Part shown: positions 1 to 64,000 of the stretch, in pieces | How positions within the stretch are numbered: position 1 is the stretch's first letter | How the letters are laid out: each line of letters begins with the position of its first letter | IMG/VR virus record: IMGVR_UViG_3300009537_000005 | Strand: one strand, 5' to 3' | Length of the DNA: 64,000 bases | DNA from: a virus | The notes under the pieces: model-generated | Database searches by the model: none | What the model was told of the DNA's origin: nothing | The model's input: the letters and a program-made list of their open reading frames with translations, nothing else | Program-made: the position numbers and the translations under genes

Positions 1-123
1 TGGTTTACTTGGCCCGTTGCGATGCTGATGATGATTTATCTATTCATCAATGCCTTTGTTGTATTGTTAATAGAGTGGGACAATGAGTAATTGGTACGAG
101 AAGTCCAGTTATGAAAGGCATGA

Positions 124-318
124 ATGATGATGTCAGAACGTGATACTGCGTTAGCCAATATAATCATCTATTGCTTTGAGGGTGATTATGTTAGCCCCAT
201 GATGTATCTTCAGGGCGGCTTGACCGAAGAGGAAATAAAGAAACTGATGAAAGCCTCCAAGCAACTCAGCGACCTCTGCTTGCAGGAGATACAAAAAAGG
301 AGAAATGCAGATGAGTAG
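124..318 (+). CDS. hypothetical small early protein
   Basis: ORF track; first of a co-oriented run of small ORFs. Confidence 0.3.
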   Translation: MMMSERDTALANIIIYCFEGDYVSPMMYLQGGLTEEEIKKLMKASKQLSDLCLQEIQKRRNADE

Positions 319-514
319 ACCCACATTTCCGCATTGTATTTTACCTGTTGCGTGTATTCGTGCCATTGTCGCCGAGCAAAAAGCTTATGACGACGATCCT
401 GAGGAATATGAAAGACAAGAACGGATTAGGCAGGAAGAAAGAGAATTAGAACAGCAAAGACAGTATGAAAGAAAGCAAATGGAGTGGCAGGAGATCAGGA
501 GGCGGGATGGATAA
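305..514 (+). CDS. hypothetical protein (E/R/Q-rich, helical)
   Basis: ORF track; overlaps the upstream ORF stop by 14 nt. Confidence 0.3.
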   Translation: MQMSRPTFPHCILPVACIRAIVAEQKAYDDDPEEYERQERIRQEERELEQQRQYERKQMEWQEIRRRDG

Positions 515-785
515 ATGTTATAGAATACGCAAAACTTGGTCGAATGGCAATGGAAATTCAAATTATGCCCATCATGCTGATGTAGTAGCACCTCATTGGG
601 CAACAGCATTGAAAGCCGCAAAAGAAGGACGAGTTAGGAACTGGCGATGGATTGATACATGGGATTCGTCTGACGAGGCCTACGAAGAATATGAATATCT
701 ATATCCAGTAGAGCCAGGAAATGCGCCTTGGCATCAGAACAAGATCGCCAAGCCTGTGGAGATCAAGCGAAGGAGGGAGAAGTGA
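465..785 (+). CDS. hypothetical protein; C-terminus EIKRRREK encoded by the 27-nt cassette
   Basis: ORF track; stop TGA 783-785 overlaps GTG 782-784 of the next gene (GTGA). Confidence 0.35.
   Translation: MKESKWSGRRSGGGMDKCYRIRKTWSNGNGNSNYAHHADVVAPHWATALKAAKEGRVRNWRWIDTWDSSDEAYEEYEYLYPVEPGNAPWHQNKIAKPVEIKRRREK
759..785 (+). repeat. 27-nt translational-coupling cassette, copy 1 (GAGATCAAGCGAAGGAGGGAGAAGTGA)
   Basis: Identical 27-mer also at 968-994 and 1185-1211; it encodes EIKRRREK-stop in one frame and SD plus GTG start in another. Confidence 0.7.
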
Positions 786-994
786 GATACTTTGATTATG
801 AGGTACTGGGTTATTGCGAGGCTGGTGTCCCAGCTCCTAGAACTCCAGAAGGTGTTGTCGATTGTCAAGAAAACGCAATGTATCGAATATGGTGGATGGG
901 TAAAGAAATAGATTCCATGCTGTTGTGTCCCGAACACTTCAAGAGTTTCTCAGAAGCAGAGGAAAGAGAGATCAAGCGAAGGAGGGAGAAGTGA
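782..994 (+). CDS. hypothetical protein; probable GTG start inside the repeat (ORF track lists 728..994)
   Basis: AGGAGGGAG SD 8 nt upstream of GTG 782; the same frame ends in a second EIKRRREK cassette. Confidence 0.35.
   Translation: MRYFDYEVLGYCEAGVPAPRTPEGVVDCQENAMYRIWWMGKEIDSMLLCPEHFKSFSEAEEREIKRRREK
968..994 (+). repeat. 27-nt translational-coupling cassette, copy 2
   Basis: Exact repeat. Confidence 0.7.
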
Positions 995-1170
995 CAAAGT
1001 TTGCAGAAATAAAATTAAATGTTGGAGCTACATATGTTCAGCCCTTCGATCAATTAGATGTACTTATTGACGAAATCAAGGAAGGGGAACCGGGGCATGA
1101 ATGGACTATCAAGATCGTTGAAATGACCGAAGAGGAATACGCTGCTTTGCCTGAATTTGAAGGGCACTGA
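991..1170 (+). CDS. hypothetical protein; probable GTG start inside the repeat (ORF track lists 925..1170)
   Basis: GTG 991 is preceded by the cassette SD; GTGA overlap with the upstream stop. Confidence 0.3.
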   Translation: MTKFAEIKLNVGATYVQPFDQLDVLIDEIKEGEPGHEWTIKIVEMTEEEYAALPEFEGH

Positions 1171-1184
1171 AAATCACGAAGATT

Positions 1185-1211
1185 GAGATCAAGCGAAGGA
1201 GGGAGAAGTGA
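1185..1211 (+). repeat. 27-nt translational-coupling cassette, copy 3
   Basis: Exact repeat; GTG 1208 is the start of ORF 1208..1471. Confidence 0.7.
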
Positions 1212-1471
1212 TGTTCGCACCTATATTTGAGAAGAATAGCGATAGATTTATTCTGCGTCTAGAAGATTACATTGCAGAAGATCATAATGGGGCATGGGAA
1301 ATCGGATGGGGAATTGCATTAGTTGAAGGAGTCATAATGGGCTTCAAGTTTACATCTGAAACCATTGAGATCGAAGGCGAAGTTCCTCATGTTCCGGCCA
1401 ATTTAGGCGGATGGCCTGTTGCTGTTTTGTCTGGCCCTACCTTTGATTGTAATGATAACGCCATCAAATAA
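1208..1471 (+). CDS. hypothetical protein
   Basis: GTG start at the identical position in the third copy of the 27-nt cassette. Confidence 0.4.
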   Translation: MMFAPIFEKNSDRFILRLEDYIAEDHNGAWEIGWGIALVEGVIMGFKFTSETIEIEGEVPHVPANLGGWPVAVLSGPTFDCNDNAIK

Positions 1472-1485
1472 GCGAAGGAGGCGGG

Positions 1486-1680
1486 ATGGGCGAAAGACGA
1501 CTTAAGACGACCAACCTAGACGAAGCGAGCGAATGGTTGCTCGATAACATATCAGGTCTGCGGGAGTTTGAACTACAAATAACGATTCGTAGTGAAGACT
1601 TGCTTCCGTTAGTGAAGTTTGTGACAGGTGGGGTTGTAGAAGATGCGTCCAATCAATTGTCACTTTGGACAGAAGAGTAA
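1486..1680 (+). CDS. hypothetical protein
   Basis: ATG preceded by AAGCGAAGGAGG, a partial fourth copy of the cassette. Confidence 0.35.
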   Translation: MGERRLKTTNLDEASEWLLDNISGLREFELQITIRSEDLLPLVKFVTGGVVEDASNQLSLWTEE

Positions 1681-1710
1681 ATTTTAAAATAGTCCCGCTT
1701 TTTAGAGAGG
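1679..1710 (+). promoter_or_regulatory. conserved upstream element AAATTTTAAAATAGTCCCGCTTTTTAGAGAGG (copy 1)
   Basis: Near-identical copies at 7464-7496 and 7737-7770, each 5-10 nt upstream of a small-ORF start. Confidence 0.4.
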
Positions 1711-1714
1711 CTTA

Positions 1715-1999
1715 ATGGTGGATGCACAACAATTTTTACAGATAATCGAAAAAATTTGGTGTCCAGACGGTGTAGCGAAGGGGCTTGGGCCGTGTCGAAA
1801 TTGCATGTTGAGAGCCGCGGTAACCATCCACCACATAACGCCCCGTAGCGTGGCTCCTGAACGTGTCTACGACATAGAAAATGTTCTTCCACTATGCCAT
1901 ATCTGCCACGAGTGGGCAGATACGGCGGGTAAAGCGGGACGAAACGAGTTGTACTTGATAGTGAAAAAAAGACTGGACAAGAAAGTGAGGAAACTATGA
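1715..1999 (+). CDS. HNH endonuclease-like protein
   Basis: Motifs HH-x-N ... PLCHICH (Cys/His HNH core); preceded by the conserved AAATTTTAAAATAGTC element. Confidence 0.55.
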   Translation: MVDAQQFLQIIEKIWCPDGVAKGLGPCRNCMLRAAVTIHHITPRSVAPERVYDIENVLPLCHICHEWADTAGKAGRNELYLIVKKRLDKKVRKL

Positions 2000-2274
2000 A
2001 CATAAAATACGACCGACTACCTGAGCACATGAGGCACGGAGCAAAGCTCTACATTGAACATGGCATTCGACCCGGTGGTTTTTTGACGGCGGTGTTGGAA
2101 AACAACCTTGTTCTCGCCTTTCAATTGGCGGACGGAATCAACCAAGGTTGTATGAAAGACTGGGCTGTGTGGCTAACGTGGGACATCCCCTCTCTTGCTT
2201 GGGGTTCTGCGGAGATGGTAGATATCTGGTCCAGAGCCGGCGGGATGGGACAGTTCGATGATATACCTGATTAG
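1996..2274 (+). CDS. hypothetical protein
   Basis: ORF track; ATGA overlap with the upstream gene. Confidence 0.35.
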   Translation: MNIKYDRLPEHMRHGAKLYIEHGIRPGGFLTAVLENNLVLAFQLADGINQGCMKDWAVWLTWDIPSLAWGSAEMVDIWSRAGGMGQFDDIPD

Positions 2275-2845
2275 CGACCAACACTGGGGACACAATAACA
2301 TACGCCATCTGTCCGTATGGAGAAACTTCGAAACGTTGCAGGATATGGACATCTACATGATTCGAGAATGGAATGGTCGAGTTTTGCCCGGCGATGATGT
2401 GTACCATTTAGGTGACATCTTCTGGAACATTGAGACCGCCCGGCGTGTACTACCCAGACTAAACGGGAACATCCGGCTCATCAAAGGAAATCACGATTGG
2501 TGGTTGGATCGAATGGAAGACGAAGACGAATGGATGTTCGACAAGATAGAGATTCTCGACCCCATACATCGTATCAATTTCAACAAGACGAAGATATGGA
2601 TGTCTCACTTCCCACTTCGAGTGTGGGAAGGTAGTTTTCAAGGTGCTATGCATGTTTATGGGCACTGTCATGGTACAATTGAAAAGGAACGGTTACCTCG
2701 GTCGATGGACATGAGTGTAGACGTGGCCGGCTACCAGCCTTGGACCGTGGAGGAGGTGTGGACTAAGCTGAACAAAGACCCCATTCGGCCGGAGGAACAG
2801 CGTATCTCTGGTGGCCTGAACTATTCAGAAAGGAAAGGACAATGA
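2258..2845 (+). CDS. metallophosphoesterase (calcineurin-like phosphatase fold)
   Basis: D-x-H-x-GH, GD-x-x-W and GNHD motifs in canonical order. Confidence 0.65.
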   Translation: MIYLISDQHWGHNNIRHLSVWRNFETLQDMDIYMIREWNGRVLPGDDVYHLGDIFWNIETARRVLPRLNGNIRLIKGNHDWWLDRMEDEDEWMFDKIEILDPIHRINFNKTKIWMSHFPLRVWEGSFQGAMHVYGHCHGTIEKERLPRSMDMSVDVAGYQPWTVEEVWTKLNKDPIRPEEQRISGGLNYSERKGQ

Positions 2846-3210
2846 ATGACGAAGAGCGAGCAGAAGAGATACAAAGACTCATTAAGAATGTGGACCTCGG
2901 TTCTCTGGATGAAAACAAGAAGAAACTCGTAAAACTAGTCCCAATTCTTTCGTGCAAAATACCCGACTGCCCGGAAGGACTCCATCGGTTCTTGCTTCAC
3001 ATTGATACGTTAGAGGGCACACCAATAGGAGTGAGTCTTGGTGTAGAAGATTGTGAAACGAGCGAAACAGAGGAAATCGTGTTGCTAATCCCTGACGTGT
3101 TGGAATTAATGGAAGCCGTTGGGAACATGATTCGTTTGCAATTGCTAAGACTAGCACTCAGTAGACTGGATTTTGACGACGATGCACCCGAAGATTTATT
3201 ACTTAGTTAG
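2842..3210 (+). CDS. hypothetical acidic protein
   Basis: ORF track; ATGA overlap. Confidence 0.4.
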   Translation: MNDEERAEEIQRLIKNVDLGSLDENKKKLVKLVPILSCKIPDCPEGLHRFLLHIDTLEGTPIGVSLGVEDCETSETEEIVLLIPDVLELMEAVGNMIRLQLLRLALSRLDFDDDAPEDLLLS

Positions 3211-3475
3211 AAAGCTAACGTGGCGAGAAAGCAAGCACTTTTGGCGGACGCAAAGGGCGGAAGTGTACGTTTCCTGTCGGGGGATATGTTGGTTGTGCGG
3301 ACATCGGGTATCCCTAAATGACCGTAAACCATTCTCCATAGACCATATTATCCCCCGTGTGTTGGGAGGTTCGGACAAGCTGTACAACTTGCGACTAACT
3401 CATGCTAGTTGTCATCAGAAGCACTCAAAGACGCAACAGGAGCGACTTGACAGATACGTCGTAAATACGCGATAA
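3173..3475 (+). CDS. HNH endonuclease
   Basis: C-x2-C ... DHIIP ... GG ... N-x-x-L-x-H-x-x-CH-x-x-H: a complete HNH motif. Confidence 0.6.
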   Translation: MTTMHPKIYYLVRKLTWRESKHFWRTQRAEVYVSCRGICWLCGHRVSLNDRKPFSIDHIIPRVLGGSDKLYNLRLTHASCHQKHSKTQQERLDRYVVNTR

Positions 3476-3479
3476 TATA

Positions 3480-3905
3480 GTGAGAGAAAAAATGTGGGAC
3501 GAAGACAGATTACAAGAAGGATGCGACCGATATCACCGTCTGAAAGAGGACGGTCACTTAAATAAAATTGGAGGAAGAATAATGCCAACCGTTTATGCAA
3601 AAGAAGAAGGAGTAATTATTTGGTCGGACTTAAATAGGGCACACAAAGCCGGACGAGTGCCACGGTATGAACCGCTGACTGTTCTTAATTCGTATAAGAA
3701 CTGGTATAGAATCTCTCGGCCGGATGACATCTCTCTGCCACCCGACCCGCTGTACGATGACTACTGGGTACACAACACGGACGTTCTGATGGGACTTCCC
3801 GACCCGATACTACCGGACCCAACACCAGACCCGGTGCCGGGAAATATCAGTATAGACGATGTAGCACAAGCCATTTTCGTAGTCTTGAGATGGTTAAAGC
3901 AGTAA
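3480..3905 (+). CDS. hypothetical protein
   Basis: ORF track. Confidence 0.4.
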   Translation: MREKMWDEDRLQEGCDRYHRLKEDGHLNKIGGRIMPTVYAKEEGVIIWSDLNRAHKAGRVPRYEPLTVLNSYKNWYRISRPDDISLPPDPLYDDYWVHNTDVLMGLPDPILPDPTPDPVPGNISIDDVAQAIFVVLRWLKQ

Positions 3906-3909
3906 GCGC

Positions 3910-4353
3910 TTGGAAGGACCAAGTCAGGCCACATGTATATGGTCTGTTAGCCGCCGTCGGGTGGCAACAAATGGCTCTATGGGCGCTGTTCAACTGGAAG
4001 TGGGAGTGGGGATTTGCCATTCTGTTCGGATTGTCTTGGTTGACAATCTTATTACCGATATATATGTACTGCTACGTAATCTGGCGTACATGGGAGGAGG
4101 TATGAATGAACTAGAACTGCAAACGTACCGATCACAATTCGATAAACATACGCTTCAGATGATGGTAGTGATGTACTTGTATGAATTGTACGACATGATG
4201 TTCGTGGTAGATAGACGAATCGCAAGACTAACACCAAATGGGCGGGAATTGGCTGAGGTTCTGTTAAAAGAGCCCGAATACAGGGATTTTGCTATTGAAA
4301 GGGTCGATTCTGTACGAAAAAACAGTTCAAAGTGGCAAGACTACGTAAATTAG
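3910..4353 (+). CDS. hypothetical protein (alternative overlapping ORF 3890..4105 encodes a TM peptide)
   Basis: ORF track; last ORF before the tRNA-array promoter. Confidence 0.3.
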   Translation: MEGPSQATCIWSVSRRRVATNGSMGAVQLEVGVGICHSVRIVLVDNLITDIYVLLRNLAYMGGGMNELELQTYRSQFDKHTLQMMVVMYLYELYDMMFVVDRRIARLTPNGRELAEVLLKEPEYRDFAIERVDSVRKNSSKWQDYVN

Positions 4354-4365
4354 CAAGTTTGGGGC

Positions 4366-4406
4366 TTGACAAATTTACATTTTGATCCCAAAATATATGT
4401 GCAGGG
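4366..4406 (+). promoter_or_regulatory. sigma70-like promoter of family TTGACAAA-N17-CAAAATATA; drives the tRNA/Y RNA array
   Basis: cTTGACAaatttacattttgaTCCCAAAATATAtg; the same 40-nt architecture recurs at 11665, 38232(-), 51676(-) and 58940(-). Confidence 0.6.
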
Positions 4407-4478
4407 GCTAAAACCCCGGTTTGCCCGATAAAAAATTGCCCGGCTACCTAAATGGATGAACGCAGGGCGGGGCAACTC

Positions 4479-4550
4479 GCAGGGCTGATCTAACTGGAAT
4501 GAGCATTGTCTCCAAAACAATGAATCCTCGTTCGAATCGAGGGCCCTGTG
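4479..4550 (+). tRNA. tRNA-Trp (anticodon CCA)
   Basis: Acceptor GCAGGGC/GCCCTGT, anticodon arm ATTGT-CTCCAAA-ACAAT, T-arm CCTCG-TTCGAAT-CGAGG; weak D-stem. Confidence 0.6.
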
Positions 4551-4555
4551 CTTAT

Positions 4556-4626
4556 AGGCGTGTCGTCTAATGGCAAGACGCGAAGCTGTTAACTTCGTTA
4601 TCTAGGTTCGAGTCCTAGCGTGCCTG
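4556..4626 (+). tRNA. tRNA-Asn (GTT)
   Basis: Acceptor AGGCGTG/CGTGCCT, anticodon arm CGAAG-CTGTTAA-CTTCG, T-arm CTAGG-TTCGAGT-CCTAG. Confidence 0.7.
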
Positions 4627-4632
4627 CCTAAT

Positions 4633-4755
4633 GTGAGCCGAAGGGTCGTGGGTTATCATATCAGAAACGTAAAAGTCGCCTCTCGGGGTGAACATACGAA
4701 GGCAGGAGCCGTGATGCCCGGCCATCTCCCATCCCATTCCTTGCTCGCATAACTT
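4633..4755 (+). ncRNA. Y RNA-like ncRNA A (Ro60-binding-type helix; 3' end abuts tRNA-Ala)
   Basis: 5' box GAGCCGAAGGGTCGTGGGTTATCAT pairs with 3' box CCTTGCTC to give GAGC-[C bulge]-GA / UU-GCUC; a pyrimidine tract CCATCTCCCATCCCATTCC precedes the 3' strand; compare human Y RNA 5' GGUCCGAAGGUAGUGAGUUAUC. Confidence 0.65.
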
Positions 4756-4827
4756 GGGGAATTCATATTAACGGGAGTATGCCTCGTTTGCACCGAGGTC
4801 GTGTGGGTTCGAGTCCCTCATTCTCCA
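4756..4827 (+). tRNA. tRNA-Ala (TGC)
   Basis: Acceptor GGGGAAT/ATTCTCC, anticodon arm CCTCG-TTTGCAC-CGAGG, T-loop TTCGAGT; atypical D-arm. Confidence 0.55.
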
Positions 4828-4947
4828 CCTAGCCCGAGTGACGACGGTCACGAGCATATGCCGGGCAAGGTATTCGTCTCTAGCCGCAAATCGAGACGCC
4901 GCTGCGGAAACTGACCTGCCCCGTAGACGCGGTTTGTTAAGGTCCAC

Positions 4948-5019
4948 GCCCCTCTGGTGAAATGGATATCACTCGTGGCTTCGAACCACGCGTTGCGCGT
5001 TCAAGTCGTGCGGGGGGTG
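4948..5019 (+). tRNA. tRNA-Arg (TCG)
   Basis: Acceptor GCCCCTC/GGGGGGT (G-U pairs), D GTGA-loop-TCAC, anticodon arm CGTGG-CTTCGAA-CCACG, T-loop TTCAAGT. Confidence 0.65.
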
Positions 5020-5087
5020 CCTAATCGGGTCGGGGACATAGCGTTACCTGGCTAAAGTCCGCTGTGTCACAAACTTATCCGAAACAT

Positions 5088-5159
5088 GCCGATATAGCTC
5101 AGATGTAGAGCAGTCGCCTTGTAAGCGACAGTGCGTGGACTCGAGAACCACTATCGGCC
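5088..5159 (+). tRNA. tRNA-Thr (TGT) with a non-canonical T-loop
   Basis: Acceptor GCCGATA/TATCGGC, D GCTC-AGATGTA-GAGC, anticodon arm GTCGC-CTTGTAA-GCGAC; T-loop reads CTCGAGA instead of TTCRAAT. Confidence 0.55.
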
Positions 5160-5162
5160 CCA

Positions 5163-5234
5163 GCGGGCTTGGTGTTAGCAGTAGCACGACGGCCTTCCAA
5201 GCCGCAAGGACGAGTGCGAATCTCGTAGCCCGCT
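5163..5234 (+). tRNA. tRNA-Gly (TCC)
   Basis: Perfect acceptor GCGGGCT/AGCCCGC, anticodon loop CTTCCAA, T-arm ACGAG-TGCGAAT-CTCGT. Confidence 0.7.
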
Positions 5235-5363
5235 CTTAAGCAGAATTAGTTTATCTTAGTAAAACGGAGCCTTGCCAAGGCTCAGTGCGGGGAGCATGGC
5301 CCCGATTCTGCTCCTAAGATACTGTCTGAACAGGAGGTTCGAACCCTCCCAGCAGTATCTCAG

Positions 5364-5434
5364 TGCCTCTTAGTCTAGCGGCAGGACTGCGGTCTTTGGA
5401 ACCGTAAGGCGTGGTTCGAATCCACGAGAGGCAT
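5364..5434 (+). tRNA. tRNA-Gln (TTG)
   Basis: U1-A72 acceptor TGCCTCT/AGAGGCA (bacterial Gln-like), anticodon arm GCGGT-CTTTGGA-ACCGT, T-arm CGTGG-TTCGAAT-CCACG. Confidence 0.75.
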
Positions 5435-5437
5435 CCT

Positions 5438-5566
5438 ATGGTTTGGAACAGTCCTTTTGGTACGATTTATATCTCGCCCGACGTATATTTCGTTCTACTC
5501 GTCGTATGGTTATCTTTGCTTGTATATGGTGGAATGTACATCATGGGAGTGTTCGAAGATAAATAA
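5438..5566 (+). CDS. hypothetical 42-aa hydrophobic peptide (MVWNSPFGTIYISPDVYFVLLVVWLSLLVYGGMYIMGVFEDK) between tRNAs
   Basis: Uninterrupted ATG..TAA frame filling the gap between the two tRNA-Gln genes; predicted single TM helix; below the ORF-track size cutoff. Confidence 0.25.
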   Translation: MVWNSPFGTIYISPDVYFVLLVVWLSLLVYGGMYIMGVFEDK

Positions 5567-5639
5567 TCAGGGACGGTGTAATAGGTTGCACGTCCGGCTC
5601 TGAACCGGAAGATTGCAGGTTCGATCCCTGCTCCCTGAT
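5567..5639 (+). tRNA. tRNA-Gln (CTG)
   Basis: U1-A72 acceptor TCAGGGA/TCCCTGA, anticodon arm TCCGG-CTCTGAA-CCGGA, T-arm GCAGG-TTCGATC-CCTGC. Confidence 0.75.
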
Positions 5640-5718
5640 CCTAGAGACACACAACGGACAAGGCTAGAGGCCGCCGAAGGCGGGTGGGTAGCGAGTGGTT
5701 GACCAGTGTCTCTAACAA

Positions 5719-5791
5719 GCCGCTGTAAGATAAAGGACAGTCGCCAATGCTTCTAACATTGGGAGTGGTGGTTCGAATCCATCCAGCGGTG
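5719..5791 (+). tRNA. tRNA-Arg (TCT)
   Basis: Acceptor GCCGCTG/CAGCGGT, anticodon arm CAATG-CTTCTAA-CATTG, T-arm GGTGG-TTCGAAT-CCATC. Confidence 0.65.
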
Positions 5792-5793
5792 CC

Positions 5794-6025
5794 TATATCG
5801 GGGATTGGGAAAGTCTAGCTAATCCGCTCGCCTTGGACGCGAGAGATCGCTGGGGCAGAGCCAGCATCCCCGACCTAGCCCCCACCGGTACCAGTGAGGG
5901 GTGAGCCTAGTTTCGAGGCCAACTATTCTGTGGCTCAACACAATGTTGGTCCCTGCCTTGAGCAAGTAGGCTAGGCAAATGAAACCCGCCCGGCTGTAGC
6001 GTATGCGAAATTCGCCGGGCAATAC
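5794..6025 (+). ncRNA. unassigned structured spacer in the tRNA array (candidate ncRNA)
   Basis: 232 nt with no tRNA fold; nested inverted repeats (GGGGAT..ATCCCC; GCCCGGC-19nt-GCCGGGC); the overlapping minus-strand ORF 5819..6037 has no support. Confidence 0.25.
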
Positions 6026-6107
6026 GGAAGCGCCCAAAGGAGCGGTACGCGGTCTTGAAAACCGTGAGATGTGAAAGCATGTGGGAGTTCGAGTCTCTCC
6101 GCTTCCG
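6026..6107 (+). tRNA. tRNA-Ser (TGA), class II
   Basis: Acceptor GGAAGCG/CGCTTCC, anticodon arm GCGGT-CTTGAAA-ACCGT, long variable arm (about 18 nt), T-arm GGGAG-TTCGAGT-CTCTC. Confidence 0.75.
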
Positions 6108-6256
6108 CCTAAAGGGTCTATCTGCCCCGGCCCCTAGCTATGGGCACATAGCATAAGAGGTCGCATTCTAGAGGGGCTTGGATTGATCCTAGCCCGCTTC
6201 AAGAGATTGCACCATGTCAGAAAGGACAGAGAGCAAACCATTGGCGGGCTAAACGT

Positions 6257-6328
6257 GGGGATTGTAGTTTATGGAGTAAAACCCTGTCTGTGGAACAGGC
6301 GTAAAGGGTGCGAATCCCTTCAATCCTC
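6257..6328 (+). tRNA. tRNA-His (GTG) with encoded G-1
   Basis: Extra 5' G pairs with C73; acceptor GGGATTG/CAATCCT, anticodon arm CCTGT-CTGTGGA-ACAGG, T-arm AAGGG-TGCGAAT-CCCTT. Confidence 0.75.
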
Positions 6329-6334
6329 CCTCAT

Positions 6335-6406
6335 GTGCTTGTAGCTGAGACAGTCTAGCACTCGGTTGAAGCCCGAGAGACACTGGTGCAATTCCAGTCG
6401 AGCACA
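6335..6406 (+). tRNA. tRNA-Phe (GAA)
   Basis: Acceptor GTGCTTG/CGAGCAC, anticodon arm CTCGG-TTGAAGC-CCGAG, T-arm ACTGG-TGCAATT-CCAGT. Confidence 0.75.
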
Positions 6407-6411
6407 CCTAA

Positions 6412-6484
6412 GTCTCTGATGCGAATGGCAAGCGGACCACCTGCAAAGTGGTTACTAACGTGGGTTCGAATCCCACCAGAGACT
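6412..6484 (+). tRNA. tRNA-Cys (GCA)
   Basis: Acceptor GTCTCTG/CAGAGAC, anticodon arm ACCAC-CTGCAAA-GTGGT, T-arm GTGGG-TTCGAAT-CCCAC; 7-nt variable loop. Confidence 0.65.
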
Positions 6485-6505
6485 CCTTAAAACAAACGAA
6501 GAATT

Positions 6506-6577
6506 GGGTTTGTGGCGAAGTGGCATCGCACCAGCCTCTTAAGCTGTGAGTCGGTAGTTCGAATCTACCCAAGCCCA
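6506..6577 (+). tRNA. tRNA-Lys (CTT)
   Basis: Acceptor GGGTTTG/CAAGCCC, D GCGA-AGTGGCAT-CGC, anticodon loop CTCTTAA, T-arm GGTAG-TTCGAAT-CTACC. Confidence 0.7.
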
Positions 6578-6582
6578 CCTAT

Positions 6583-6663
6583 GCAGTTGTGGTGGAACGG
6601 CATACACGCTGGCCTCAAACCCCAGTGGGGAAACCCGTGCAGGTTCGACTCCTGTCAACTGCA
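6583..6663 (+). tRNA. tRNA-Leu (CAA), class II
   Basis: Acceptor GCAGTTG/CAACTGC, D GTGG-AACGGCAT-ACAC, anticodon loop CTCAAAC, 13-nt variable arm, T-arm GCAGG-TTCGACT-CCTGT. Confidence 0.65.
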
Positions 6664-6667
6664 CTAT

Positions 6668-6741
6668 GCAAGCGTGAAGGGAATGGCATACCTCGGTCAT
6701 TTAAAATGACTGGCTTGGTGGTTCGAGTCCACCCGCTTGTA
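6668..6741 (+). tRNA. tRNA with anticodon TAA (Leu codons UUR) but a short class-I variable loop
   Basis: Acceptor GCAAGCG/CGCTTGT, anticodon arm GGTCA-TTTAAAA-TGACT, 5-nt variable loop, T-arm GGTGG-TTCGAGT-CCACC. Confidence 0.55.
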
Positions 6742-6746
6742 CCTAT

Positions 6747-6821
6747 GCCCTCGTAGGAGAATTGGCATATCCGCACGGTTTAGGCCCGTGGTCAATAGTG
6801 GTTCGAATCCACTCGGGGGTA
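6747..6821 (+). tRNA. tRNA with anticodon TAG (Leu codons CUN) but a short class-I variable loop
   Basis: Acceptor GCCCTCG/CGGGGGT, anticodon arm CACGG-TTTAGGC-CCGTG, 6-nt variable loop, T-arm AGTGG-TTCGAAT-CCACT. Confidence 0.55.
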
Positions 6822-6890
6822 CCTTGTGTAAAGTAGTTTAGATTTTTCTTAACTCAAATCCATTTGAGTATAGTTTTCTTTACTCAACGC

Positions 6891-6965
6891 GCGCCGGTAG
6901 CTCCAATCGGTTAGAGCAGGAGTCTTTTAAACTCAAGGCTGGGGGTTCGAATCCCTCGCGGCGCA
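6891..6965 (+). tRNA. tRNA-Lys (TTT)
   Basis: D GCTC-loop-GAGC, anticodon loop CTTTTAA, T-arm GGGGG-TTCGAAT-CCCTC, acceptor GCGCCGG/GCGGCGC (7-66 mismatch). Confidence 0.65.
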
Positions 6966-6970
6966 CTCCT

Positions 6971-7044
6971 GCCATCATAGTCTAGTGGAAGGACGCAAGC
7001 CTTTCAAGCTTGAGGGCGGGGGTCAGTACCCCGTGATGGTACCA
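6971..7044 (+). tRNA. tRNA-Glu (TTC), CCA encoded
   Basis: Glu-like D-arm GTCTAGTGGAAGGAC, anticodon arm CAAGC-CTTTCAA-GCTTG, T-loop GTCAGTA (non-canonical), 3' TGATGGT-A-CCA. Confidence 0.65.
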
Positions 7045-7045
7045 T

Positions 7046-7117
7046 GCTCTTGTAGTCTAGTGGACAGGACGCTACCCTCTCAAGGTAGAAGCCGGGGTTC
7101 AACTCCCCGTGAGAGCA
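7046..7117 (+). tRNA. tRNA-Glu (CTC)
   Basis: GTCTAGTGGACAGGAC D-arm, anticodon arm TACCC-TCTCAAG? read as CTCTCAA loop (CTC), T-arm CGGGG-TTCAACT-CCCCG, acceptor GCTCTTG/TGAGAGC. Confidence 0.6.
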
Positions 7118-7359
7118 CCTAGGCACGGACCAACGCGGCGAAAGCCGAGGAAGCTCGGGACTACATAGGGCAACTCAGTACAGCCACAGAGACGAGTAAA
7201 GTGAAACGGGCCACGGCTGAGAGTTAGCAATCCCAAGTCGTGCGACAGTGACCCGCTGAGAAGCACAGGTAGGGAGCAGTCACTCGTAAAGAGGGACCGT
7301 CACTTAGTGGCGAGACAGATGTTGGTCGATAACAGAATCCCGGCTATAGTGCCTAACAC
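7118..7359 (+). ncRNA. unassigned 242-nt purine-rich structured spacer (candidate ncRNA)
   Basis: No tRNA fold and no ORF; GAAA-containing motifs (GCGGCGAAAGCCGAGG, GAGTAAAGTGAAACGGGCC); flanked by tRNA-Glu and tRNA-Ser. Confidence 0.2.
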
Positions 7360-7443
7360 GGATGGTTGGCAGAGAGGCTAATTGCACTCGGTTGCTAACC
7401 GAGCGGGGTAACACCCACATAGGTTCGAATCCTATACCATCCG
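7360..7443 (+). tRNA. tRNA-Ser (GCT), class II
   Basis: Perfect acceptor GGATGGT/ACCATCC, anticodon arm ACTCGG-TTGCTAA-CCGAG, long variable arm, T-arm ATAGG-TTCGAAT-CCTAT. Confidence 0.75.
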
Positions 7444-7463
7444 CCTGCGTTATCAAAAAGGCT

Positions 7464-7496
7464 AAAATTTCAAAATAACTTCTCTTTTTGGAGATA
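7464..7496 (+). promoter_or_regulatory. conserved upstream element (copy 2)
   Basis: AAAATTTCAAAATAACTTCTCTTTTTGGAGATA. Confidence 0.4.
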
Positions 7497-7498
7497 TA

Positions 7499-7726
7499 AT
7501 GTATGAAGTAAATATGTTTTATCCGGGCAAAGTCAGAAGTAATCTAGAAAAAGAATTTGACGATAAGATATACGGCCGTTGGGCATCCGGCTATAGCTTT
7601 GAAGATAATATCAGAGACATAGCGTTTAGCATTGAAACTCTAGACCTGGTACGAGATTTGATGGCCTACTTACCCTGTGACGGCTGGATTACGGTACGAC
7701 TGAGAGACGGAGTGGTAGAAGCATAA
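7499..7726 (+). CDS. hypothetical small protein embedded in the tRNA array
   Basis: ORF track; preceded by the conserved AAAATTTCAAAATA...CTTTTTGGAGA element plus SD. Confidence 0.35.
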   Translation: MYEVNMFYPGKVRSNLEKEFDDKIYGRWASGYSFEDNIRDIAFSIETLDLVRDLMAYLPCDGWITVRLRDGVVEA

Positions 7727-7736
7727 ATTACTACCC

Positions 7737-7770
7737 TAAAATTTCAAAATAGTCTCGCTTTTTCGGAGAG
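7737..7770 (+). promoter_or_regulatory. conserved upstream element (copy 3)
   Basis: AAAATTTCAAAATAGTCTCGCTTTTTCGGAGAG. Confidence 0.4.
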
Positions 7771-7776
7771 ATTTCC

Positions 7777-7980
7777 ATGCACAAGCAGAATAATCGTTGG
7801 ACTTGGAAAGAGTTTGGTAAGCGGATCAGCCCACACGCTGGATGGTTTAGTAGATGGAGACGTGGTGACGGGAGACTATGGAAAAAGAAGTTAAGTAAGG
7901 CGCGGAGACGAGCGTGGAAAGACCCACACCAACGGGGATTACTAAGTGTCGAGCGGGAATGTAATTGGAAGACATGGTAA
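7777..7980 (+). CDS. hypothetical basic (R/K/W-rich) small protein
   Basis: ORF track; preceded by a second copy of the same conserved upstream element. Confidence 0.35.
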   Translation: MHKQNNRWTWKEFGKRISPHAGWFSRWRRGDGRLWKKKLSKARRRAWKDPHQRGLLSVERECNWKTW

Positions 7981-8195
7981 TGCGTGGATTAGCATACAGA
8001 CGATATCAAATGGATCGTATCAAGAAGAAACGGGCCCACTACTGGGGTGGACACGCTGGTAGTGATCCAAGACTGTTGGGAATAGTTGCTAAAACACCAC
8101 ACCCTTGTAGTGGCTGGTGTTGTGGCAATCCACGGAAGCATTTTGGCGAGAAGACTCGTCAAGAAATAACATGGACGGCTGGCGATCTCGGTTGA
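7965..8195 (+). CDS. hypothetical small protein; 3' end would overlap tRNA-Ile
   Basis: ORF track; overlaps the 5' part of the tRNA called at 8173, so the true extent is uncertain. Confidence 0.2.
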   Translation: MEDMVMRGLAYRRYQMDRIKKKRAHYWGGHAGSDPRLLGIVAKTPHPCSGWCCGNPRKHFGEKTRQEITWTAGDLG

Positions 8196-8247
8196 ACGCG
8201 CTACTCTGATAAGGTAGTATAGGCAGGTTCGAATCCTGCGCCGTCTA
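8173..8247 (+). tRNA. tRNA-Ile (GAT)
   Basis: Acceptor GGACGGC/GCCGTCT, anticodon arm CTACT-CTGATAA-GGTAG, T-arm GCAGG-TTCGAAT-CCTGC. Confidence 0.65.
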
Positions 8248-8252
8248 CTTCT

Positions 8253-8326
8253 GGACTGGAAGCCAATTGGATTGAGGCATCACTCTTATAAGGTGAGTAT
8301 AGCTGGTTCGACTCCAGCCCGGTCTA
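8253..8326 (+). tRNA. tRNA with anticodon TAT (would read the AUA Ile codon)
   Basis: Acceptor GGACTGG/CCGGTCT, anticodon arm TCACT-CTTATAA-GGTGA, T-arm GCTGG-TTCGACT-CCAGC. Confidence 0.55.
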
Positions 8327-8331
8327 CCTAC

Positions 8332-8405
8332 GGCTTGGTAGCTCAATTGGATAGAGCGCCACACTGTCGATGTGGTGGTTGCGGGTTCAAGTCCCGTCCG
8401 AGTCG
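8332..8405 (+). tRNA. tRNA-Asp (GTC)
   Basis: D GCTC-AATTGGAT-AGAGC, anticodon arm CCACA-CTGTCGA-TGTGG, T-arm GCGGG-TTCAAGT-CCCGT. Confidence 0.7.
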
Positions 8406-8411
8406 CCTTTA

Positions 8412-8492
8412 TAGGGCCGAAGAGTAAGTGGGTTATCATACAGTTGACGTATACCTTCGGGTACTCCCACCCTCACAACTTGCCCTATACAT
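8412..8492 (+). ncRNA. Y RNA-like ncRNA B (short form; compensatory variant of the Ro60-binding helix)
   Basis: 5' box GGGCCGAAGAGTAAGTGGGTTATCAT pairs with 3' box CTCACAACTTGCCC to give GGGC-[C]-GA / UU-GCCC. The A-to-G change on the 5' strand is matched by T-to-C on the 3' strand relative to copies A, C and D. Internal GTACC-TTCG-GGTAC tetraloop hairpin; 3' end abuts tRNA-Val. Confidence 0.65.
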
Positions 8493-8566
8493 GCAGGCTT
8501 AGCTCAGTTGGATAGAGCACTTCTTTTACACAGAAGGTGTCGGGAGTTCGAGTCTCTCAGCCTGTA
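8493..8566 (+). tRNA. tRNA-Val (TAC)
   Basis: Acceptor GCAGGCT/AGCCTGT, D GCTC-AGTTGGAT-AGAGC, anticodon arm CTTCT-TTTACAC-AGAAG, T-arm GGGAG-TTCGAGT-CTCTC. Confidence 0.75.
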
Positions 8567-8573
8567 CCTATAT

Positions 8574-8741
8574 GTGAGCCGACGGTAACAGGGTTCTCGT
8601 CCTTATCAGGAGGAATTCTGAATGCGGGTAACCTGCTATAGTGGTTAAAGTGATGACTAGATCGGGCCCTTATGCTGGTCCGACAACGAAAACATTGCGG
8701 GTCTTGGACCTTCCCCTGGCCACAACTTGCTCACACAACAT
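8574..8741 (+). ncRNA. Y RNA-like ncRNA C (long form, about 168 nt)
   Basis: 5' box GAGCCGACGGTAACAGGGTTCTCGTCCTTATC and 3' box CCTTCCCCTGGCCACAACTTGCTCACACAACAT pair as GAGC-[C]-GA / UU-GCUC; 3' end abuts tRNA-Met. Confidence 0.55.
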
Positions 8742-8815
8742 GCCGAATAGGCCAATTGGATAGGCACCCGTCTCATTAACGGGGTTGTGTGGTTCGATTC
8801 CACAATTCGGTACCA
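8742..8815 (+). tRNA. tRNA-Met or Ile2 (CAT), CCA encoded
   Basis: Acceptor GCCGAAT/ATTCGGT-A-CCA, anticodon arm CCCGT-CTCATTA-ACGGG, T-arm TGTGG-TTCGATT-CCACA; no initiator signature. Confidence 0.7.
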
Positions 8816-8886
8816 CGCGGGGTTGAGGAGCGGCTCCTCCGTAGGCTCATAACCTACTCACGTCGGTTCGAATCCGACCCCCGCTA
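8816..8886 (+). tRNA. second CAT-anticodon tRNA (Met/fMet/Ile2 undetermined); starts directly after the CCA of the previous tRNA
   Basis: D GAGG-AGCGGCT-CCTC, anticodon arm GTAGG-CTCATAA-CCTAC (initiator-like loop sequence), T-arm GTCGG-TTCGAAT-CCGAC, acceptor CGCGGGG/CCCCGCT with a 1-72 mismatch. Confidence 0.5.
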
Positions 8887-8892
8887 CTTAGT

Positions 8893-9044
8893 ACGAGCCG
8901 ACGAGTAAGTGGGTTATCTTCTATCAAAAGAGAGGTCGTGAGTTCGAATCTCACCCCGTCTACCATAGACGGGTAGCTCAGTGGCAGAGCGCTGGCGAAA
9001 GCCTTCCCACTCTCATAACTTGCTCGTACAACATAACTCACAAT
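8893..9044 (+). ncRNA. Y RNA-like ncRNA D with a permuted tRNA-like domain (YrlA-type)
   Basis: 5' box GAGCCGACGAGTAAGTGGGTTATCTT; internal T-arm GTGAG-TTCGAAT-CTCAC; then CCCGTCT-ACCAT-AGACGGG (acceptor stem closed as a hairpin over a CCA-containing loop); then TA-GCTC-AGTGGCA-GAGC D-arm; then 3' box CCTTCCCACTCTCATAACTTGCTCGTACAACAT; followed by tRNA-Tyr. Confidence 0.7.
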
Positions 9045-9125
9045 GGCGGTGCGCCCGTGTGGGAACGGGGTCGGTCTGTAGAACCGATGGCATGCGCATA
9101 GGAAGTTCGATTCTTCACGCCGCCA
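9045..9125 (+). tRNA. tRNA-Tyr (GTA), class II
   Basis: Acceptor GGCGGTG/CGCCGCC, D CCCG-TGTGGGAA-CGGG, anticodon arm TCGGT-CTGTAGA-ACCGA, 12-nt variable arm, T-loop TTCGATT. Confidence 0.7.
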
Positions 9126-9182
9126 CCTAGACCAATTCGGGTCTATTATCCGAGTGGTTTTCTCCTCGGAAAGGAGGATTCA

Positions 9183-10826
9183 GTGACTTACACAAGGCAC
9201 TATAACGTACGAAAGACGCCACAGAACCAACCAATTCCGGGTAAGAACATGGTCGCCAACAGCGCTGGCGGTTTTGCGTTCGCCGTTGACGACTGGGCAC
9301 GTCTAAGACGTTTCTTAATTCTTGGCGCAGAAGGTGGTACATACTACATTGGCGAGAAGGAGCTAACAATCGGGAATGCCGAGGCTGTACTGCGTTGCAT
9401 CAAGGAAGATGGTATTGGTGTTGTTGACACGATTGTTGATGTCAGTAAGGGTGGTAGAGCACCAAAGAACGACCCTGCTCTATTTGCTTTAGCTATGTGT
9501 GCCGGATTAGGAAACGAAAACACGAAGCGCCATGCTCTTAACGCACTGCCAGAAGTAGCACGAATTGGTACTCACCTATTCACTTTCGCAGAGTACGTAC
9601 AAGCGTTTCGTGGCTGGGGACGGTCACTGCGCCGAGCCGTTGGTGAGTGGTACACAACCAAGGAACCAAAGCAACTAGCATACCAGCTAGTGAAGTATCA
9701 ACAGCGGAACGGTTGGTCACACCGTGACTTACTGCGACTATCTCACCCTAAGTCAGATGAGCACAACGTTCTGTTCAATTGGGTGACACAAGGACCGGGC
9801 GAAGGTACACACTTTGATTTGCCGGTAAATGAAGCCACTAGGTTAATTTACGCTTTCGAGAGGGCCAAGACAGCGGACGAAGCAGAGACTATTGAGTTGA
9901 TTATAGACTACGGTCTAACTCGTGAAATGATCCAGACAAAGCACCTAAACAGTGCGGATGTTTGGTTCGCTTTGCTACAGAACATGCCTATGACAGCTAT
10001 GATCCGGAACCTAGGCAAGATGACTCAGGTTGGGCTACTAGGTGACGGCCGATGGGACTCTAACAAGATTGTGCAGGACCGACTGCGAGACTCAGTGCGG
10101 TTGGCCAAGGCAAGAATTCACCCGCTGAATGTTTTAGTAGCTCTGAGAACCTACGATAGCGGTGGCGGATACCGAGGTAAGTTAGTCTGGAATCCGTCGC
10201 GAGACATTGTGAGCGCACTGAATGACGCTTTCTACCTGGCGTTCGATGGAGTATACCCAACAGGCAGGCGGTTTGTGTTGGGCGTGGACGTGAGCAGTAG
10301 CATGAGTGCTACGATAGGCAACACAGTGTTGTCTGCGGCAGAAGCCGCTGTGGCAATGGCGATGGTAATTCGACGAACGGAAGACCAAGCTATAATCCGA
10401 GGATTCGCTGGTGGCGAACGCCGGTATAGCGATCCCTTACAAGGTCCGAACTACGATGGTTTCATGGACTTAGGCATCAGTAGAGAGACACGACTAGAGT
10501 CAGCAATGGAACGGACACGAAACAAGAACTTCGGTCGGACAGACTGTGCTCTGCCTATGTTGTGGGCACTAAAGAACGAGGTCGAAGCTGACGTATTTTG
10601 TATTTTCACTGACTCAGAAACATGGGTAGGAAAAATTCACCCAGTACAGGCGCTACAACAGTACCGAGAAAAGATGAACATCCCGGCTAAGTTGATTGTT
10701 GTGGCGATGACAAGTAATGGCTTCAGCATCGCTGACCCAAACGATGGGGGCATGCTAGACGTGGTGGGATTTGATACATCAATTCCGCAAGTGATGGCGG
10801 ACTTCATTGGGATATCAGGCCCCTAA
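9183..10826 (+). CDS. rsr: Ro60/Rsr orthologue (TROVE domain plus C-terminal vWA domain with a MIDAS motif)
   Basis: N-terminal WARLRRFLILGAEGGTYYIGEKELTIGNAEAVLRCIKEDG...PALFALAMCAG matches Ro60 (human ...[39 protein letters not shown]...PMLFALA); C-terminal VLGVDVSSSMSA is a DxSxS MIDAS motif; GTG start after GGAAAGGAGG. Confidence 0.9.
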   Translation: MTYTRHYNVRKTPQNQPIPGKNMVANSAGGFAFAVDDWARLRRFLILGAEGGTYYIGEKELTIGNAEAVLRCIKEDGIGVVDTIVDVSKGGRAPKNDPALFALAMCAGLGNENTKRHALNALPEVARIGTHLFTFAEYVQAFRGWGRSLRRAVGEWYTTKEPKQLAYQLVKYQQRNGWSHRDLLRLSHPKSDEHNVLFNWVTQGPGEGTHFDLPVNEATRLIYAFERAKTADEAETIELIIDYGLTREMIQTKHLNSADVWFALLQNMPMTAMIRNLGKMTQVGLLGDGRWDSNKIVQDRLRDSVRLAKARIHPLNVLVALRTYDSGGGYRGKLVWNPSRDIVSALNDAFYLAFDGVYPTGRRFVLGVDVSSSMSATIGNTVLSAAEAAVAMAMVIRRTEDQAIIRGFAGGERRYSDPLQGPNYDGFMDLGISRETRLESAMERTRNKNFGRTDCALPMLWALKNEVEADVFCIFTDSETWVGKIHPVQALQQYREKMNIPAKLIVVAMTSNGFSIADPNDGGMLDVVGFDTSIPQVMADFIGISGP

Positions 10827-10834
10827 ACAGTGAT

Positions 10835-10865
10835 CCCGGCACCCAGCCGGGGTCATTCTCTTTTG
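10835..10865 (+). terminator. candidate intrinsic terminator after rsr
   Basis: CCCGGC-ACCCA-GCCGGG hairpin followed by GTCATTCTCTTTTG. Confidence 0.35.
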
Positions 10866-10878
10866 AAAGGAGAGAACA

Positions 10879-11076
10879 ATGTCCAAGACAACCGTGTGTA
10901 TTAAAGCGACTATCTATATTGATGTAGATGTTCCTCACTCTATTGTGGAGGTTGCGACAACGCTTGGTGAATTTCCTGTAGATCAGAAGCTACGAGAAGT
11001 ACTAAAAGATTCACTGGTTCTAATTGTGGATTGGGAAGACGCAGAGGTCGTGGCCCTCTTGTCACAGGACGAATAG
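10879..11076 (+). CDS. hypothetical small protein
   Basis: ORF track; SD GAAAGGAGAGAA upstream. Confidence 0.3.
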   Translation: MSKTTVCIKATIYIDVDVPHSIVEVATTLGEFPVDQKLREVLKDSLVLIVDWEDAEVVALLSQDE

Positions 11077-11097
11077 AAAAATCCAAAGGAGTTAGTT

Positions 11098-11613
11098 ATG
11101 AGAACCGTCAGAGACATGGTGAAGAACGACGAGATGTGGACGCCGCCCGAAGCGACAAACCCATTGATACAGTATCTAGATAACAGTATGACAATTTGGG
11201 AAATGTGTCCTGGTTCTGGACAGATGGTAGATTACTTTGTAACCAGAGGCTACAATGTACTGTGGCACAGTGGGAAGGACGCTTTGCATTGGTCTCCGCC
11301 AGAGTGGTGGGACGTAGCCGTGACTAACCCACCGTGGAGCAAGAAACACTTATTCCTTGAGCGATGTATTAAGTTGGATGATCCCTTCGCATTGCTCCTA
11401 CCAGTCCGAACGCTGGGCGTACGGAGGTGTCAGATATGGCTCGATGACTGTGACTTTTTGTTTTTGCCCAAGAGAATAGATTATACAGGAGGGAACAGTC
11501 CCTATGAAGCAAGCCTTTGGGTTACTAGAAAACTATTACCAAATAGAGTTGTGTTCGCACCACCGGAGTCTATGAATGCCTATGTTCCGGCGGGCGTAAA
11601 ATTCGGGCCATGA
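11098..11613 (+). CDS. DNA N6-adenine methyltransferase (phage Dam-like)
   Basis: Motif I-like CPGSG and catalytic NPPW tetrapeptide; MWTPPE N-terminus typical of phage Dam-family MTases. Confidence 0.6.
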   Translation: MRTVRDMVKNDEMWTPPEATNPLIQYLDNSMTIWEMCPGSGQMVDYFVTRGYNVLWHSGKDALHWSPPEWWDVAVTNPPWSKKHLFLERCIKLDDPFALLLPVRTLGVRRCQIWLDDCDFLFLPKRIDYTGGNSPYEASLWVTRKLLPNRVVFAPPESMNAYVPAGVKFGP

Positions 11614-11664
11614 TGTAGCGAAGGGTACTAGAAGAGTGACTATCAGAGAAAATGGTTTTGGGAC

Positions 11665-11697
11665 TTGACAAATTGTAAATTTGGTCCCAAAATATAG
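11665..11697 (+). promoter_or_regulatory. promoter of the TTGACAAA-N17-CAAAATATA family upstream of the primase gene
   Basis: cTTGACAaattgtaaatttgGTCCCAAAATATAgg; the -10 ends only a few nt before the GTG/ATG, so the mRNA is nearly leaderless. Confidence 0.5.
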
Positions 11698-12600
11698 GTG
11701 ACGGACATGACCGACTTATACGACAAGATAACGGAGATTCTACCAAACTTTGACGAAGTGGGCAGGGGATACATACATACTTACTGTGTATTTCACGACG
11801 ACCGCCAAAAGTCGTTACTGATTTATCCCGACGCTCGCGGCTACACTCCCGGCTTTGTGTGCTTATCGGGCGAATGTAATCGTAGAGGTAGCCTACAAGA
11901 ATTGCTACGAGTTTTAGAGGGTGCACCCCCGCGACCTCGTCACAACTCGGAAAAGGAGAAACCCCCTTATCTTCCGACCGATCTGCATGATCTGATTAAT
12001 TTGACCAATGTGGCACATCGGGATATTCAAGACTCTGAACATCCAGAACGACGACATTATCTGAAACAGAGGGGCGTAGAGGACATGATTGTCCCTGCTC
12101 GTTTAGGATGGTACAAAGGATGGATTTTAACACCCATATATGCTCAGTCTCTAAAGAAACTGGTCGGTGTCTATGCGAGAGCTACTCCGGCGGAGTTCGG
12201 CCGGACTGGCCAGAGATTTCACCAACCCCTAGGCCAGAGGCCGATGTTGTACGTGCCGAACTGGGACATTTGCCTATCGTCCTCCCATGTGGTTGTCGTA
12301 TTTGGTATGATGGACGCTCTAACCTTGTCGCTTATGTTACAACCAGTTGTGACCACCACCGGGGGAAGCAACAGCTTCGACCCGGCATGGCTGTCACAAT
12401 TTCGTTTGCCGATAACGATCATACCGGACGCTAGCGGAGACAGTAAGGCGGCGATAAACTTAGCGGCACAGCTTGGGTGGAGAAGCAAAATACTAAGACT
12501 TCCATACGACGAACAAGTACAAGACCCGGCAGATTTTGCAGAATATGGCCGGTTGAACGAGTTGAAAGGGGTTCTAGATGAAATTGGTGCATTGTCCTGA
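11698..12600 (+). CDS. DNA primase (DnaG-like: CHC2 zinc finger plus TOPRIM)
   Basis: CVFHDDRQKS...C...C zinc-binding N-terminus; IIPDASGDSKAAINLA Toprim acidic motif; the start may be ATG 11707. Confidence 0.6.
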   Translation: MTDMTDLYDKITEILPNFDEVGRGYIHTYCVFHDDRQKSLLIYPDARGYTPGFVCLSGECNRRGSLQELLRVLEGAPPRPRHNSEKEKPPYLPTDLHDLINLTNVAHRDIQDSEHPERRHYLKQRGVEDMIVPARLGWYKGWILTPIYAQSLKKLVGVYARATPAEFGRTGQRFHQPLGQRPMLYVPNWDICLSSSHVVVVFGMMDALTLSLMLQPVVTTTGGSNSFDPAWLSQFRLPITIIPDASGDSKAAINLAAQLGWRSKILRLPYDEQVQDPADFAEYGRLNELKGVLDEIGALS

Positions 12601-12639
12601 CTGCAATGACTTAATCAAACGAGCGGAGGAGAATTAAAG

Positions 12640-12831
12640 ATGGATAAATATCCTTGGCATCCCCAACCGGGGAAGTTATGCCTTACATGCGGAGAGGAGG
12701 AATTACAATACAAATGGTTCGGGGTCGGAAAAGCCCACTGTATGCACTGTAAGGCATGTAAATCTGCGTGGTGGGCCAGAACAGAAAACGAGGCTAAACG
12801 TCAGTACAAAGATAGCCAAGGCGAGGAATAA
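12640..12831 (+). CDS. small zinc-ribbon protein
   Basis: CxxC...CxxC pairs (CLTCGEE / CMHCKAC). Confidence 0.35.
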   Translation: MDKYPWHPQPGKLCLTCGEEELQYKWFGVGKAHCMHCKACKSAWWARTENEAKRQYKDSQGEE

Positions 12832-12851
12832 AAATTTTAAAACGGGAGGAC

Positions 12852-14168
12852 ATGTATGTGTCGGAGCTAAGAAGACATAGAGACCTCAGTGAGACGGTCT
12901 TCGGCCTCGTGCTTGAGGAAAAAATAGAAGCTCAAGATGTGGATGGACAAATGCTTGTCTATCCGTACAATAGAGCGATTGGAGATTTACCCGACGCAGA
13001 CGCCGCAGAACTGAGTCTAAAGTATGGACACGAAGCAATACATGCGGCAATGGAAGCGGCAAAGAATACCAATGGTATTCCGCCCAACAAATGGGTCGAA
13101 CAGTTGGTAATTACGTTCCGAGATTATAAAGTCGTTAACTTAATGGGACGTGTGACCAAGAAAATAAATCAGGGAGAGGATGTAGATTGGGTTTCGGAAC
13201 TTGGTGCGCTGGAACAACTAACCGAGCCAGTCAGTACCGAGCCATTGTCGTGGGCAGACCTCCAAGGAGAATTCAGTCACGAGTGGATGTGGAACGGATG
13301 GATACCACGCAACGAAATGACGTTGTTAGTAGGATGGCAAGAAGCAGGTAAGTCGGCAGTAGCACTATCACTGGTAGATGCGTTTGTAAACGAATCGCCC
13401 CTACCAGACGGGTCATTTTGTCCGTGTCCTACCAACGTCCTTTGGATTGAGACGGAAGGGAGACACAGCGAAAACGTACACCGATCCAGAGAGTGGGAAA
13501 TTAGAGCGGATAAAATATTCTCGCCCACTGGTGATAGCAGAAAAGTTATAGACCTGACACAGCCAGACGATAAGGCAATCATTAGAGCACACGCAATGAA
13601 GCCAGAAATTGGACTGATTGTGATAGACAGCTTAGGCGGGTCATTGATGGACGAAAACGCCGGCGAAGCCAAGAAAATTTTACAGGAGACGGCGAAACTT
13701 GCGCAAGAAACCAGAACAACTATGCTTCTTATTCATCACTTGCGGAAACCGCAGGGAAAGGAGAAAGGAACGAGACCAACACTTCACATGGTTCGTGGAC
13801 ACAGTGGCATTACTCAGTTTGCGCCAAGTGTCATTGCAATTGAGCACGACCCTGACTTGCCTTATAGAACCCTGTTTTCTCTAAAAAACAACTTTATCGA
13901 GAAGCCAAGGGACATCGAGTTTACAATCGGCCCGTTGGGACCAGTATTCGGAGCCAACACAGCAAGTGCGGTTCAAAAGGCAATACGAGACGAGTTCGTA
14001 GACTGGCTAGAAACGATAGATCAACCAATACAATCTAAAGACCTAGTGCGGAAGGCACAGGCGGAGGGACACGAGAAAGAGACGATTAAGCTGGCGTTAA
14101 AGCACCCAAGAGTGCAAGTATCACGACATAACGGATTAACTTTCATATCGACTAAGGAGATAACATGA
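12852..14168 (+). CDS. RecA-fold replicative helicase (DnaB/RepA-like), primase-associated
   Basis: Walker A GWQEAGKSAVAL, Walker B LIVIDSLG, RKPQGKEKG arginine-finger region; sits next to the primase. Confidence 0.55.
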   Translation: MYVSELRRHRDLSETVFGLVLEEKIEAQDVDGQMLVYPYNRAIGDLPDADAAELSLKYGHEAIHAAMEAAKNTNGIPPNKWVEQLVITFRDYKVVNLMGRVTKKINQGEDVDWVSELGALEQLTEPVSTEPLSWADLQGEFSHEWMWNGWIPRNEMTLLVGWQEAGKSAVALSLVDAFVNESPLPDGSFCPCPTNVLWIETEGRHSENVHRSREWEIRADKIFSPTGDSRKVIDLTQPDDKAIIRAHAMKPEIGLIVIDSLGGSLMDENAGEAKKILQETAKLAQETRTTMLLIHHLRKPQGKEKGTRPTLHMVRGHSGITQFAPSVIAIEHDPDLPYRTLFSLKNNFIEKPRDIEFTIGPLGPVFGANTASAVQKAIRDEFVDWLETIDQPIQSKDLVRKAQAEGHEKETIKLALKHPRVQVSRHNGLTFISTKEIT

Positions 14169-14959
14169 CTAGGGTAATAGATAGCCCATCGGCAGGAACA
14201 AGAGGAGACGGAACGGTTAAGGTTGTGGACAATCATAACGTTCGAATTGTAATCGTAGACAAGGAAAAGAAGTCACACGAATTCAATCTGACTTACGACC
14301 AAGGCGTCAACATGGTAAGTATTGGCGACTGGCCTCTTCAGTCCATTGAGGATGTAAACATCAAGATGACGCCAGACTTGGACGACATTGAGACGATTAG
14401 TCCACGTAACGGAGTCTTCTACGTAGAGTTTGATGTGTTTGGCGCAGAGCCAGGCAAGCTCCCCACAATTAGGTACAAAGAAGAGGGCAAACCATTCCCA
14501 GCCGCCAAGTGGGAGAACCCGGAGCGTTACCTGAGCTATCCGCTGTACAAGATTTTGGCAGTCGGACCATACCCAGATGACAGTCCGTACATTGGTATGA
14601 CCATCATGGACTTCCTAACATACGAGTGGGAATGGGACGAGAACCTAGAAGAGTGGCTGATCGTTGGCAGTAAGCGCCGAAAGTGGCACGAACACTTACT
14701 ATCATTCCTGGATGTGTTTGGGTATGACCTACAACACGACACACTAGGGATGGGAGAAATGTACGATGCTGGCGGCCCCGCCGAAATTCCCAACATTCTG
14801 CCGGAACTGGAAGGTATTTTGCAAGAACGAGGACGACTAGCAATTGTAGAGATGGAGAATGGTTGGATACAGTCTGACTCAATTAAGCGAGCCCAGGCCG
14901 GAATGACAAAAGAAAGACTTCGGAGCATTGTTAGCGGCGACGAAGGCCAGCCAGAGTAA
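14165..14959 (+). CDS. hypothetical protein
   Basis: ORF track; ATGA overlap with the helicase. Confidence 0.45.
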   Translation: MTRVIDSPSAGTRGDGTVKVVDNHNVRIVIVDKEKKSHEFNLTYDQGVNMVSIGDWPLQSIEDVNIKMTPDLDDIETISPRNGVFYVEFDVFGAEPGKLPTIRYKEEGKPFPAAKWENPERYLSYPLYKILAVGPYPDDSPYIGMTIMDFLTYEWEWDENLEEWLIVGSKRRKWHEHLLSFLDVFGYDLQHDTLGMGEMYDAGGPAEIPNILPELEGILQERGRLAIVEMENGWIQSDSIKRAQAGMTKERLRSIVSGDEGQPE

Positions 14960-16616
14960 GGAAATGAGAGAGCTTCCACGCGAGGCGAAACCCAATGAAT
15001 TGGTCAGCATCGACATCGAAATGTTTGGAATGTCAAAACCACATCGAGCAGACGGAACATTCGCTTCGATGTCGATTGCGTACCCCAATGGTGACGCTTA
15101 TTTGGTTACTGACGAACAACGAATTCGACCCGCACTTGACCGGATCAATCCGGGCGTGTGGGTTATGCAAAATGCCTTATTCGACCTGCGTATACTGCGG
15201 CGCTATACAGAAGTTTCCCAACGATTCGTTCACGATACAATGGTGGTCGAGCAGGACCTCTTTGGCGGGTGGTATAGTAGGTTTGATTTACAAAATTTGG
15301 CTCGTCGCTGGCTTGGCCTTTATGTCGATAAAAACATCCGTAAAAAATTTGAAAAGACGTCTGTCCTAACACCAGAGATGAAACAGTATTCTTTGGACGA
15401 CGCCATCTATACTGTACGGGTGGCGCAAAAGCAAAGGGAATATATTTACAAAGTATATGACGGAGAAATACCGTGGTACACAGAGATTGACGAACCCGCA
15501 ATTTGGGCCATTCTGGATATGCAACCAATCCCAGTAGATGTAGACGGATGGATTGCTTATGCAAAGACCAAAACAGCCGAAGCACTTGAGAGACAAGAGG
15601 CAATTGGTTTTAACGTCAACTCCCACAAGATTGTTAAGATAGAAATAGAAACACTACTTGGACGTAGAATCAAGAACACGAACGAGAAGAAGACATTAAC
15701 ACCACTGTTAATGAAGTTAGACTCAGAACATCCGGCGGCACTGTTTATTCGAGAAGTCATAGCAGTGAGGAAATTACGAAAGGCTGCTGATACGTACGGT
15801 ATGTCGTGGTTAAAGGATGTAGAGGATGGTCTAGTCTATCCATCGTGGTGGATAACGGGCGCAGAAACGGGACGAATGGCGTGCTCTGATCCTAACATGC
15901 AGAATGTACCAGTGCGGACAGACCCAACGTATAGAACATTCTTCCCGGCCTTACCAGGCCACGTAGTGCAGGTATCAGATGTGTCTCAGCAAGAACCGGG
16001 GTTCAGTGCCCTATTGAGTGGAGACAGAGTGCTTCTAGACGAAATAGAGCGCGGAGTTAAGGGGCATCAAGTTACAGCCGAGCACTTCAATGTAGACTAT
16101 GATACCGGTAAGGCCATCAATCTTGCATTAAACTACGGAATGACGGGATATGGACTGTCTGCTACGGTTGGCATTTCAAAAGAAGCGGCCGAGGCCGGTA
16201 TTCTAAAAAGAGACCGCCACTATCGAACGATGACGGCGTGGCGCAAGAAGAAAATTAGCGAGGCTAGACGTACTTATCATGTACGCACAGTGACAGGACG
16301 ACCGGTATGGGTAAATCCCTACAATCAAAGTGGACAGTGGGAACGTAACGCACAAAATGGTCCTATTCAAGGGTCGGCGGCAGACCACACCAAGTTAGCT
16401 TTAGTAAATTTACATCAGAAGTGCAAGAAAGAAGGGTTACCATTCATGGTGACACACGTAGTACATGACGAGATAGTTCAGCAGGCACCGCTGCCGAAAG
16501 ACAAGTTGTATGCTAGTACGATGAAGGAAGCGTGGGACAAATCTAGTCAGAGACTAGCACCGGGAATAAACATCACCGCCAATATAGTACAAGGAGAAAC
16601 GTGGGGGGTGAAATGA
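14928..16616 (+). CDS. family A DNA polymerase (PolA-like) with an N-terminal 3'-5' exonuclease
   Basis: Exo I SIDIEMFG; Pol motif A RRWLGLYVDKN-like; motif B KAINLALNYGMTGYGLS; motif C VVHDEIV. Confidence 0.85.
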   Translation: MLAATKASQSKEMRELPREAKPNELVSIDIEMFGMSKPHRADGTFASMSIAYPNGDAYLVTDEQRIRPALDRINPGVWVMQNALFDLRILRRYTEVSQRFVHDTMVVEQDLFGGWYSRFDLQNLARRWLGLYVDKNIRKKFEKTSVLTPEMKQYSLDDAIYTVRVAQKQREYIYKVYDGEIPWYTEIDEPAIWAILDMQPIPVDVDGWIAYAKTKTAEALERQEAIGFNVNSHKIVKIEIETLLGRRIKNTNEKKTLTPLLMKLDSEHPAALFIREVIAVRKLRKAADTYGMSWLKDVEDGLVYPSWWITGAETGRMACSDPNMQNVPVRTDPTYRTFFPALPGHVVQVSDVSQQEPGFSALLSGDRVLLDEIERGVKGHQVTAEHFNVDYDTGKAINLALNYGMTGYGLSATVGISKEAAEAGILKRDRHYRTMTAWRKKKISEARRTYHVRTVTGRPVWVNPYNQSGQWERNAQNGPIQGSAADHTKLALVNLHQKCKKEGLPFMVTHVVHDEIVQQAPLPKDKLYASTMKEAWDKSSQRLAPGINITANIVQGETWGVK

Positions 16617-17113
16617 ACGAGTGCGCAGGCTGTGGACGATATATTCTAGAGCCAGAAGGTCCGCCGGATGCAGACATCTTAATCGTCGGTGATGCGCCCA
16701 ATCAATATGACTTACACGAAGGCAGACTGTGGACAGGAGATTTCGGCGATTTGTTGCGAAGTGAACTGCGAAAACAGGGGATAGTCTATAAAAATTGTAG
16801 GGTGACGAACATGTGGCGTCATCCCAAGAATAGTAACTGTGACTTTGAGAAATACCATATTAATTCGCTGCTTAGCGAGATGGAACACCGACCCGCTCTC
16901 TTACTACTCGGTGCGGAAACGGTTACTTATTTTACGGGCTATGGAGTTAGCGAGGTAAGCGGTTTGCGGGTAGATACTTTGCCCCAGAGGAAGTATCTCG
17001 TTCCGAAAAGTGCGGGTATGGTATTTGCCTTATTCAACCCAGCAATTGTTTTACATGAAAAACTAGGTGAAATAAGACACGGACTAACAAAATTTGCGGA
17101 AGCGATAAGATGA
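16601..17113 (+). CDS. uracil-DNA glycosylase family 4-like protein
   Basis: GPPDADILIVGDAPNQYDLHEGRLWTGDFGDLL matches the family-4 UDG GxGP...ExPG..ED..G.PF.G..G.LL signature; overlaps the polA 3' end. Confidence 0.65.
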   Translation: MGGEMNECAGCGRYILEPEGPPDADILIVGDAPNQYDLHEGRLWTGDFGDLLRSELRKQGIVYKNCRVTNMWRHPKNSNCDFEKYHINSLLSEMEHRPALLLLGAETVTYFTGYGVSEVSGLRVDTLPQRKYLVPKSAGMVFALFNPAIVLHEKLGEIRHGLTKFAEAIR

Positions 17114-17760
17114 CAGATATTGGGCATGCTCACGACCAAATAATGGTTGTGCCAGATAAATTCGTTCAGAAAATGAACGCCGAAATTGACGAAGTAATGA
17201 AAAGTGCCAAGGAGTCGGGCGATCCCACCCCAGCATTAGATTTTGCGGCGTCGCTGGCGGCCACTGGCTATTTGCGGGGGATTCAATTAGCCCGACTTCT
17301 GTATGAACTAGACGAGGCGTGGTCGGAATTTAGCACAGATGACGCTGTAGAAGATGCGGTGTTTAAGCACATGGGTATTGCGAATCAGACGTTTGGTAAG
17401 TATAGTAGGATGTATCGCTATGTGCTAAAGGACCGCCCACGTCTCGTTGGGAAACCCATTCGCGGTCTCATAGGACTAATAGCCGCCGCACGAGACGAGG
17501 AGTTTGACGACGATGATTGGGAAGACATATATGATGCTATCGACGTGGCCAGTATGCTGGCCGTTAGGAATAGAGTACGAGGCGTTCAAACGTCCGGTCA
17601 TTCTCGTATCGTTATTGAGCATGCTAGAGATGGCTACGTTAGAGCCCGTAGGGGAGACGAAACAGAAGAACTGGGGTTCTTAACACGTAAACCGAAGACA
17701 GACTTAGGGCGACGTGCGTTAGATCGTATACAACGCGGGTCGGGAATGGTGGAAAGATGA
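17110..17760 (+). CDS. hypothetical protein
   Basis: ORF track; ATGA overlap. Confidence 0.45.
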   Translation: MTDIGHAHDQIMVVPDKFVQKMNAEIDEVMKSAKESGDPTPALDFAASLAATGYLRGIQLARLLYELDEAWSEFSTDDAVEDAVFKHMGIANQTFGKYSRMYRYVLKDRPRLVGKPIRGLIGLIAAARDEEFDDDDWEDIYDAIDVASMLAVRNRVRGVQTSGHSRIVIEHARDGYVRARRGDETEELGFLTRKPKTDLGRRALDRIQRGSGMVER

Positions 17761-17898
17761 GCATAGTAATTTGTTCTGCGTGCGATAAGCGAATTGATTT
17801 AGACTTTGTTTCTGACATAATCTGGATAAGATACAGACCGTATCATTTTGATTGCGCCGACGAGTTGGGCCTGTTAAATGAAGATGGAGAACCCATAG

Positions 17899-18888
17899 AT
17901 GACGACGAAAGAGGTTAAACCCATTGATGAGATTGTGATTATCGGGGATACGTACCCCGTTGTGCGCTTACCTCTCGGTCTTTACTCGATTGATAAAGCG
18001 TTTGGATTTAAAGGCGTCGATGGACTACCACTACGTTCAGTTGTGGAACTCTATGGTCCAAGTCACTCCGGAAAAACTACATTCGCTCTCGACATAGCGG
18101 CGAAAGTAAACCCGGAAGGAGAAATTTGGTATGCCGATTTGGAAGGGACGCTTGACAAAGAATACGCCCGAGAGGTCGTTCACACAGCGGGTTTTCGGGG
18201 CACATTACGAATCACTGACTACACGGAGGAAAAGAAAGGTAAGATTGTTATGCGCTCGCATGAGATACAGGTTCAAGAGGCTATTGAGGCGATGGCAAGA
18301 CCGGAAGTCTCGGCGGGGATATTAGACAGCATCGGTGCTTTCTTTACTGTTGTGGAGGCTGGTAAAGATTTGGGCGAGCGAACGATGGGTCAGCGAGCCA
18401 AAACAATTGCGGATGCTTCTCGTTGGCTATCGGCTGGACTACGCGTTGTGGAAGACCCTAAGCTCTTCGTCTATATTAATCACACCCACCCAAATATCGG
18501 AGGCCGTGGATTTATCACTCCGGGCGGCGAAACTAAAACGTATATTGCGAACACTAGAGTGTGGATCAGAGTTGTGGACAGTGACCGCCCGACAGCCACA
18601 GGAAATTTTCTCGCAGAAGCCAAAGTCCAAAAACTAAAACACGGCGGAACGCATGCTGAACGCAAGGGATGGATATATTTTATACCTGGATATGGAGTGG
18701 CACGAGGCATGACTGCCGTGTTCGATTGTTACAAGTATGGATTGGCTGACTTGGGTAACGTAGTACGGCTCGACGGTGAAAGTCATGGACGAATGAGACA
18801 ACTCGTAGATGCAGAAGTAAACGGAGAGCGCGAAGTGTTTGAGCCATTTCACGCGGCTTTGAAAGGACTAGACAATGATAAAGATTAG
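17899..18888 (+). CDS. RecA-like recombinase (RecA/Sak4/UvsX fold)
   Basis: Walker A LYGPSHSGKTTFAL (compare RecA GPESSGKTT), Walker B-like ILDS. Confidence 0.65.
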   Translation: MTTKEVKPIDEIVIIGDTYPVVRLPLGLYSIDKAFGFKGVDGLPLRSVVELYGPSHSGKTTFALDIAAKVNPEGEIWYADLEGTLDKEYAREVVHTAGFRGTLRITDYTEEKKGKIVMRSHEIQVQEAIEAMARPEVSAGILDSIGAFFTVVEAGKDLGERTMGQRAKTIADASRWLSAGLRVVEDPKLFVYINHTHPNIGGRGFITPGGETKTYIANTRVWIRVVDSDRPTATGNFLAEAKVQKLKHGGTHAERKGWIYFIPGYGVARGMTAVFDCYKYGLADLGNVVRLDGESHGRMRQLVDAEVNGEREVFEPFHAALKGLDNDKD

Positions 18889-19594
18889 TAACTCGGCGCT
18901 GCAACAATTCCTATCGGGATGCCCCGGTCGGCTAAAATACTTTCAGGAGTATAAGTTGAAAGAGCAGTACCTACCGAGACACATGAAGTTTGGAATTGAA
19001 GTACACAGACTTGTGGAAGATGGCTTACCAGCACGAGCATATGAGCACGGTATAGACCCAGTGGCAGCTGACATTGCTCGTAAGATGATAAAGGTGCTGA
19101 AGAAGCAAGGTTACGAAATACTAGATCGAGAAGTGTGGCACCATGCTCCGTTGACTGACGAGATAGAAGTCGTGGGTGTAATAGATATTGTTGCTAGAAA
19201 CATAGATGGGATTCCAGTTTTGATAGACCTAAAAACTGGAGCTAGACAGTGGGTCAAACTAAAGCAAACGTCCGGAGAACTTCGTATACCAAAGGCGGAG
19301 ACGTTTCAAGCTCCCATTTATTTAACTGCTCCATATGAAGACCCATACTTCAACGGAGAATGGCCGCAACGATTGGACTATTTGATGGTTCCGAACGATG
19401 GACGAACAAAGATACATCCTTTCTATGAAAGCGACGACGCCAGAGACAACCTAATTCAGGCTTGTGAACTACTCAAAGCCTCAGAAGACGCCGGATATTT
19501 CGTTCTCAATAGGGGCTGGTTATGTGGAGATTGCGACTGGCGGCGACTGTGTTGGAAACAACCAAATTGGAAGAGATATTATGACGAAAGATAG
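18875..19594 (+). CDS. PD-(D/E)XK nuclease with a Cas4-like Cys cluster (RecB-family exonuclease)
   Basis: VIDIVA...LIDLKTG (D...D-x-K), QAPIYL (QxxxY), N-terminal Cys plus C-terminal CGDCDWRRLC (4-Cys Fe-S-type). Confidence 0.55.
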   Translation: MIKISNSALQQFLSGCPGRLKYFQEYKLKEQYLPRHMKFGIEVHRLVEDGLPARAYEHGIDPVAADIARKMIKVLKKQGYEILDREVWHHAPLTDEIEVVGVIDIVARNIDGIPVLIDLKTGARQWVKLKQTSGELRIPKAETFQAPIYLTAPYEDPYFNGEWPQRLDYLMVPNDGRTKIHPFYESDDARDNLIQACELLKASEDAGYFVLNRGWLCGDCDWRRLCWKQPNWKRYYDER

Positions 19595-19772
19595 AGCGAG
19601 ATGCGAAGGGTGTGGTTTCTTCCCGTTCGTAGAGGACTTAGAACTTGAAGACGCCGTGGAAATTTATCCTGAAACATGGGAAATGACTTATAGTCATTAT
19701 ATACAAATAGCGATAGATGATTTTCGACGCTGTGGGCCAGTTGTAATCTATGGAGAAGACGATGAACATTAA
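19581..19772 (+). CDS. hypothetical small protein (ORF track lists 19464..19772; ATG 19581 avoids the overlap)
   Basis: In-frame ATG giving an ATGA-type junction with the nuclease gene; CEGCG motif. Confidence 0.3.
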   Translation: MTKDRARCEGCGFFPFVEDLELEDAVEIYPETWEMTYSHYIQIAIDDFRRCGPVVIYGEDDEH

Positions 19773-20193
19773 TTGGCGCAAATGGTTATGTAGACTAGAC
19801 ATTCAGCACCGATGGGATCGGCATAGAGACATCCTTGGTCCACAGAGGGGAGCCACGAAAACTTGTTTGCGATGTGGACGAAGCGTAAAGTGGGTCTATG
19901 GGTGGGTCAATGGCAGGCAAGAGTTAGGAATGTACTGGTGCTCTGAAAAGGACGCTCCTTTAGTAGGTGGATGGATAGCAGGAAACATACTCTTCGCCAT
20001 GATACTTGGCACCATCTGTCATTTTACCAAGTTTATGCCCGAGACGTCGTGGTGGCAACATGTAGGTATGTTTATCTTGGCTCCAGTCATCCTGGTAGTC
20101 TTTTTTCTGGTCTTTACAGGACTCGCTCTGGGTGTAAGTTGTGTATTTAGTCAAGGGTGGAAGCGATTTAATGAATGGTTGAACAATGCCTGA
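19750..20193 (+). CDS. hypothetical membrane protein
   Basis: Two or three predicted TM helices (ILFAMILGTICHF; FILAPVILVVFFLVFTGLALGV). Confidence 0.4.
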   Translation: MEKTMNINWRKWLCRLDIQHRWDRHRDILGPQRGATKTCLRCGRSVKWVYGWVNGRQELGMYWCSEKDAPLVGGWIAGNILFAMILGTICHFTKFMPETSWWQHVGMFILAPVILVVFFLVFTGLALGVSCVFSQGWKRFNEWLNNA

Positions 20194-20217
20194 CCAAACG
20201 CACGTGGAGGTGGCAAG

Positions 20218-20544
20218 ATGAGCGACACTGTTTTTAAGGCATTCGAAAGATGGGTATGCAAAATATTCGGCGGAGAAAGGTGGTGGGAAGCCCCAGAAGA
20301 ATGTAAAGGTACTGATCCCTTCGCTCCAGAAGCAAAATATCGCAAACGTATACCCAATTGGTTAGAAGACATGGTGCTGCAAGCAGAGCGACAAGCTCGT
20401 GATGACCAATTGCCACTTGTAGTATTGGGGGAACGACAAAGAAAACGTATTGATAGTTTAGTAATAATCCGGCTAATCGACTTTATTGATTGGTACGTCG
20501 GTTGGCATACCGAACCAGAGGCCGTAGACTCTGACGACACATAA
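20218..20544 (+). CDS. hypothetical protein
   Basis: ORF track; SD GGAGGTGG. Confidence 0.4.
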   Translation: MSDTVFKAFERWVCKIFGGERWWEAPEECKGTDPFAPEAKYRKRIPNWLEDMVLQAERQARDDQLPLVVLGERQRKRIDSLVIIRLIDFIDWYVGWHTEPEAVDSDDT

Positions 20545-20560
20545 TAAAGGAGGAAAATCT

Positions 20561-20911
20561 ATGGACGGTTTCGTACCAGAGCTAGTCTTGGGTGGAGTGT
20601 CTGCAATCGTAGGAGTTATCCTACTTGTGGAGAGTCTCAAGCGGCTTGGCGTTGCCAAGAGCGACCCGAAAGAGGGGTGGTTAACATACCAGCGTGCGGC
20701 GCTGTTGTCTGGTGTGGTACTTGGTAGCTTTGCCCTTGTGGCTGACCCCGCGTTCCCTAACGGTCGAGCGGAAATGATTCAGACTATTGCCGAATACCTA
20801 TTCGGAGGCATAGCCTCTGGATTGGCTTACGACCTTGTTGGGGATGCGTTCTTCGCTCGCTTACAGCAGATCGTGGATGCCGTGCTAGGTCGAGTCGGCA
20901 CGGATTTCTAG
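20561..20911 (+). CDS. hypothetical membrane protein
   Basis: TM helices; SD AAAGGAGGAAAA. Confidence 0.4.
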   Translation: MDGFVPELVLGGVSAIVGVILLVESLKRLGVAKSDPKEGWLTYQRAALLSGVVLGSFALVADPAFPNGRAEMIQTIAEYLFGGIASGLAYDLVGDAFFARLQQIVDAVLGRVGTDF

Positions 20912-20966
20912 GCGGTAACATAGGAGCGGGGTTCTACGGCCCCGCCCCGACAACAAAGGAGACTGT

Positions 20967-21680
20967 ATGAGTAATTATTGGACTAAGCAGGAAGAACAAG
21001 AACTTTGGACGTATGTCAATGGACCAACACGACTTCAATATAAAACCGTTGCGCGTTACATGGACCGGTCGGTAGACGCCATTCGCAATAAGGTATTTCA
21101 AATGCGAAAGATGCACGGCAACGACTGGCTTCGTGAAGAAAGGATCGGGTTCTTCGACATCGAGGCGACACACCTAAAGGCAAACATTGGTCAAATGATT
21201 TCGTGGGCCATAAAACCTTTGGGAGAACCAGAGAAGTTCTTTGGTTGGACGCGACATGAAGCAATCCGGTGGGACAAAATGGATCGTCGTATCATGAAGG
21301 AACTAATCAGGGAACTAAAGAATTATGACTTGATTGTAACCTACTACGGAACCGGCTTCGACAACAAATTCATTCGAACCAGAGCCATGATCCTTGGACT
21401 ACCTGGTTTCCCGACGTTTGGACAGCTAAAACACTATGATGTGTACTACTCGGTGAAGAACAAGATGTCTCTACACAGTAATCGCTTGGCTGTAGCTACG
21501 CAAACACTAGGCATCGAGGGTAAAACACCATTACCACCTGAAATATGGGGACCAGGACGATTGGGTTATCCGGACGCCATGGCGTTGATTGAAGAGCACA
21601 ACCGAGAGGACGTAAAAATCCTAGAGGAACTGTACCTCGAGATAATTCCTTATGTCCAAGTTCAACGAAAGTCTATCTAA
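20967..21680 (+). CDS. DnaQ-like (RNase H-fold) 3'-5' exonuclease with an N-terminal HTH-like region
   Basis: Exo I FFDIEAT, YYGTGFDNKF, later HNRED acidic/His motif. Confidence 0.5.
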   Translation: MSNYWTKQEEQELWTYVNGPTRLQYKTVARYMDRSVDAIRNKVFQMRKMHGNDWLREERIGFFDIEATHLKANIGQMISWAIKPLGEPEKFFGWTRHEAIRWDKMDRRIMKELIRELKNYDLIVTYYGTGFDNKFIRTRAMILGLPGFPTFGQLKHYDVYYSVKNKMSLHSNRLAVATQTLGIEGKTPLPPEIWGPGRLGYPDAMALIEEHNREDVKILEELYLEIIPYVQVQRKSI

Positions 21681-21694
21681 GGAAAGGAGGAAAA

Positions 21695-21883
21695 ATGAAC
21701 GGTAAATCTTGGGCCACGGTGCTAACGTCCACGGGGATTGCGGCGCTTGCGCTGCTCGGGATAATCACTGTAGCAACACACCGTATCCCACGGTCATTCG
21801 TGAGTGTGTTATTGCTTACCGGCGGTATCACACTATTAGTCGCCGCTTGGTATAAGAGAGCGGAAGGAGAAGAAGGAGAATGA
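21695..21883 (+). CDS. small membrane protein
   Basis: Two TM helices; ATGA overlap with the next gene. Confidence 0.35.
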   Translation: MNGKSWATVLTSTGIAALALLGIITVATHRIPRSFVSVLLLTGGITLLVAAWYKRAEGEEGE

Positions 21884-22827
21884 AGTACGTTGTGTTACCA
21901 ATTATTGGGGTACTGGTATTGGTGGGGAACGTTGCGTTCTTTAGTTCCTGGAATCCCGTCGAGTACGGTACCGTCGAAGCTGTGACTGAGTACGGAGCGT
22001 TGACTGGAGAAGTATTCAAAGAGGGTTTGAATTGGAAAACACCGTTTATCCAAGGTACCAGAGAATACAGCGTCCTGACACGAACATACGAAACCAGCGA
22101 ACATCCGGAGGAGTCACAAGCTGACTTTACTGACTTTCCGGTGACGGCTCAAACGTCAGATGGACAGCAAATTGAAGTAACCTATACCGCGAAGTTCCGT
22201 ATTGATGAGAGCGATGTGTTGTATGTTCTTCGAAACTGGGGCGATATAAACGAGGTCGTAGAGAATGTAGTCAAAGCCGATAGCCGCTCGTGGTCACGAA
22301 AGTTAGCACAGAACTTCGAAGCCGAGGGGCTGTTCTCAGGTTCGGGTATTCAGGAATACGAAACAAACGTACGTGAAACTTTGACCAGGACCTTTAAGGG
22401 CGCTGGCGTAACGATGGTTGACTTCTTAGTCCGCAAGATTACGTTCGATCCCGACTACGTACAGGCCATCGAAAACCAACAAATTGAGCAAGAACGTATT
22501 CAGACCGCAGAGTTCACGGCGCAAGCCGCTGAGTTCGAGCGAGATGCACAAATCAGGGCGGCAGAGGCCGAGAAGCAACGGGACATTTTGTTGGCAGAAG
22601 CTAACGCCCAGAAGACACTTCTAAACGCCGAGGCTAACGCACAGGCCATTGTTTTAGAGGCCAATGCTCAAGCAGGTGCTATCAGAGTGCAAGGCGAAGC
22701 ACTGAGAAGTTTCAGCGAAATGATGCAGTGGACGTTCCTAGAGCAGTGGAACGGTGTACTGCCCATCTATATGACAGGTGAGTCAATCACCCCACTATTG
22801 CCGTTGGAAGAGATCGGAGGCAATTAA
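21880..22827 (+). CDS. SPFH/band-7 (prohibitin/HflC-like) domain protein
   Basis: N-terminal TM anchor, SPFH-like core and C-terminal Ala/Glu/Gln coiled coil (AQAAEFERDAQIRAAEAEKQR). Confidence 0.55.
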   Translation: MKYVVLPIIGVLVLVGNVAFFSSWNPVEYGTVEAVTEYGALTGEVFKEGLNWKTPFIQGTREYSVLTRTYETSEHPEESQADFTDFPVTAQTSDGQQIEVTYTAKFRIDESDVLYVLRNWGDINEVVENVVKADSRSWSRKLAQNFEAEGLFSGSGIQEYETNVRETLTRTFKGAGVTMVDFLVRKITFDPDYVQAIENQQIEQERIQTAEFTAQAAEFERDAQIRAAEAEKQRDILLAEANAQKTLLNAEANAQAIVLEANAQAGAIRVQGEALRSFSEMMQWTFLEQWNGVLPIYMTGESITPLLPLEEIGGN

Positions 22828-23013
22828 ATGGAGAAAGCTAGAAAGTACCTAGAACGACGAAAGGCTCTGGCCGCAGAGAGACTAGTACTGATTGCTCAGT
22901 ACCAAACAGAAGCAAGAGCCGAAATAGTAGACTTGGCTGATTTGGCTGATAGAATAAAGGACACTGTCCTAATGCTAAAGCGTGTCGTTGATGCAGACAT
23001 AGTTGATGTTTAG
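22828..23013 (+). CDS. hypothetical small protein
   Basis: ORF track; 4-nt convergent overlap with the minus-strand gene. Confidence 0.3.
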   Translation: MEKARKYLERRKALAAERLVLIAQYQTEARAEIVDLADLADRIKDTVLMLKRVVDADIVDV

Positions 23014-23276
23014 GCGAAGATAGTCCAACCTAATAGAGCCATAACTAAAGCAGATAGGGATGCGACGAGTCTCTCTAGTATCCCTATTCTCTTTCCATTT
23101 TCGGACTCCCGTTTCGCCAGCGTCGATATCATATCGGTGTTCTTGATGATACCTGCCAGCAGGATACGGTTGCTCACTCTCTGTGGCAAATCTCCTGCCG
23201 TTTCTAGGTCTCTGAGTTCTTGAAGTATTCCGTCGTTAAATGACATGATGTGCCTCTCTATCTTACGCCTCCACAT
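23010..23276 (-). CDS. lysis-associated membrane protein (holin or spanin candidate)
   Basis: C-terminal TM helix; immediately downstream of the endolysin gene on the same strand, with overlap. Confidence 0.35.
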   Translation of the reverse strand: MWRRKIERHIMSFNDGILQELRDLETAGDLPQRVSNRILLAGIIKNTDMISTLAKRESENGKRIGILERLVASLSALVMALLGWTIFA

Positions 23277-24153
23277 AAGACACGTTTTTTGCCCACTTGA
23301 CTAACTTTGCGATCTCGGCCTGATTGGCCTTAACCTGCTTTTCTAAGTCTCCATTCGGAGGAGGGGTTGGTGCGATGTTCATGATTTCGTGAAACTTGGC
23401 TACTGTCCACATCCATCGGTCGAGATCAATTCTAGTGCTCATCATACCAACCAATTTACCGTCGGCATGACTGGTAGTTTGATGAATCATAACTTGACTG
23501 ATGTCCACCGTATCCGGCAGTGCCGTAGGCCAAGGGTGCTCATCAGGCTGGTTAGGCCATAACCACTGTGCAATCCACCATACGATTTCAGAAAACCAAT
23601 CCTGCGTTTCCATGAACCCATCGGTGAACCACTTCGCTGAATAAACCCCCACGTCTACCCCAAGTTCGGCTTTTGTTAAGTTGAGGGCACCAATCGTTTG
23701 ATCTGAGATGTGCTTCTTGGAGTAATTATTGTGTACTTCGACGTCCCACCAAATCCACTTCGGAAGTGGGCCGCCCAACTTATTGATAATGTCTCTGAGC
23801 CTACCAACTTGTGATGGTACGTCATGGTTGGGAATGAGAACGTGATAGACCATCCAAGGGAAGTTGTTATTCTCGCACTTCTGAGCGCTGGCTATGAACT
23901 GTGTATCGTCATAGCTAACATTCTTACCTTGACCAGTACGAATAATGGCCGCTTTGAATTTCGGTGGGCCATAGACCATGTGCTTACCAATGTCCACGTC
24001 GCCCTGAAAGTGACTCCAGTCCGACATAAGTATCCTTGGGTCAGTTGCGGACGGTGGAAAAGGACTTGCGACTGCGGTGGCTACTGCGGCGAGAGCCCTT
24101 CTCGGAGCACTTGTTGGCGTCTTACCTACGTTTGCTGTAATAACCTTTGTCAT
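23263..24153 (-). CDS. endolysin, GH25-type muramidase candidate
   Basis: DWSHFQG motif close to the GH25 signature DVSxxQG; Ala-rich signal/linker at the N-terminus. Confidence 0.55.
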   Translation of the reverse strand: MTKVITANVGKTPTSAPRRALAAVATAVASPFPPSATDPRILMSDWSHFQGDVDIGKHMVYGPPKFKAAIIRTGQGKNVSYDDTQFIASAQKCENNNFPWMVYHVLIPNHDVPSQVGRLRDIINKLGGPLPKWIWWDVEVHNNYSKKHISDQTIGALNLTKAELGVDVGVYSAKWFTDGFMETQDWFSEIVWWIAQWLWPNQPDEHPWPTALPDTVDISQVMIHQTTSHADGKLVGMMSTRIDLDRWMWTVAKFHEIMNIAPTPPPNGDLEKQVKANQAEIAKLVKWAKNVSYVEA

Positions 24154-24210
24154 TAGTATAACCTCGTTTGTTTGTTGTGATAACCCCTGTCATTAATATT
24201 CTAATTGTAT

Positions 24211-24891
24211 TTATCCCATAGTAACAAAGAAAAATCCTTCTGCGGGCCCAGCACCTGGAAGCAAAGCCACCCCAACACTTACGAAAGAGTGTTGTGCGGA
24301 CGAAACGTTCCATGTGATTTGGCCCGCAGAAGATGGCTGATCTCCAAAAACAACGTCTGAATTTACCATGTCTAAACCCGCTCTGGGAACCATAGAACTG
24401 TTACCACTTGTGGGTAACGGGTGTGCCTGAAGAACAGTGGCCCCTGCTATTACCCATCCGCCCAATACTCCACCCGAAACCGTTGTTCCTATTTTAGTAC
24501 TTACTGACTGCGTCCAGGCACTTGTAAGGTCACCCACTTGAGTAGTTCCTAAATATGAGGCTACGACAAGACCCACGTCTTCCACTGTCGAGCCGAGGGT
24601 TACCTCGACGGCTTGTGGTCCCTCAGGCGGATGGCGAAATGAAAATAAAGCAATGTTAGCAATGCTTTGAGATTTTTGGACAAGCAGGGAGGCGCTAGAG
24701 CCGGCGTAAGTTACCGTGGGACTCAACGACGTAGAACCTCTCCAACCAACCAAAATCGTCACTAAACTATTTGAACTGCCTGCCGTGTGATTCACACTTA
24801 TAGTAGATACATTTGCACCTTTAGCAGTAGATATAGAATTTAATCCTATTGTCACAATGACCTCGTGCCCCAAAGAGACAACGCCGCCCAC
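24211..24891 (-). CDS. tail fibre / distal tail protein candidate (G/S/T/V-rich)
   Basis: Low-complexity beta-rich composition typical of fibres. Confidence 0.4.
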   Translation of the reverse strand: MGGVVSLGHEVIVTIGLNSISTAKGANVSTISVNHTAGSSNSLVTILVGWRGSTSLSPTVTYAGSSASLLVQKSQSIANIALFSFRHPPEGPQAVEVTLGSTVEDVGLVVASYLGTTQVGDLTSAWTQSVSTKIGTTVSGGVLGGWVIAGATVLQAHPLPTSGNSSMVPRAGLDMVNSDVVFGDQPSSAGQITWNVSSAQHSFVSVGVALLPGAGPAEGFFFVTMG

Positions 24892-25946
24892 GTAAGTGAA
24901 GATGAACCGGCCGTCACCTCGAAAGTTAAATAATCCCCCTCAGTCCATGTAGTTGTGGCGCTCGAACCGGCCGCACCAGAGGTTCGTTGAGCACCCGACA
25001 AAGTAAAGTCAGCGGACGAAATAGAATTGTTAGATGATGTAGGCGTAGATGATAAGTCGTCTATATATATCCCAATGCCAATATCTCCCGCTATATTCGA
25101 CACCATTTCAAAGCCATCCCACCCCACGCTCCATGGAATGCGAAAAGTGCCCCTTACGCCCTCGACAATTGTCGAGTTACCGCCGCTGAAAAAGGCCGTA
25201 AGACTCCATGGGACTGTGCCGCCGCCACTTGGTGTTCTCCACGCCGCCACACCGCCGGTCGTTTCCAGAACTTGTCCAGAAGTACCAACAGTAGACCCGA
25301 TTGTACCGGGAATTGTTGTAGAATTTCTCCACGCTAACGCTGAACCAGTTGTCTGTAAAACTTGCCCGGACGAACCTGCTCCAAGTACGGTCATAAATCC
25401 AGAAGAATCGCCGGTCCACAATTCTCCCATGTCAAGTCCCACCCAATTGGGTTTACCTCCATCCATGAACAACATTGTGCCTGATGATCCTAGACTCCAC
25501 AGTGGTCTAACTTGAGTTGTATCAAAAAATAAAACACTCGGAGAACCGGGTTTTGCCAACTCGGTCACTTCTCCCGATGAATTGCCATAAAACAAAGTTC
25601 CAGATGACATACCTACCCAAGTAGCTACACCGCCGGTTGACTGTAGAATTTGTCCGGAACTGCCAACTGTAGACCCAATTGAGCCAGGCAGAGACAGAGA
25701 CGCAGGATTTACCCATTTGGTCTCTCCGGCCGTTGTCTGAAGAACTTGACCAGCTTTTCCAGCCTTAATCCACTCCTCGTTGAGCCTAAATCGGTTATTG
25801 GGACCGAGAATACCAGCCATCTGAGCGCGTAGTTGTTTTATTTCTCCTTGGAGAACGCTCAGAGTAGCAACAATGTCTTCGACTTCTGTACTTTGTGCTG
25901 TTGGAAATACCATGATTACAGTCCCAAGATAATAGACATTACGCAC
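24852..25946 (-). CDS. tail fibre protein candidate
   Basis: N-terminal coiled coil (LQGEIKQLRAQMAGILG) then Gly/Ser/Thr-rich repeats. Confidence 0.45.
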   Translation of the reverse strand: MRNVYYLGTVIMVFPTAQSTEVEDIVATLSVLQGEIKQLRAQMAGILGPNNRFRLNEEWIKAGKAGQVLQTTAGETKWVNPASLSLPGSIGSTVGSSGQILQSTGGVATWVGMSSGTLFYGNSSGEVTELAKPGSPSVLFFDTTQVRPLWSLGSSGTMLFMDGGKPNWVGLDMGELWTGDSSGFMTVLGAGSSGQVLQTTGSALAWRNSTTIPGTIGSTVGTSGQVLETTGGVAAWRTPSGGGTVPWSLTAFFSGGNSTIVEGVRGTFRIPWSVGWDGFEMVSNIAGDIGIGIYIDDLSSTPTSSNNSISSADFTLSGAQRTSGAAGSSATTTWTEGDYLTFEVTAGSSSLTWAALSLWGTRSL

Positions 25947-26262
25947 TGGCTCCCGGTTTTAGAACGTGAATAACGATACCAGTTTTGTACGTTACTCCAC
26001 CTGACGCCATGGCAGGTTCGACCACAATCGTTAAACCACCGTATCCAGATGGAATAGTAATAAGGGGCACAGTCTGAACGTTCGAAATAACAGACGTGCT
26101 ACCGCTCAATATATTTGACGTGTCGTCTGACCCATTAACAAAGGCGGCGCATCCCGCCGTTGAAATTGTACTGAATTGGCTCCACGTCAGAGCGAAGGCT
26201 CTGCTTTCGCCTTCCCGCATGATCTGGTCGCCTTCGAGGATAAATGGTGTTTCCTGACTCAT
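25939..26262 (-). CDS. hypothetical structural protein
   Basis: ORF track; overlaps neighbours by 8 nt. Confidence 0.35.
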   Translation of the reverse strand: MSQETPFILEGDQIMREGESRAFALTWSQFSTISTAGCAAFVNGSDDTSNILSGSTSVISNVQTVPLITIPSGYGGLTIVVEPAMASGGVTYKTGIVIHVLKPGASA

Positions 26263-26367
26263 TACGAAACTCCTAAGTGGTTAGAAACGAATTTGACCCA
26301 TTCTATTCTTAGATTTCCGAAGCGCCGTCCGGTAATATCTTCAATTTTGTGGGTTTCTTGTGACATA

Positions 26368-27198
26368 TTATTCCTCTATAATAAAATGAATTAACAGGTT
26401 ATGAGCAGTTGCTTGGCGATATTGGTCTGTAAACAGTTCGTATTGTGGATCAAGCGTAAAGCCCGCTGCTACGTACGTTACACTTACCGGCACTGTACTA
26501 GGAACCCCTCCTCCATATACCACCTGCTCCCATGCTATTTTCTGTTCGGATGATCCGTGCCACCCACTACGAATAATTGTGTTGTGACTCGATTGTCCTA
26601 TTTCACTAATTCCATCTGCGTCCCACTGATAAAAAGACGAATTCTCTTTTGTTGTGGGGTACGTAAAGGTAAGAGGAGGATAAGCAGACGATACGGCCGC
26701 CCAACCTGTGTATCCAAGTGTCATAGAAAGGCCGGCTCCTGAAGATATTGATACGCCGGGATTTGTTGATGTCCCCGTCGATGTAACAATCGTTGCTGTG
26801 CTAACAAAGGTGGTGCCATAAAAACAGGCGACATTAACATAAATTTGAGACATAGTAGACGGAAAGGTAACAGAAACTTCTCCTATGTCCGCACCCGCCA
26901 CCGTTGTAGGTTCTACACTATACAAATGAAGATTTAGATAATGAGACGAATCTTCTTGAACGGTTCCGCTGGACAAGAGCGTGGCGGCTACTCCATCCCA
27001 AGTTACTGACGACGGGGCCGAATCCGCCCCTCTAGAAAATACACCAATGATTGCAATGCCGCCGGTTGTAACGCCGGGTGCCATAGTAAACGTCGTTCCG
27101 GCTGTACCACTGCTTGCTGGTTCATTATACGTCGTATTCAAAACACGAATCATGGTATTGCCAGAATTAATACCGACAGTTGATCTTGGTCCTGCCAT
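26368..27198 (-). CDS. tail fibre-like protein (S/T/G-rich)
   Basis: Composition; position in the tail module. Confidence 0.4.
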   Translation of the reverse strand: MAGPRSTVGINSGNTMIRVLNTTYNEPASSGTAGTTFTMAPGVTTGGIAIIGVFSRGADSAPSSVTWDGVAATLLSSGTVQEDSSHYLNLHLYSVEPTTVAGADIGEVSVTFPSTMSQIYVNVACFYGTTFVSTATIVTSTGTSTNPGVSISSGAGLSMTLGYTGWAAVSSAYPPLTFTYPTTKENSSFYQWDADGISEIGQSSHNTIIRSGWHGSSEQKIAWEQVVYGGGVPSTVPVSVTYVAAGFTLDPQYELFTDQYRQATAHNLLIHFIIEE

Positions 27199-27776
27199 TA
27201 TCCAAACAACTCCCGCACAATCCGTCGTGCGTCGTCTAGGTCTTCTGGGTGGTCAAACTCCAGACGAATGATTTCTTGAAGCCCACGATGCCGCAGAATT
27301 TCATTTAGAATTTGATCTCGTTCTCGGTCTGATTCCATTCTAGAAGAATGGCCGTGAATGAACCCCGCACCAGTCTCAACCGGAAATGGAATTCCCCCGT
27401 CGTACACAATAAAGTCGATGGTTCTTTCTTCGCCGGGCAGTTCGTATGCACTATGGACTTCGTATTGAAACACAAAATCTAGTCTGGCTTCGTTTAGTGC
27501 TATAGCAAATCGCTCTTCGAGCTTAGATGCCTCTTCGCCCCGCACGTAGCCCGTTAGAATTTCCGCTGCCTCCGCTACTGGCGTCACGAAATCGGGGTCT
27601 AGTCGTGCTTTACGGCTGGTCTTAAACTCGTATGGCCGGACGATCCCCGGAACTCGAACATCGGACTTCGATCTACGTCGCGTCTTTAAATTCGGGTCTC
27701 TGAAGATAGCCTTTGATCCCAATTTACCAATGGACATTATAATTCCCTGATGGCAAGTCTTAGAACACCGCCCCAT
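27198..27776 (-). CDS. hypothetical virion protein
   Basis: ORF track; ATGA-type overlap. Confidence 0.4.
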   Translation of the reverse strand: MGRCSKTCHQGIIMSIGKLGSKAIFRDPNLKTRRRSKSDVRVPGIVRPYEFKTSRKARLDPDFVTPVAEAAEILTGYVRGEEASKLEERFAIALNEARLDFVFQYEVHSAYELPGEERTIDFIVYDGGIPFPVETGAGFIHGHSSRMESDRERDQILNEILRHRGLQEIIRLEFDHPEDLDDARRIVRELFG

Positions 27777-30505
27777 TCCCCTTCAGGAGTTGTAAAGGTA
27801 CGATTAAGAATTGGATGTTCAGAAAATACATAGATATTGTCCATCGCTGACCACACAGACCGCATTAAAATAGGTTGGTTGCTCTCCGCCGCCTCTCGCA
27901 ACCAAGCATAAAACTTATCCGGATCAGAATCTCTAAGTCCCTGGCTATCTACTTGGAAGTCTCCAGCCTTGGCTTCGATATTCCACAGTCTTTTAACGGG
28001 CGTTCGGCCTACCGCCTTTAGTGTAGCGGCAAGTAGTTCTGATGGAACCGTGCTATTTTGCGTCACAGCCCGGAATCGGAATCGAATAGCGTGCTTGTCG
28101 CCCCGTCGAATAAACAATTCGTCCTGTGGCGACCGATAGAACTGACCCATGGGTGTCCACCGAGTTGATCGAATGTTGTCATCCAGCTGATACTCTACAT
28201 AGATACGAGAGATGCTTGACGCTAGGCTTTGGGTATGAGCATCCAGTCCGTAAAAGAGCTTCTTCAATTGTGTAGCGCCCATATCCACCGTGGCGGTTTC
28301 AAGCACACTTTCGTGTTGGTAGTGAATGTCCTTGTCGTTCCGAGGATTCAGCGTATCCTTCGGGAACGGCATAGAAATCAATTCGCCACCCTCACTGAAC
28401 CACATTCTAGGCCGAGCACCGGCGTTATTCTGGAAGTGCACTTCTTGCATCCTGTAACCAGTACTGTATGCTCGGTGAATTTCATGCCAGCCCTTCGTTC
28501 CGTCCCACGCCATTATGGCGCTCCGGCCAGTTGTGCCAGCATCAATAGAGTGGAAGCTCCACGCTATCACGGGCACAGACGCAGAGATTGGTCCTTGGTG
28601 GCCTGGCTTCAGACCGGCACCACGCCACGGCCCGATGTCGTCTAGTGTTCCTTGGTACAGTCGTTCCAAAGAGTGGCTCCACGATAGGTGAAGCAGTAGA
28701 TTTTGCGTGAAGAGACTCCGACCGTTATTACTACTTGGGAAGGCATCAAGACCGATGTTTACTTTCTCTGCTCTTTGGTCCTTAACTACCCACAAGCTAT
28801 CTTCTTTGGCGGCGTACAAAAATCCACCATAGTCTGTTAGGTTTGTGAACGGATAGTCGGACGATCCAACGGCACTCACAAGACTGCTGGCCGTGCTAAA
28901 TGCAATAGACGATCCCTTGGTTGTGGGAGATTTGCCATAATAAATATCTGCGTCACTGCTTATGGCACCATAAATTCTATTTTCACTTGAAACTTGGAAG
29001 TTGTGAAAATAGTCTGGTTTTATGGCAGTAGTGTTCTTTAGGTTCTCGTGGACGCTTGAGTTCCAGTAGAAAGTCCCAATGAAAGTAGAATTTCCGAACG
29101 CAAAGTAGGCAACGTCACCAGCCACCATTACGTCTTTGACAGCGGCGTCTCCAACAGCAGAACTGGCCACCACTGACTCCCAGTGGTTTGTGTCGTGAAT
29201 AACCATTTCGCTATCGGCAGAAGATGGCGCTTGATCCAAAGACACACTTAGTTTTGCTCCGCCGTCCGCTCCGGATGATGCCGCCACTGCTGTGATTGGA
29301 GCCTCAAGTCCGGAACCGGTTCCTTTAATAATTGCCAATGTAGCGCCCACAAGATATGACGCTTCGCTTGAAATGGTGTTGCAATGAAAAGCATCTGTTG
29401 TACCAGCAACCGCTGACGAGTGTTTTCCACGAACACCGTTGATTAGAAGTAAACTCGAACTACCATCTGCGTCCATGGACACAGCGTATGTAGCTCGTTC
29501 CATTTCAAATAACTTCCAACGACGACCACGTTTGGCAATCTTTGCGGGCGCTGTTCTAAAGTAGAAGTTGACCGTTGATGCGACCCGAGTTGATCCATTA
29601 CCCCTCGTAGCAGAACTGTTGCTTGCCGCAGATGTATTATATCCGATTTCCCAGTGATTTGCCACCGTGCCGGCTTGGGTTGTCCATAGATACACCCAAA
29701 TCGCCTTTGTGGTAGAGCCATCTTGTGCTACCGCCGAAGTAAGCGTTGCATTCCACACTACACTTTCGAGTGCTTCTATTCCAGTTGATCCTAATGTCGT
29801 AAGATTAGATGACGCAGAAGATATTCCCGTCGTTGATGCGTCCGTTGTGGCTAGTACTCTCAGTGGAGCAGGGGGCACTCCAAATCGACGAATCCATGTT
29901 TGAACTCGTTTGATGTCATAAGCACCGCTACTTTGTGTAAAACTACGGCCGTAAATGACGTCTCCAGATGATGCGACAGTTGACGCAGTAAAGGACTGCC
30001 AACTCATAGATCGACCAACGTCGAATCTATTTGCGCCCGGCATTAGTACATCGCCGGTCAGTGTAGACATCTCGCCCCAACTCCATTGTGGGGCTTGGTG
30101 CCATACACCCGGTGTTAAGGTCCAACCATATCCATCGTAATACTGGGTCGGGTCGTTAGAAAAGAACTCACTGCCGCGACCACCCGACCAATCCCGCATC
30201 TCGATGTGGGCAAATGACGGATCAAAGTCACCGAACCTCTTGCCACCACCGCCGCCTTTCTCAATGTTGGACGGAGTAAGGGCACTCTCAACGATAGATC
30301 GAGCGCCTCTTTTTAGTTTTACGCCCCAGATGCGACCACCACCCTGTAAGGATATATGGTGAGTGGCCCCAGGCGACTCGGGCCTCACATATACACTCAT
30401 TAAGATGTTACTCCTGTAGATGGCGCTGGGATTCGAGTACCTATCAGTGAACCATAGCCGGGGATCATTAATTTGGGCTTTCGTTTCGGTTGTGGTATAG
30501 GCCAC
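27737..30505 (-). CDS. large tail protein (922 aa; host-specificity/baseplate candidate)
   Basis: Size and position; S/T/G/A-rich repetitive regions. Confidence 0.45.
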   Translation of the reverse strand: MAYTTTETKAQINDPRLWFTDRYSNPSAIYRSNILMSVYVRPESPGATHHISLQGGGRIWGVKLKRGARSIVESALTPSNIEKGGGGGKRFGDFDPSFAHIEMRDWSGGRGSEFFSNDPTQYYDGYGWTLTPGVWHQAPQWSWGEMSTLTGDVLMPGANRFDVGRSMSWQSFTASTVASSGDVIYGRSFTQSSGAYDIKRVQTWIRRFGVPPAPLRVLATTDASTTGISSASSNLTTLGSTGIEALESVVWNATLTSAVAQDGSTTKAIWVYLWTTQAGTVANHWEIGYNTSAASNSSATRGNGSTRVASTVNFYFRTAPAKIAKRGRRWKLFEMERATYAVSMDADGSSSLLLINGVRGKHSSAVAGTTDAFHCNTISSEASYLVGATLAIIKGTGSGLEAPITAVAASSGADGGAKLSVSLDQAPSSADSEMVIHDTNHWESVVASSAVGDAAVKDVMVAGDVAYFAFGNSTFIGTFYWNSSVHENLKNTTAIKPDYFHNFQVSSENRIYGAISSDADIYYGKSPTTKGSSIAFSTASSLVSAVGSSDYPFTNLTDYGGFLYAAKEDSLWVVKDQRAEKVNIGLDAFPSSNNGRSLFTQNLLLHLSWSHSLERLYQGTLDDIGPWRGAGLKPGHQGPISASVPVIAWSFHSIDAGTTGRSAIMAWDGTKGWHEIHRAYSTGYRMQEVHFQNNAGARPRMWFSEGGELISMPFPKDTLNPRNDKDIHYQHESVLETATVDMGATQLKKLFYGLDAHTQSLASSISRIYVEYQLDDNIRSTRWTPMGQFYRSPQDELFIRRGDKHAIRFRFRAVTQNSTVPSELLAATLKAVGRTPVKRLWNIEAKAGDFQVDSQGLRDSDPDKFYAWLREAAESNQPILMRSVWSAMDNIYVFSEHPILNRTFTTPEGEWGGVLRLAIREL

Positions 30506-31302
30506 CTTACTCGCGCTTCTGCTACCTGTTGTTTAGCATCATTCCACCGTTGAATATCAAACTCTTCGGCTCCACGAGCCCGTGAGTTTCTATATTCATA
30601 CATTTTCTCAACAAGTAATAGCGTCGCCAGTTCTGGGTGGACTGCTTCGTCAATAAGCGCTGTTGACACATCTACCCGTTGATGATGATCTTGGAACCAA
30701 ACCTGAATATCTCGACCGCTAGGAAGATAGTCCCCCAAAACTAGCTGGTTCTGTGCCCCGGCTGTGGATGGTATAATGTCATATTGGCCTTCATACAAAT
30801 CAATCCAGTTTGGATCGGTAGCAGAAGAACCAGTCTGTCCTTCAAATCGAACCCTGAACGGCCGTCCGTACTTGGCCGCCAAAGGTAGGTTATAGACCAG
30901 CTGGCTGGCCGACGACTGCATGCTTCTATCTGTGCGTACAATGGGCCCAGCGGCTCGTAGGGCATCATTGGCTAGTTCGACCATAACTTCAAAGCCGAAC
31001 TCTGGCGTTGTGTATCCAAAGGAAATAGCAGATAGAGTTGTAGAAAGCTGGGCCGTAGATACCGATACAGTTGACCACGACCACTGTCCGGAAGAAGCGT
31101 CATAGTCTGTGATGCGCGCAAAGTAGCTCAATGTCGAGAAGAACAAAGTACCGTTGTTGTACACATCATCGGCCGTAGCCGACGACTTAAGTTGTGAATT
31201 AATTATTCCAGCCGACGAGTCTATATTACTCGATGTCTCGAATTGTATAGTCCCCACTTTCAGGTGGGCTGACTTCATCATATCAAAAAGTGCAAAGGTC
31301 AT
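30400..31302 (-). CDS. tail/baseplate protein candidate
   Basis: ORF track; position. Confidence 0.4.
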   Translation of the reverse strand: MTFALFDMMKSAHLKVGTIQFETSSNIDSSAGIINSQLKSSATADDVYNNGTLFFSTLSYFARITDYDASSGQWSWSTVSVSTAQLSTTLSAISFGYTTPEFGFEVMVELANDALRAAGPIVRTDRSMQSSASQLVYNLPLAAKYGRPFRVRFEGQTGSSATDPNWIDLYEGQYDIIPSTAGAQNQLVLGDYLPSGRDIQVWFQDHHQRVDVSTALIDEAVHPELATLLLVEKMYEYRNSRARGAEEFDIQRWNDAKQQVAEARVRWPIPQPKRKPKLMIPGYGSLIGTRIPAPSTGVTS

Positions 31303-31374
31303 TAAAGTTCCTCACAGACACATGATCGCCAATGGCTTCTTTGTCTTGTGTTAGAAGCCCCGTTTGTATAACAT

Positions 31375-32193
31375 TTATTTGTCTGTAAATTCCGAATCTG
31401 GTAAATTCCCGAATTCAGAGCTAAAATGGACGTCATTATCTTCCTCCGTTTCTTCTACAGACGTAAGACTCTCCACTACAACTGGTTCAATATGGGAAAC
31501 ATCCGATTCTGTGTCTGAAATTTCTTCTTTTACTTCTATTGTCGGAAGATCGGGCTGTTGTAGACCGTGTTCAAGGACTGACCTTTCATGTACCGGACCG
31601 CTCTGTAGTGGTTGTTTAACCACCGGTAGATCATCAAGTTTGATGTCGTCTGGGATTGGATTGAACGTCGGCTTTTCTACGTCGTGTGGTTTCACCGGTC
31701 CAAGAGGAACTGGTTCTACCTCTATTCTAGCGCCCATGTCTTCTCTCAAAGCATTAAACACTTTTACACACCGAACTAGAAATTCGCGAGACAAATTTGT
31801 TCCGCTGGCACCTTCTCTTGGGTCTAGGTCTTCTGCCCAGTCCACCAGTTCTCGAATCATTCTGTCTCGAACTCGAAATAGGGCACTTGAACGGGCCTTA
31901 AATTCTCCTTCCGAAATTTCACTAGATACTGTCTTTAAATATAGAGCAGTTCTTTGTTCCTCAATGAACTGTCGCACGGCTTGGTTCTGCTTTGTTCTCA
32001 GACCGGCGTTTACTTTGAAGTGAGTTTCCGCTTTCCCGCCTGTAAATGCTTCTGCCGCTTCCTTAAACGACTTATTTGGTGTTAGGGGCTTACCCGCTGG
32101 ATTACCCTTAGTGGGCATGTGTCCGAACTGTCCGCCGATGAACTTTGGTCTCTTTTGAGTCATTCTATTCTCCCAGCTTTCGGGCGGGCGCAA
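31375..32193 (-). CDS. hypothetical structural protein (basic N-terminus, acidic C-terminus)
   Basis: ORF track. Confidence 0.4.
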   Translation of the reverse strand: MRPPESWENRMTQKRPKFIGGQFGHMPTKGNPAGKPLTPNKSFKEAAEAFTGGKAETHFKVNAGLRTKQNQAVRQFIEEQRTALYLKTVSSEISEGEFKARSSALFRVRDRMIRELVDWAEDLDPREGASGTNLSREFLVRCVKVFNALREDMGARIEVEPVPLGPVKPHDVEKPTFNPIPDDIKLDDLPVVKQPLQSGPVHERSVLEHGLQQPDLPTIEVKEEISDTESDVSHIEPVVVESLTSVEETEEDNDVHFSSEFGNLPDSEFTDK

Positions 32194-32373
32194 AGCGATC
32201 CTTCTGATCTTGCTTCAATGCCCGCAGAAGCCTTAAGTATGGTGATTCCGGTTTGGGAGGAGGAGGGGAATCGGGATGAATCCCCATCAGAAACCTTTGA
32301 CTGTGCGGCAGTAGTTCCTCCCACGATTTACGCCGCATTTCTTCTTCGAGGTCTACAAAACTTAGTTGTTCCA

Positions 32374-32619
32374 CTATTTTCTGTTTTTCTTGCCGAAGAT
32401 CAATTCATGAACTAGATCATTGAACGACGGTCTTAGGACACTCACCAAATCCTGCGGTGGCTGTACGGTATCTATCTGCCCATCTGCTCGTTTCTGCAAT
32501 GGAAGATTCTTTCCGGCGACTCCGCCCATAACTGAACCCGCCATTGGTCTCGCAGTTAGAACTTTAGCCTTCTTCTCGCTCTTCGGTTTGATTTTTACTT
32601 TTGCTTGTCTACGCGCCAT
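32374..32619 (-). CDS. hypothetical small basic protein
   Basis: ORF track. Confidence 0.3.
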   Translation of the reverse strand: MARRQAKVKIKPKSEKKAKVLTARPMAGSVMGGVAGKNLPLQKRADGQIDTVQPPQDLVSVLRPSFNDLVHELIFGKKNRK

Positions 32620-32993
32620 TATGAAATCCTCTTACCATCTTCGTCAAACTCAGGCCAGCCCCTTGTTGGTGGTCCAAAGTGATACCGATGGATTCTGTTG
32701 TCATTATATCGGCTCCGCACAACTCTGTATACTTGATCCGGGTGAGTCGCGTATTCCCGCAGTTCGGCTTCAATCTCGTCGGCTTGGCCGTCATTAGGAA
32801 GAACAGCCATGCTGTCTTCGAACTGTATGTCCCCTGCTTCTGTCTTGATACGAGCGTCACCGATTCCCTGTACGTTTAACAACGAATGTTGTTTATTTCG
32901 AAAGTGACGATTGGTTTTGTCTTTTAAAGACTGATTGACTGGTTTCTCTGTCGCTAGAATTTTGGTGACTTCATCATAAATTTTACCGCTCAT
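32619..32993 (-). CDS. hypothetical protein
   Basis: ORF track. Confidence 0.4.
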   Translation of the reverse strand: MSGKIYDEVTKILATEKPVNQSLKDKTNRHFRNKQHSLLNVQGIGDARIKTEAGDIQFEDSMAVLPNDGQADEIEAELREYATHPDQVYRVVRSRYNDNRIHRYHFGPPTRGWPEFDEDGKRIS

Positions 32994-33002
32994 CTTCTCT
33001 CC

Positions 33003-33839
33003 TTAATGTTCTTGTAATAGGGTTACGGCCCCATGAGACCACCCGGCAGTTATAATTTTACCGCCTCCACCGATGTAATAGGCCCGAAATCCTACTTCCT
33101 GTCCTGCGCTTAAATCTGCTATCGTAAGGACACTATGTGTATTTCCAAAAGCCGATCCGCCGGTAGCGGCTATTTTATATTTTAGCGCAAGCCATTTGTT
33201 ATTTGTATAATCCCTTATTCCCATAGACATATTAGAAATCGGGATTTGGATGTAAAGGTGTCCGGTTATCAAATAGAGCCCAGCCGTGCCTATTGTTACT
33301 ACGGAACTTCCGGTGCTAAACATATTTCCGTAGTCATAGTGTTCGCTATCGAAGTTTACGGCAAGGTCTGCGCCTGTCGAAAAACTCTGATTTGATGAGT
33401 GTTTGCAAGACACTGCATCTTTAGTTAGGTCATAATCAGCTAATGATGCGGCGAACCAAGTTTCGAATTCACCAGAACCAATAGCCAGAGTCGACGCAGC
33501 TAACACCTCCAGTTCAACCGTGTCCCCGGCACTAGCGTAATAAAATCCAAGTACAGCATTTTTACCTGTTCCGCTATTTGGATTCATCGTACCGCCAGCA
33601 ATCTCTACTGTACTGTTCACTAAGAGACGCATATGATATGTATAATTAACACCAGCAAGGTTTTGCATCTGTGCCGCGATTGCATATAGTCCGTCTTGTG
33701 GAAGACTTAAACGATTGTTAGCATTGTCCGCAACAGAACTGTAGTCCCAATCATCTGTATCGAAAGCAATGGTCTGCCACGATCCAGTTGTTCCTACGTT
33801 TTGAGTGCTGGCCGCGTAAATTCTACCGCCTACAGACAT
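33003..33839 (-). CDS. tail tube/sheath-module protein candidate
   Basis: ORF track; beta-rich. Confidence 0.4.
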   Translation of the reverse strand: MSVGGRIYAASTQNVGTTGSWQTIAFDTDDWDYSSVADNANNRLSLPQDGLYAIAAQMQNLAGVNYTYHMRLLVNSTVEIAGGTMNPNSGTGKNAVLGFYYASAGDTVELEVLAASTLAIGSGEFETWFAASLADYDLTKDAVSCKHSSNQSFSTGADLAVNFDSEHYDYGNMFSTGSSVVTIGTAGLYLITGHLYIQIPISNMSMGIRDYTNNKWLALKYKIAATGGSAFGNTHSVLTIADLSAGQEVGFRAYYIGGGGKIITAGWSHGAVTLLQEH

Positions 33840-34345
33840 TATACACCCCTCAACAAAGCACCGCTTAGGGTTGCCTTAACTTTTTTATTGTAAACCAAAG
33901 CGCCAGCGGCACTTTGACGTACCCATACCGCGACCGTATCTCCGGCAGAAAGCTCTAAGGTGGCCGCTCCGTTAAACCATCCTCTACCATTAGAAAGATA
34001 CACGGTGGCAGGAGCATAAGCAATGCCGTTAATCATCAAATAAACATACCATCCTGCTCCACCGTCTTGTCCGCCGGGATCGCCTCCAGTAAATGAAATT
34101 GCCCACACACCGCCATATCCAGTTGGAATTGTGACAATGGTGTCGTCTACTCCAGAAGAGAAGAACGAAGATCCCGCCGGTTGTTCGTAAATAATGTTTT
34201 CAAAGGAAACCGAAGTGGTATTGTCAACGTTTACTGTGTAGCTACTATCGCGTTGTACCATAAAGCCAGCGAAATCGAGGCCGCTCCCACCACCACTCAG
34301 AGACTTTCCTCCGTGATGTCCCAATCCCAATAGAAGGAGACCCAT
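33839..34345 (-). CDS. tail module protein
   Basis: ORF track; ATGA overlap. Confidence 0.4.
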   Translation of the reverse strand: MGLLLLGLGHHGGKSLSGGGSGLDFAGFMVQRDSSYTVNVDNTTSVSFENIIYEQPAGSSFFSSGVDDTIVTIPTGYGGVWAISFTGGDPGGQDGGAGWYVYLMINGIAYAPATVYLSNGRGWFNGAATLELSAGDTVAVWVRQSAAGALVYNKKVKATLSGALLRGV

Positions 34346-34770
34346 TAGTCACCCCACAACAGTCCAGTTAGTCCACCGTCGGCGTGCGCCACCGTGCTTC
34401 TAATAGAAAAGTAACCCGCTTCGATACCCATTATGTTTGCCGCTCCGAGCATTCCTGCTCCGGGTTCAGCACATAAAAAGATCGTCGTTAGAGTAGCACC
34501 AGAGCTTCTACCATAGTTTAGCTTGATAGGAACCGTGCTGATTGCCACAGCAGTTGACCCGCTGATAGCAAAGCCACGAAGTCGAAAGGTAGGAAGGGAA
34601 CCGTAGTGTGGAGTTTGACTTGACAAAGATGAAACATACCCACTCATAGGATTCCATTCGACTATAAGACCCGCCGCGGTCGAATGACCACTAGCGAACC
34701 ACGGTCGATTTTGATTTGCCATATTTTCCTCTAATAAAGATAAAGCCGGGGGACCGAGCCCCCGGCCCAT
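34345..34770 (-). CDS. head-tail joining protein candidate
   Basis: ORF track. Confidence 0.35.
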   Translation of the reverse strand: MGRGLGPPALSLLEENMANQNRPWFASGHSTAAGLIVEWNPMSGYVSSLSSQTPHYGSLPTFRLRGFAISGSTAVAISTVPIKLNYGRSSGATLTTIFLCAEPGAGMLGAANIMGIEAGYFSIRSTVAHADGGLTGLLWGD

Positions 34771-34794
34771 AGTTCAGACCATTGCTGATCTAGG

Positions 34795-35217
34795 TTAGGT
34801 TGTTACACCATCCCACGAAACGGTTGAGTTTGATGTCTTGGCGTTCAGTCCTCGGCTACCCGGAATTGCCAGATATCGGTTGTCGTTGAGACCAACGAAC
34901 TCGATAGTCTGTCCATCTTCCGACGTAGAGTTAAACTGCGCCCATACGTATGTTGTACCGTCTAGGATGATATCAAACGCAGTGCTCGGACCGATTAAGG
35001 TACCGGAGCTAACAGCGTCCGCCGTGAACGCAAATCTAAATGACAATCCAAATTCAGGAGTTGGCAATTGGATTCGCTGGGCAGATGACTGACCGCCTAC
35101 CAATAACAGCCGACCGGCGTCTTCTGAGGCAACCGTAGTTGCGGTAGACGCTGTAGACAGTTTTTTAGGCAGTCCATGTCGTGCGCCTAACCCCATGTAT
35201 GAAGGAACTCTACTCAT
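34795..35217 (-). CDS. head-tail joining protein candidate
   Basis: ORF track. Confidence 0.35.
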   Translation of the reverse strand: MSRVPSYMGLGARHGLPKKLSTASTATTVASEDAGRLLLVGGQSSAQRIQLPTPEFGLSFRFAFTADAVSSGTLIGPSTAFDIILDGTTYVWAQFNSTSEDGQTIEFVGLNDNRYLAIPGSRGLNAKTSNSTVSWDGVTT

Positions 35218-35238
35218 AGTTTTTCTCCTGGGTTAGGT

Positions 35239-35964
35239 TTACGCAGTTGTTCCTGCTGCTATTTGGAATAGCTGGGCAGTTGAGTTAGTTGCGTTGTTCA
35301 ACACGTTCTGAAGGCCCCAGATCGGGCCCGCTGTTGAGATGCAGATGAACTTGAACCAGTTCGGTCCAGATGATACGTGCGTCACGGCTCCGGTTGAAAT
35401 CACTGTGTTAGTGCTGTCGATATGAGCCCAAATCTCTCCACCAGCATTGGCACCTGTAGTCATGAAGTGATATTGGTCGCCCGCCGTTGTGTTTAGAATG
35501 AAATCGAACTCCATACCAACGGCCAGATTGCCCGATGATGGTAAGTGATAGAAGCAGCTTGATGCCCCCACCGTGCTGATGACGTGTAGCTTTCCGGCAT
35601 TTGACGACAGTACCGTGTACTGTGTCGTAGCGCCAGCTAGAGCTACCTGTCCTTTCTTACCGGCAGAGTCAAGAATCTGAGCGCCGCCAGCGAACAAACC
35701 AGAAGAGTTCATTTCCATCTTGACTGATGATCCAGATAGTGCTAGGAAACCACCATCAGCGTCAAGTGCCGCAACGTCATTACCTGCGATTGTTGAGCCT
35801 TCTGGTACATAGTCTCGGAATGTGAAGAATCGTCCAGTGTTTGCAGTTGAGTGAGTAAACGTTAGCATAGTTCGAGATGAATCGAACTGTCGCATTTCGG
35901 ACTCGCCCCTGCTTGGTAGTGCTAGGCCGTTATAAAAATTACGACCTAAAGGTGTCTTAGGCAT
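35239..35964 (-). CDS. virion protein (Ig-like/decoration candidate)
   Basis: ORF track; immediately downstream of the capsid gene. Confidence 0.4.
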   Translation of the reverse strand: MPKTPLGRNFYNGLALPSRGESEMRQFDSSRTMLTFTHSTANTGRFFTFRDYVPEGSTIAGNDVAALDADGGFLALSGSSVKMEMNSSGLFAGGAQILDSAGKKGQVALAGATTQYTVLSSNAGKLHVISTVGASSCFYHLPSSGNLAVGMEFDFILNTTAGDQYHFMTTGANAGGEIWAHIDSTNTVISTGAVTHVSSGPNWFKFICISTAGPIWGLQNVLNNATNSTAQLFQIAAGTTA

Positions 35965-36048
35965 GTTATTTCCTTCCCTTGTTTGATATAAGGAGGGCTA
36001 AACCGTGGTCAGGGAAAACCTTTAGCTTTAGCCCCCCGTAATTTCCGA

Positions 36049-37278
36049 TTAGATGCCGATCACTTGTCGCTCTGCACCAACTTCCAGACGGAACAATCTA
36101 TTCTCGGCTGGTCGGCCGAAGCCGATGATGTGTCGCCAACCCAAGGTTCGGAACTGCTTCAGTGTACCGGTGTCATCCGGAGGGATGATCCGACCAAATT
36201 CACCTTCAGCGCCGTCATACACCTTGGCTAGAGAGTTAGCACCGAAGACTACAACGGCGTGTGCTTGGTTGTAGCTTTCTACGATGGCACCAGAACTGTA
36301 AGCGTAGTTTAGTCCGCCGTTGGGTCCGGAACCGATGACGTTCATGCTTGTTGTCGTACCGTCTACTACGTAGAAGGTCTCGACTTCTGCATTTTCGCCA
36401 AGTGCTGTGGTTTCTCTGTTACCAATTGTGAAGTATGAGTTACTTGCAGATGAAATTGATGTGTTTAGATTGATAGATGTTGAGCCTGCGCTCACATCTG
36501 CGGATAGAGAAGCGCTCGTCGGACCTCGGCTTGATCCGCCGCCCATGAAGATTTTCGCGTTGTTGCTTTGAACGATCTTCACACCGGACATAGTCATGCC
36601 GATTTCGCCGTTTAGAACCACTTCTGGTCCGGCATCTCGATACTGTCCGATCAGGATAACTCCTGTATCTTCAGCCAAATCCATTACCACAACATCTCGC
36701 ATAACTGCCGCGAGACCTGCACCAACGCCCGCACCAACAGATGGAATCTTAGGTGCCGCCGACAAGAATGCCGCCGCGTTGTATAGCAGGGCAGGTGTCA
36801 GTTGGTGAGATGATAATCCGGATCGGGCTGTACCAGTACCATATGCAACAGCAGAGCCCGCTATAGCCGCACTTCGTGCGACGAAGTCGATTGTCTGTGC
36901 TGCGTTGTCAGCCACCAATTCTGCCGCCGCCTGCTCTATCGGAACCTGTGATTGAGCCCGAGTTAGAAGACCAAGTTGTACGGCATTACCGTAGAAACTT
37001 GGGCTTACGTCGAAGCTCTGGTCAGCCAGCTGCACAGGAGAGATATCTACATACTCTGACCGTGCTGTGTTAGCTGGCGCTAGTGGGCTGAAGAACGGAA
37101 GTCGCAGACTTGAAAATCTGTTGCCGTCTTGTAGCACACCCTTCTCAGGAACGTAAGAGATAGGCGCTTGGGCATAAACATATTGTAGTGGCTGGCGCAA
37201 TTCATAGTTTCTTTGTAAGATGACAATAAGTGAGTCACCAAGTTCTGATTGGCCTGTAACAGCCATGTTTGCCTCCAA
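36049..37278 (-). CDS. major capsid protein candidate
   Basis: 409 aa directly downstream of the scaffold-like gene, followed by a hairpin; composition consistent with an HK97-fold capsid protein. Confidence 0.5.
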   Translation of the reverse strand: MEANMAVTGQSELGDSLIVILQRNYELRQPLQYVYAQAPISYVPEKGVLQDGNRFSSLRLPFFSPLAPANTARSEYVDISPVQLADQSFDVSPSFYGNAVQLGLLTRAQSQVPIEQAAAELVADNAAQTIDFVARSAAIAGSAVAYGTGTARSGLSSHQLTPALLYNAAAFLSAAPKIPSVGAGVGAGLAAVMRDVVVMDLAEDTGVILIGQYRDAGPEVVLNGEIGMTMSGVKIVQSNNAKIFMGGGSSRGPTSASLSADVSAGSTSINLNTSISSASNSYFTIGNRETTALGENAEVETFYVVDGTTTSMNVIGSGPNGGLNYAYSSGAIVESYNQAHAVVVFGANSLAKVYDGAEGEFGRIIPPDDTGTLKQFRTLGWRHIIGFGRPAENRLFRLEVGAERQVIGI

Positions 37279-37295
37279 TTATTTACGAGGCGGTA

Positions 37296-38174
37296 TTATG
37301 CTCCTTGATAGTATTTGACATTAGGGTCTTGTGGTTTGTATTTAATGTCGTGCTCTTCATACGAAGTTGCCAACAGTTTGTCTACCTCCGCCTTGGCCGC
37401 TCTGGCCGCGTCGGAACCAGCACCCTTAGTTCGAATAGCATCTTGTAGGGCTTTCATCACCGCGTCGTAGTTTTCGCTTGTTGGGGGTGTTACGTCATTG
37501 GAGGGTGGCGGGGTTCCTCCCCCACCTTCAGGTAGTGCCGCCGCCACAGGGATTTCGGCCCCAGTCCTGATAGCAATGTACAAATCGTTGAGTGCGGTGT
37601 AAGCGTCGATCTTTGTATCATAGCGTCCAGACTGAACCTGAGCTAGAGCGTCTGCTGGTATCTCTAACTCGTCCTTTGTGGCACGATCTTGGATATTCTG
37701 CACGGCTTGTGCCCACTCCATTTCCCACTCAGCTTTTCTCTGAGCTGTTCGTCCCGCTTCGTCCGGAGCGGGTTGGATTGAAGTTAGAGCTTCTTGTATT
37801 TTAGCGTCCAGCGCTGATTCGAGATTCTGCGTTGCTTCTGCTCGTTCGATCTGCGCTAAAATATCATCCCAATTGCCGTCCGCTTCTTCGACTCGAGACT
37901 TGATGTTCAAAAGCTCGTCAAGTTTAGTTTCAAATCGACCATAGCGACGGTCATGTTTGGATTGGACTTCTCGCTCGGCTAATTGTTCCAACAGTTCCTT
38001 TTGGGCGTCGGAAAATGATGCCAGCTTCTCGTCCAAAAGCTCTGACACACGCTCCTCAGTAATCCCACTCGGAACCGAAGGTTGCTGTCCCTCTGCGACG
38101 CTTGAAACTTCTCCCACGGACGGTGCGATAGGTTCCGCGACGCTAGAGGCGCTCTCTAGTTCTTTGTCGGTCAT
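37296..38174 (-). CDS. scaffolding protein candidate
   Basis: Acidic, highly helical/coiled-coil 292-aa protein immediately upstream of the capsid gene; own promoter at 38232-38267. Confidence 0.5.
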   Translation of the reverse strand: MTDKELESASSVAEPIAPSVGEVSSVAEGQQPSVPSGITEERVSELLDEKLASFSDAQKELLEQLAEREVQSKHDRRYGRFETKLDELLNIKSRVEEADGNWDDILAQIERAEATQNLESALDAKIQEALTSIQPAPDEAGRTAQRKAEWEMEWAQAVQNIQDRATKDELEIPADALAQVQSGRYDTKIDAYTALNDLYIAIRTGAEIPVAAALPEGGGGTPPPSNDVTPPTSENYDAVMKALQDAIRTKGAGSDAARAAKAEVDKLLATSYEEHDIKYKPQDPNVKYYQGA

Positions 38175-38231
38175 CTAAGATGCCTCCATTTAATTGTTCG
38201 GTAGTTAAGTGAAAAAGCTAAACTACCGTCT

Positions 38232-38267
38232 ATGTATATTTTGGGACCATTTCATTCGTTTGTCAAG
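38232..38267 (-). promoter_or_regulatory. minus-strand promoter of the TTGACAAA family (scaffold/capsid operon)
   Basis: Reverse complement reads gtcTTGACAaacgaatgaaatgGTCCCAAAATATAcatag. Confidence 0.55.
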
Positions 38268-38289
38268 ACATTTGTGCCAATTTGTGCAT

Positions 38290-38320
38290 TACCAACACAT
38301 AAAACGGTCCTAAAATATAC
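38290..38320 (+). promoter_or_regulatory. divergent plus-strand variant promoter pointing into the 3' end of the giant minus-strand gene
   Basis: TTACCA-N16-TAAAATATAcATG; shares the GGTCCTAAAATATA core; would give an antisense or leaderless transcript over ORF 38321..38578. Confidence 0.3.
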
Positions 38321-38477
38321 ATGGGAGACGTTTATCGACTGGGGAAGATATTGATTTTGCCCATCCAACCCAAATTCAGATGGGTTAGTAATTATCATCC
38401 CAGATGCGAGGGTAATCTGATAGATTATGCTTCCCGCTGTAAGCGGGGCTGTTGGCCCCTGAATTATTCTCATAAGA

Positions 38478-41400
38478 TTATCTACCGCCTAAAAGCTCCC
38501 ATAAATGCGGCGGTAACCCATCTGGGTCGTTCAGAAGTCGTTTTAACGGCCCCGGAGCCAAATTTTCGAATGCTGTAGGCGATTGTCCTTGTACACCCAT
38601 TTGTTCCAATTCCGACTGATATCTCGCCGCCGATGCTTCAAGTTCGCCTTCTCGGGCCAGAGCAATCCGTAAAATACGATCAAACTCCCACCGAACTCTG
38701 GTTTCTAGTTCGGCGTTTTCTTGTAGCATAGACGCGGCACCATTCGGATTGCTGTTTACAATCTTGTAATATCGTCTCGCAGATTGCTTTGTAGACGGCC
38801 ACAATGAATCTGCCTGCGCTCGAATGTGGTCTACCACATCGGCTTGGGTACGATTGTTGGCCGACTGTCCCTGTGCGTAGGACATCACTTGGTCACTAAT
38901 CCATCTTTGTTGTTCATCTACATTGAATGATTGTATCTCAACATTGGGATCAATCACGTTTTCTTCGCCTCTAAAGAATGGGCCCTGCCGTTCTTCTATG
39001 GTGTCTCCCAATTCCAGTACCTTCTGGTCTATGATTGGTAGCATCTCGTCTCGCATAACCAAATAGCCCTTCAATTCTGGGTTGTCCTTGAAGTATTTGT
39101 TAGCAGCTTTGGTTTCTCCCATATCTTTTAGTTCGTGATATACAGACCACTTGTCCCAGATGTTATCCCCAAAGACTTGTTCTACTGTTTGGTAGAACTG
39201 ACCCTTATAGAACTTCTCCAGCTTTTCTACACTGCCGTAGTATGTCATAAGAGACGGACTACCGTTAATTGTCATTTGTTTGAAGTCCAGAGCTTCCTGT
39301 ACGATTGGGTTCGCTTTTAGGAAATTTCGCATGGCGTCTTGGTTAGACTCGTCGAACGATGCGTAATATAAATCCACTTTTTGCCAGATATCCTCGCCAA
39401 AAACCTTTTCGCCGTGTGCCATCATGTCTGAATATTCTTGAGAAGCCCTATCCCAATCTCGTCGAGTTGCGTCCGGAGGTACGTCCAACAAAGCCCCCAG
39501 TTGCATCACGCCGCCCATAAAGTCCAAACGTTGTGCTTCTGATAGCTCCGATAGGTCGCCCTTGTTCGATCTAAATTGTGTAATGGTGTCATAATCCATA
39601 TTAGCCACTTTTGCCATTTCAAACGACATGCCTGGTGGGATACGATTTAGTACGTTCCATGCCAGAGCTTCGTCTCGTTCTAGGCCACCCTTTTTCGCCA
39701 GTAGAATAGTGTCTAAAAACGGATACGCCTCTCGAAGCATGTTCCATCCCTTTGCGTAGTTTTCCTCTGACACGTCTGGTCGGTGAGCTATTAGGTTACG
39801 CATTTCCTTATACATAGTGTCAATTTGAATGTCACCTTCTGGTCGTGGCTTTGCTCCCACACCAAACATAAACTGTCCGGCAATGAGACCCCAATGGCTG
39901 GCACGGTCATGAATTGCCCGCGCTCTGGCCACGTCCCAAATCTCACCTTCCTGTCGATAGGCGGCTTCTATAATTTCGGCCTCAGTCCACTTACCCTCAT
40001 TAACCATCAAACCTAACTGACGACCAACTCTACCGCGTTCGTAGGCTTCTACGCCTACCTTTGAGCCAGTGAATGCCAAAGGATCACCACCGCCCCACAG
40101 GTGAACGGCCGGGTCAATCTCGATTCCCAGACCTTGTGGGTCAACCAGTGCTGTAATGTCTCTGATTGCCTTACTTTGTGGAAGTAGACGACCTGCCCAT
40201 CGCGCGGCGGCTTCTTCTTCTCCCTGTAAGCTGTAGTACGCCGCTAGTCCATAGGTAAATGGCGTCCACACAGACGGTCCCATTTTTTGTATGTCTTCCA
40301 TGGCACCGCCCCACCAGTCCTTTCGTCTTTGTGGGTCAGTGAAGTCAACATTCGTTAGGCCGTGAAGTGGATTAATCATGGCTTCTAGGTTGAAGTACAG
40401 GGGATTTTCTGCGTCCAGACCAAATAGATCGTTAGTGTTCATTTGGTATTTCCACCAGTCCGGTAGACCAGCGTGTTTCTTTTCTAGAAAGCGCCGGTAC
40501 TGTAAGTAGTGAGTCAGGATGGCGGGTGTTTGTACCATTCTTTTCATCCACTTAGCATATGATCGGCTGTACCAGAACTGGTATGGAAAAATTAGACCAG
40601 CGACCATGTCGAACCCGTACCGCTTGCCATAGTTATGCAGAGCAAAGTCCCGCTCTTTTACCGCTACCTGTCCTGCCATGGTTCTTACTTCATTAATTTT
40701 TTCTTGAATACCACTCGCGCCTTCTCGTAGACGAGCCCATTCTTCGTTACTGTAGGCAGCTCTGTGAGGAGAAAGCTGAGGGGAGTCGTCAAGAGTATTT
40801 AGGTGCGCCAACACTTCGTCGATACTTTTCTTTACTTGAGGGAAGGTTGCGTAGTCTGAACGTGCCACTGTAGGTGTGGCATCATCCATGGCCGCTATAA
40901 TAGGAGTAGAAAATCGTTCTGGGGGATCAGTTCTAGGTGTGTATAAATAACGACGACCACCTTCCGCTTCATCAATTATCAAGCCATCAATCTGATCGTA
41001 GAACCTATGTAGGTCTTTTGTATCAGGCTGTATGCCCATTTCTAGTTTGAACTCGTCGGACAATTTCTTCATTTCGTCCATGAATTTGGTTCCTACGCCA
41101 CGTCCTCGTTGTGCTTCCGGAACCACGAACTTACCCGGACGCCATCCCATCCCTTTATTAGTCTTAAATTGCGGCTGAAACAGAGCGTAATCACCATCAC
41201 CCAAATCTATTCTGTAGATGTCCTCGGTGAAGAAGAACTCGTCTTGCATAGACTGTGGTAAATCGGCCTCGTTAACCTTTACATATCGTTCTGCTATTGC
41301 GGATCGAATGGCCGTTTGTTCGACATCCAGGCCGTCTTGAATCGCTTTAATTCGTCTATCAATTTCTGCTATCTCGGCCTGTCTCACTTCTTCTAATTGC

Positions 41401-44400
41401 TCAGGAGCAGTCTTCAGTCTCTTCTCCATCCTGTTCATTCTAGCCGACAATTCGTTATACCTATTGGCATTCTCTGCAACGTCGTCTGGAATTGATATCT
41501 GTGATCGCTTAACACTTCTTCTACCAAGTGGTGTGTTGACATAGATTTTGTCTTGTCCGCCCGGTGTAGTGTATGGTAAACTATCCACGCTAACGCGGAG
41601 CGGCTTGTCTCCGAATCCTGTAACCAGAACTTCACTACCTTCTCGCAGTTCGCCCCAATCTCCAGCCGGATTATTCAGCATATTAATCTCAGTCTGAAGT
41701 TCTCTCATTTGGAACTTGATGCTGTCCCGAGTCTGTCCGCCAAGAAAGATAGTAGTCTTTTCTTCTTCAAGAAGTCTAATTGTCAACGCACTGTCTGGTT
41801 CCTTTCCAGCCAGAATTCTCAACATTTCTTCCGCTCTAGCCTCAGAACCGGCCACGTCTTTGATGGCCTCGCCTAACACGTCGTCTAGAAGACCCATAGT
41901 CTCTTTCGGATCGAATGTTCCGTCCTGCGCTTGTGTGCGTATATTGTGTATGAACCGACGGACGGTTTCGGCAGTTGCTTCTAGCCCCTCTGGTTCTAGG
42001 GCCTTCGATGCCGCCTTTCGAATCATCCATGTGTCGATTAACAAGTCCTCTAGTTCGTTTGCCCCCACTCTTAAAATAGCATTGCCATTTCCGTCCATAA
42101 CCGTTCGGTGCATAGCATCTGCCAGAGAGTGCTTTCGTCGAACCCTCTCAAGCATTGGCTCAATCAGCTTGCTAATTTCTCCTGTACCTTCTGGATCAAG
42201 GACATGTTTGAACTTCTCGATCCCATCCATGTAGTGATTCATTTGCCCAAGAAAGCCTTCCCAATATTCTCGGGTGGCTTTTTCTGTATATCCTCTCCAC
42301 AAAGAATTCTTGAACATTCTATTTAAATCTGCTTTAGGAAGTTCCTCCGCAAATTCCGGAACTGGTCCCATCCAACCTCTTTGCTTGTGCCACAGGTCTA
42401 AAATGGAAATATGTTGCATTTCTGTTACTTCGTCGTTCCACTTCCAAACTTGTGTCCGGAAGTTGAGCATTGTGCGACGTACCCCAGTTTCACCGGCCAT
42501 TACCGAGTCCGCCTTCTTCTTTGATTCTTGAATTACATTGAACATGAAGTCCTTGGCTTTTCGACCCATTGACTTCGCTTCGTCAACACTTCTGGCTCCA
42601 CGCGTAAAATGATTATGTACGGCATCTCCGACCATTCTCAGTGTATCGTCTAGAGCGGCACTGGCCTCGTCAACCATTACTTGAGCAGTGTGAACTTTTC
42701 GTTCGAATAAGTCGCCCAAACGGTTACCTCGTATACCACCCATCCCCTTTTCAATGTCCGCAATCTCTTCTATATAACGTGGGTCTCGACGAATAACTCC
42801 TTCCCCAGAGGCGAGGAAGCCCCGTCCTTGATGCTGATTTACTATTTCATTTAAACGTGTGGCTTGTTCCTGCCTAGAAAGACTTGGGTTTAGCGCTTTC
42901 CGAACGGCGTCGTCAAGGTGTAGTTTCTCTAGAATGGCCAATTGACGGTCATTTAGAAATAGGAGGTTAGACAAATTGTCTACTCCCCGTGCGTCAGCAA
43001 ATTCTACAAGTGCCTTATTCACATCCCCGTAATGCTTCTTAATTAGTCGCTGTAATACCTTCACATCTCCGGGGTTTTTTACAAGCTGATCTAGTCCCTG
43101 CAACGCATATTTCGGCGTAAGAAATCTATTCATGAATCGCTTGACCGACCGAGCCATAACATGCGTACCAGCAATTACTTCGTCTTCTGATGCCTTTGTA
43201 GCGAAGTAATTGAACTTACCTTTCATCCAGTCTCCAGCATCAAACGACGCCGCCGCTCCGCCACCAATACCACGACGTTCTGCGGCTGGAGCAAAGCCAC
43301 CAAGATAATCATTCAAAGTATTTCTAGCCCACTTCCGACTCCAAGGGTTCTCGAAAAACGATTCGGCGGCGGCCTTAGGACTCACGTCCACAAAAAGCAC
43401 AGCGAAGTTACCCATTCTGTTTCTCATACGATATGCTGGGTTAAGTCCCATGAACAAAGTTCCTTGGGCTTTTCCTGCCGCTCTATACGCAGGTCGAACT
43501 TTACTGTATATCTGATGAAGCGTTTGATGTAGCTGGTTGGGTGCATTCGCCGCCCATGGTTTTGTTTCTAGAATCTTATTTGCTTTTGCCACGTCCTCGG
43601 CTTTACCAGACTTTAGCAATTCTGTGTACTTTCCATGTTCTTCAATTCGTCTTCCGATTGTAGGAAAAATATCATTTGTAATTCTCTTTAATTCGTCAGC
43701 TAGGAGTTGGTTTGTTTTCACTATGTCGCCACCGGCTTCGTCTAACAACTCCACGATCCTCTTACCGTTATTATCTCCCATTAATCTACGCCATACGTGT
43801 GCCGTTCGCTGTGCATTTTCTCCGAACAATAAGTTCTTCGGAATGTTGGTGCCCTTTATGGCATTCTGTACGTTTTCAAGCGCTTCCAATCTAGCCACGT
43901 CCTCTAGGTTGCTGTCCAATAACTTAGACAAATCATTCATAAGACGAACGGCGTCGTCTGGTCCTTCCGTCAGAGATACCAATTGGTGAATTGTATCTGA
44001 CATATTTTCTGTTAGTGTATTTTGTAAGGAATCTGCGGTTTCTGTCAGAAGTCCTCGCAGTCCTCCAAGGTCTTCGGCCCTACGAGCATCGCCAGCAATA
44101 TCATCTACAGCTCGCCGTGCTCCGTCGTTTATCCACTGTAACAATTCTGCTGTAGCCTTCTGGATTTTTCCAACGTCTCCTCCTTCTGCCGCAACGTCAA
44201 TCGCCCGCATAAGTCTTTTGCCGTCTCGGGCAACCTTAACGCCATCACCAAATGCGCCTAGATCGGCGGCGAGCGGAAGGAGTTTCTTTGCGCCAAGAGA
44301 AATTAGGTTAAGGGGATCAAATAAGAACTCTCCCATAAGTTCTTCTAGGGGGTCTTCCAATTCCATAGCCAGCAAACGGGGGTCTTCACCAGCGGCTACT

Positions 44401-45290
44401 CTCCGCAGGAATTCTTCTTTAACGGCAATGTCTTTCCATGCCGTATATCCAAGTTCGGATGCAAGCTCATTTCGATCTTTCGTAACTTCGTCTAGCGAAG
44501 TTGCGCCTGTAATTTGGTGTATAGCTTCCTTGAAGAAAACCGGAAATGCCTTGAGTGGACCTACGTATCCCCTCCATCTCTCTAGTTCTTCGTCGGTAAC
44601 TAATTTATCCTGTTGTAGAGAAGCAATTGAGTTTAGATACGCAGGACCAGTAACGTCAACTTTCCACCATCTGTCTAATTCTTGGGCTCCTAGTCCTATA
44701 AAGGAAACGAACGAACCAACTGCCCGAGGGATAACGTTAAGAACACTTAGCTTGTCGCCACCAACAGATTCGGCACCTTCCCAGCCTGCTCTAATCCCCT
44801 CGGCGGCAATACCCAATAGTGCCATGAAGGACTGTCCGTATTTCTTCCCTGCTGTGGCATTGCCGGCTTCTGCCTCAGTGTCCCAATAATCGTATACGTC
44901 CTTTACCTGGCCCAACGATGCCTTTAGGGCAGGATTATCGTCCGGCAGTTCAGTCCTGTCTTCTGTGAATTTGTAGGAGATTCGTGCCCAAATGCCCTTC
45001 AAACCGGGACCAAAATCGGGCTTTCCGTTGAACTGCCAACCACGAGCGGTTTCCGGCAGTTCTTCTCCATTCGGACCAAAAATGGCCGTCTTGTAGTCCC
45101 AATCAGTGGGCATTCCTCGATCATCGTACTCTCGCGCGACGCCGGGAAAAGGACTGTTGATAGAGTTTAATTGAGCTCGCCAATCTTCGGGACTTTCGTA
45201 ATTGTACGTGAACGATGCTTTAATCGACTCAGTTTGTGGCACCGTGCCTGCCGTTGCGCCAAATGCTCCTTTTGCTTTTCGTCTTGCCAT
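38478..45290 (-). CDS. giant 2270-aa virion-associated protein (function unknown)
   Basis: Single uninterrupted ORF between the LysM protein gene and the scaffold promoter; mixed helical and globular segments; no motif I can assign. Confidence 0.6.
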   Translation of the reverse strand: MARRKAKGAFGATAGTVPQTESIKASFTYNYESPEDWRAQLNSINSPFPGVAREYDDRGMPTDWDYKTAIFGPNGEELPETARGWQFNGKPDFGPGLKGIWARISYKFTEDRTELPDDNPALKASLGQVKDVYDYWDTEAEAGNATAGKKYGQSFMALLGIAAEGIRAGWEGAESVGGDKLSVLNVIPRAVGSFVSFIGLGAQELDRWWKVDVTGPAYLNSIASLQQDKLVTDEELERWRGYVGPLKAFPVFFKEAIHQITGATSLDEVTKDRNELASELGYTAWKDIAVKEEFLRRVAAGEDPRLLAMELEDPLEELMGEFLFDPLNLISLGAKKLLPLAADLGAFGDGVKVARDGKRLMRAIDVAAEGGDVGKIQKATAELLQWINDGARRAVDDIAGDARRAEDLGGLRGLLTETADSLQNTLTENMSDTIHQLVSLTEGPDDAVRLMNDLSKLLDSNLEDVARLEALENVQNAIKGTNIPKNLLFGENAQRTAHVWRRLMGDNNGKRIVELLDEAGGDIVKTNQLLADELKRITNDIFPTIGRRIEEHGKYTELLKSGKAEDVAKANKILETKPWAANAPNQLHQTLHQIYSKVRPAYRAAGKAQGTLFMGLNPAYRMRNRMGNFAVLFVDVSPKAAAESFFENPWSRKWARNTLNDYLGGFAPAAERRGIGGGAAASFDAGDWMKGKFNYFATKASEDEVIAGTHVMARSVKRFMNRFLTPKYALQGLDQLVKNPGDVKVLQRLIKKHYGDVNKALVEFADARGVDNLSNLLFLNDRQLAILEKLHLDDAVRKALNPSLSRQEQATRLNEIVNQHQGRGFLASGEGVIRRDPRYIEEIADIEKGMGGIRGNRLGDLFERKVHTAQVMVDEASAALDDTLRMVGDAVHNHFTRGARSVDEAKSMGRKAKDFMFNVIQESKKKADSVMAGETGVRRTMLNFRTQVWKWNDEVTEMQHISILDLWHKQRGWMGPVPEFAEELPKADLNRMFKNSLWRGYTEKATREYWEGFLGQMNHYMDGIEKFKHVLDPEGTGEISKLIEPMLERVRRKHSLADAMHRTVMDGNGNAILRVGANELEDLLIDTWMIRKAASKALEPEGLEATAETVRRFIHNIRTQAQDGTFDPKETMGLLDDVLGEAIKDVAGSEARAEEMLRILAGKEPDSALTIRLLEEEKTTIFLGGQTRDSIKFQMRELQTEINMLNNPAGDWGELREGSEVLVTGFGDKPLRVSVDSLPYTTPGGQDKIYVNTPLGRRSVKRSQISIPDDVAENANRYNELSARMNRMEKRLKTAPEQLEEVRQAEIAEIDRRIKAIQDGLDVEQTAIRSAIAERYVKVNEADLPQSMQDEFFFTEDIYRIDLGDGDYALFQPQFKTNKGMGWRPGKFVVPEAQRGRGVGTKFMDEMKKLSDEFKLEMGIQPDTKDLHRFYDQIDGLIIDEAEGGRRYLYTPRTDPPERFSTPIIAAMDDATPTVARSDYATFPQVKKSIDEVLAHLNTLDDSPQLSPHRAAYSNEEWARLREGASGIQEKINEVRTMAGQVAVKERDFALHNYGKRYGFDMVAGLIFPYQFWYSRSYAKWMKRMVQTPAILTHYLQYRRFLEKKHAGLPDWWKYQMNTNDLFGLDAENPLYFNLEAMINPLHGLTNVDFTDPQRRKDWWGGAMEDIQKMGPSVWTPFTYGLAAYYSLQGEEEAAARWAGRLLPQSKAIRDITALVDPQGLGIEIDPAVHLWGGGDPLAFTGSKVGVEAYERGRVGRQLGLMVNEGKWTEAEIIEAAYRQEGEIWDVARARAIHDRASHWGLIAGQFMFGVGAKPRPEGDIQIDTMYKEMRNLIAHRPDVSEENYAKGWNMLREAYPFLDTILLAKKGGLERDEALAWNVLNRIPPGMSFEMAKVANMDYDTITQFRSNKGDLSELSEAQRLDFMGGVMQLGALLDVPPDATRRDWDRASQEYSDMMAHGEKVFGEDIWQKVDLYYASFDESNQDAMRNFLKANPIVQEALDFKQMTINGSPSLMTYYGSVEKLEKFYKGQFYQTVEQVFGDNIWDKWSVYHELKDMGETKAANKYFKDNPELKGYLVMRDEMLPIIDQKVLELGDTIEERQGPFFRGEENVIDPNVEIQSFNVDEQQRWISDQVMSYAQGQSANNRTQADVVDHIRAQADSLWPSTKQSARRYYKIVNSNPNGAASMLQENAELETRVRWEFDRILRIALAREGELEASAARYQSELEQMGVQGQSPTAFENLAPGPLKRLLNDPDGLPPHLWELLGGR

Positions 45291-47143
45291 TATCCTACCG
45301 CCGGTGCGCCGATGCGCCAGTTGTATAGAGTGGTTCCTTGTCCACCACCGAATCCGCCTCTGGTACCACCTCCGCCTCCAGTAGGAATGGTGTTAAAGAC
45401 AGAACCAATGCCCAGAAGAGAAGAAACACCACTATTTGTTGGACTAGAAAGTAACTGTCTGTTAATCCAAATGTCTCCAACATTACGTTCCCAACCTTGT
45501 TCTGTCAAAAAGTCCTCTACTTCTTTCTTTGTAGTGATATCACTAAATTCACGAAGGGCATCGGGATCAGTATTCATAAGGCCCAGAAGCCGCATTAGAT
45601 TGTCGCTCTGAACACCAGAAATTCTCGGATCGTGTAGAGCTTTTTCTATAATAGACATAGCCCACAATTCTCCGTCGGCTAGCGCTCCTAAAAAGGCTAT
45701 TCCGTCCTTTACTTGCTCTCCAATTTCGTCAGGTCGTAGCATTCCTTCAGACATTAGAGTACCCGCTGTGATTGCCACATTCATATCCCAGTTTTGTTGC
45801 ATACCCAAAAGCACGTCTGGCCGCTGGGCTGAGTTTTGAAGAGTAAATTTTTTCTCTCCCAATGTGATAGGATTATTCCATCGGTGAATCATTTCGTCTG
45901 TCGTTACTTCTGCCGGTTCTGTATTTACGCGCGCATCAATGGCCTCCGGACTACTTGTTGATGTCGCCTTAAATCCAGTCATGTGTACTGCTCTTTGTAT
46001 AGCTTGGTCAGGCTCCATTCCTCTTTCTATAAGTGATAGCATGTAGTTCACTTGTCGTTGTGTCATACTAGTAGGTAGATACCGAGTAGTAATCTGATCC
46101 ATTATTTCTTGGGCTTGAACAGACTTCGGGTGAGTAGGGTCTGGCTCACCGCCTAATGCAGTGTAGATTTGACCGGCCACCATATTTTGGCGAACTTTTG
46201 TAAAGTCAATAATAGTTCCAATTTCAAACGGACCTTTCTCAGTTCCGAACGCCAGTCGAACTGCCTCGTCGAACGGTACTCCATTACTAACCATTTCCCC
46301 AACGATTGCTTCTCGCTCGGCATTGGTCATGTCTGGCGAGAATCGACTGAGAGGCACACCACCAACCACTTCTGGTTGACCTTCACCTTCTTGTCGGATA
46401 CCTCTAGCCTCTCGTAACTTTCTTATCGCTTCTATGTCGAGGGGTATATCCGCTTTGTCCACAACGCGGCCGGTTCTGATTTGAGGACCGCCCTCTGCTA
46501 TAGGCTGTCTTGGGATTAGTTTGTCTCCGCGCCTTCTAGCGCCCCGAATCACGCCGAATCGTTCTGATCTTGGTCTTTTTCTTAGTCTATCCATGACATC
46601 TTTGGGTAAAATGTCCTCTAGTCCAACGGTACCACTTTCTAGTTGCGCCTGAAATTCTGGGCTTATGGCAGGTGTAATCTGTGCATCTCGTCCGGCCTGT
46701 GCAAAGTTTGCTAGTTGTGTAGCCGAAAATTCTAATTTTGTTAGTTGTGGGGCTTCTCCCGTCGCCGGTTCAACAAGATCGCTAACAAACGGCGCTCCTC
46801 CGTCCTGTTCGAAAAGCCCTTGGAGATTTAGCCCCTGTGCCGCCGCTCCGTATCCTCCTCCGGGACCTCTATAAAATTCTCCTATTTCTCTTAGTCCCTC
46901 TCCCGGAACGCCAGTAACAGAAAACGTCCCGGCAGAATATGATCCGCTAGCAATTCGTTCCGCGGCGACATTTCGCTGTTGAGCGCCAAAGCTTTTGGTA
47001 GGAAGCTGAATTCTTTGTCCGGGCATAATTAAATCAGGATCACGAAGTCTTGGATTGGCGGCCACTAAATCCAAAAGATTAATGCCGGCCCGCCGGGCAA
47101 TTTTTGCTAAACTGTCTCCACTTCTTATTGTGTATGATGGCAT
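45290..47143 (-). CDS. LysM domain-containing 617-aa protein (minor head / MuF-like or peptidoglycan-binding ejection protein candidate)
   Basis: N-terminal YTIRSGDSLAKIARRAGINLLDLVAANP...PGQRIQLP is a canonical LysM motif; immediately downstream of portal; C-terminal Gly-rich tail. Confidence 0.55.
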   Translation of the reverse strand: MPSYTIRSGDSLAKIARRAGINLLDLVAANPRLRDPDLIMPGQRIQLPTKSFGAQQRNVAAERIASGSYSAGTFSVTGVPGEGLREIGEFYRGPGGGYGAAAQGLNLQGLFEQDGGAPFVSDLVEPATGEAPQLTKLEFSATQLANFAQAGRDAQITPAISPEFQAQLESGTVGLEDILPKDVMDRLRKRPRSERFGVIRGARRRGDKLIPRQPIAEGGPQIRTGRVVDKADIPLDIEAIRKLREARGIRQEGEGQPEVVGGVPLSRFSPDMTNAEREAIVGEMVSNGVPFDEAVRLAFGTEKGPFEIGTIIDFTKVRQNMVAGQIYTALGGEPDPTHPKSVQAQEIMDQITTRYLPTSMTQRQVNYMLSLIERGMEPDQAIQRAVHMTGFKATSTSSPEAIDARVNTEPAEVTTDEMIHRWNNPITLGEKKFTLQNSAQRPDVLLGMQQNWDMNVAITAGTLMSEGMLRPDEIGEQVKDGIAFLGALADGELWAMSIIEKALHDPRISGVQSDNLMRLLGLMNTDPDALREFSDITTKKEVEDFLTEQGWERNVGDIWINRQLLSSPTNSGVSSLLGIGSVFNTIPTGGGGGTRGGFGGGQGTTLYNWRIGAPAVG

Positions 47144-47343
47144 TATACTTCCTCTTCAAGAGGCGGAAGAATTTGAGACGGTGGTCTATCTCGTAGTTCT
47201 AGCGCTTCTTGTGGCGTCATGCGCTTTAGACGGTTTTCCGGCATCCGTCCTTCCATGGTCGCCTCTACCCACTCCTGAAACCATCGTTGTACTCGTAGCT
47301 GAGATTCTAGCTCCGCGATGTCCCATTCTCTTTGTGTAAGCAT
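47143..47343 (-). CDS. hypothetical small protein
   Basis: ORF track; tight coupling on both sides. Confidence 0.3.
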   Translation of the reverse strand: MLTQREWDIAELESQLRVQRWFQEWVEATMEGRMPENRLKRMTPQEALELRDRPPSQILPPLEEEV

Positions 47344-49205
47344 TATTCTAATCCGCCGCCCACTGGGTTACCGGCTTCGTCTACTCCGGTTGCCTGGGCG
47401 GGCGATGTCTGACCCGGAGCGAACTGGTCGCTCGGCAGACCACCTTGATTGGTATCAAATCCCGGTCCTTCAAGTCCCGCTTCTGCTCCGGCCGGTGTGC
47501 CTTGCCGTTGTGCCCCAACCTGTTGTTGTGCCAAAGCCTGTTGTTGCATAGCGGCGGCCATTTCGGCTTGTGCTTGTTGTTGAACCTGTTGAATAATTTG
47601 TTGGATTGTGTTGGCCGAGTCGAATTGTATCTTCTGAAGGACGCCCTGTAAATAAGCCATATCAAATTGTTCGAATGTCCACATCTTGATTTTTTCGTCT
47701 GGATTTGTTTCGCCCAGTTGCTCAAGTACGTCTCTAGTTGGGAGTTTCAAATGTTGGCTGATTTGGATTGCGGTTTGTACTCTCTGCTGCCGATCAATGG
47801 GAACGTCTTGTTGTAGCTCAACACTCATATAAATTCGTTTTGGATCAATGTCATCGGCTGGGATTTCATATTCAAAGTTGTTTTCGTCGTAGCCTTTTAT
47901 TCCTTTCTTTGATACCTTACCCCAGTTTAGCATAGTTCGATATGCTTCTTCGAACCAACGTTCGCCTAGGAACTTGTAAGGCATAAGAGATGCCATCGCC
48001 TGCTGCACTCGCAAGTTAAACCCAGAGAATGTTTCCTCGGGTCCGGCTTCGGCGTTAATCAGCACTCGGGGAAGTGTGCTTTGATTCATTTCAAATATGA
48101 ATCTATCATACGCTTCTCTAAGTGCCGGGTCTAGCCCTTGTTGAGGCATAGCTTCTACGTCGTGCCCAGCGGGTACGTCCCACGTGCCCCCCGGCTCGCC
48201 ATAATCGGCCGTTACGGTATCTGGTCGAATACCGGTCCGCTTTACTTTCGGACCGGCCGCTTCGGCAATCGCTTCTGAAATTTGCAACGATCCAATAATA
48301 TTCGTATTTACAAATTGGTCAGCTTTCCAAATTCCGTATAACAGTGGGAACCGACTGTGGTGCGGTTCTACTTCTAGCTGGCTTCCGCCAACCACACATG
48401 CCCACGGTAGGAACTCATACTCCCAGTTTTCGTTCATAAGCATAATTGCTTCGTCTGTCTTACCTGGGTCTGTCAGAGCGTCTAACGTTAAGCCGGGCAC
48501 AATAAACACTGTGTGTTGATTGTAATCCGACCAGTCGAAGAAAAGCCAATCTTTCGACGCCTCATCCTTGTCTATAAGTGCCTGAAGTTCTGGGTTATTC
48601 CAAAAGATTTGAATGTCGTTGACTTTCTTGTTGGTAACATACAATACCGACTCTAACATGTAGTCAGAGTATCTAGTATAAACGTTCTTGGGGTTTCGAA
48701 GATTAATTACAAAGTCACCATAGCGAAGTGCGGCTCTCTGTCGATTTGAATTCCCGCCTAGTTTCTCAATCGCCTTAATTTGTGTAGGTAAGTGGACGAT
48801 TTGTCCTACGATTTCATCGTACATAACCGCAGAACGCACAACATCCTGGCGCAAAACCGCCCGTCGTCTGACTGCTTTGTCCATCTGCCACTTTAGTGCC
48901 ATTTCCCATTGATTTGCGATGTCTCTGGAGAATTCTCCAAAATTGCCGGGAATAGTAAATGGATCAATCTTGATGCGTTCGTCTAAACCTGATAATACTC
49001 GAACTGCGGCCTTGATTGCATCATTAGGAGCAGTGGTCTTTACTTCTCGAATCCACTCAGCATCCATGCCGCTTGGTAGTGACCATTCGAGTCTAGCAAT
49101 TTGGTCTGTTTGTATCTGCATCTTTCGCAGGTCTGCGTACTCGTTTATGAGGTCACGCGCAATCTCGATGTAAAAGTCTACTCTTTCTTCTTTTGGCTTG
49201 GTCAT
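47343..49205 (-). CDS. portal protein candidate
   Basis: 620 aa directly downstream of the large terminase; Q-rich C-terminal tail. Confidence 0.5.
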   Translation of the reverse strand: MTKPKEERVDFYIEIARDLINEYADLRKMQIQTDQIARLEWSLPSGMDAEWIREVKTTAPNDAIKAAVRVLSGLDERIKIDPFTIPGNFGEFSRDIANQWEMALKWQMDKAVRRRAVLRQDVVRSAVMYDEIVGQIVHLPTQIKAIEKLGGNSNRQRAALRYGDFVINLRNPKNVYTRYSDYMLESVLYVTNKKVNDIQIFWNNPELQALIDKDEASKDWLFFDWSDYNQHTVFIVPGLTLDALTDPGKTDEAIMLMNENWEYEFLPWACVVGGSQLEVEPHHSRFPLLYGIWKADQFVNTNIIGSLQISEAIAEAAGPKVKRTGIRPDTVTADYGEPGGTWDVPAGHDVEAMPQQGLDPALREAYDRFIFEMNQSTLPRVLINAEAGPEETFSGFNLRVQQAMASLMPYKFLGERWFEEAYRTMLNWGKVSKKGIKGYDENNFEYEIPADDIDPKRIYMSVELQQDVPIDRQQRVQTAIQISQHLKLPTRDVLEQLGETNPDEKIKMWTFEQFDMAYLQGVLQKIQFDSANTIQQIIQQVQQQAQAEMAAAMQQQALAQQQVGAQRQGTPAGAEAGLEGPGFDTNQGGLPSDQFAPGQTSPAQATGVDEAGNPVGGGLE

Positions 49206-49274
49206 ACTTTACCCTATAATTTTGTATCTAAATTTGTCGGATTTGTCCGCGGCGAAGACATTTAACTTTTCTTA

Positions 49275-50996
49275 TTATAGACGCGTCTCAACAAAACCAT
49301 GAAAAGGATTTTTCTTTTTGGACCTCTGTCCTAGTTGTCGTACTGGGTCAGCAAATGAGATCAAAGCGTGGTAAATAGCATAGTAAATGGCGTCTAAGAT
49401 ATCTGCTGCCTTATCACCGCGTTTACGAATATCAGGATATCGTTTCAAGACCTTTTCTACTTCCGCCAAGAAAATGGCCTGTTGCTGATCTCCGACATGG
49501 TCTTTGTCTAAAAGCACGACTCGTTCGCCTGCAAACATGGGTTCGAGATTCATTTCCCATCGCCGTTCTTTGCTTTCACTTCCGGGTGTAACTCCCCAGA
49601 TAGGCATAGATTGATGAGTTGTTCGGGCTAAGATGTGCATAAACTCTTTACCGCCGGCCGCTTCTTCAATTTGTACTGCTTCCATATTGTTGTACTTCGT
49701 CCAGTATTCGAGAGTTAATCGCTCCGCCTGTGATTGTGTTACCCGCGCAACTACTCCATCAATGATGATCCATGTTCCGCTTTCTGGATGTTGAGCAATC
49801 ACAACCAGCGCAAAGTAGCTTCGTTCTGACCCCGTTCCTTCTCCAGCCGCGTAGTCACAACCAATTCTGTGAAACCAATAATCTTTGTGTATTTGAACTA
49901 CTCTAAACGTAAAGTGCTTATCGAACTCGCCTACTAGCTTTAGTAAACGATTTTTCATAAATTCCCGCTTGCCTGGCGATGTGTCGGCATCATAAATTGC
50001 TTGAATAGCCTCAACAGGAAATACCTCAGGACAAGTTGGTGTTCCCGGCCACGTTCCTTCAAGAGTAATCGGGGTTTCAATCTTTATATATTGTGGACTC
50101 TCTGGAAGCGTCTGCGTTAGGTCGTCGTCGTTCCAAGGTGTCCCAATCATACCCAGACGGCTTGTGGGCTGACGTGTGGGCTCCACTTCTGATATGAAGC
50201 GAGTTTTGATCGTCTCTGTTTCGTTCAGCGTTTCGCCGGCCCGGTGGAGGTCGTCCGCCAGCATTAAATTCGAAGTTCTGGAACCAAGAACACCGGCACC
50301 TCCAATACCAAACTTCGAGATGGTCGGTGACGTCCTTGATGCCTCCATCAACGCCCACTCGTCTTCAGGAACGGTTGTATCAATAACACTGTAACCCGTT
50401 CCGGCGCTCCATTCGCCTCCCGCTTGGCCTGGCCGCGACTTCGGTACAACCTTCGGAAACCACAGCTTCCATGCTGGGTTGTTAACGATGATATTTGCTA
50501 TCCCTTCTGCCGCTTTGCGAGCCGGAGCATCTGCCACTCGTATAATCAAATTTTCAAGGTGGGGATACAGGCCAGTTCCATAAACCATTAGGTTCCTCAT
50601 GAAAATTGATTTTCCAAATCCACGACTAGCAATAATTACCGGTGAAACTCGTTTTGACCAACATTGCCAACAGTGATCTGCCCACTTTTGTTGGTGGGAT
50701 AACAAAGGAAGGGTAGTCGCCGTAAGAAAAAACAATGCGAACCCCTCTGGACTGTCGGCTTTAATTTCTGGGTTAGGAATGGGATTTGATCCATAAGTTG
50801 GGAGTAGTTTCCATTGTTTGGGCGATAATGCGCCCTCGGGAGCTTCTATATACCAGTCGTGTTCTACTTGTCTGAAGAATTGGAAGAAGTCTCGCCCAAT
50901 TGCTTCGCTTATACGCTTTACTTCATTTTCTATTGCTTCGGGAGATACGATTGCTCCTTGCAGGGCATTATCCAATAAAAGCCTAATTTGGATCAT
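49275..50996 (-). CDS. terminase large subunit
   Basis: Walker A ASRGFGKS, Walker B LMLADDL, C-terminal RNase H-like nuclease region; 573 aa. Confidence 0.75.
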   Translation of the reverse strand: MIQIRLLLDNALQGAIVSPEAIENEVKRISEAIGRDFFQFFRQVEHDWYIEAPEGALSPKQWKLLPTYGSNPIPNPEIKADSPEGFALFFLTATTLPLLSHQQKWADHCWQCWSKRVSPVIIASRGFGKSIFMRNLMVYGTGLYPHLENLIIRVADAPARKAAEGIANIIVNNPAWKLWFPKVVPKSRPGQAGGEWSAGTGYSVIDTTVPEDEWALMEASRTSPTISKFGIGGAGVLGSRTSNLMLADDLHRAGETLNETETIKTRFISEVEPTRQPTSRLGMIGTPWNDDDLTQTLPESPQYIKIETPITLEGTWPGTPTCPEVFPVEAIQAIYDADTSPGKREFMKNRLLKLVGEFDKHFTFRVVQIHKDYWFHRIGCDYAAGEGTGSERSYFALVVIAQHPESGTWIIIDGVVARVTQSQAERLTLEYWTKYNNMEAVQIEEAAGGKEFMHILARTTHQSMPIWGVTPGSESKERRWEMNLEPMFAGERVVLLDKDHVGDQQQAIFLAEVEKVLKRYPDIRKRGDKAADILDAIYYAIYHALISFADPVRQLGQRSKKKNPFHGFVETRL

Positions 50997-51570
50997 TTAG
51001 CGGAACCTCGATTATAATAACCTCGTCTTCCGCCATTTCCCAATTCATCTGAGAATCAACCAATGAAGCCACGTCCTCGTTTCCTTGTGCCCGCTGGTCT
51101 TCAATATATGCCTTTGCCTGTGGTGGGGTAAAACGGAAGTTCATAAGTTTTACTTGTCGATTGTCTATAAGTACTTTAGCATCCGCGCCGTCTGGTATTT
51201 CGTTCATAAGTTGCAAAAGCAGTTTGGCAGAAGCGGCTTTGCCCTTAAGTGCTTGCCTGAACTGGGGATAAAGTATCGTGTAAGCCAGCGCTTGGTCGTA
51301 CGAGACATCTTCACCCAATTCTTCTGAGACAAACGCAATTAAAGCTTCGCGATTGCGAGCTTCTTGTTTTTCCCATCTTTTTAAGGCCGCTTGCCGACCC
51401 GACTCTGGATTAAACAACGGATGTGCTCCAGGAGGTCTTTTAGTAAAGCGTCCCTCATTTCTTTCCTCGACAGTGTTATTTTCGGGTTTGTTCTGTCCAT
51501 TCTGGATCACTCTTTCTTCGCTCCGCAATCGCTTGTTTTCCCAAAGCAGAAACGCGCTTGTGCTCATCAA
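50983..51570 (-). CDS. terminase small subunit candidate
   Basis: 195-aa basic/helical protein immediately upstream of TerL, behind the promoter at 51676-51710. Confidence 0.35.
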   Translation of the reverse strand: MMSTSAFLLWENKRLRSEERVIQNGQNKPENNTVEERNEGRFTKRPPGAHPLFNPESGRQAALKRWEKQEARNREALIAFVSEELGEDVSYDQALAYTILYPQFRQALKGKAASAKLLLQLMNEIPDGADAKVLIDNRQVKLMNFRFTPPQAKAYIEDQRAQGNEDVASLVDSQMNWEMAEDEVIIIEVPLNDPN

Positions 51571-51675
51571 GATTTGGGTCTTTTCAATTGTGTTTCGAAT
51601 TACAACTGATGTGACTAATGAAATGCCGACGAAGCGCCTATCGTCTCGTTTTTCTTCGGGCGTGGCGCTCCTCTA

Positions 51676-51710
51676 AGTATATTTTGGGATCATAAGGACG
51701 TTTTGTCAAG
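51676..51710 (-). promoter_or_regulatory. minus-strand promoter of the TTGACAAA family (packaging operon)
   Basis: Reverse complement reads gttcTTGACAaaacgtccttatgaTCCCAAAATATActtag. Confidence 0.55.
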
Positions 51711-51969
51711 AACTTCCCTTAAATTCGGGGTCATTTATCGCAAAATTCGCTCCCAAAGCGGCCAAAAGTTGTAAAATATCTGTTCTAGTGATCGCCGGAT
51801 CAGTTATTGATAGTCTTGTGTACACTTCTTCTACCAAAGTTCGCATTTTCGAGCGCTCAGAGCGTTCCATTTTCATTAGAGCGCTCGAAAACACTTTTCG
51901 GCCGGTGTATTGAAGTTCGGCGGCGAGTTTACTTGTTGTACTTCCCATTTTCTTGCTCCATAAGCTCAT
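51706..51969 (-). CDS. hypothetical small protein
   Basis: ORF track. Confidence 0.3.
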   Translation of the reverse strand: MSLWSKKMGSTTSKLAAELQYTGRKVFSSALMKMERSERSKMRTLVEEVYTRLSITDPAITRTDILQLLAALGANFAINDPEFKGSS

Positions 51970-53161
51970 CTAATAGCGCCGTCGTTTCTTCAAAGTCCTC
52001 CAGCCAATTCGTTCGGATAACAAAATCTATCAAATGTTTATTTCCTTGTTGAACAAATGACTTATACGGCAAATCTTCCCACGTACCAACCAGATTTTCT
52101 TCGACCGGGTCTTCTCCAAGCGGTTCTCCTCTGGCTTGTGCTTCCTCTTTACTCGGGCTGGCATATCCATACGTCATGTAGCCATGGTAATTTTCTAGTC
52201 TTCCAGGCATAACGTTCTGTGCATAAGCAATAAACGTATCTTGAGGGAAATAAACCTCAATTCCATGCGCCGCGCATTGTCCTAACCACCATTCCATACC
52301 CGGTCGTTGTTGAAAATATTCTGTTTCTACCTGCTCTAGTTCGCACCCATAAATTTCAATACGTTCCCAATCCTTCACACCAGTTAATTTTTCATAAATT
52401 ACCAATGCAAGCATATAACTGAATGTCGAAGCGAAATACTGGTGTACATAACCAGCGCCTCGTGGTAATTTATCACCAATCAAAAGCTCACAGACCTCTC
52501 TCAAAGGAAATTTTACACTATTCGGAACGTCCGCAAAGTGCCTCTGCATGTAAATTTGAGGTACTTTGCTCTCTTGTAGCCATTTCCAATGGTCTTCTGC
52601 GTATCGAGTTCGTCGTCTAGTGAATCTCCAGCGATGGTGAAGCTGGAACCAGCGATCAAATAACGATATTTTTTCTTTAAAGATGACAGCGGAGTCATTC
52701 AAACCCCACCATTCGTCGATGCCAGTCTCGTTCCATGGTGCCAAAGGTCCACTTCGGCTGTGTGTACCCATCATCACAACAGTTTTCTTGTCCTTTCGTT
52801 GTTTCATTCGTTCTCGAATTGTGATCGGATGTGCCCTAGCAACGTAATCATATGCCATTTTCTTTTCTCTCGATGACGAGGGGCGCTCTGTCGACGGTAT
52901 GTTGAAGTTTGCTTCGCCGTCTTCGTTCACAGTAAGCGCCGTATGATTGTTGCACATCGGACAATTTATCGGATGAGTTCCAACCGGCATCATCGGGATA
53001 CTTACATTGAAGTTAAGTTCATCTCCACGAACCGGTGCCATTGGATTTGCTTGTCCATGCGCGCTTCTTTTGTGATTTCGTAGCGCCGCCACAGACCCAA
53101 ACTCCTTTTCGCATAGTGGACATTTCTTCTTTTGTTTTCTAGGTCTATTTCTTTTCGTCAT
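51929..53161 (-). CDS. hypothetical protein with an N-terminal C2H2-type zinc finger
   Basis: CPLCEKEFGSVAALRNHKRSAH. Confidence 0.4.
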   Translation of the reverse strand: MTKRNRPRKQKKKCPLCEKEFGSVAALRNHKRSAHGQANPMAPVRGDELNFNVSIPMMPVGTHPINCPMCNNHTALTVNEDGEANFNIPSTERPSSSREKKMAYDYVARAHPITIRERMKQRKDKKTVVMMGTHSRSGPLAPWNETGIDEWWGLNDSAVIFKEKISLFDRWFQLHHRWRFTRRRTRYAEDHWKWLQESKVPQIYMQRHFADVPNSVKFPLREVCELLIGDKLPRGAGYVHQYFASTFSYMLALVIYEKLTGVKDWERIEIYGCELEQVETEYFQQRPGMEWWLGQCAAHGIEVYFPQDTFIAYAQNVMPGRLENYHGYMTYGYASPSKEEAQARGEPLGEDPVEENLVGTWEDLPYKSFVQQGNKHLIDFVIRTNWLEDFEETTALLDELMEQENGKYNK

Positions 53162-53913
53162 TAGAATGCCGTCACTGGGGCAATGGGCCCGAACTTTCTC
53201 GATGGTAGTCTACGACGAAGTGATAGAAAGATTCCATTCTTGTAAAATATCGACCAGTCCTCGTTTTCGTGGATGATCTTATTCACGCCGTGAAATACAT
53301 CTGGATAGCCTTCTTCGTAGTTGTCGAAACCGATATAATCTGATGTCCGCTTGCTTACATTCTCGAAGTCTTTATACGGCATATCTCGCATATGATCGCC
53401 ATCAATGTAAGCAGTAACAAAATTATTTTCTTCCAATTCTTCCGGCCATGGATCGGAGTACTTCTGAATTAAATTTAACTTCACGTCAAACAGCTTGGCG
53501 TTCTTTCTCAACTCCTCTGGGGTAGCGACAAGCAGACTTTGATCTTCTTTTGGTTGACCGGTAGTGGGGTCTATAATTCTAATGTCCTCCTCCCTTTTTT
53601 CAGCGTCGTACGGATCAATACAATATACTTCTCCTTCTAATCCCAACTTTCGTTTTACAAGAGCCACGGCGATGGCGCTTGCTCCAAACAAAGTCCCAAT
53701 CTCTACGTGGTCTCCGTCGCCGGCGTTGGCAACCATGCTCATCAGGAAAACCAAACTCGCTCCGCCATCGGCAATTCTGCCTGTAAATTCCTTATCTTTC
53801 ATGCTCTGATTAAGTTCTTGCATAACTTTAAATACTTCTGGGTAAATCCTCATTACTTGGCCTCCGGTAATTTCGCCGCGCCTTGGGCGACAGCAATTTC
53901 TGCCAATTCCCAC
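53161..53913 (-). CDS. class I SAM-dependent methyltransferase (TylF/MycF-like O-methyltransferase)
   Basis: GDGDHVEIGTLFGASA Rossmann SAM-binding segment and YIDGDH metal/substrate motif. Confidence 0.45.
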   Translation of the reverse strand: MGIGRNCCRPRRGEITGGQVMRIYPEVFKVMQELNQSMKDKEFTGRIADGGASLVFLMSMVANAGDGDHVEIGTLFGASAIAVALVKRKLGLEGEVYCIDPYDAEKREEDIRIIDPTTGQPKEDQSLLVATPEELRKNAKLFDVKLNLIQKYSDPWPEELEENNFVTAYIDGDHMRDMPYKDFENVSKRTSDYIGFDNYEEGYPDVFHGVNKIIHENEDWSIFYKNGIFLSLRRRLPSRKFGPIAPVTAF

Positions 53914-54599
53914 TCTTCACGGGTATTGATGTCGAACCCTTCCCATTCGTCCACAACAAACGGAACGATGATTGATCCAGCTATGCTCCGTGTTTCGTAA
54001 ACGGTTTTCGTTCTGGCAAATTCCATACCAGCAGTTTGGACGTAGACATCAAACAGAGATTGAGTTGGTGAACTGTGCCACGGTTGAAATTCTGGCCCCA
54101 TAGGAAACAAGGGCAATAGTAGATTGTCTCGAATAACCCACATCTTGCCTGGGTGTTCTGATGCTCGTCGTACAGTTCTTAAAGAATCCGCCTCTTGGCG
54201 AAAATAGAATTCTGACGCTGCCGCCGAAATTAGACTTGCGCTTCGGAATGGACTTGTTACTCTTAAAATAGCAAATACATCTGCTGGATCGCCATCTTCA
54301 TCAAGTTTTTGTAGCGCCCACTGTACCCATTCGATATCCGGCGAATTGTCCTGTACTGTGTAATTTGGACGTTTCCACGGAACTGATGCTCCGTAGTCCT
54401 TGGCTATTTCGGCGTGCACGTCGCTCTTCACAACCGCTATAACTCGATCAAAAACACCACTGTTGATGGCCGCTCGAATTGTGTACGCCATAAGCGGATG
54501 TCCAGCCAAAAGTGCCTGTTCTTTATCCAGTCCGTCAATTAGACCTACTCTACTCCCACCTGCCCGAAGTGGAATAAACGCTACCGTATTTGTTCGCAT
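53853..54599 (-). CDS. cytidylyltransferase of the CMP-nonulosonic acid synthetase (NeuA/CMP-Kdo synthetase) family
   Basis: N-terminal AFIPLRAGGSRVGL (compare NeuA IPARGGSKGL) and FDRVIAVVKSD. Confidence 0.55.
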   Translation of the reverse strand: MRTNTVAFIPLRAGGSRVGLIDGLDKEQALLAGHPLMAYTIRAAINSGVFDRVIAVVKSDVHAEIAKDYGASVPWKRPNYTVQDNSPDIEWVQWALQKLDEDGDPADVFAILRVTSPFRSASLISAAASEFYFRQEADSLRTVRRASEHPGKMWVIRDNLLLPLFPMGPEFQPWHSSPTQSLFDVYVQTAGMEFARTKTVYETRSIAGSIIVPFVVDEWEGFDINTREEWELAEIAVAQGAAKLPEAK

Positions 54600-55591
54600 T
54601 GAAGTAATTCTCCTTTTTTCACGTCTCTATCCAACCGATGACGCACAAATTTTGCTACATTTAACTTGGTTGGATACAAACCCCCCGGTTTCATGGGAGA
54701 CTGTATCGCTATATGATATTCTTTTATTTTCGTTCCTTTTTTCAAATCCCTTCCCCAATAGAGACTATGTGCCATTTTTTGAATCGGCGCAATTTCGGAC
54801 TTCATTGGTTGGTCTCGCCATTCTAACGCCCTGGCTGTGCGGTTTAGGTACTTAACGTACTGTTGGAGCCCGAAAAACTCCAAAGAGAACCTGTGGTCGG
54901 TTCCTTTTGCGTTGTGATCCAAGGTTATGTGCTTTTCAAAGACTCTGGCTCCAAGAGCATATGCCGCCGCCCCAAGCTCAATCCCATCCTGGTGGTCTGA
55001 CAAACCAATTGGAATGTACGGGAATGTTTCCTGAAGAACCGAAATCCTTCGAAGATTCATCATATCAGGTGGACAGGGATACGCTGCTACGCAGTGGAGG
55101 ATTGTTAGAGGATAATCCACAGGAAAAAGCGATACAGTTCTTATTATCGAATTTACAGACTGTCCTCCTACTGACATAATTGTCGGTTTGCCTGTTTTTA
55201 CAATTTCGCAAACTAAAAGATGATTTGTAACGTGGGCCGACGCGATTTTGTACTTACTAACATCTAATTTCTCTAAAAACTTTACGGATGGAATATCAAA
55301 CGGAGTAACGAAAAATTCTAGACCTTTTGATTCCGCGTATTGCTTTAGGGTCTCAAATTCGCTGGTTCCGAACTCTAGGGCTTCTCTGTGAGCCCCATAA
55401 GTCGGTCCGTAGCCATCATATGGCCTATTAAACATTTCGTCCGTATATAAACTTCGATTGTCCCGCTTTTGAAATTTTACGGCGTCTGTACCAGCTAGAT
55501 GTGCCATATCAATCAGCTTGTGAGCATCTTGAAGACTGCCATTGTGATTACCGCCAATTTCTGCTATGATGTAGGGGCTATTGTTGTCCAT
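54581..55591 (-). CDS. NeuB-family nonulosonic acid synthase (sialic/pseudaminic/legionaminic acid synthase)
   Basis: YIIAEIGGNHNGSLQDAHKLIDMAHLAGTDAVKFQKR is the classic NeuB signature; C-terminal SAF-like segment. Confidence 0.8.
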   Translation of the reverse strand: MDNNSPYIIAEIGGNHNGSLQDAHKLIDMAHLAGTDAVKFQKRDNRSLYTDEMFNRPYDGYGPTYGAHREALEFGTSEFETLKQYAESKGLEFFVTPFDIPSVKFLEKLDVSKYKIASAHVTNHLLVCEIVKTGKPTIMSVGGQSVNSIIRTVSLFPVDYPLTILHCVAAYPCPPDMMNLRRISVLQETFPYIPIGLSDHQDGIELGAAAYALGARVFEKHITLDHNAKGTDHRFSLEFFGLQQYVKYLNRTARALEWRDQPMKSEIAPIQKMAHSLYWGRDLKKGTKIKEYHIAIQSPMKPGGLYPTKLNVAKFVRHRLDRDVKKGELLQCEQIR

Positions 55592-55802
55592 AAAGTATTA
55601 ATCCTAGTATTCCTAGTACTACAAGAGAAGTTATTGATACAGCAATCCACGCTAAAAATAACTCCACATAGGTATCGCCAAAATAATCGTCTGGCTGTCC
55701 GTCGTTGTCTTTGTCTTGCCAAGGCCACTTCACTATAAACCTCCTGTTGAAAATCCACCGTCGCCGTTCCATAGTGATGTAGTAGTAAGAACGCCGTTCC
55801 AT
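55578..55802 (-). CDS. small membrane protein
   Basis: ORF track; one TM helix. Confidence 0.3.
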   Translation of the reverse strand: MERRSYYYITMERRRWIFNRRFIVKWPWQDKDNDGQPDDYFGDTYVELFLAWIAVSITSLVVLGILGLILYGQQ

Positions 55803-55984
55803 GGTGATGTAGTAGGGAAAACCAAACCACCCGACCGAAAGTCTGGTGTACCGTTGGAACTGGCGACATATTTCGATAGTTCTGGCAGTCTACTTGCCGG
55901 TAGTCCCGCTCCACATCCCGAACATTGCAACTGGGTTTCCCCGTCGTTCGCCTGGTTGCAATATTCACATTTTATTCTTCTCAT
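55733..55984 (-). CDS. small zinc-ribbon protein
   Basis: CEYC...CSGC. Confidence 0.3.
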   Translation of the reverse strand: MRRIKCEYCNQANDGETQLQCSGCGAGLPASRLPELSKYVASSNGTPDFRSGGLVFPTTSPWNGVLTTTSLWNGDGGFSTGGL

Positions 55985-56130
55985 AATTTATTCCCCTTTC
56001 CATTCAAAGGTTGTAACATATAGAATTCCTACGAAGCATTTGAATATAGAAAATCCAAATGATCGTGCATCTTTCCACTCTGTCGGTTCATTCCACGTAA
56101 AAGCAATTGGTAAAGTGGGAAACGGTTGAA

Positions 56131-56904
56131 TTACCATGCGCAGTAACCTCCGTCGATCAAAACCTGCTGGCCAGCAAACTCTGGACACTCTATTGCGAAT
56201 CTGAGGGCGGCTCGCCAACTTTGTTCGCTAATTGCTCTACCCAACGGAACGTTTTTAAAAAACTTTTCTTTGAATTCATCGGGAAGTCCCTTATCCAGCG
56301 GTCCGAAAGCAATGGTAACGGACCGAATATTGTGGCTTCCGTACTGTACGGTAATTGACCTTGATAATTGAATAAGTGCCGCTTTCGAGAGGTTGTAGGC
56401 AACTGGTTTTTCAAATCCCTCGTCATAGTTCCTCCAATCGGCACCAATGTTACCCATGATGCTACCAATGTTGATTATTACTCCTCCTCCGATGGCCTTC
56501 ATCCCCGGAATAAATGCCTTTGCGACATTAGCCGACCCGACAAGGTTCACATTGAGTATTTTTTCCATGTCTCCGAAAAAAGTGGCTCCAGAGCCGGGTG
56601 GATTGTCAATCGCCGCGTTGTTAACCACAACAGATGGTATTATGCCCTCTTCAAACAAATCGGCGGCATAGGCTCGCAACAAATCGGGGTTTGTTACATC
56701 ATATAGAGGCAAATCATAGCTAAAGACCTCATAACCCATCCGTGTTAGTTCGTCTATCCAGATTGGCCCCACCCGTCCGCTTCCGCCCGTTACTACTGCG
56801 TACTTCACGTACGTCGGTGGGGATGCCAATGAGGCCAAGCTTCTTTCCCAGTCAAAGTTAAAGTATTCTCCTACTTTCCAGTTGACCATTGTGTCTTGTT
56901 TCAT
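56131..56904 (-). CDS. short-chain dehydrogenase/reductase (SDR)
   Basis: TGGSGRVG Rossmann motif, NNAA, catalytic YNLSK (YxxxK). Confidence 0.7.
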   Translation of the reverse strand: MKQDTMVNWKVGEYFNFDWERSLASLASPPTYVKYAVVTGGSGRVGPIWIDELTRMGYEVFSYDLPLYDVTNPDLLRAYAADLFEEGIIPSVVVNNAAIDNPPGSGATFFGDMEKILNVNLVGSANVAKAFIPGMKAIGGGVIINIGSIMGNIGADWRNYDEGFEKPVAYNLSKAALIQLSRSITVQYGSHNIRSVTIAFGPLDKGLPDEFKEKFFKNVPLGRAISEQSWRAALRFAIECPEFAGQQVLIDGGYCAW

Positions 56905-58166
56905 GCCGATATCCTCACATACGTTGGTTCGCTTTTCTTTAACGCTGTTTTGAGGGTCGTATATATTTCATCAGGCGCTGGTTGGATTACATCCATTAAA
57001 TTTCCGATATACTCGGCGTCGTCAAGGCTTTGATGACTGATACCCGGCCCGGATGGGTCTAGAGGCCCCGCCATAGTTCCAATGTACACTACAGCTGTTC
57101 CTTCAGTAAGCTGGTTGTAAATTTGTTCGAATGCCCGGCGAATGAAACAAGCATAGGTAGCAAAAATCGGCTTTTGTCCCATCAAGGCGCGGGCCGAGGC
57201 AAAGGAGACTGCGTTTTGCTCCGCAATACCAAAGTCAAATACTCTATCAGGAAATTTTTCGCGAAGGTCGTATAAATGGAGGTCTCGCGCAGTATCGGCC
57301 GTAACCAAAATAACATCCTCATCGTTTTCCATAATCTTCTTGACCGATAGGCCCAGGGCTTTCATCTTTGAATTTTCTGGAAGCTCCGCTCCGGGCGCTC
57401 CGAAATGTGATTCTACTGTTCCTTCAAATTCCGTTCCCTTTCCTTTTGTTGTTATAAGAACAACCAGCCACGGGCCGCTCTCGCGATGCTCCTCTACCGT
57501 ATCTAAAATAAGATTAATCTCATCTAGGTCGTTTCCGTTCTCTGTACCTGCTACACTCCATCCAGCACCAACAAACATTTTTACAATTCGGTCTGTTGTG
57601 AGTTCAGTGGGCCCGTCTTGACTGAATTGGTTATAGTCGACGATAGCAACAATATTATTGACTTCATAATTTGCTGCCGCCAAGGCCGCCTCCCAATTCT
57701 GTCCCTCCATCATCTCCCCGTCGCCTAGAAGGACGTAAACCATTCTATCTTGGTCGAGGGCAAATCCAAGGGCTTTGGAAAGCCCCATTCCCAACGAACC
57801 GGTATTCGCCTCGATTCCGGGTATGTCCACGGTGGGATGACCGGGCAGGCCACCGTTGTTTCTGAAAGTATCCAACCGTCCCACATCAAGAATCCCACTC
57901 TCGGCCAGTACGGCATACTGTGCCAATGCGTCGTGTCCTTTTGAGGAGATAAATATGTCATCTTCATCCATCCTGTCCCTGATCGCTACGATAGCATCCA
58001 GCGACGATAAGGACGTTCCTAGGTGCCCCTTGCCCGCTTTCTCGACGATTTCAATAATTCGGGCTCGTAGCCGCTCGATCATTTCTTTACGTTCTTCTTT
58101 AGTGCCGCTAAGTGCTTCGTCGTCTTTTGTACTGTCGGGTGTGTCTTCTTTTCTTTTATAGGGCAT
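56901..58166 (-). CDS. transketolase-like thiamine-diphosphate enzyme (TPP-binding and Pyr domains in one 421-aa chain)
   Basis: GH...GSLGMGLS TPP-binding region and FGIAEQNAVSFASA pyrimidine-binding region. Confidence 0.65.
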   Translation of the reverse strand: MPYKRKEDTPDSTKDDEALSGTKEERKEMIERLRARIIEIVEKAGKGHLGTSLSSLDAIVAIRDRMDEDDIFISSKGHDALAQYAVLAESGILDVGRLDTFRNNGGLPGHPTVDIPGIEANTGSLGMGLSKALGFALDQDRMVYVLLGDGEMMEGQNWEAALAAANYEVNNIVAIVDYNQFSQDGPTELTTDRIVKMFVGAGWSVAGTENGNDLDEINLILDTVEEHRESGPWLVVLITTKGKGTEFEGTVESHFGAPGAELPENSKMKALGLSVKKIMENDEDVILVTADTARDLHLYDLREKFPDRVFDFGIAEQNAVSFASARALMGQKPIFATYACFIRRAFEQIYNQLTEGTAVVYIGTMAGPLDPSGPGISHQSLDDAEYIGNLMDVIQPAPDEIYTTLKTALKKSEPTYVRISA

Positions 58167-58177
58167 TGTTTGTCTCC

Positions 58178-58486
58178 TTACCTTAATTCCTTTATTTTAA
58201 CAACAGCTTTACGTGGAATAATCATCATTGCATCTCCGTCTCTCGGCTGTTGATTTTCTTCTTCTCCTTTAGAACATCCAGTCCACGCAAAACTTTGTAG
58301 AAGTCCAATTCGATCTTTTTCGTCTATAAGTAAATAGCCAATGGTTCTGCATTGTAGAGATACATTACGCCCACCACTTTCGTAGTTCTCTAATTCAAGC
58401 CAACCGGTGCGTAAATGACTGTCAACCCACGTAACTTCAACTTTTTGATTTTTTCTCATTGTTCTCTCCCAACCGTTGACTTCCAT
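58178..58486 (-). CDS. hypothetical protein
   Basis: ORF track. Confidence 0.35.
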   Translation of the reverse strand: MEVNGWERTMRKNQKVEVTWVDSHLRTGWLELENYESGGRNVSLQCRTIGYLLIDEKDRIGLLQSFAWTGCSKGEEENQQPRDGDAMMIIPRKAVVKIKELR

Positions 58487-58737
58487 AAGGGGTCAACATA
58501 ATCTTCTTCCTTTCGATTTTTTTCCCACCAGTCCTTCTTATCCCCGTCTAGGTCTCCAACCTCTCGCAAGATATACCAACTGAGAAATACCTCCAGCATT
58601 TGGCCGACAAAAGTTAGGCCCGCTAAAATAAGAATTGCCCACTCCATTACCATAGCTCCGTAATTCGTAATGCCACCAAAATTAGAATGGTACCCATCGT
58701 TTATTCCTCCCCCGGTTTTTGTTCGGGCGGGTTCCAT
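58456..58737 (-). CDS. hypothetical membrane protein
   Basis: ORF track; TM helix; first gene after the promoter at 58940-58972. Confidence 0.35.
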   Translation of the reverse strand: MEPARTKTGGGINDGYHSNFGGITNYGAMVMEWAILILAGLTFVGQMLEVFLSWYILREVGDLDGDKKDWWEKNRKEEDYVDPLWKSTVGREQ

Positions 58738-58939
58738 AGGTCTTCTCGTATAAATATGCCGTTACAATCGCCATGAGGCCGTGCTATAACGTCCGGCGGT
58801 GTGATGTCGAGCGGTACTTCCAATTCCCACTGGGCGTCACAAAACTGGCAATCATAGGTATAAATCCAGGTTCCGTCCAATTAAGTTCTCCTGCTTAATT
58901 TACTCTAGGTTAAGTGAAAAGGCTTAACTCCCCTTCACC

Positions 58940-58972
58940 TATATATTGGGACCAAAACCTCGTTTTGTCAAC
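58940..58972 (-). promoter_or_regulatory. minus-strand promoter of the TTGACAAA family (sugar-cluster operon)
   Basis: Reverse complement reads ggggTTGACAaaacgaggttttgGTCCCAATATATAggtg. Confidence 0.55.
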
Positions 58973-59039
58973 CCCCAAATTCCTAGGTGATGCCTAATTT
59001 ATACCAAGGTGAATTAAAAAGTACTCTCCGCAACTTTTG

Positions 59040-59440
59040 ACGGGTAACGCGGGAATAAGGAGAGATGTAGACCTACTAGGGGGGTACCCTTCCAACCGAC
59101 CTAGGACGCAAATTCTGTGTGTGTGTACAAGCATAATAGCCCCACGGGGTGTATGGGAGTGGGGGTAGAGTACCGCTATATGTGGGGGATAGGGGTGAAA
59201 ATGGGCTAACCGGGCGGGGGTGGGGCGGATTCAGCACGTAGAACAAAGAAGAATCACGTAGGAGAAGGAGGAATCACGTAGGGATCGGTACAGTAGGGGG
59301 TCTAAGAACGATTCTAAGGGGTAGTTATGGGGTCTGTGTATGGTGGAAAGCCAATTCGCACCCCGCATGCTGTTAGGATGATAGTGGGGGGAATCAAAAC
59401 ACCCCATCCAGTTAGTAGAATGGGGTGTTTATGGGGGATC
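59040..59440. repeat. G-tract-rich noncoding island (C-rich on the transcribed minus strand)
   Basis: At least 12 runs of G4-G6 on the + strand within 400 nt; GT dinucleotide repeat; direct repeat GAATCACGTAGG x2 (59253, 59273); no ORF on either strand. Confidence 0.6.
59397..59435 (-). terminator. intrinsic terminator of the minus-strand gene 59448-60119
   Basis: ACACCCCA-N14-TGGGGTGT hairpin, followed on the minus strand by TTTTGATT. Confidence 0.5.
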
Positions 59441-59447
59441 GTGTGGA

Positions 59448-60119
59448 CTAAGCTAAACCTTGTATCCACCTAACTACGAACAGCACGCTAGACCACAAGG
59501 TCATGGGATACTCTTTAGTCAACTGAACGTCTCCATAGGGTTGTATCACCAAGGGGCGAAGATATCCGCCGTTGACCCTAGGGGTGGGGAGAGCAGGATC
59601 ACCGTCTAACAACGTTGGCACGTTGGTATTCGCACGGGGTCTAAACTCCCATGGCTTACCAGTAGGGCGACGTCCACTTTGAATAAGGACATCTAGCTCA
59701 CGCTCCAAGTCGTCATGAGCTAGATTGACCAGGTAACTTTCGTGCACAGCAAGTAGACTTGTGATCTTGTGATAGTTATCCATTATCTTATCCCCCTTAT
59801 CACGTAGGTCCTTAGCTTGCCGAATACTCGGTAAGTACACGTACTTTTTACCATGACGTTGGGCGTACTCTCTCTCACGTCGTCGTTGTCTAGCACTTTC
59901 CCTTTGTTCTTCGGTTTGCCTTGCGCGATACTCACGCATATATGCCGCTCGTTTGTCCTTATCTTCTCGTGTCTTATCAGACTTTTCATGCTTTCGTTTA
60001 GGTTCAGGTTCAGTATGTTTTACAATCCCCGTCCTTGCGCCCATGGCAGTAGTGGATTGCAATTCTATTGCCTTGCGCAATATCCTATTTTGTAGCTTAC
60101 GCTTTACTTTCGTACTCAT
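59448..60119 (-). CDS. hypothetical basic protein (R/K/E-rich)
   Basis: ORF track. Confidence 0.45.
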   Translation of the reverse strand: MSTKVKRKLQNRILRKAIELQSTTAMGARTGIVKHTEPEPKRKHEKSDKTREDKDKRAAYMREYRARQTEEQRESARQRRREREYAQRHGKKYVYLPSIRQAKDLRDKGDKIMDNYHKITSLLAVHESYLVNLAHDDLERELDVLIQSGRRPTGKPWEFRPRANTNVPTLLDGDPALPTPRVNGGYLRPLVIQPYGDVQLTKEYPMTLWSSVLFVVRWIQGLA

Positions 60120-60266
60120 TACCTATCCTTTCATTGCAATGTCAGTCTACTCAACTGCACATAAATTGTATCACAGGTGTCAAATTACTCTAGGGATTTT
60201 AGGACTGTGTGGACAATCTGCTCTGCTATATAAAGGAAAGCTCAAAACAGCACGTATGAATGGTCT

Positions 60267-60300
60267 TTGACTCAGACGTCGTAAAAATGGTAAACTATAT
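60267..60300 (+). promoter_or_regulatory. promoter/operator repeat copy 1 (TTGACT-N18-TAAACT)
   Basis: TTGACTcagacgtcgtaaaaatggTAAACTatat, a degenerate copy of the CACGTCGTAAACGTG palindrome. Confidence 0.5.
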
Positions 60301-60360
60301 CGTAAGGATCAGTCGGTTGATTGCCTGATCCTTACAATCAAATAAGAAAGGACGTCGATA

Positions 60361-60624
60361 ATGGCAACCTTTGACTTTGACAACGGATATCAAACAAACA
60401 CAGGAAAGCAGTCAACTAAACGTAGACGAATAAAAACAAACCGAGTGTATGGTGCACCATGTGATTGTTTTGACCTAGGTCTAACCTGTCCACATACTAC
60501 AAAGGAAAAAACAACCAACATACCAGACTCGATTGTTCTAGACAGTACGGACAAACGTCCAGATTGGCAAAAACACTTTGTGGTCGAAAGGAGTCAGAAC
60601 ACACAACGTTATAAGGCAGGATAG
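60361..60624 (+). CDS. hypothetical small protein
   Basis: ORF track; downstream of promoter copy 1. Confidence 0.4.
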   Translation: MATFDFDNGYQTNTGKQSTKRRRIKTNRVYGAPCDCFDLGLTCPHTTKEKTTNIPDSIVLDSTDKRPDWQKHFVVERSQNTQRYKAG

Positions 60625-60661
60625 GCCAACGAAAAAGCAGTACAGATGAAGTAACGTTTAC

Positions 60662-60696
60662 TTGACTCGCACGTCGTAAACGTGGTAAACTAGATT
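60662..60696 (+). promoter_or_regulatory. promoter/operator repeat copy 2
   Basis: TTGACTcgCACGTcgtaaACGTGgTAAACTagatt. Confidence 0.55.
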
Positions 60697-60781
60697 GTAG
60701 GGCAGTGCGGATTGCAATTGACTACGGTCGATTGCAGTGCGGGCGACCCTACGCTCAAATACAATTTGAAAGGATGATACA

Positions 60782-61006
60782 ATGGCAACAAACGTGGTAC
60801 AGAGTCGCGAAGACGCTCAGTTAAAGGCGTCAAAGCGAATCAATACAGCACTAGACAAGTTTAGACAAATTGGTAACACGGTCAATTGGGCCTTGACTAC
60901 CGAGGATCGACTTGCCATGGCAGATGCAATAGAGCAAGGGGCGGTCGAACTGGTCGAAAAACTGCGCGGTTCGAGCGCTAGTGGATCAACCGAATTTTCG
61001 TTCTAA
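60782..61006 (+). CDS. hypothetical small protein
   Basis: ORF track. Confidence 0.4.
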   Translation: MATNVVQSREDAQLKASKRINTALDKFRQIGNTVNWALTTEDRLAMADAIEQGAVELVEKLRGSSASGSTEFSF

Positions 61007-61105
61007 GATGTAGTGTTTCACAAGGCGACTAACTGGGTCAAAATCTAACACATCGCCGTAGTTAGTCGCCGTAGAAACCCAACATCACATTATAAGGGAG
61101 TTGAA

Positions 61106-61345
61106 ATGGTGACAATACTTGACTTAGATAGACGCGATCCTCTGGTAGTGTCCAGCACAATCTGGCAAGGAAGTGAACGTGTGGATATTCGGACCCACTA
61201 CTATGCGAAAGAATCCGACGAACTAAGCCCTACCAAGAAGGGAGTCAGCCTCAAGATCGACGAAGTACCAATTGTAGTACAGGCTGTTCTTGACGCCTAC
61301 AACCAAATGACGGGACAAAATCTAAGCTTGACTCACACGTCGTAA
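61106..61345 (+). CDS. hypothetical small protein
   Basis: ORF track; SD AAGGGAG. Confidence 0.4.
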   Translation: MVTILDLDRRDPLVVSSTIWQGSERVDIRTHYYAKESDELSPTKKGVSLKIDEVPIVVQAVLDAYNQMTGQNLSLTHTS

Positions 61346-61362
61346 ACGTGGTAAACTATATT
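61328..61362 (+). promoter_or_regulatory. promoter/operator repeat copy 3
   Basis: TTGACTcaCACGTcgtaaACGTGgTAAACTatatt. Confidence 0.55.
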
Positions 61363-61648
61363 GAAGGGAGACGACATGATTACAGTACTACCAAGAAACC
61401 AAGATGGCACGCTATCCAGCTTCGCATGGCCGGGGGGATATCGACTCTGGTATTATGGATGGGAAAACGACGAATGGGTAACACTTTGCCCCGAGTGTGC
61501 AAATGATTACAGTCGAGACACCGAGCGAATGGAGACCTTCGAATTTGACTGCGCTTATCCAGTGTGGGAGGGCGACCCAACTTTATGCGACGAATGTCAA
61601 GCCGAGTATCCGAGCGAATATGGTAATCCATACGCACCAGAGGACTAG
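61361..61648 (+). CDS. hypothetical Cys-rich protein (CPEC...CDEC)
   Basis: ORF track; zinc-ribbon-like Cys pairs. Confidence 0.4.
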   Translation: MKGDDMITVLPRNQDGTLSSFAWPGGYRLWYYGWENDEWVTLCPECANDYSRDTERMETFEFDCAYPVWEGDPTLCDECQAEYPSEYGNPYAPED

Positions 61649-61775
61649 ACATGAATCCCCCACCAATCGACCGGCTTGTATACGGAGTCATTTCGTGGTA
61701 TAAGATGGGGGAGATTTTAGTCGTGATGATAGGACTATGTTGTCTACTATCACAGTGGGCAATCTTGGAGGGTGA

Positions 61776-62009
61776 ATGATGCACCACAAAATGTCTGTAA
61801 AGGTCAACCTACGAAATCATCTAATTCGAACTGCGAAAGACAATGCGAAAGCACGAGGACATATATTAGGAACGTTTGACCTATACGGATTAAACCGTGC
61901 CTATGCAAACTGTCTTTGCTGTAATTGTTGGATACAGATAAATACAAACCCTTCGGTAAATGAAATTGACATTGCCGGAACTGCTATAGCTTTGCAATGC
62001 GAGGAGTAA
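61776..62009 (+). CDS. hypothetical small protein
   Basis: ORF track. Confidence 0.35.
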   Translation: MMHHKMSVKVNLRNHLIRTAKDNAKARGHILGTFDLYGLNRAYANCLCCNCWIQINTNPSVNEIDIAGTAIALQCEE

Positions 62010-62012
62010 ACG

Positions 62013-62348
62013 ATGTGCGATTGCACCCCCGATAGCGGACTGCCTAATTGTCTTTGTAGGAATTGTGGAGAACCTTCTTTCTCCCTTGATAACTATCCAT
62101 GGGGCGACTGGACCGCGCGTGATTGGTCCGAACCTCAAGAATTATCCAACTGGACGATTGATGACGAGGGGAGGGAGATAATTCCCACGGCAAGTATAAA
62201 ATATAACGAGAAGGGACTTTCACTTTCAAGTCTATGGCAAGGTAGGAACATAGTCGCATGTTGGGACAACGAGGGCAACCAATTCAGTCTACATCACGCC
62301 TATAGTCTTATGTTTGACCTAGCACGCAACCTAGGATTGTTTGACTGA
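62013..62348 (+). CDS. hypothetical Cys-rich protein
   Basis: ORF track. Confidence 0.4.
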   Translation: MCDCTPDSGLPNCLCRNCGEPSFSLDNYPWGDWTARDWSEPQELSNWTIDDEGREIIPTASIKYNEKGLSLSSLWQGRNIVACWDNEGNQFSLHHAYSLMFDLARNLGLFD

Positions 62349-62349
62349 C

Positions 62350-62384
62350 TTGACTCGCACGTCGTAAACGTGGTAAACTAGATT
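62350..62384 (+). promoter_or_regulatory. promoter/operator repeat copy 4
   Basis: TTGACTcgCACGTcgtaaACGTGgTAAACTagatt; additional TTGACT at 62341. Confidence 0.55.
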
Positions 62385-62398
62385 ATGGAGACAACAAA

Positions 62399-62584
62399 AT
62401 GGAACACTTAGAATTACAAATTACATTCGTTGCCAAATGTGAAAAAGACATGGAACATTTACGGGAAATTTTATACGAGCTAAAATGGTTTATAGTGGGC
62501 TGTAACATTGACGACGAAAATGAAGGTATTAAGTTTTTGGGGTTTACTGAAAACGAATGGTATGCAGATAGTCCGTTCGAATAA
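62399..62584 (+). CDS. hypothetical small protein
   Basis: ORF track. Confidence 0.35.
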   Translation: MEHLELQITFVAKCEKDMEHLREILYELKWFIVGCNIDDENEGIKFLGFTENEWYADSPFE

Positions 62585-62595
62585 CCCCAACAAAT

Positions 62596-62668
62596 GTCCT
62601 CTTAGTCTAGAGGTCTAGGACACCGACTTCTCAGGTCGGGAACGTAGGTTCGAATCCTACAGAGGACA
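62596..62668 (+). tRNA. tRNA-Glu (CTC), isolated copy
   Basis: GTCCTCT-TA-GTCTAGAGGTCTAGGAC D-arm closely resembles bacterial tRNA-Glu; anticodon arm CCGAC-TTCTCAG-GTCGG; T-arm GTAGG-TTCGAAT-CCTAC. Confidence 0.65.
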
Positions 62669-62783
62669 CCTAGCCGTCCCGTCGGCCAGTGGCCCTACGC
62701 TGGCAGAAGTAGGCAGAAGCTAAATACCCAGTCAACCACGGGAGAAGACTGGTTTCTTCTCACTACGTCTGAAAGGAAAGAAC

Positions 62784-63857
62784 ATGAAGCTCAAGAAACA
62801 CGAAATAGTCGAATGCAAATCAAACACTGACGTAACAACACTATCACAAGTAGGAAGAGACGAAATTAGGAGGTTCTTGGGTATTGCTACCACCGGACGT
62901 TTTTGTTTTGGTAGGTGTTGTCCCATGCCGTTTAGTTGGTCTATAGAACAAAATGCAGACGACATACAACAAGGGTACCGAGGAAAGCTAACAACTAGAA
63001 TCTCTGCCTACGTATTTAAAACCACCGGTATGTCTTTATCTCCCCCGGAAAAACAACACATCGGTAACATTATCTATCAACATACAATACAGCCAGAAAA
63101 CTACCTGTTGAAAATGGACGACAACATCATAGGAATGGAAGAAGACAGGTTTGGGGACGGAGGGTCATGTTTCTATGGTGACAACGAGGGAGCGAGAGAA
63201 TTAATGCAAGATAATGGATTCCTCGTGGCGAAAATATACACAGAAGATGGGCATCCCAAAGCACGGGCATGGGCATACGAGCTCGCAAATCACGGTCTTA
63301 TACTGTTCAATGGGTACGGATTTGATGGCAAGTCTACGATTGAACACGCCAAAATAATATCATCCGTACTAGACGAACCGTATTCAAATGTAGAACTATG
63401 GAATTATGGTCAACGCTCTGGCCTTTTGTACCTAAATAACGGATCGGGTTATTTAGTAGGAGAATCAGACCTAACAGAATTCGACTTTCGCATAGACGAG
63501 GAGCCATATCAAAGAGGAGAAAGGTGTTATAGCTGCGGCGAGAGGGGCGCTTCATATTGGCATTGGGTAGATTATGAACAATACTGTGACCCGTGCTACG
63601 AAGACAACTTCTATGAGTGTAGCCAATGTGATGAGCCTGTTTCTATAGAATATGCCGAAAGGATCAACAATGGTGCATACCACCTTGAGTGCGCCTATGA
63701 TAAAGGATACACAAGATGTGAAAGTTGTGATGACTGGGCTTATAGACCAAGCGGACGGTATGATGATGATGGATACGAGATTCCCGTGTGTAATAGTTGT
63801 TCTCCTGATTTTAACACCTTAGAAGACTTGGAAGAGAAAGGAATACAACCCAGATGA
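62784..63857 (+). CDS. hypothetical 357-aa Cys-rich protein (multiple CxxC zinc-ribbon motifs)
   Basis: ORF track; SD GAAAGGAAAG; CYSCGERG, CDPC, CSQCDEP, CESCDDW, CNSC. Confidence 0.45.
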   Translation: MKLKKHEIVECKSNTDVTTLSQVGRDEIRRFLGIATTGRFCFGRCCPMPFSWSIEQNADDIQQGYRGKLTTRISAYVFKTTGMSLSPPEKQHIGNIIYQHTIQPENYLLKMDDNIIGMEEDRFGDGGSCFYGDNEGARELMQDNGFLVAKIYTEDGHPKARAWAYELANHGLILFNGYGFDGKSTIEHAKIISSVLDEPYSNVELWNYGQRSGLLYLNNGSGYLVGESDLTEFDFRIDEEPYQRGERCYSCGERGASYWHWVDYEQYCDPCYEDNFYECSQCDEPVSIEYAERINNGAYHLECAYDKGYTRCESCDDWAYRPSGRYDDDGYEIPVCNSCSPDFNTLEDLEEKGIQPR

Positions 63858-64000
63858 ACATAAAACAGCTTCAGCACAGATGTCACCAAAAAATTAAAGA
63901 CTTCCATGATTTAGGCGAAGTGAATCACCCCGTGGGAGGAGAATACATCTACATAGACAGAGGCACGAACATTTTGGGAGTCGCTCATTTGGACACATGG

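What the first reader, a model, noticed from the sequence alone, without database searches (positions are those of the whole stretch)
8412..8492. Compensatory base change in copy B supports the Ro60-binding helix
Copies A, C and D read 5' GAGC-C-GA with 3' UU-GCUC. Copy B reads 5' GGGC-C-GA with 3' UU-GCCC. The A-to-G change on the 5' strand is matched by U-to-C on the 3' strand, so pairing and the bulged C are kept. This is covariation evidence for a selected RNA helix, not a DNA-level repeat or promoter.
Basis: seen in the sequence. Interest (0 to 1): 0.8.

Follow-up and report, generated by a model that had tools for sequence, protein, structure and literature searches.

The report
Phage Y RNAs: Ro60-binding stem confirmed
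A phage carries four small Y RNAs wedged between its tRNA genes, just upstream of its Ro60 gene.

Summary
Copies A (4631-4750), C (8573-8735) and D (8891-9029) read 5' GAGC-C-GA / 3' UU-GCUC. Copy B (8410-8489) reads GGGC-C-GA / UU-GCCC, so A-U becomes G-C and the bulged C is kept.

A model built from the stems finds only these four sites in the 64-kb window. It also finds about 370 further modules next to Ro60 genes in viral, bacterial and metagenomic loci, almost all on the Ro60 strand. In every set 93-95% of cells pair, against 64-72% when shuffled. In a structure-blind mutual-information test it ranks 7th of 2016 column pairs.

The bulged C, the following G and a UUAYC motif are nearly invariant. 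The ORF at 9183-10826 is a Ro60 homologue, and copy D carries a YrlA-type tRNA-like domain.

Phage Y RNAs are already published, so this is a new member of a known kind. The unusual points are:
- All four modules exactly fill tRNA-tRNA spacers.
- Both strands of the metazoan-type helix are conserved.
- A 240-nt RNase P-like RNA sits in the same tRNA array.

The parts
4631..4750 (+). Y RNA module A. Terminal helix 4631-4638 / 4743-4750 (8 bp, including U4634.G4747), bulged C4639, G4640.U4742, A4641-U4741. It has its own 73-nt inner domain.
   Evidence: Sequence. The fold closes the terminal helix. Model R2 scores 50.0 bits, E 2.1e-9. The inner domain has no significant similarity to other loci.
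8410..8489 (+). Terminal helix 8410-8417 / 8482-8489, bulged C8418, G8419.U8481, A8420-U8480. Middle helix 8422-8424 / 8472-8474. Upper helix 8428-8432 / 8466-8470, followed by UUAUC at 8433-8437.
   Evidence: Sequence. R2 scores 63 bits, E 1.1e-12. Full-length sub-threshold matches to nematode sbRNA RF01656 (25.3 bits) and to Y_RNA RF00019 (15.2 bits).
8573..8735 (+). Y RNA module C. Terminal helix 8573-8579 / 8729-8735 (7 bp), bulged C8580, G8581.U8728, A8582-U8727. Upper helix CAGGG/CCCUG carries two compensated changes relative to GUGGG/CCCAC in B and D. The inner domain is large (~118 nt).
Evidence: Sequence, fold. R2 scores 33.4 bits, E 3.1e-5 at 8572-8736.
8891..9029 (+). Y RNA module D, YrlA type. 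Terminal helix 8891-8898 / 9022-9029, bulged C8899. tRNA-like domain: T arm 8938-8954, 7-bp acceptor-like stem 8955-8961 / 8967-8973 closed by the loop ACCAU, D arm 8976-8990.
   Evidence: R2 scores 57.5 bits. Fold z-score -4.43. Rfam YrlA RF02553 scores 43.4 bits, E 6.5e-9 on the 161-nt stretch, over 8907-9015, with the T arm, acceptor-like stem and D arm aligned to the consensus. The D-arm string recurs in many bacterial Ro60 loci.
9183..10826 (+). Ro60 / Rsr homologue (547 aa), the presumed protein partner of the four modules.
   Evidence: Pfam vWA_Ro60 3.6e-64 and TROVE 1.8e-49. PDB matches: 1YVP Xenopus Ro60 465.8 bits, 9NEN human RO60 454.6 bits, 2NVO Deinococcus Rsr 367.2 bits. PHROG 850 RNA-binding protein.
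4556..4829 (+). tRNA-Asn (4556-4628) and tRNA-Ala (4756-4829), which abut module A on both sides.
   Evidence: ARAGORN, Rfam tRNA, adjacency script.
8332..9127 (+). tRNA-Asp 8332-8407 | B | tRNA-Val 8493-8568 | C | tRNA-Met 8742-8815, tRNA-Met 8816-8887 | D | tRNA-Tyr 9045-9127. Each module fills one tRNA-tRNA spacer, leaving 2-4 nt before its helix and 3-15 nt after it.
   Evidence: ARAGORN, Rfam, adjacency script.
7120..7359 (+). Miniature RNase P RNA-like gene filling the tRNA-Glu | tRNA-Ser spacer. It is a candidate source of the endonuclease that would cut at the 5' ends of the tRNAs, and so at the 3' sides of the Y modules.
   Evidence: Rfam RNaseP_bact_a matches the full model (1-367) in 240 nt at 49.4 bits (gathering 100), E 1.4e-14. 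The specificity-domain segments are nearly absent and the core strings are kept.
4366..4394 (+). Promoter-like site (TTGACA-17-CAAAAT) ahead of the first tRNA of the array. It is a consensus match only.
10829..10857 (+). Terminator-like hairpin (12 pairs, then a T run) three bases after the Ro60 stop codon. It is a consensus match only.

Best explanation
The four modules are phage-encoded Y RNAs. In each, the 5' and 3' ends pair to form the conserved Ro60-binding stem. This stem is an 8-bp helix, a bulged C, then a G.U and an A-U pair, followed by an internal loop and two short helices that end in UUAYC. The far end of each RNA carries a different effector domain: a YrlA-type tRNA-like domain in D, a short hairpin in B, and lineage-specific domains in A and C.

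Shown here:
- The helix is an RNA-level, strand-specific structure under selection.
- It is genetically linked to Ro60 in hundreds of loci.

Inferred:
- The phage Ro60 (9183-10826) binds this stem through the bulged C and the 5' strand, as in the Xenopus Ro60-Y RNA complex.
- The modules are transcribed with the tRNA array and Ro60 as one unit, roughly 4395-10857.
- They are cut out by tRNA-processing enzymes: RNase P at the 5' end of the downstream tRNA, and a tRNA 3'-end nuclease after the upstream tRNA.
- Each Y RNA then tethers Ro60 to a different partner, such as host PNPase or a tRNA-binding factor, or gates its RNA-binding cavity.
For: - Sequence and folds of the four copies.
- The stem model hits only these four sites in the window.
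- The same model finds 47 further modules in 30 viral Ro60 loci, all on the Ro60 strand. It finds 195 in 80 bacterial/archaeal loci, 191 on that strand, and 122 of 122 on that strand in 76 metagenome loci.
- Pairing is 92.8%, 94.7% and 93.6%, against 64-72% when shuffled and 38-48% when the partner is slid. Covariation scores are 0.78, 0.63 and 0.76, against 0.21-0.25 shuffled and at most 0.15 slid.
- RNAalifold on a plain MAFFT alignment recovers the helix.
- APC-corrected mutual information on 183 short modules ranks the helix pairs 1-5 and 7 of 2016.
- The bulged C is kept in 49/51 and 148/150 modules, and G10 in 51/51 and 150/150. G10 pairs as a G.U wobble in 43/50 and 134/150, which would be an A.C mismatch on the other strand.
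- The Ro60 ORF is confirmed.
- Copy D matches YrlA. B and D match the nematode Y-RNA homologues over their full length.
- The same model finds modules upstream of the Ro gene in Mycobacterium phage ET08, where YrlA was published (PMC4201824).
- Literature: the bulged C9 is the primary Ro60 site (PMC4030889). All Y RNAs carry the Ro60 site in the terminal stem (bioRxiv 10.1101/312249). Yrn2-tRNAAsp-Yrn1 in Deinococcus is a polycistronic precursor (PMC4201824).
Against: - No expression, processing or binding data exist for this phage.
- The four modules fall below the curated Rfam thresholds: YrlA 43.4 against 69, sbRNA 25.3 against 38, Y_RNA 15.2 against 38.
- The large alignments were fitted by the covariance model, and the hits were selected by it, so part of the conservation is ascertainment. 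The structure-blind tests reduce this concern but use the same hit set.
- Published work holds that Ro60 mainly contacts the 5' strand and that the helix may be dispensable in bacteria. The helix could therefore be selected for reasons other than Ro60 contact.
- The promoter and terminator calls are consensus matches only.
Confidence: 0.87

Rival explanations
1. The helix is a real RNA structure, but its selected role is processing or stability and not Ro60 recognition. It would close the ends of a spacer RNA so that tRNA-processing nucleases release and spare it. Ro60 would recognise only the single-stranded 5' motif.
For: Published view that Ro60 mainly contacts the 5' strand and that only this strand is conserved across bacteria. 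The distal four pairs vary freely as long as they pair. Every module sits directly between tRNAs.
Against: The four pairs next to the bulge, the bulged C, G10 and both 3' U residues are conserved in sequence, not merely in pairing. Most related modules are not flanked by tRNAs yet keep the same helix. The helix type matches the mapped Ro60 site of metazoan Y RNAs.
Confidence: 0.08
2. The boxes are DNA-level elements, such as dispersed repeats, promoters or recombination sites, that happen to be inverted-complementary.
For: Four similar copies lie within 4.5 kb. The heptamer alone is not enriched in the window.
Against: Pairing is kept through changes on both sides while the sequence differs (B against D: five compensated pairs). 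G.U wobbles are conserved on one strand only. 122/122, 51/51 and 191/195 hits are on the Ro60 strand. The terminal-helix pairs take ranks 1-5 and 7 in mutual information.
Confidence: 0.02
3. The modules are decayed tRNA genes or tRNA-gene debris in a tRNA array, with no function of their own.
For: They lie in a tRNA array. D contains T and D arms and gives a weak tRNA match (23.7 bits).
Against: A, B and C have no tRNA-like arms. The shared part is the non-tRNA stem, which is conserved and covaries across hundreds of loci that mostly lack nearby tRNAs.
Confidence: 0.02

Closest known systems
Bacterial and mycobacteriophage YrlA / YrlB Y RNAs (Chen et al. 2014, PMC4201824; Rfam RF02553)
   Same: They are encoded just upstream of Ro60/Rsr on the same strand, with two or more per locus. 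One has a circularly permuted tRNA-like domain (D here) and one is a short hairpin (B here). A and B carry the 5' motif GNCGAAN0-1G as GCCGAAG. My stem model also detects the two modules of phage ET08. The published M. smegmatis YrlA primer shows the same GUGAGCCG start.
   Different: Both strands of the bulged-C helix are conserved and covary here, whereas the literature states that only the 5' strand is conserved in bacteria. C and D read GCCGACG, which departs from the motif. There are four modules, each exactly filling a tRNA-tRNA spacer. D scores below the Rfam gathering threshold, and the Rfam model does not cover the terminal helix at all. In ET08 and Cashline the 3' box reads AUG, not UUG.
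Metazoan Y RNAs and nematode stem-bulge RNAs (Rfam RF00019, RF01656)
   Same: The stem plan is the same: helix, bulged C at position 9, GA/UU, internal loop, upper helix. Shared strings are GG(U/G)CCGA, UGGGUUAUCAUA and CAACUUG (alignment). The phage Ro60 is closer to Xenopus and human Ro60 than to Deinococcus Rsr. A relative, L023:2123-2193, passes the sbRNA gathering score.
   Different: There is no RNA polymerase III terminator or oligo-U tail. The ends are defined by flanking tRNAs. The window copies score below the gathering thresholds (25.3, 24.1 and 15.2 bits). The effector domains are unrelated.
Yrl1 / Yrl2 of Thermus phage phiLo (PMC12135203, 2025)
   Same: They are phage-encoded Y RNA-like RNAs upstream of a phage Ro60. 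In that system they were shown to bind the phage Ro60 and to form a complex with host PNPase.
   Different: I did not compare the sequences here. phiLo has two RNAs, and the passages I read mention no flanking tRNAs. The phiLo Ro60 did not appear among the PDB sequence matches to this Ro60 at E<=0.001.
Deinococcus radiodurans Yrn2-tRNAAsp-Yrn1 precursor (PMC4201824, section 9)
   Same: Y RNAs and a tRNA are made as one polycistronic precursor upstream of rsr. This is the precedent for the processing route proposed here.
   Different: That case has one tRNA and two Y RNAs in a bacterium. Here four Y RNAs are interleaved with 26 or more tRNAs and an RNase P-like RNA in a phage.

Membership tests
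Y RNA (general definition: Ro60-associated RNA with a terminal stem) | The 5' and 3' ends pair to form a long stem. | tested here: met
   All four fold with the terminal helix closed. Covariation supports three stacked helices.
Y RNA (general definition) | Conserved helix with a bulged C (C9), followed by G-A paired to U-U. | tested here: met
   The bulged C is present in 4/4 window copies, 49/51 viral-set modules and 148/150 bacterial modules. G10 is invariant. The literature definition is in PMC4030889.
Y RNA (general definition) | Encoded with, or next to, a Ro60 orthologue. | tested here: met
   Ro60 ORF at 9183-10826. D ends 154 nt upstream of it, and A lies 4.4 kb upstream on the same strand.
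Y RNA (general definition) | Physical binding to Ro60, and stabilisation by it. | not testable with these tools
   This needs EMSA, RIP or CLIP with the phage Ro60.
Metazoan Y_RNA, Rfam RF00019 | Score at or above the curated gathering threshold (38 bits). | tested here: not met
   B scores 15.2 bits, E 3.7.
Metazoan Y_RNA | Pol III transcript ending in an oligo-U tail bound by La. | tested here: not met
   No U tract follows any module. A tRNA starts 3-15 nt after each stem.
Nematode sbRNA, Rfam RF01656 | Score at or above the gathering threshold (38 bits). | tested here: not met
   B scores 25.3 bits and D 24.1 bits, both full-length. A relative in L023 scores 38.6.
YrlA, Rfam RF02553 | Score at or above the gathering threshold (69 bits). 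| tested here: not met
   D scores 43.4 bits, E 2.1e-7 to 6.5e-9 depending on the search space. A, B and C give no match.
YrlA (Chen et al. 2014) | tRNA-like domain with conserved T arm, closed acceptor-like stem and D arm. | tested here: met
   This holds for D only: T arm 8938-8954, acceptor-like stem 8955-8961 / 8967-8973, D arm 8976-8990, all aligned to the YrlA consensus.
YrlA (Chen et al. 2014) | 5' motif GNCGAAN0-1G. | tested here: inconclusive
   A and B read GCCGAAG, which fits. C and D read GCCGACG, with one departure.

The most novel reading that the evidence does not exclude
The phage carries a self-contained small-RNA cassette in one transcription unit (about 4395-10857). It would contain 26 or more tRNAs, a catalytic-domain-only RNase P ribozyme, four Y RNAs and Ro60. 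In this reading the Y RNAs have no promoters or terminators of their own and are released purely by tRNA punctuation. Module D, with a 7-bp acceptor-like stem and an encoded ACCA in its loop, would be cut by RNase P into a two-piece Y RNA with a tRNA-like CCA end. The wider clade, with both strands of the metazoan-type helix conserved, arrays of many modules per locus, and a Ro60 closer to animal Ro60 than to Deinococcus Rsr, would then mark phages as carriers of Ro60-Y RNA cassettes between lineages.
Probability: 0.25. Interest if true: 0.65.

Novelty: new member of a known kind. Interest (0 to 1): 0.36.

Why it matters
The result adds a clean, statistically strong case that the whole bulged-C helix of Y RNAs is under selection in phages and in many bacteria. 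This covers both strands, not only the 5' strand, and so qualifies a statement in the bacterial Y RNA literature.

It also provides a stem-only search model that recovered about 370 modules beside Ro60 genes. Many of these are short forms that the tRNA-domain-based Rfam YrlA model does not cover.

For phage biology, Y RNAs can be embedded in tRNA arrays, presumably maturing by tRNA processing. Here they sit beside an RNase P-like RNA, which suggests that some phages bring a linked tRNA-supply and RNA-surveillance toolkit.

Tried and rejected
- **Close relatives.** Megablast of 4400-10900 against 50,697 phage records found no match. Exact-sequence look-up of the Ro60 protein, with V or M as first residue, found nothing on record. 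The Ro60-based scans reached at most 58% identity over a partial 238-residue match (53% full length) in viral contigs, 57% in genome contigs and 54% in metagenome contigs. Orthologous copies of A-D from a close relative could therefore not be compared; the test rests on paralogues and more distant homologues.
- **Alignments and models.** The first MAFFT alignment of the stems put a gap inside B's helix (A1), so I re-made it (A2).
- **Curated thresholds.** At Rfam gathering thresholds the window gives only tRNAs.
- **Inner domains.** BLAST of the inner domains of A and C against all fetched loci found nothing significant, so their partners remain unknown.
- **Other phages.** Sinorhizobium phage Phosso has a Ro-like gene, but the model gave no hit within 5 kb at E<1.
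- **RNA-repair partners.** I looked for RtcB, CCA-adding enzyme or PNPase among neighbouring ORFs and found only replication and lysis genes.
- **Alternative readings.** DNA repeat, promoter and tRNA-debris readings were considered and rejected on strand bias, G.U wobbles and compensated changes.
- **Reviews.** Two reviews (PMC10870794, PMC6047535) were not held in the library.

Full report
**1. What is at the site**

The window is part of a phage genome. It encodes a large terminase subunit (49275-50996, minus strand), a major head protein (36049-37278, minus strand) and a DNA polymerase (14928-16616).

From 4479 to 9127 the plus strand carries an array of tRNA genes. ARAGORN of them, and Rfam adds two more at 5088-5159 and 5163-5234. 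Directly downstream, at 9183-10826, lies a 547-aa ORF with Pfam TROVE and vWA_Ro60 domains. This ORF matches Xenopus Ro60 (1YVP, 465.8 bits), human RO60 (454.6 bits) and Deinococcus Rsr (367.2 bits).

- A: 4631-4750, between tRNA-Asn and tRNA-Ala.
- B: 8410-8489, between tRNA-Asp and tRNA-Val.
- C: 8573-8735, between tRNA-Val and tRNA-Met.
- D: 8891-9029, between tRNA-Met and tRNA-Tyr.

**2. The observation**

A, C and D have 5' GAGC-C-GA and 3' UU-GCUC. B has 5' GGGC-C-GA and 3' UU-GCCC. The pair in question is G8415-C8484 in B, A4636-U4745 in A, A8577-U8731 in C and A8896-U9024 in D.

The two strands read:

| Copy | 5' strand | 3' strand |
|---|---|---|
| A | AUGUGAGC | GCUCGCAU |
| B | UAUAGGGC | GCCCUAUA |
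| C | UGUGAGC | GCUCACA |
| D | GUACGAGC | GCUCGUAC |

B and D have almost identical inner stems (GAGUAAGUGGGUUAUC ... CCCAC-CUCA-AACUUGC). Yet they differ at five of the eight terminal pairs, and every one of those changes is compensated. The upper helix of C (CAGGG/CCCUG) differs from that of B and D (GUGGG/CCCAC) by two more compensated changes.

All four RNAs fold with the terminal helix closed. D folds far better than shuffled controls, with z = -4.43.

**3. Is it more than chance?**

The 5' heptamer alone is not enriched in the window: 15 matches against 13.5 expected.

A covariance model of the stem alone (R1) was refined on its first hits to give R2. R2 hits exactly the four modules in 64 kb on both strands and nothing else at E<0.1. 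The scores are B 63 bits, D 57.5, A 50.0 and C 33.4.

**4. Homologues**

No close relative of this phage exists in the collections searched. Megablast found nothing. Ro60 identity to the query reached at most 58% over a partial 238-residue match (53% full length) in viral contigs, 57% in genome contigs and 54% in metagenome contigs.

More distant Ro60 loci were plentiful, so I searched them with R2:
- Window plus 30 viral contigs: 51 hits, all on the Ro60 strand, mostly within 1.5 kb upstream of Ro60, and up to four per locus.
- 80 bacterial and archaeal genome contigs (Chloroflexota, Armatimonadota, Verrucomicrobiota, Planctomycetota and others): 195 hits at E<0.01, of which 191 are on the Ro60 strand and some loci have many copies.
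- 76 metagenome contigs: 122 hits at E<0.001, all 122 on the Ro60 strand. Some of these contigs duplicate viral-set contigs.

The model also finds two modules upstream of the Ro gene in Mycobacterium phage ET08 and two in Gordonia phage Cashline. ET08 is one of the phages in which YrlA was published.

**5. Covariation**

On the three model-aligned sets, pairing and covariation greatly exceed both controls:

| Set | Cells paired | Shuffled | Partner slid | Covariation score | Shuffled score | Slid score |
|---|---|---|---|---|---|---|
| Viral (A5) | 92.8% | 64.1% | 39.5-46.3% | 0.780 | 0.237 | at most 0.132 |
| Bacterial (A6) | 94.7% | 72.2% | 40.5-47.6% | 0.626 | 0.211 | at most 0.112 |
| Metagenome (A8) | 93.6% | 65.8% | 38.1-47.9% | 0.763 | 0.246 | at most 0.148 |

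- A5: GC 34, AU 10, GU 6, unpaired 0.
- A6: GC 139, AU 9, GU 1, other 1.
- A8: GC 81, AU 24, GU 6, other 3.

G-C, the state in copy B, is therefore the common state. A-U, the state in A, C and D, is the minority state, with G.U intermediates such as all four modules of L003.

These alignments are fitted to the model, so I ran two structure-blind checks.
- RNAalifold on a plain MAFFT alignment of 25 short phage modules recovers the terminal and upper helices.
- On a MAFFT L-INS-i alignment of 183 distinct short modules, I computed APC-corrected mutual information over all 2016 column pairs. The terminal-helix pairs take ranks 1-5 (B coordinates 8412-8487, 8413-8486, 8411-8488, 8417-8482, 8410-8489).

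**6. RNA, not DNA, and a protein site, not only a stem**

The pair next to the bulge is a G.U wobble in 43/50, 134/150 and 101/114 modules. On the opposite strand this would be an A.C mismatch. Together with the strand bias, this excludes a DNA-level repeat.

Several nucleotides are conserved in identity, not merely in pairing:
- the bulged C: 49/51 and 148/150;
- G10: 51/51 and 150/150;
- the 3' U opposite A11: 51/51 and 148/150;
- a UUAYC motif just after the upper helix, which is almost invariant.

A covarying helix combined with invariant unpaired or wobble nucleotides is the expected signature of a protein-binding site. Part of this conservation is ascertainment, because the hits were chosen by the model.

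The literature defines the bulged C9 helix as the primary Ro60 site of Y RNAs (PMC4030889) and places the Ro60 site in the terminal stem of all characterised Y RNAs (bioRxiv 10.1101/312249). The histidine H187 that the review PMC4030889 calls essential for contact with Y RNAs aligns, by my count of the alignment, with a histidine in the phage protein. It is H188 in the KYQQRNGWSHRDLLRLSH stretch and is nearly invariant across the 12 phage Ro60s in alignment A4.

**7. Anatomy of the four RNAs**

All four share the stem and differ at the far end.
- D has a YrlA-type, circularly permuted tRNA-like domain. Its T arm is 8938-8954 (GUGAG-UUCGAAU-CUCAC). Its 7-bp acceptor-like stem is 8955-8961 / 8967-8973, closed by the loop ACCAU. 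Its D arm is 8976-8990. These align to the Rfam YrlA consensus at 43.4 bits, below the gathering score of 69.
- The Rfam YrlA match covers only 8907-9015, so that curated model does not include the terminal helix under discussion.
- B is a minimal 80-nt Y RNA. It aligns full-length to the nematode stem-bulge RNA family, the Y RNA homologues, sharing UGGGUUAUCAUA and CAACUUG, at 25.3 bits against a gathering score of 38.
- A and C carry inner domains with no detectable similarity elsewhere.

**8. How it most likely works**

Shown:
- The helix is a selected, strand-specific RNA helix.
- It is linked to Ro60 in hundreds of loci.
- D is of the YrlA type.

Inferred:
- The phage Ro60 binds the stem.
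- Each module tethers or gates Ro60 differently through its own far-end domain, as described for Deinococcus, Salmonella and phage phiLo.
- The modules mature by tRNA processing.

Several observations support the processing route. Each stem starts 2-4 nt after the upstream tRNA's encoded CC and ends 3-15 nt before the next tRNA. A promoter-like site lies at 4366-4394, and a terminator-like hairpin lies at 10829-10857, just after the Ro60 stop codon. Both are consensus matches only. The Deinococcus Yrn2-tRNAAsp-Yrn1 precursor is a direct precedent.

Abutment to tRNAs occurs in a minority of relatives. In L013 and L029 a module is followed by tRNA-Met, and about 12 of 150 bacterial modules abut a tRNA. 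The window, with four of four modules flanked on both sides, is the extreme case.

M. smegmatis YrlA, which has a 7-bp acceptor stem, is cut by RNase P and receives CCA. D has the same 7-bp stem with ACCA already encoded, so a two-piece form is plausible but untested.

**9. Comparison with what is known, and novelty**

Y RNAs next to phage Ro60 genes have been published. [quoted passage not shown] Yrl1 and Yrl2 of Thermus phage phiLo bind the phage Ro60 and host PNPase (PMC12135203). In addition, 355 deposited phage genomes carry a Ro-like protein. The finding is therefore a new member of a known kind.

Three points go beyond the literature I could read:
- Both strands of the metazoan-type helix are conserved and covary in this clade, whereas it has been stated that only the 5' strand is conserved in bacteria.
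- Four modules are interleaved with tRNAs.
- Arrays of many stem-only modules sit beside bacterial Ro60 genes.

Within a locus, all paralogues often share a locus-specific variant of the four Ro60-proximal pairs. Examples are GGGU/AUCY in all four modules of L027, GRGG/CYUC in all four of L024, and G.U in all four of L003. This suggests co-evolution with the cognate Ro60, or concerted evolution of the paralogues.

**10. Verdict**

The helix is real and belongs to a known class. Ro60 binding remains an inference from homology and gene linkage. Interest is moderate to low for the helix itself. The side observations, namely the RNase P-like RNA in the array and the tRNA-punctuated layout, are the more unusual features.

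Noticed in passing
window 7120-7359 (+): A 240-nt sequence exactly fills the tRNA-Glu(ctc) | tRNA-Ser(gct) spacer. It matches the whole bacterial type-A RNase P RNA model (positions 1-367) at 49.4 bits (gathering 100), E 1.4e-14. The specificity-domain segments are almost absent, while core strings such as GAGGAAgcUCGGG, AUAGGGCA, CACAGA, AGCAA, GGUAGG and AACAGAAUCC are kept. It is a candidate phage-encoded, catalytic-domain-only RNase P RNA. I found no paper on phage-encoded RNase P in the library.
   Followed up: partly
L128 7338-7632 (-), IMGVR_UViG_3300031576_000015 (94 kb): Another viral contig has a reduced 295-nt RNase P RNA (156 bits, above the gathering score) embedded in an array of about 40 tRNA genes on the same strand. 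RNase P RNA genes inside phage tRNA arrays are therefore not unique to this window.
   Followed up: partly
window 4479-9127, 3' flanks of the tRNA genes: Of the 27 tRNAs I checked by Rfam coordinates (26 in the array, plus tRNA-Glu at 62596-62668), 19 are followed by CCU and 13 by CCUA. Only three have an encoded CCA. The 3' ends would need trimming and CCA completion, and CCUA may be a processing signal.
   Followed up: partly
L031-L110 (for example L104, L077, L080, L108): Bacterial Ro60 loci carry arrays of stem-bulge Y RNA modules on the Ro60 strand, far more than the 'at least two' described for characterised species. There are 195 hits in 80 loci; among the best 150 hits up to five fall in one locus, and the full list gives more for some loci.
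   Followed up: partly
L027, L024, L003, L012 (viral Ro60 loci): All paralogous modules within a locus share a locus-specific variant of the four pairs next to the bulged C, while the outer pairs differ between paralogues. This suggests co-evolution with the cognate Ro60 or concerted evolution.
   Followed up: no
L111 4854-4923 (Mycobacterium phage ET08, NC_013650.1 about 128337-128406): A short Y RNA-type module (35.8 bits) lies inside the annotated hypothetical CDS gp219 (locus 4776-4949), just upstream of the Ro gene. That CDS may be a mis-call over an RNA gene.
   Followed up: no
window 9183-10826: The phage Ro60 is more similar to Xenopus and human Ro60 (466 and 455 bits) than to Deinococcus Rsr (367 bits). 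A related phage module (L023:2123-2193) passes the Rfam gathering score of the nematode sbRNA family.
   Followed up: no
window 5793-6258, 4829-4948 and 5436-5567: These are long unassigned spacers inside the tRNA array. 6026-6106 gives a sub-threshold tRNA-Sec-like match (31.7 bits), and ARAGORN missed two Rfam tRNAs at 5088-5159 and 5163-5234. The spacers may hold further small RNAs.
   Followed up: no
window 7455-7498 and 7727-7776: A repeated AT-rich motif (CTAAAATTTCAAAATA...) precedes two small ORFs (7499-7726 and 7777-7980) that interrupt the tRNA array. A third small ORF follows at 7965-8195. None has a Pfam match.
   Followed up: no

What the first reader, a model, noticed from the sequence alone, without database searches (positions are those of the whole stretch)
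8938..8995. Permuted tRNA-like domain inside Y RNA D: T-arm, then acceptor hairpin closed over CCA, then D-arm (YrlA-type tRNA mimic)
Within module D the order is GTGAG-TTCGAAT-CTCAC (a perfect T-arm), then CCCGTCT-ACCAT-AGACGGG, then TA-GCTC-AGTGGCA-GAGC (a canonical D-arm). The 7-bp acceptor stem is formed as a local hairpin whose loop contains CCA, not by the RNA termini. The anticodon arm is replaced by the long Ro60-binding stem. This matches the architecture described for bacterial YrlA RNAs, which mimic tRNA so that T-loop/D-loop contacts can form while the molecule stays closed. It does not look like a degraded tRNA: both arms are intact and the acceptor complementarity is perfect.
Basis: partly seen in the sequence, partly recalled or inferred. 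Interest (0 to 1): 0.85.

Follow-up and report, generated by a model that had tools for sequence, protein, structure and literature searches.

The report
Phage Y RNA with permuted tRNA domain
This is a phage-encoded Y RNA of the already described YrlA type, a small RNA that binds the Ro60 protein and carries a rearranged copy of a tRNA, so it is a real and tidy example of a known class, not a new kind of element.

Summary
At 8938-8990 there is a perfect T arm, a 7-bp acceptor hairpin with loop ACCAU, the UA linker and a canonical D arm. The strict pattern occurs once in the window and in 0 of 1000 shuffles. The domain sits inside a 157-nt RNA (8888-9044). The ends of this RNA pair into a Ro60-binding helix resembling that of animal Y RNAs. 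It fills the spacer between tRNA-Met and tRNA-Tyr, 139 nt upstream of a Ro60 gene on the same strand, in a tailed phage absent from GenBank phages. Rfam YrlA matches it at 43.4 bits. That is below the gathering score (69) but above the published mycobacteriophage ET08 YrlA (37.4). My own model finds 47 such domains next to Ro60 genes, with strong covariation in all three helices. The YrlA reading is therefore supported, and the architecture was published in 2014 and 2018. Two corrections follow. First, an anticodon-arm-like hairpin (8917-8931) is also present, and un-permuting the RNA gives a complete cloverleaf. Second, the 7-bp stem plus encoded ACCA resembles M. smegmatis YrlA, which RNase P cleaves, so "stays closed" is doubtful. 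Verdict: a new member of a known kind, of modest interest.

The parts
8888..9044 (+). Whole Y RNA 'D' (YrlA type). It fills the entire spacer between tRNA-Met and tRNA-Tyr.
   Evidence: tRNA coordinates. MFE -54.0 kcal/mol, z -4.0, 0 of 200 shuffles as stable. Rfam YrlA match on 8907-9015.
8891..8918 (+). 5' strand of the Ro60-binding helix: GUACGAGCCGACGAGUAAGUGGGUUAUC. It contains GCCGACG (GNCGAAN0-1G with one substitution) and GGGUUAUC.
   Evidence: Sequence. Pair probabilities 0.7-1.0 with 9006-9029. Weak matches to the nematode sbRNA (Y RNA homologue) model, E 0.019. The same motif lies upstream of most of the 47 relatives.
8917..8931 (+). 'V' hairpin read as an anticodon-arm mimic: UCUU / CUAUCAA / AAGA. 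G8932 can pair with C8992 as a 27-43 pair.
   Evidence: Fixed-geometry and hairpin scans. ARAGORN cloverleaf after un-permutation. Caveat: nearest-neighbour folding prefers the register 8918-8922/8931-8935 (P 0.5 against 0.05).
8933..8937 (+). Variable-loop equivalent AGGUC (G46; C48 as Levitt partner of G8981).
   Evidence: Sequence. (A/G)GGUC is conserved in relatives.
8938..8954 (+). T arm: 5 bp with loop UUCGAAU.
   Evidence: 4 of 5 pairs covary in 46 relatives.
8955..8973 (+). Acceptor hairpin: 7 bp, CCCGUCU/AGACGGG. The loop ACCAU (8962-8966) reads as discriminator A, CCA and one U before position +1.
   Evidence: All 6 modelled pairs covary in relatives. 7 bp is the commonest length in the family (16 of 47).
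8974..8975 (+). UA linker, equivalent to tRNA U8 and A9.
   Evidence: Sequence. Conserved in the YrlA consensus and named as conserved in 10.1101/312249.
8976..8990 (+). D arm: 4 bp with loop AGUGGCA (A14, G15, G18G19, A21). G8991 is the equivalent of G26.
   Evidence: 3 of 4 pairs covary.
8994..9003 (+). GNRA-capped mini-hairpin GGC-GAAA-GCC, between the D arm and the 3' strand of the Ro60 helix.
   Evidence: P about 0.67. Similar GNRA mini-hairpins lie at the same place in L072, L079, L053, L049 and L085.
9006..9029 (+). 3' strand of the Ro60-binding helix: CCCACUCUCAUAACUUGCUCGUAC.
   Evidence: The motif CAYAACTTGC recurs exactly in Y RNA modules B, C and D.
9183..10826 (+). Ro60 orthologue, 547 aa: the presumed protein partner.
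   Evidence: Pfam vWA_Ro60 3.6e-64 and TROVE 1.8e-49. 50.5% identity to the Gordonia phage Cashline Ro-like protein.
8816..8887 (+). tRNA-Met abutting the 5' end of the Y RNA. Its 3' processing would define the 5' end of the Y RNA (inferred).
9045..9127 (+). tRNA-Tyr abutting the 3' end. RNase P cleavage at 9044/9045 would release the 3' end of the Y RNA (inferred).

Best explanation
Window 8888-9044 encodes a YrlA-class Y RNA of an uncultivated tailed phage. It has two modules.

Module 1 is a helix formed by the 5' and 3' ends (8891-8918 with 9006-9029). It carries the conserved Ro60-recognition sequence and binds the phage Ro60 protein encoded 139 nt downstream.

Module 2 is a circularly permuted tRNA. 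In 5' to 3' order it has an anticodon-arm-like hairpin, the variable loop AGGUC, the T arm, an acceptor stem closed by the loop ACCAU, U8-A9, the D arm and G26. It has every nucleotide needed for the T-loop/D-loop elbow and the core triples, so it should fold into the tRNA L-shape. It should then be recognised by enzymes that read tRNA shape.

Inferred life cycle:
- The RNA is transcribed with the tRNA array and the Ro60 gene. A promoter-like site lies at 4366-4394 and a terminator-like hairpin at 10829-10857.
- It is released by the same RNase P and 3'-end processing that matures the flanking tRNA-Met and tRNA-Tyr.
- The acceptor hairpin is exactly 7 bp followed by ACCA and one U. RNase P therefore probably also cuts between U8966 and A8967, as shown for M. 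smegmatis YrlA.
- That cut would leave a nicked two-piece RNA, held together by the acceptor and Ro60 helices, with a tRNA-like ACCA(U) 3' end.

The RNP then uses the tRNA-like module as a handle. It would couple phage Ro60 to a tRNA-recognising or RNA-degrading partner, with host PNPase as the precedent.

Shown here: the sequence anatomy, family membership, conservation and covariation, and genomic context. Inferred: transcription unit, processing, RNase P nicking (about 50%), Ro60 binding and the effector.
For: Anatomy read directly. All tertiary-contact nucleotides are present.

Model matches. Rfam YrlA RF02553 aligns the T, acceptor and D arms column for column at 43.4 bits, E 3.3e-8. Under the same model, YrlAs of GenBank actinophages score 36.6-46.8 bits, and the published ET08 YrlA scores 37.4 (ET08 is named in PMC4201824 Fig. 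1D).

Relatives. My own covariance model finds 47 domains of at least 42 bits in 115 Ro60 loci, all on the Ro60 strand. 98.2% of cells are paired against about 45% when partners are slid, and 13 of 15 pairs show double changes. Most top hits do not overlap ARAGORN tRNAs.

Context. The Ro60 gene has TROVE and vWA_Ro60 domains. The window is a phage, with a major head protein and a large terminase.

Permutation. In native order ARAGORN finds nothing. Un-permuted, it finds a perfect cloverleaf.

RNase P precedent. M. smegmatis YrlA, with a 7-bp acceptor stem, is cut by M1 RNA in vitro, and is found cut with CCA added in vivo (PMC4201824; 10.1101/312249).

Free acceptor end in relatives. They include about 18 distinct 'tRNA-order' versions in which the acceptor end is free and the Ro60 stem is closed. 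A free acceptor end is therefore compatible with this RNA class.
Against: - The score is below the Rfam gathering threshold (43.4 against 69), and no close relative of this phage exists. The best Ro60 identity is 58% over a partial match and 54% over a full-length match. Conservation of this exact RNA therefore cannot be checked.
- There are no expression, Ro60-binding or processing data.
- RNase P nicking is an extrapolation from one species. The loop is only 5 nt, and A8962-U8966 can pair to give 8 bp with a CCA triloop (P 0.77), which may hinder cleavage. Most YrlAs are thought to stay closed.
- NCCA right after a 7-bp stem occurs in only 3 of 47 relatives, a weak enrichment that could be chance.
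- The anticodon-like register of the V hairpin is disfavoured by nearest-neighbour energies.
- The Ro60-motif GNCGAAN0-1G is matched with one substitution.
- My covariation alignment was fitted to the model.
Confidence: 0.88

Rival explanations
1. Closed-loop tRNA mimic. It is the same YrlA RNA, but the acceptor hairpin is never opened. The CCA in the loop is incidental, and the RNA acts as an intact single chain like Salmonella YrlA.
For: The Salmonella YrlA crystal structure has a closed acceptor loop, and the authors state that most YrlAs are probably poor RNase P substrates (10.1101/312249). Folding predicts an 8-bp stem with a tight CCA triloop. Most relatives close the stem with stable tetraloops.
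Against: Unlike those relatives, this loop is not a stable tetraloop. It reads discriminator-CCA-N, exactly as at this phage's own tRNA gene ends, many of which encode ACC or ACCA. The 7-bp stem is the feature the authors link to RNase P cleavage in M. smegmatis.
Confidence: 0.42
2. Tandem-tRNA junction or recombination scar. The T arm and acceptor 3' strand would come from one decayed tRNA gene, and the acceptor 5' strand and D arm from the next, with no function of their own.
For: The element lies in a dense tRNA array. Genuine tRNA-tRNA junctions in the same window do hit the permuted model: 8297-8358 at 33.9 bits and 6936-6995 at 36.1 bits. Chen et al. warn of exactly this false positive.
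Against: - Junction hits score 24-39 bits and have mismatched 'acceptor' stems. D scores 71.3 bits (it is a seed of that model) and has a perfect 7-bp stem.
- No tRNA halves flank it. The flanks are the two strands of a Y RNA helix that pair with each other.
- No window tRNA shares its acceptor stem.
- The same arrangement with the same flanks recurs beside Ro60 in dozens of unrelated contigs, with covariation.
Confidence: 0.02
3. A true permuted tRNA gene, as in Cyanidioschyzon merolae. The transcript would be circularised and re-opened, or nicked by RNase P, to yield a decoding tRNA (anticodon AUC, or CAA in another register). The Ro60-like stem would act as the processing (bulge-helix-like) element.
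For: Un-permutation gives a formally perfect cloverleaf with a 7-nt loop, U33, A37 and ACCA. The tRNA-order relatives look like tRNAs carrying an insertion.
Against: - The backbone break lies inside the anticodon stem, at 27/28. The long Ro60 helix plus a mini-hairpin would stay attached there.
- No bacterial pathway for circularising permuted tRNAs is known (own knowledge).
- The 'anticodon' loop register is not thermodynamically favoured.
- The flanking helix carries the Ro60-recognition motif, and a Ro60 gene is adjacent. A processing role does not explain either fact.
Confidence: 0.04

Closest known systems
YrlA RNAs (Rfam RF02553; Chen et al. 2014, PMC4201824; crystal structure of Salmonella Typhimurium YrlA, PDB 6CU1, Wang et al. 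2018, 10.1101/312249)
   Same: A Ro60-binding stem formed by the RNA termini. An effector module in the order T arm, closed acceptor-like hairpin, UA, D arm. Conserved elbow, Levitt pair and base-triple nucleotides. Encoded within 4 kb of Ro60 on the same strand.
   Different: - The Salmonella acceptor stem is 6 bp and stays closed. Here it is 7 bp with ACCA in the loop.
- In Salmonella the anticodon-stem equivalent is the stem leading to the Ro60 module and there is no V hairpin. Here there is a V hairpin with an anticodon-like 7-nt loop, plus an extra GNRA mini-hairpin.
- Here both strands of the Ro60 helix look metazoan-like (GGGUUAUC ... CAUAACUUG). In Salmonella and M. smegmatis only the 5' strand is recognisable.
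- The score is below the Rfam gathering threshold.
Mycobacterium smegmatis YrlA (Chen et al. 2014)
   Same: A 7-bp acceptor-like stem. It is the only YrlA shown to be cut by RNase P and to carry CCA in vivo, and it is processed from a precursor together with a second Y RNA upstream of Ro60.
   Different: In M. smegmatis the CA is added after cleavage and nibbling. Here ACCA is fully encoded, with one U before position +1. I could not retrieve the M. smegmatis sequence for a base-by-base comparison.
Actinophage YrlAs: mycobacteriophage ET08 (published), and unannotated ones I located in Sparky, Gordonia phages Cashline and Sixama
   Same: The layout is the same: GGUUAYC, V hairpin, (G)AGGUC, T arm, acceptor hairpin, UA, D arm, G, C. 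Ro60 is 45-50% identical. In Sixama the YrlA also sits between tRNAs of an array.
   Different: They close the acceptor stem (5-7 bp) with UUCG-type tetraloops or a long insert, not CCA. They have a GCUAAAAC linker where this RNA has the GGC-GAAA-GCC hairpin. Their hosts are high-GC actinobacteria, whereas this phage is 48% GC with no nucleotide match to them.
Permuted tRNA and tmRNA genes: Cyanidioschyzon merolae permuted tRNAs, and two-piece tmRNA of alpha-proteobacteria and cyanobacteria (own knowledge)
   Same: In the gene, the 3' half (T arm, acceptor 3' strand, CCA) precedes the 5' half (acceptor 5' strand, D arm). In two-piece tmRNA the intervening loop is excised to give a free CCA end held by base pairing.
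   Different: Those RNAs function in translation. ARAGORN finds no tmRNA here. This RNA carries a Ro60-binding helix and no mRNA-like or decoding function is evident.
Metazoan Y RNAs and nematode sbRNAs (Rfam RF00019, RF01656)
   Same: A terminal bulged helix with GGGUUAUC on the 5' strand and AACUUG on the 3' strand. Weak model matches, E 0.019 for D and 0.0096 for module B.
   Different: Animal Y RNAs have no tRNA-like domain (Chen et al. 2014). The scores here are far below the gathering thresholds.

Membership tests
YrlA (as defined by Chen et al. 2014 and Wang et al. 2018) | Encoded within about 4 kb of a Ro60 (TROVE) orthologue, on the same strand. | tested here: met
   The RNA ends at 9044 and Ro60 starts at 9183, both on the + strand. 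Pfam TROVE 1.8e-49 and vWA_Ro60 3.6e-64.
YrlA (as defined by Chen et al. 2014 and Wang et al. 2018) | A T-arm-like stem-loop with a UUCRANY loop and a G53-C61 closing pair. | tested here: met
   GUGAG-UUCGAAU-CUCAC at 8938-8954. It aligns to the T stem of RF02553.
YrlA (as defined by Chen et al. 2014 and Wang et al. 2018) | A D-arm-like stem-loop with two conserved G residues, preceded by the UA dinucleotide. | tested here: met
   UA-GCUC-AGUGGCA-GAGC at 8974-8990.
YrlA (as defined by Chen et al. 2014 and Wang et al. 2018) | An acceptor-like stem-loop (AS) between the T and D arms, of variable length. | tested here: met
   A 7-bp perfect hairpin at 8955-8973. The homologous helix covaries at 6 of 6 modelled pairs in 46 relatives.
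YrlA (as defined by Chen et al. 2014 and Wang et al. 2018) | A Levitt pair (last variable-loop pyrimidine with purine 15) and tRNA-type base-triple nucleotides. | tested here: met
   C8937/G8981; U8974-A8980-A8986; A8975-U8978-A8988; C8979-G8987-G8935. Read from the sequence against the list in 10.1101/312249. The 3D formation itself is not testable here.
YrlA (as defined by Chen et al. 2014 and Wang et al. 2018) | The 5'-proximal Ro60-recognition motif GNCGAAN0-1G, within a stem formed by the RNA ends. | tested here: inconclusive
   GCCGACG at 8897-8903 has one substitution (C for the second A). The stem itself is strongly predicted (P 0.7-1.0). Relatives vary at the same position: GCCGGA, GCCGAC, GUCGAA.
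YrlA (as defined by Chen et al. 2014 and Wang et al. 2018) | Bound by Ro60/Rsr; carries pseudouridine and dihydrouridine; substrate of tRNA enzymes. | not testable with these tools
   This needs immunoprecipitation, modification mapping and RNase P assays.
Rfam RF02553 (curated threshold) | A bit score at or above the gathering score of 69. | tested here: not met
   43.4 bits, and no hit in the gathering-mode scan. The published phage member ET08 scores only 37.4, and three other actinophage YrlAs score 36.6-46.8. The threshold therefore excludes this whole phage clade and says little about biological membership.
Canonical tRNA gene | An acceptor stem formed by the 5' and 3' ends, with the arms in the order D, anticodon, T. 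| tested here: not met
   ARAGORN and Rfam tRNA find nothing in 8888-9044. A cloverleaf is called only after artificial un-permutation.
Tandem-tRNA junction (known false positive for YrlA models) | The T arm and D arm belong to two adjacent complete tRNA genes. | tested here: not met
   No tRNA overlaps the element. The nearest tRNAs end at 8887 and start at 9045.

The most novel reading that the evidence does not exclude
The RNA is not merely tRNA-shaped. It would be a complete tRNA (acceptor with encoded ACCA, D arm, anticodon-like arm with U33 and A37, T arm) split open at position 27/28 to carry a Ro60-binding stem, and RNase P would nick it to expose a genuine CCA end. In that form it could be charged. 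It could also be taken for a tRNA by EF-Tu, ribosomes, synthetases or host anticodon nucleases. Phage Ro60 would then ride on, or shield, the phage's own large tRNA set during infection. The 'tRNA-order' relatives (acceptor from the termini, Ro60 stem inserted at 26/27) would be the same device made without any need for nicking.
Probability: 0.12. Interest if true: 0.75.

Novelty: new member of a known kind. Interest (0 to 1): 0.3.

Why it matters
It adds a clean, unusually tRNA-like YrlA from a phage lineage unrelated at the nucleotide level to the actinophages where phage YrlAs were first seen. It also shows that the Rfam YrlA threshold misses this whole clade, including a published member.

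The encoded 7-bp-plus-ACCA acceptor and the anticodon-like arm make it a good substrate for testing two questions. One is whether RNase P nicking and a free CCA end are a regular feature of some Y RNAs. The other is what tRNA-recognising partner phage Ro60 is tethered to.

The wider survey done here may be more useful than the finding itself. It turned up both circular permutations of the same Ro60-binding tRNA-like RNA next to Ro60 genes.

Tried and rejected
1. Close relatives of this phage, for fine-scale conservation. None exist in the collections searched. There is no megablast or blastn match in GenBank phages beyond tRNA fragments. The best Ro60 identity is 58% over a partial match (53% full-length) in IMG/VR and 54% in metagenomes. 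The exact Ro60 protein is not on record.

2. The M. smegmatis YrlA sequence, for direct comparison of the acceptor loop. I scanned genome contigs with an 18-nt primer-derived pattern. The paper's supplements are not held, and two reviews (PMC10870794, PMC6047535) are not held.

3. My lenient three-hairpin scanner. It proved too permissive to measure chance, at 0.64 hits per shuffled window, so I replaced it with a strict version.

4. RNA-repair or tRNA-enzyme genes near Ro60 (RtcB, ligase, CCA-adding enzyme). None were found. The neighbours are replication and recombination genes: an AAA_25 domain protein (possible helicase), PolA, UDG, RecA, a PD-(D/E)XK nuclease, an RNase H-like protein, and a GH25 lysin.

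5. Tandem-tRNA junction or scar hypothesis: rejected.

6. The conserved GNCGAAN0-1G motif also matches GGCGAAAG at 8995-9002. This lies on the 3' side, inside a GNRA hairpin, so I treat it as coincidental and not as the Ro60 motif.

Full report
**1. What is in the sequence**

- T arm: GTGAG/TTCGAAT/CTCAC, 8938-8954.
- Acceptor hairpin: CCCGTCT/ACCAT/AGACGGG, 8955-8973.
- Linker: TA, 8974-8975.
- D arm: GCTC/AGTGGCA/GAGC, 8976-8990.
- G8991 follows.

All 16 stem pairs are Watson-Crick.

A strict description asks for a perfect T stem with a TTCRANN loop, a perfect stem of at least 7 bp, a 2-nt linker, and a perfect D stem with an A..GG..A loop. It matches once in the 64-kb window and in none of 1000 dinucleotide-preserving shuffles. 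A looser description is not rare. It gives 0.64 hits per shuffle, and the other two real hits are junctions between neighbouring tRNA genes. It is the perfection and the context that carry the weight.

ARAGORN (27 tRNAs) and the Rfam tRNA model call nothing between 8888 and 9044.

**2. The whole RNA and its surroundings**

The element fills the entire spacer between tRNA-Met (8816-8887) and tRNA-Tyr (9045-9127).

The spacer folds at -54.0 kcal/mol, with z = -4.0 and 0 of 200 shuffles as stable. The two ends form a long interrupted helix, 8891-8913 with 9006-9029. It encloses five hairpins. Ensemble pair probabilities are:
- acceptor, at least 0.98;
- T arm, 0.88;
- D arm, 0.64;
- terminal helix, 0.7-1.0.

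The 5' strand, GAGCCGACGAGUAAGUGGGUUAUC, and the 3' strand, CCCACUCUCAUAACUUGCUC, resemble the Ro60-binding helix of animal Y RNAs. The nematode Y RNA homologue model gives a weak match (E 0.019).

A 547-aa ORF starts 139 nt downstream on the same strand. It has the Ro60 vWA domain (3.6e-64) and the TROVE domain (1.8e-49). It is 45-50% identical to the 'Ro-like RNA binding protein' of Gordonia and Mycobacterium phages.

The window is a tailed phage, with a major head protein and a large terminase. It is 48% GC. It has no nucleotide match in GenBank phages.

A promoter-like site (4366-4394) precedes the tRNA array, and a strong terminator-like hairpin (10829-10857) follows the Ro60 stop codon. 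These are consensus matches only.

**3. Family assignment**

With relaxed thresholds, Rfam's YrlA model (RF02553) matches 8907-9015 at 43.4 bits, E 3.3e-8. It aligns the T arm, acceptor hairpin, UA and D arm column for column. The gathering score is 69, so the default scan is silent.

I calibrated this on known phages. Mycobacteriophage ET08's YrlA is shown in Fig. 1D of Chen et al. 2014 (PMC4201824). It scores 37.4 bits. Sparky scores 36.6, Cashline 42.2 and Sixama 46.8. The threshold therefore misses the whole phage clade, and the window's RNA scores as well as or better than accepted members.

I then built a covariance model of the T, acceptor and D core from eight sequences. I searched 115 Ro60 loci from IMG/VR, GenBank phages and metagenomes. 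It found 47 matches of at least 42 bits, all on the Ro60 strand. Most carry a GCCG(A/G)..GGUUAYC motif about 20-40 nt upstream. Lower-scoring hits are mostly tRNA-tRNA junctions, and most top hits are free of ARAGORN tRNAs.

On the 46 distinct sequences:
- 98.2% of pair cells are standard pairs, against 41-50% when partners are slid by 1-3 columns;
- 13 of 15 pairs show compensatory double changes, including all six modelled acceptor pairs.

Caveat: the alignment is fitted to the model, and the window's RNA is one of the seeds.

**4. What was already known**

Chen et al. 2014 reported YrlA-like RNAs near Ro60 in 254 bacteria and 22 phages. They described the T, AS, D and V stem-loops and the tRNA-like tertiary pairs. 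They showed TruB and DusA modification of Salmonella YrlA.

They also showed that M. smegmatis YrlA, the one tested RNA with a 7-bp acceptor-like stem, is cut by RNase P RNA in vitro. In vivo it exists as two halves, one carrying an added CA that completes CCA.

Wang et al. 2018 solved the Salmonella domain (PDB 6CU1). [quoted passage not shown]

The RNA here is a new member in an undescribed phage, not a new kind.

**5. Points where this member, or my reading, differs**

(a) *Acceptor loop.* In relatives the stem is most often 7 bp (16 of 47) and usually capped by UUCG or GNRA tetraloops. Only three have N-CCA directly after a 7-bp stem:
- the window, with ACCA+U;
- L079:1839, with ACCA+7 nt;
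- L052:4829, with UCCA+4 nt.

Many of this phage's own tRNA genes end in ACC or ACCA. The loop therefore looks like a tRNA 3' end joined through one U to position +1. With the M. smegmatis precedent, I infer about a 50% chance that RNase P nicks it at 8966/8967. The competing A8962-U8966 pair (P 0.77) and the small loop argue the other way.

Immediately 5' of the variable loop AGGUC lies UCUU-CUAUCAA-AAGA (8917-8931). G8932 and C8992 can add a fifth pair. Joining C8992 to U8917 yields a flawless ARAGORN cloverleaf:
- a 7-bp acceptor stem and a 4-bp D stem;
- a 5-bp anticodon stem with a 7-nt loop carrying U33 and A37;
- a 5-nt variable loop, a 5-bp T stem and ACCA.

Analogous constructs from four relatives also give cloverleaves, although one is called with an undetermined anticodon.

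Across the family, 7-nt V loops have U at position 2 and a purine at position 6 in 17 of 22 cases (YrlA order) and 12 of 13 cases (tRNA order). About 1 in 8 is expected by chance. With a fixed, unselected geometry, 11 of 63 sequences, the window among them, have all four stem pairs. All 11 show U2 and R6.

Against this, nearest-neighbour folding prefers another register in the window. Chen et al. equate V with a variable arm.

I conclude that in this subgroup the RNA is a whole tRNA permuted at about 27/28. This is comparative inference at moderate confidence.

(c) *Extra hairpin.* A GGC-GAAA-GCC mini-hairpin (8994-9003) sits between the D arm and the 3' strand of the Ro60 helix. Similar GNRA hairpins occur at that site in at least five relatives. 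Actinophage YrlAs have GCUAAAAC there.

**6. Rivals**

*Tandem-tRNA junction or recombination scar.* This is rejected:
- no tRNA halves flank the element;
- the flanks pair with each other as a Y RNA stem;
- no window tRNA shares the acceptor stem;
- the architecture recurs beside Ro60 genes elsewhere.

*A decoding permuted tRNA.* This is formally possible but unlikely, given the break inside the anticodon stem and the retained Ro60 helix.

*A closed, never-nicked mimic.* This remains a live alternative to the nicked form. It concerns processing only, not identity.

**7. Mechanism**

Shown here: the anatomy, the family, the conservation and the context.

Inferred from the named precedents:
- Ro60 binds the terminal helix.
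- The tRNA-like module folds into an L-shape and is handled by tRNA enzymes.
- The RNA is excised from the tRNA-array transcript by RNase P and tRNA 3'-end processing.
- The RNP tethers phage Ro60 to an effector. Precedents are PNPase in Deinococcus and Salmonella, and Thermus phage phiLo Ro60 with its Y-like RNAs and host PNPase (PMC12135203).

No RNA-repair genes accompany Ro60 here.

**8. Verdict**

It is a new member of a known kind.

Interest is modest (0.3). The extra value lies in three things: the encoded CCA, the complete-cloverleaf reading, and the by-product finding of the opposite circular permutation in related loci.

Noticed in passing
L002:2192-2314 (=L058, L062); L012:5307-5433, 5525-5652, 5762-5886; L030:1636-1756, 1766-1888, 2191-2314; L008:6536-6661 (=L101); L038:693-809; L051:1258-1381; L067:434-556; L069:2293-2418; L070:1833-1965; L073:2701-2821; L077:1981-2103; L093:1221-1344: Next to many metagenomic and viral Ro60 genes there are RNAs of about 120-130 nt in normal tRNA order. 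The acceptor stem is formed by the termini, followed by the D arm, and they end with the variable loop and T arm. A hairpin of about 50 nt is inserted after position 26. It carries the Y RNA Ro60-binding motifs (…GGGCCGA..G..GGUUAYC on its 3' strand), and an anticodon-like hairpin follows it. This is the opposite circular permutation of YrlA. Rfam tRNA hits five of them full-length with a large insert. In 16 aligned sequences all 7 acceptor pairs covary. However, my scanner required acceptor pairing, so pairing itself is by construction. I found no description of this form in the held literature.
   Followed up: partly
window 4627-4757, 8406-8492, 8569-8741: Three more Y RNA-like modules lie in the same tRNA array. 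Each has a GAGCCGA..GGGUU(A/C)UC 5' strand and a CA(C/U)AACUUG(C/G) 3' strand pairing as a terminal helix. None has a tRNA-like core: the covariance model R1 hits only D. Module B (about 85 nt) gives weak matches to the nematode sbRNA model (E 0.0096) and the metazoan Y_RNA model. The phage thus appears to carry four Y RNAs, one of YrlA type and three of other types.
   Followed up: partly
L035 (Gordonia phage Sixama) 5901-5999; L032 (Cashline) 2790-2886 and 2666-2727; L033 (Sparky) 2632-2696: GenBank actinophages carry YrlA-type RNAs beside their Ro-like genes that are not annotated in the records. In Sixama the YrlA lies between tRNA-Gln and tRNA-Ile of the array. ARAGORN mis-calls part of it as 'tRNA-Leu(gag)'.
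   Followed up: partly
Rfam RF02553 versus phage loci: The Rfam YrlA gathering score (69 bits) excludes every phage YrlA examined here (36.6-46.8 bits), including the published ET08 RNA. Default Rfam annotation will therefore systematically miss phage Y RNAs.
   Followed up: yes
window 7446-8172: A 727-nt gap in the tRNA array holds three small ORFs. Two of them are preceded by a repeated motif, CTAAAATTTCAAAATA(A/G)..CTC..TTTT.GGAGA, at about 7461 and 7737. This looks like a reiterated promoter/RBS cassette. The same TTGACA-17-CAAAAT promoter-like site occurs at 4366 and at 11665.
   Followed up: no
window 5088-5159 and 5163-5234: Two tRNAs are found by the Rfam tRNA model (53.1 and 49.5 bits) but not by ARAGORN. 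Conversely, ARAGORN calls several tRNAs that are absent from the Rfam gathering list, for example Trp 4479, Cys 6412, Leu-taa 6668, both Met genes and Tyr. The phage therefore encodes about 29 tRNAs.
   Followed up: no
L067:434-711; L030:1636-1888; L049:1754-1920: Tandem arrays of the tRNA-order units create junctions (T arm, acceptor 3' strand, spacer, acceptor 5' strand, D arm) that score as YrlA-order hits. In L030 the neighbouring units have near-identical acceptor stems, so either permutation could form from one transcript. This suggests a simple evolutionary route between the two permutations, by tandem duplication followed by loss of the outer halves.
   Followed up: no
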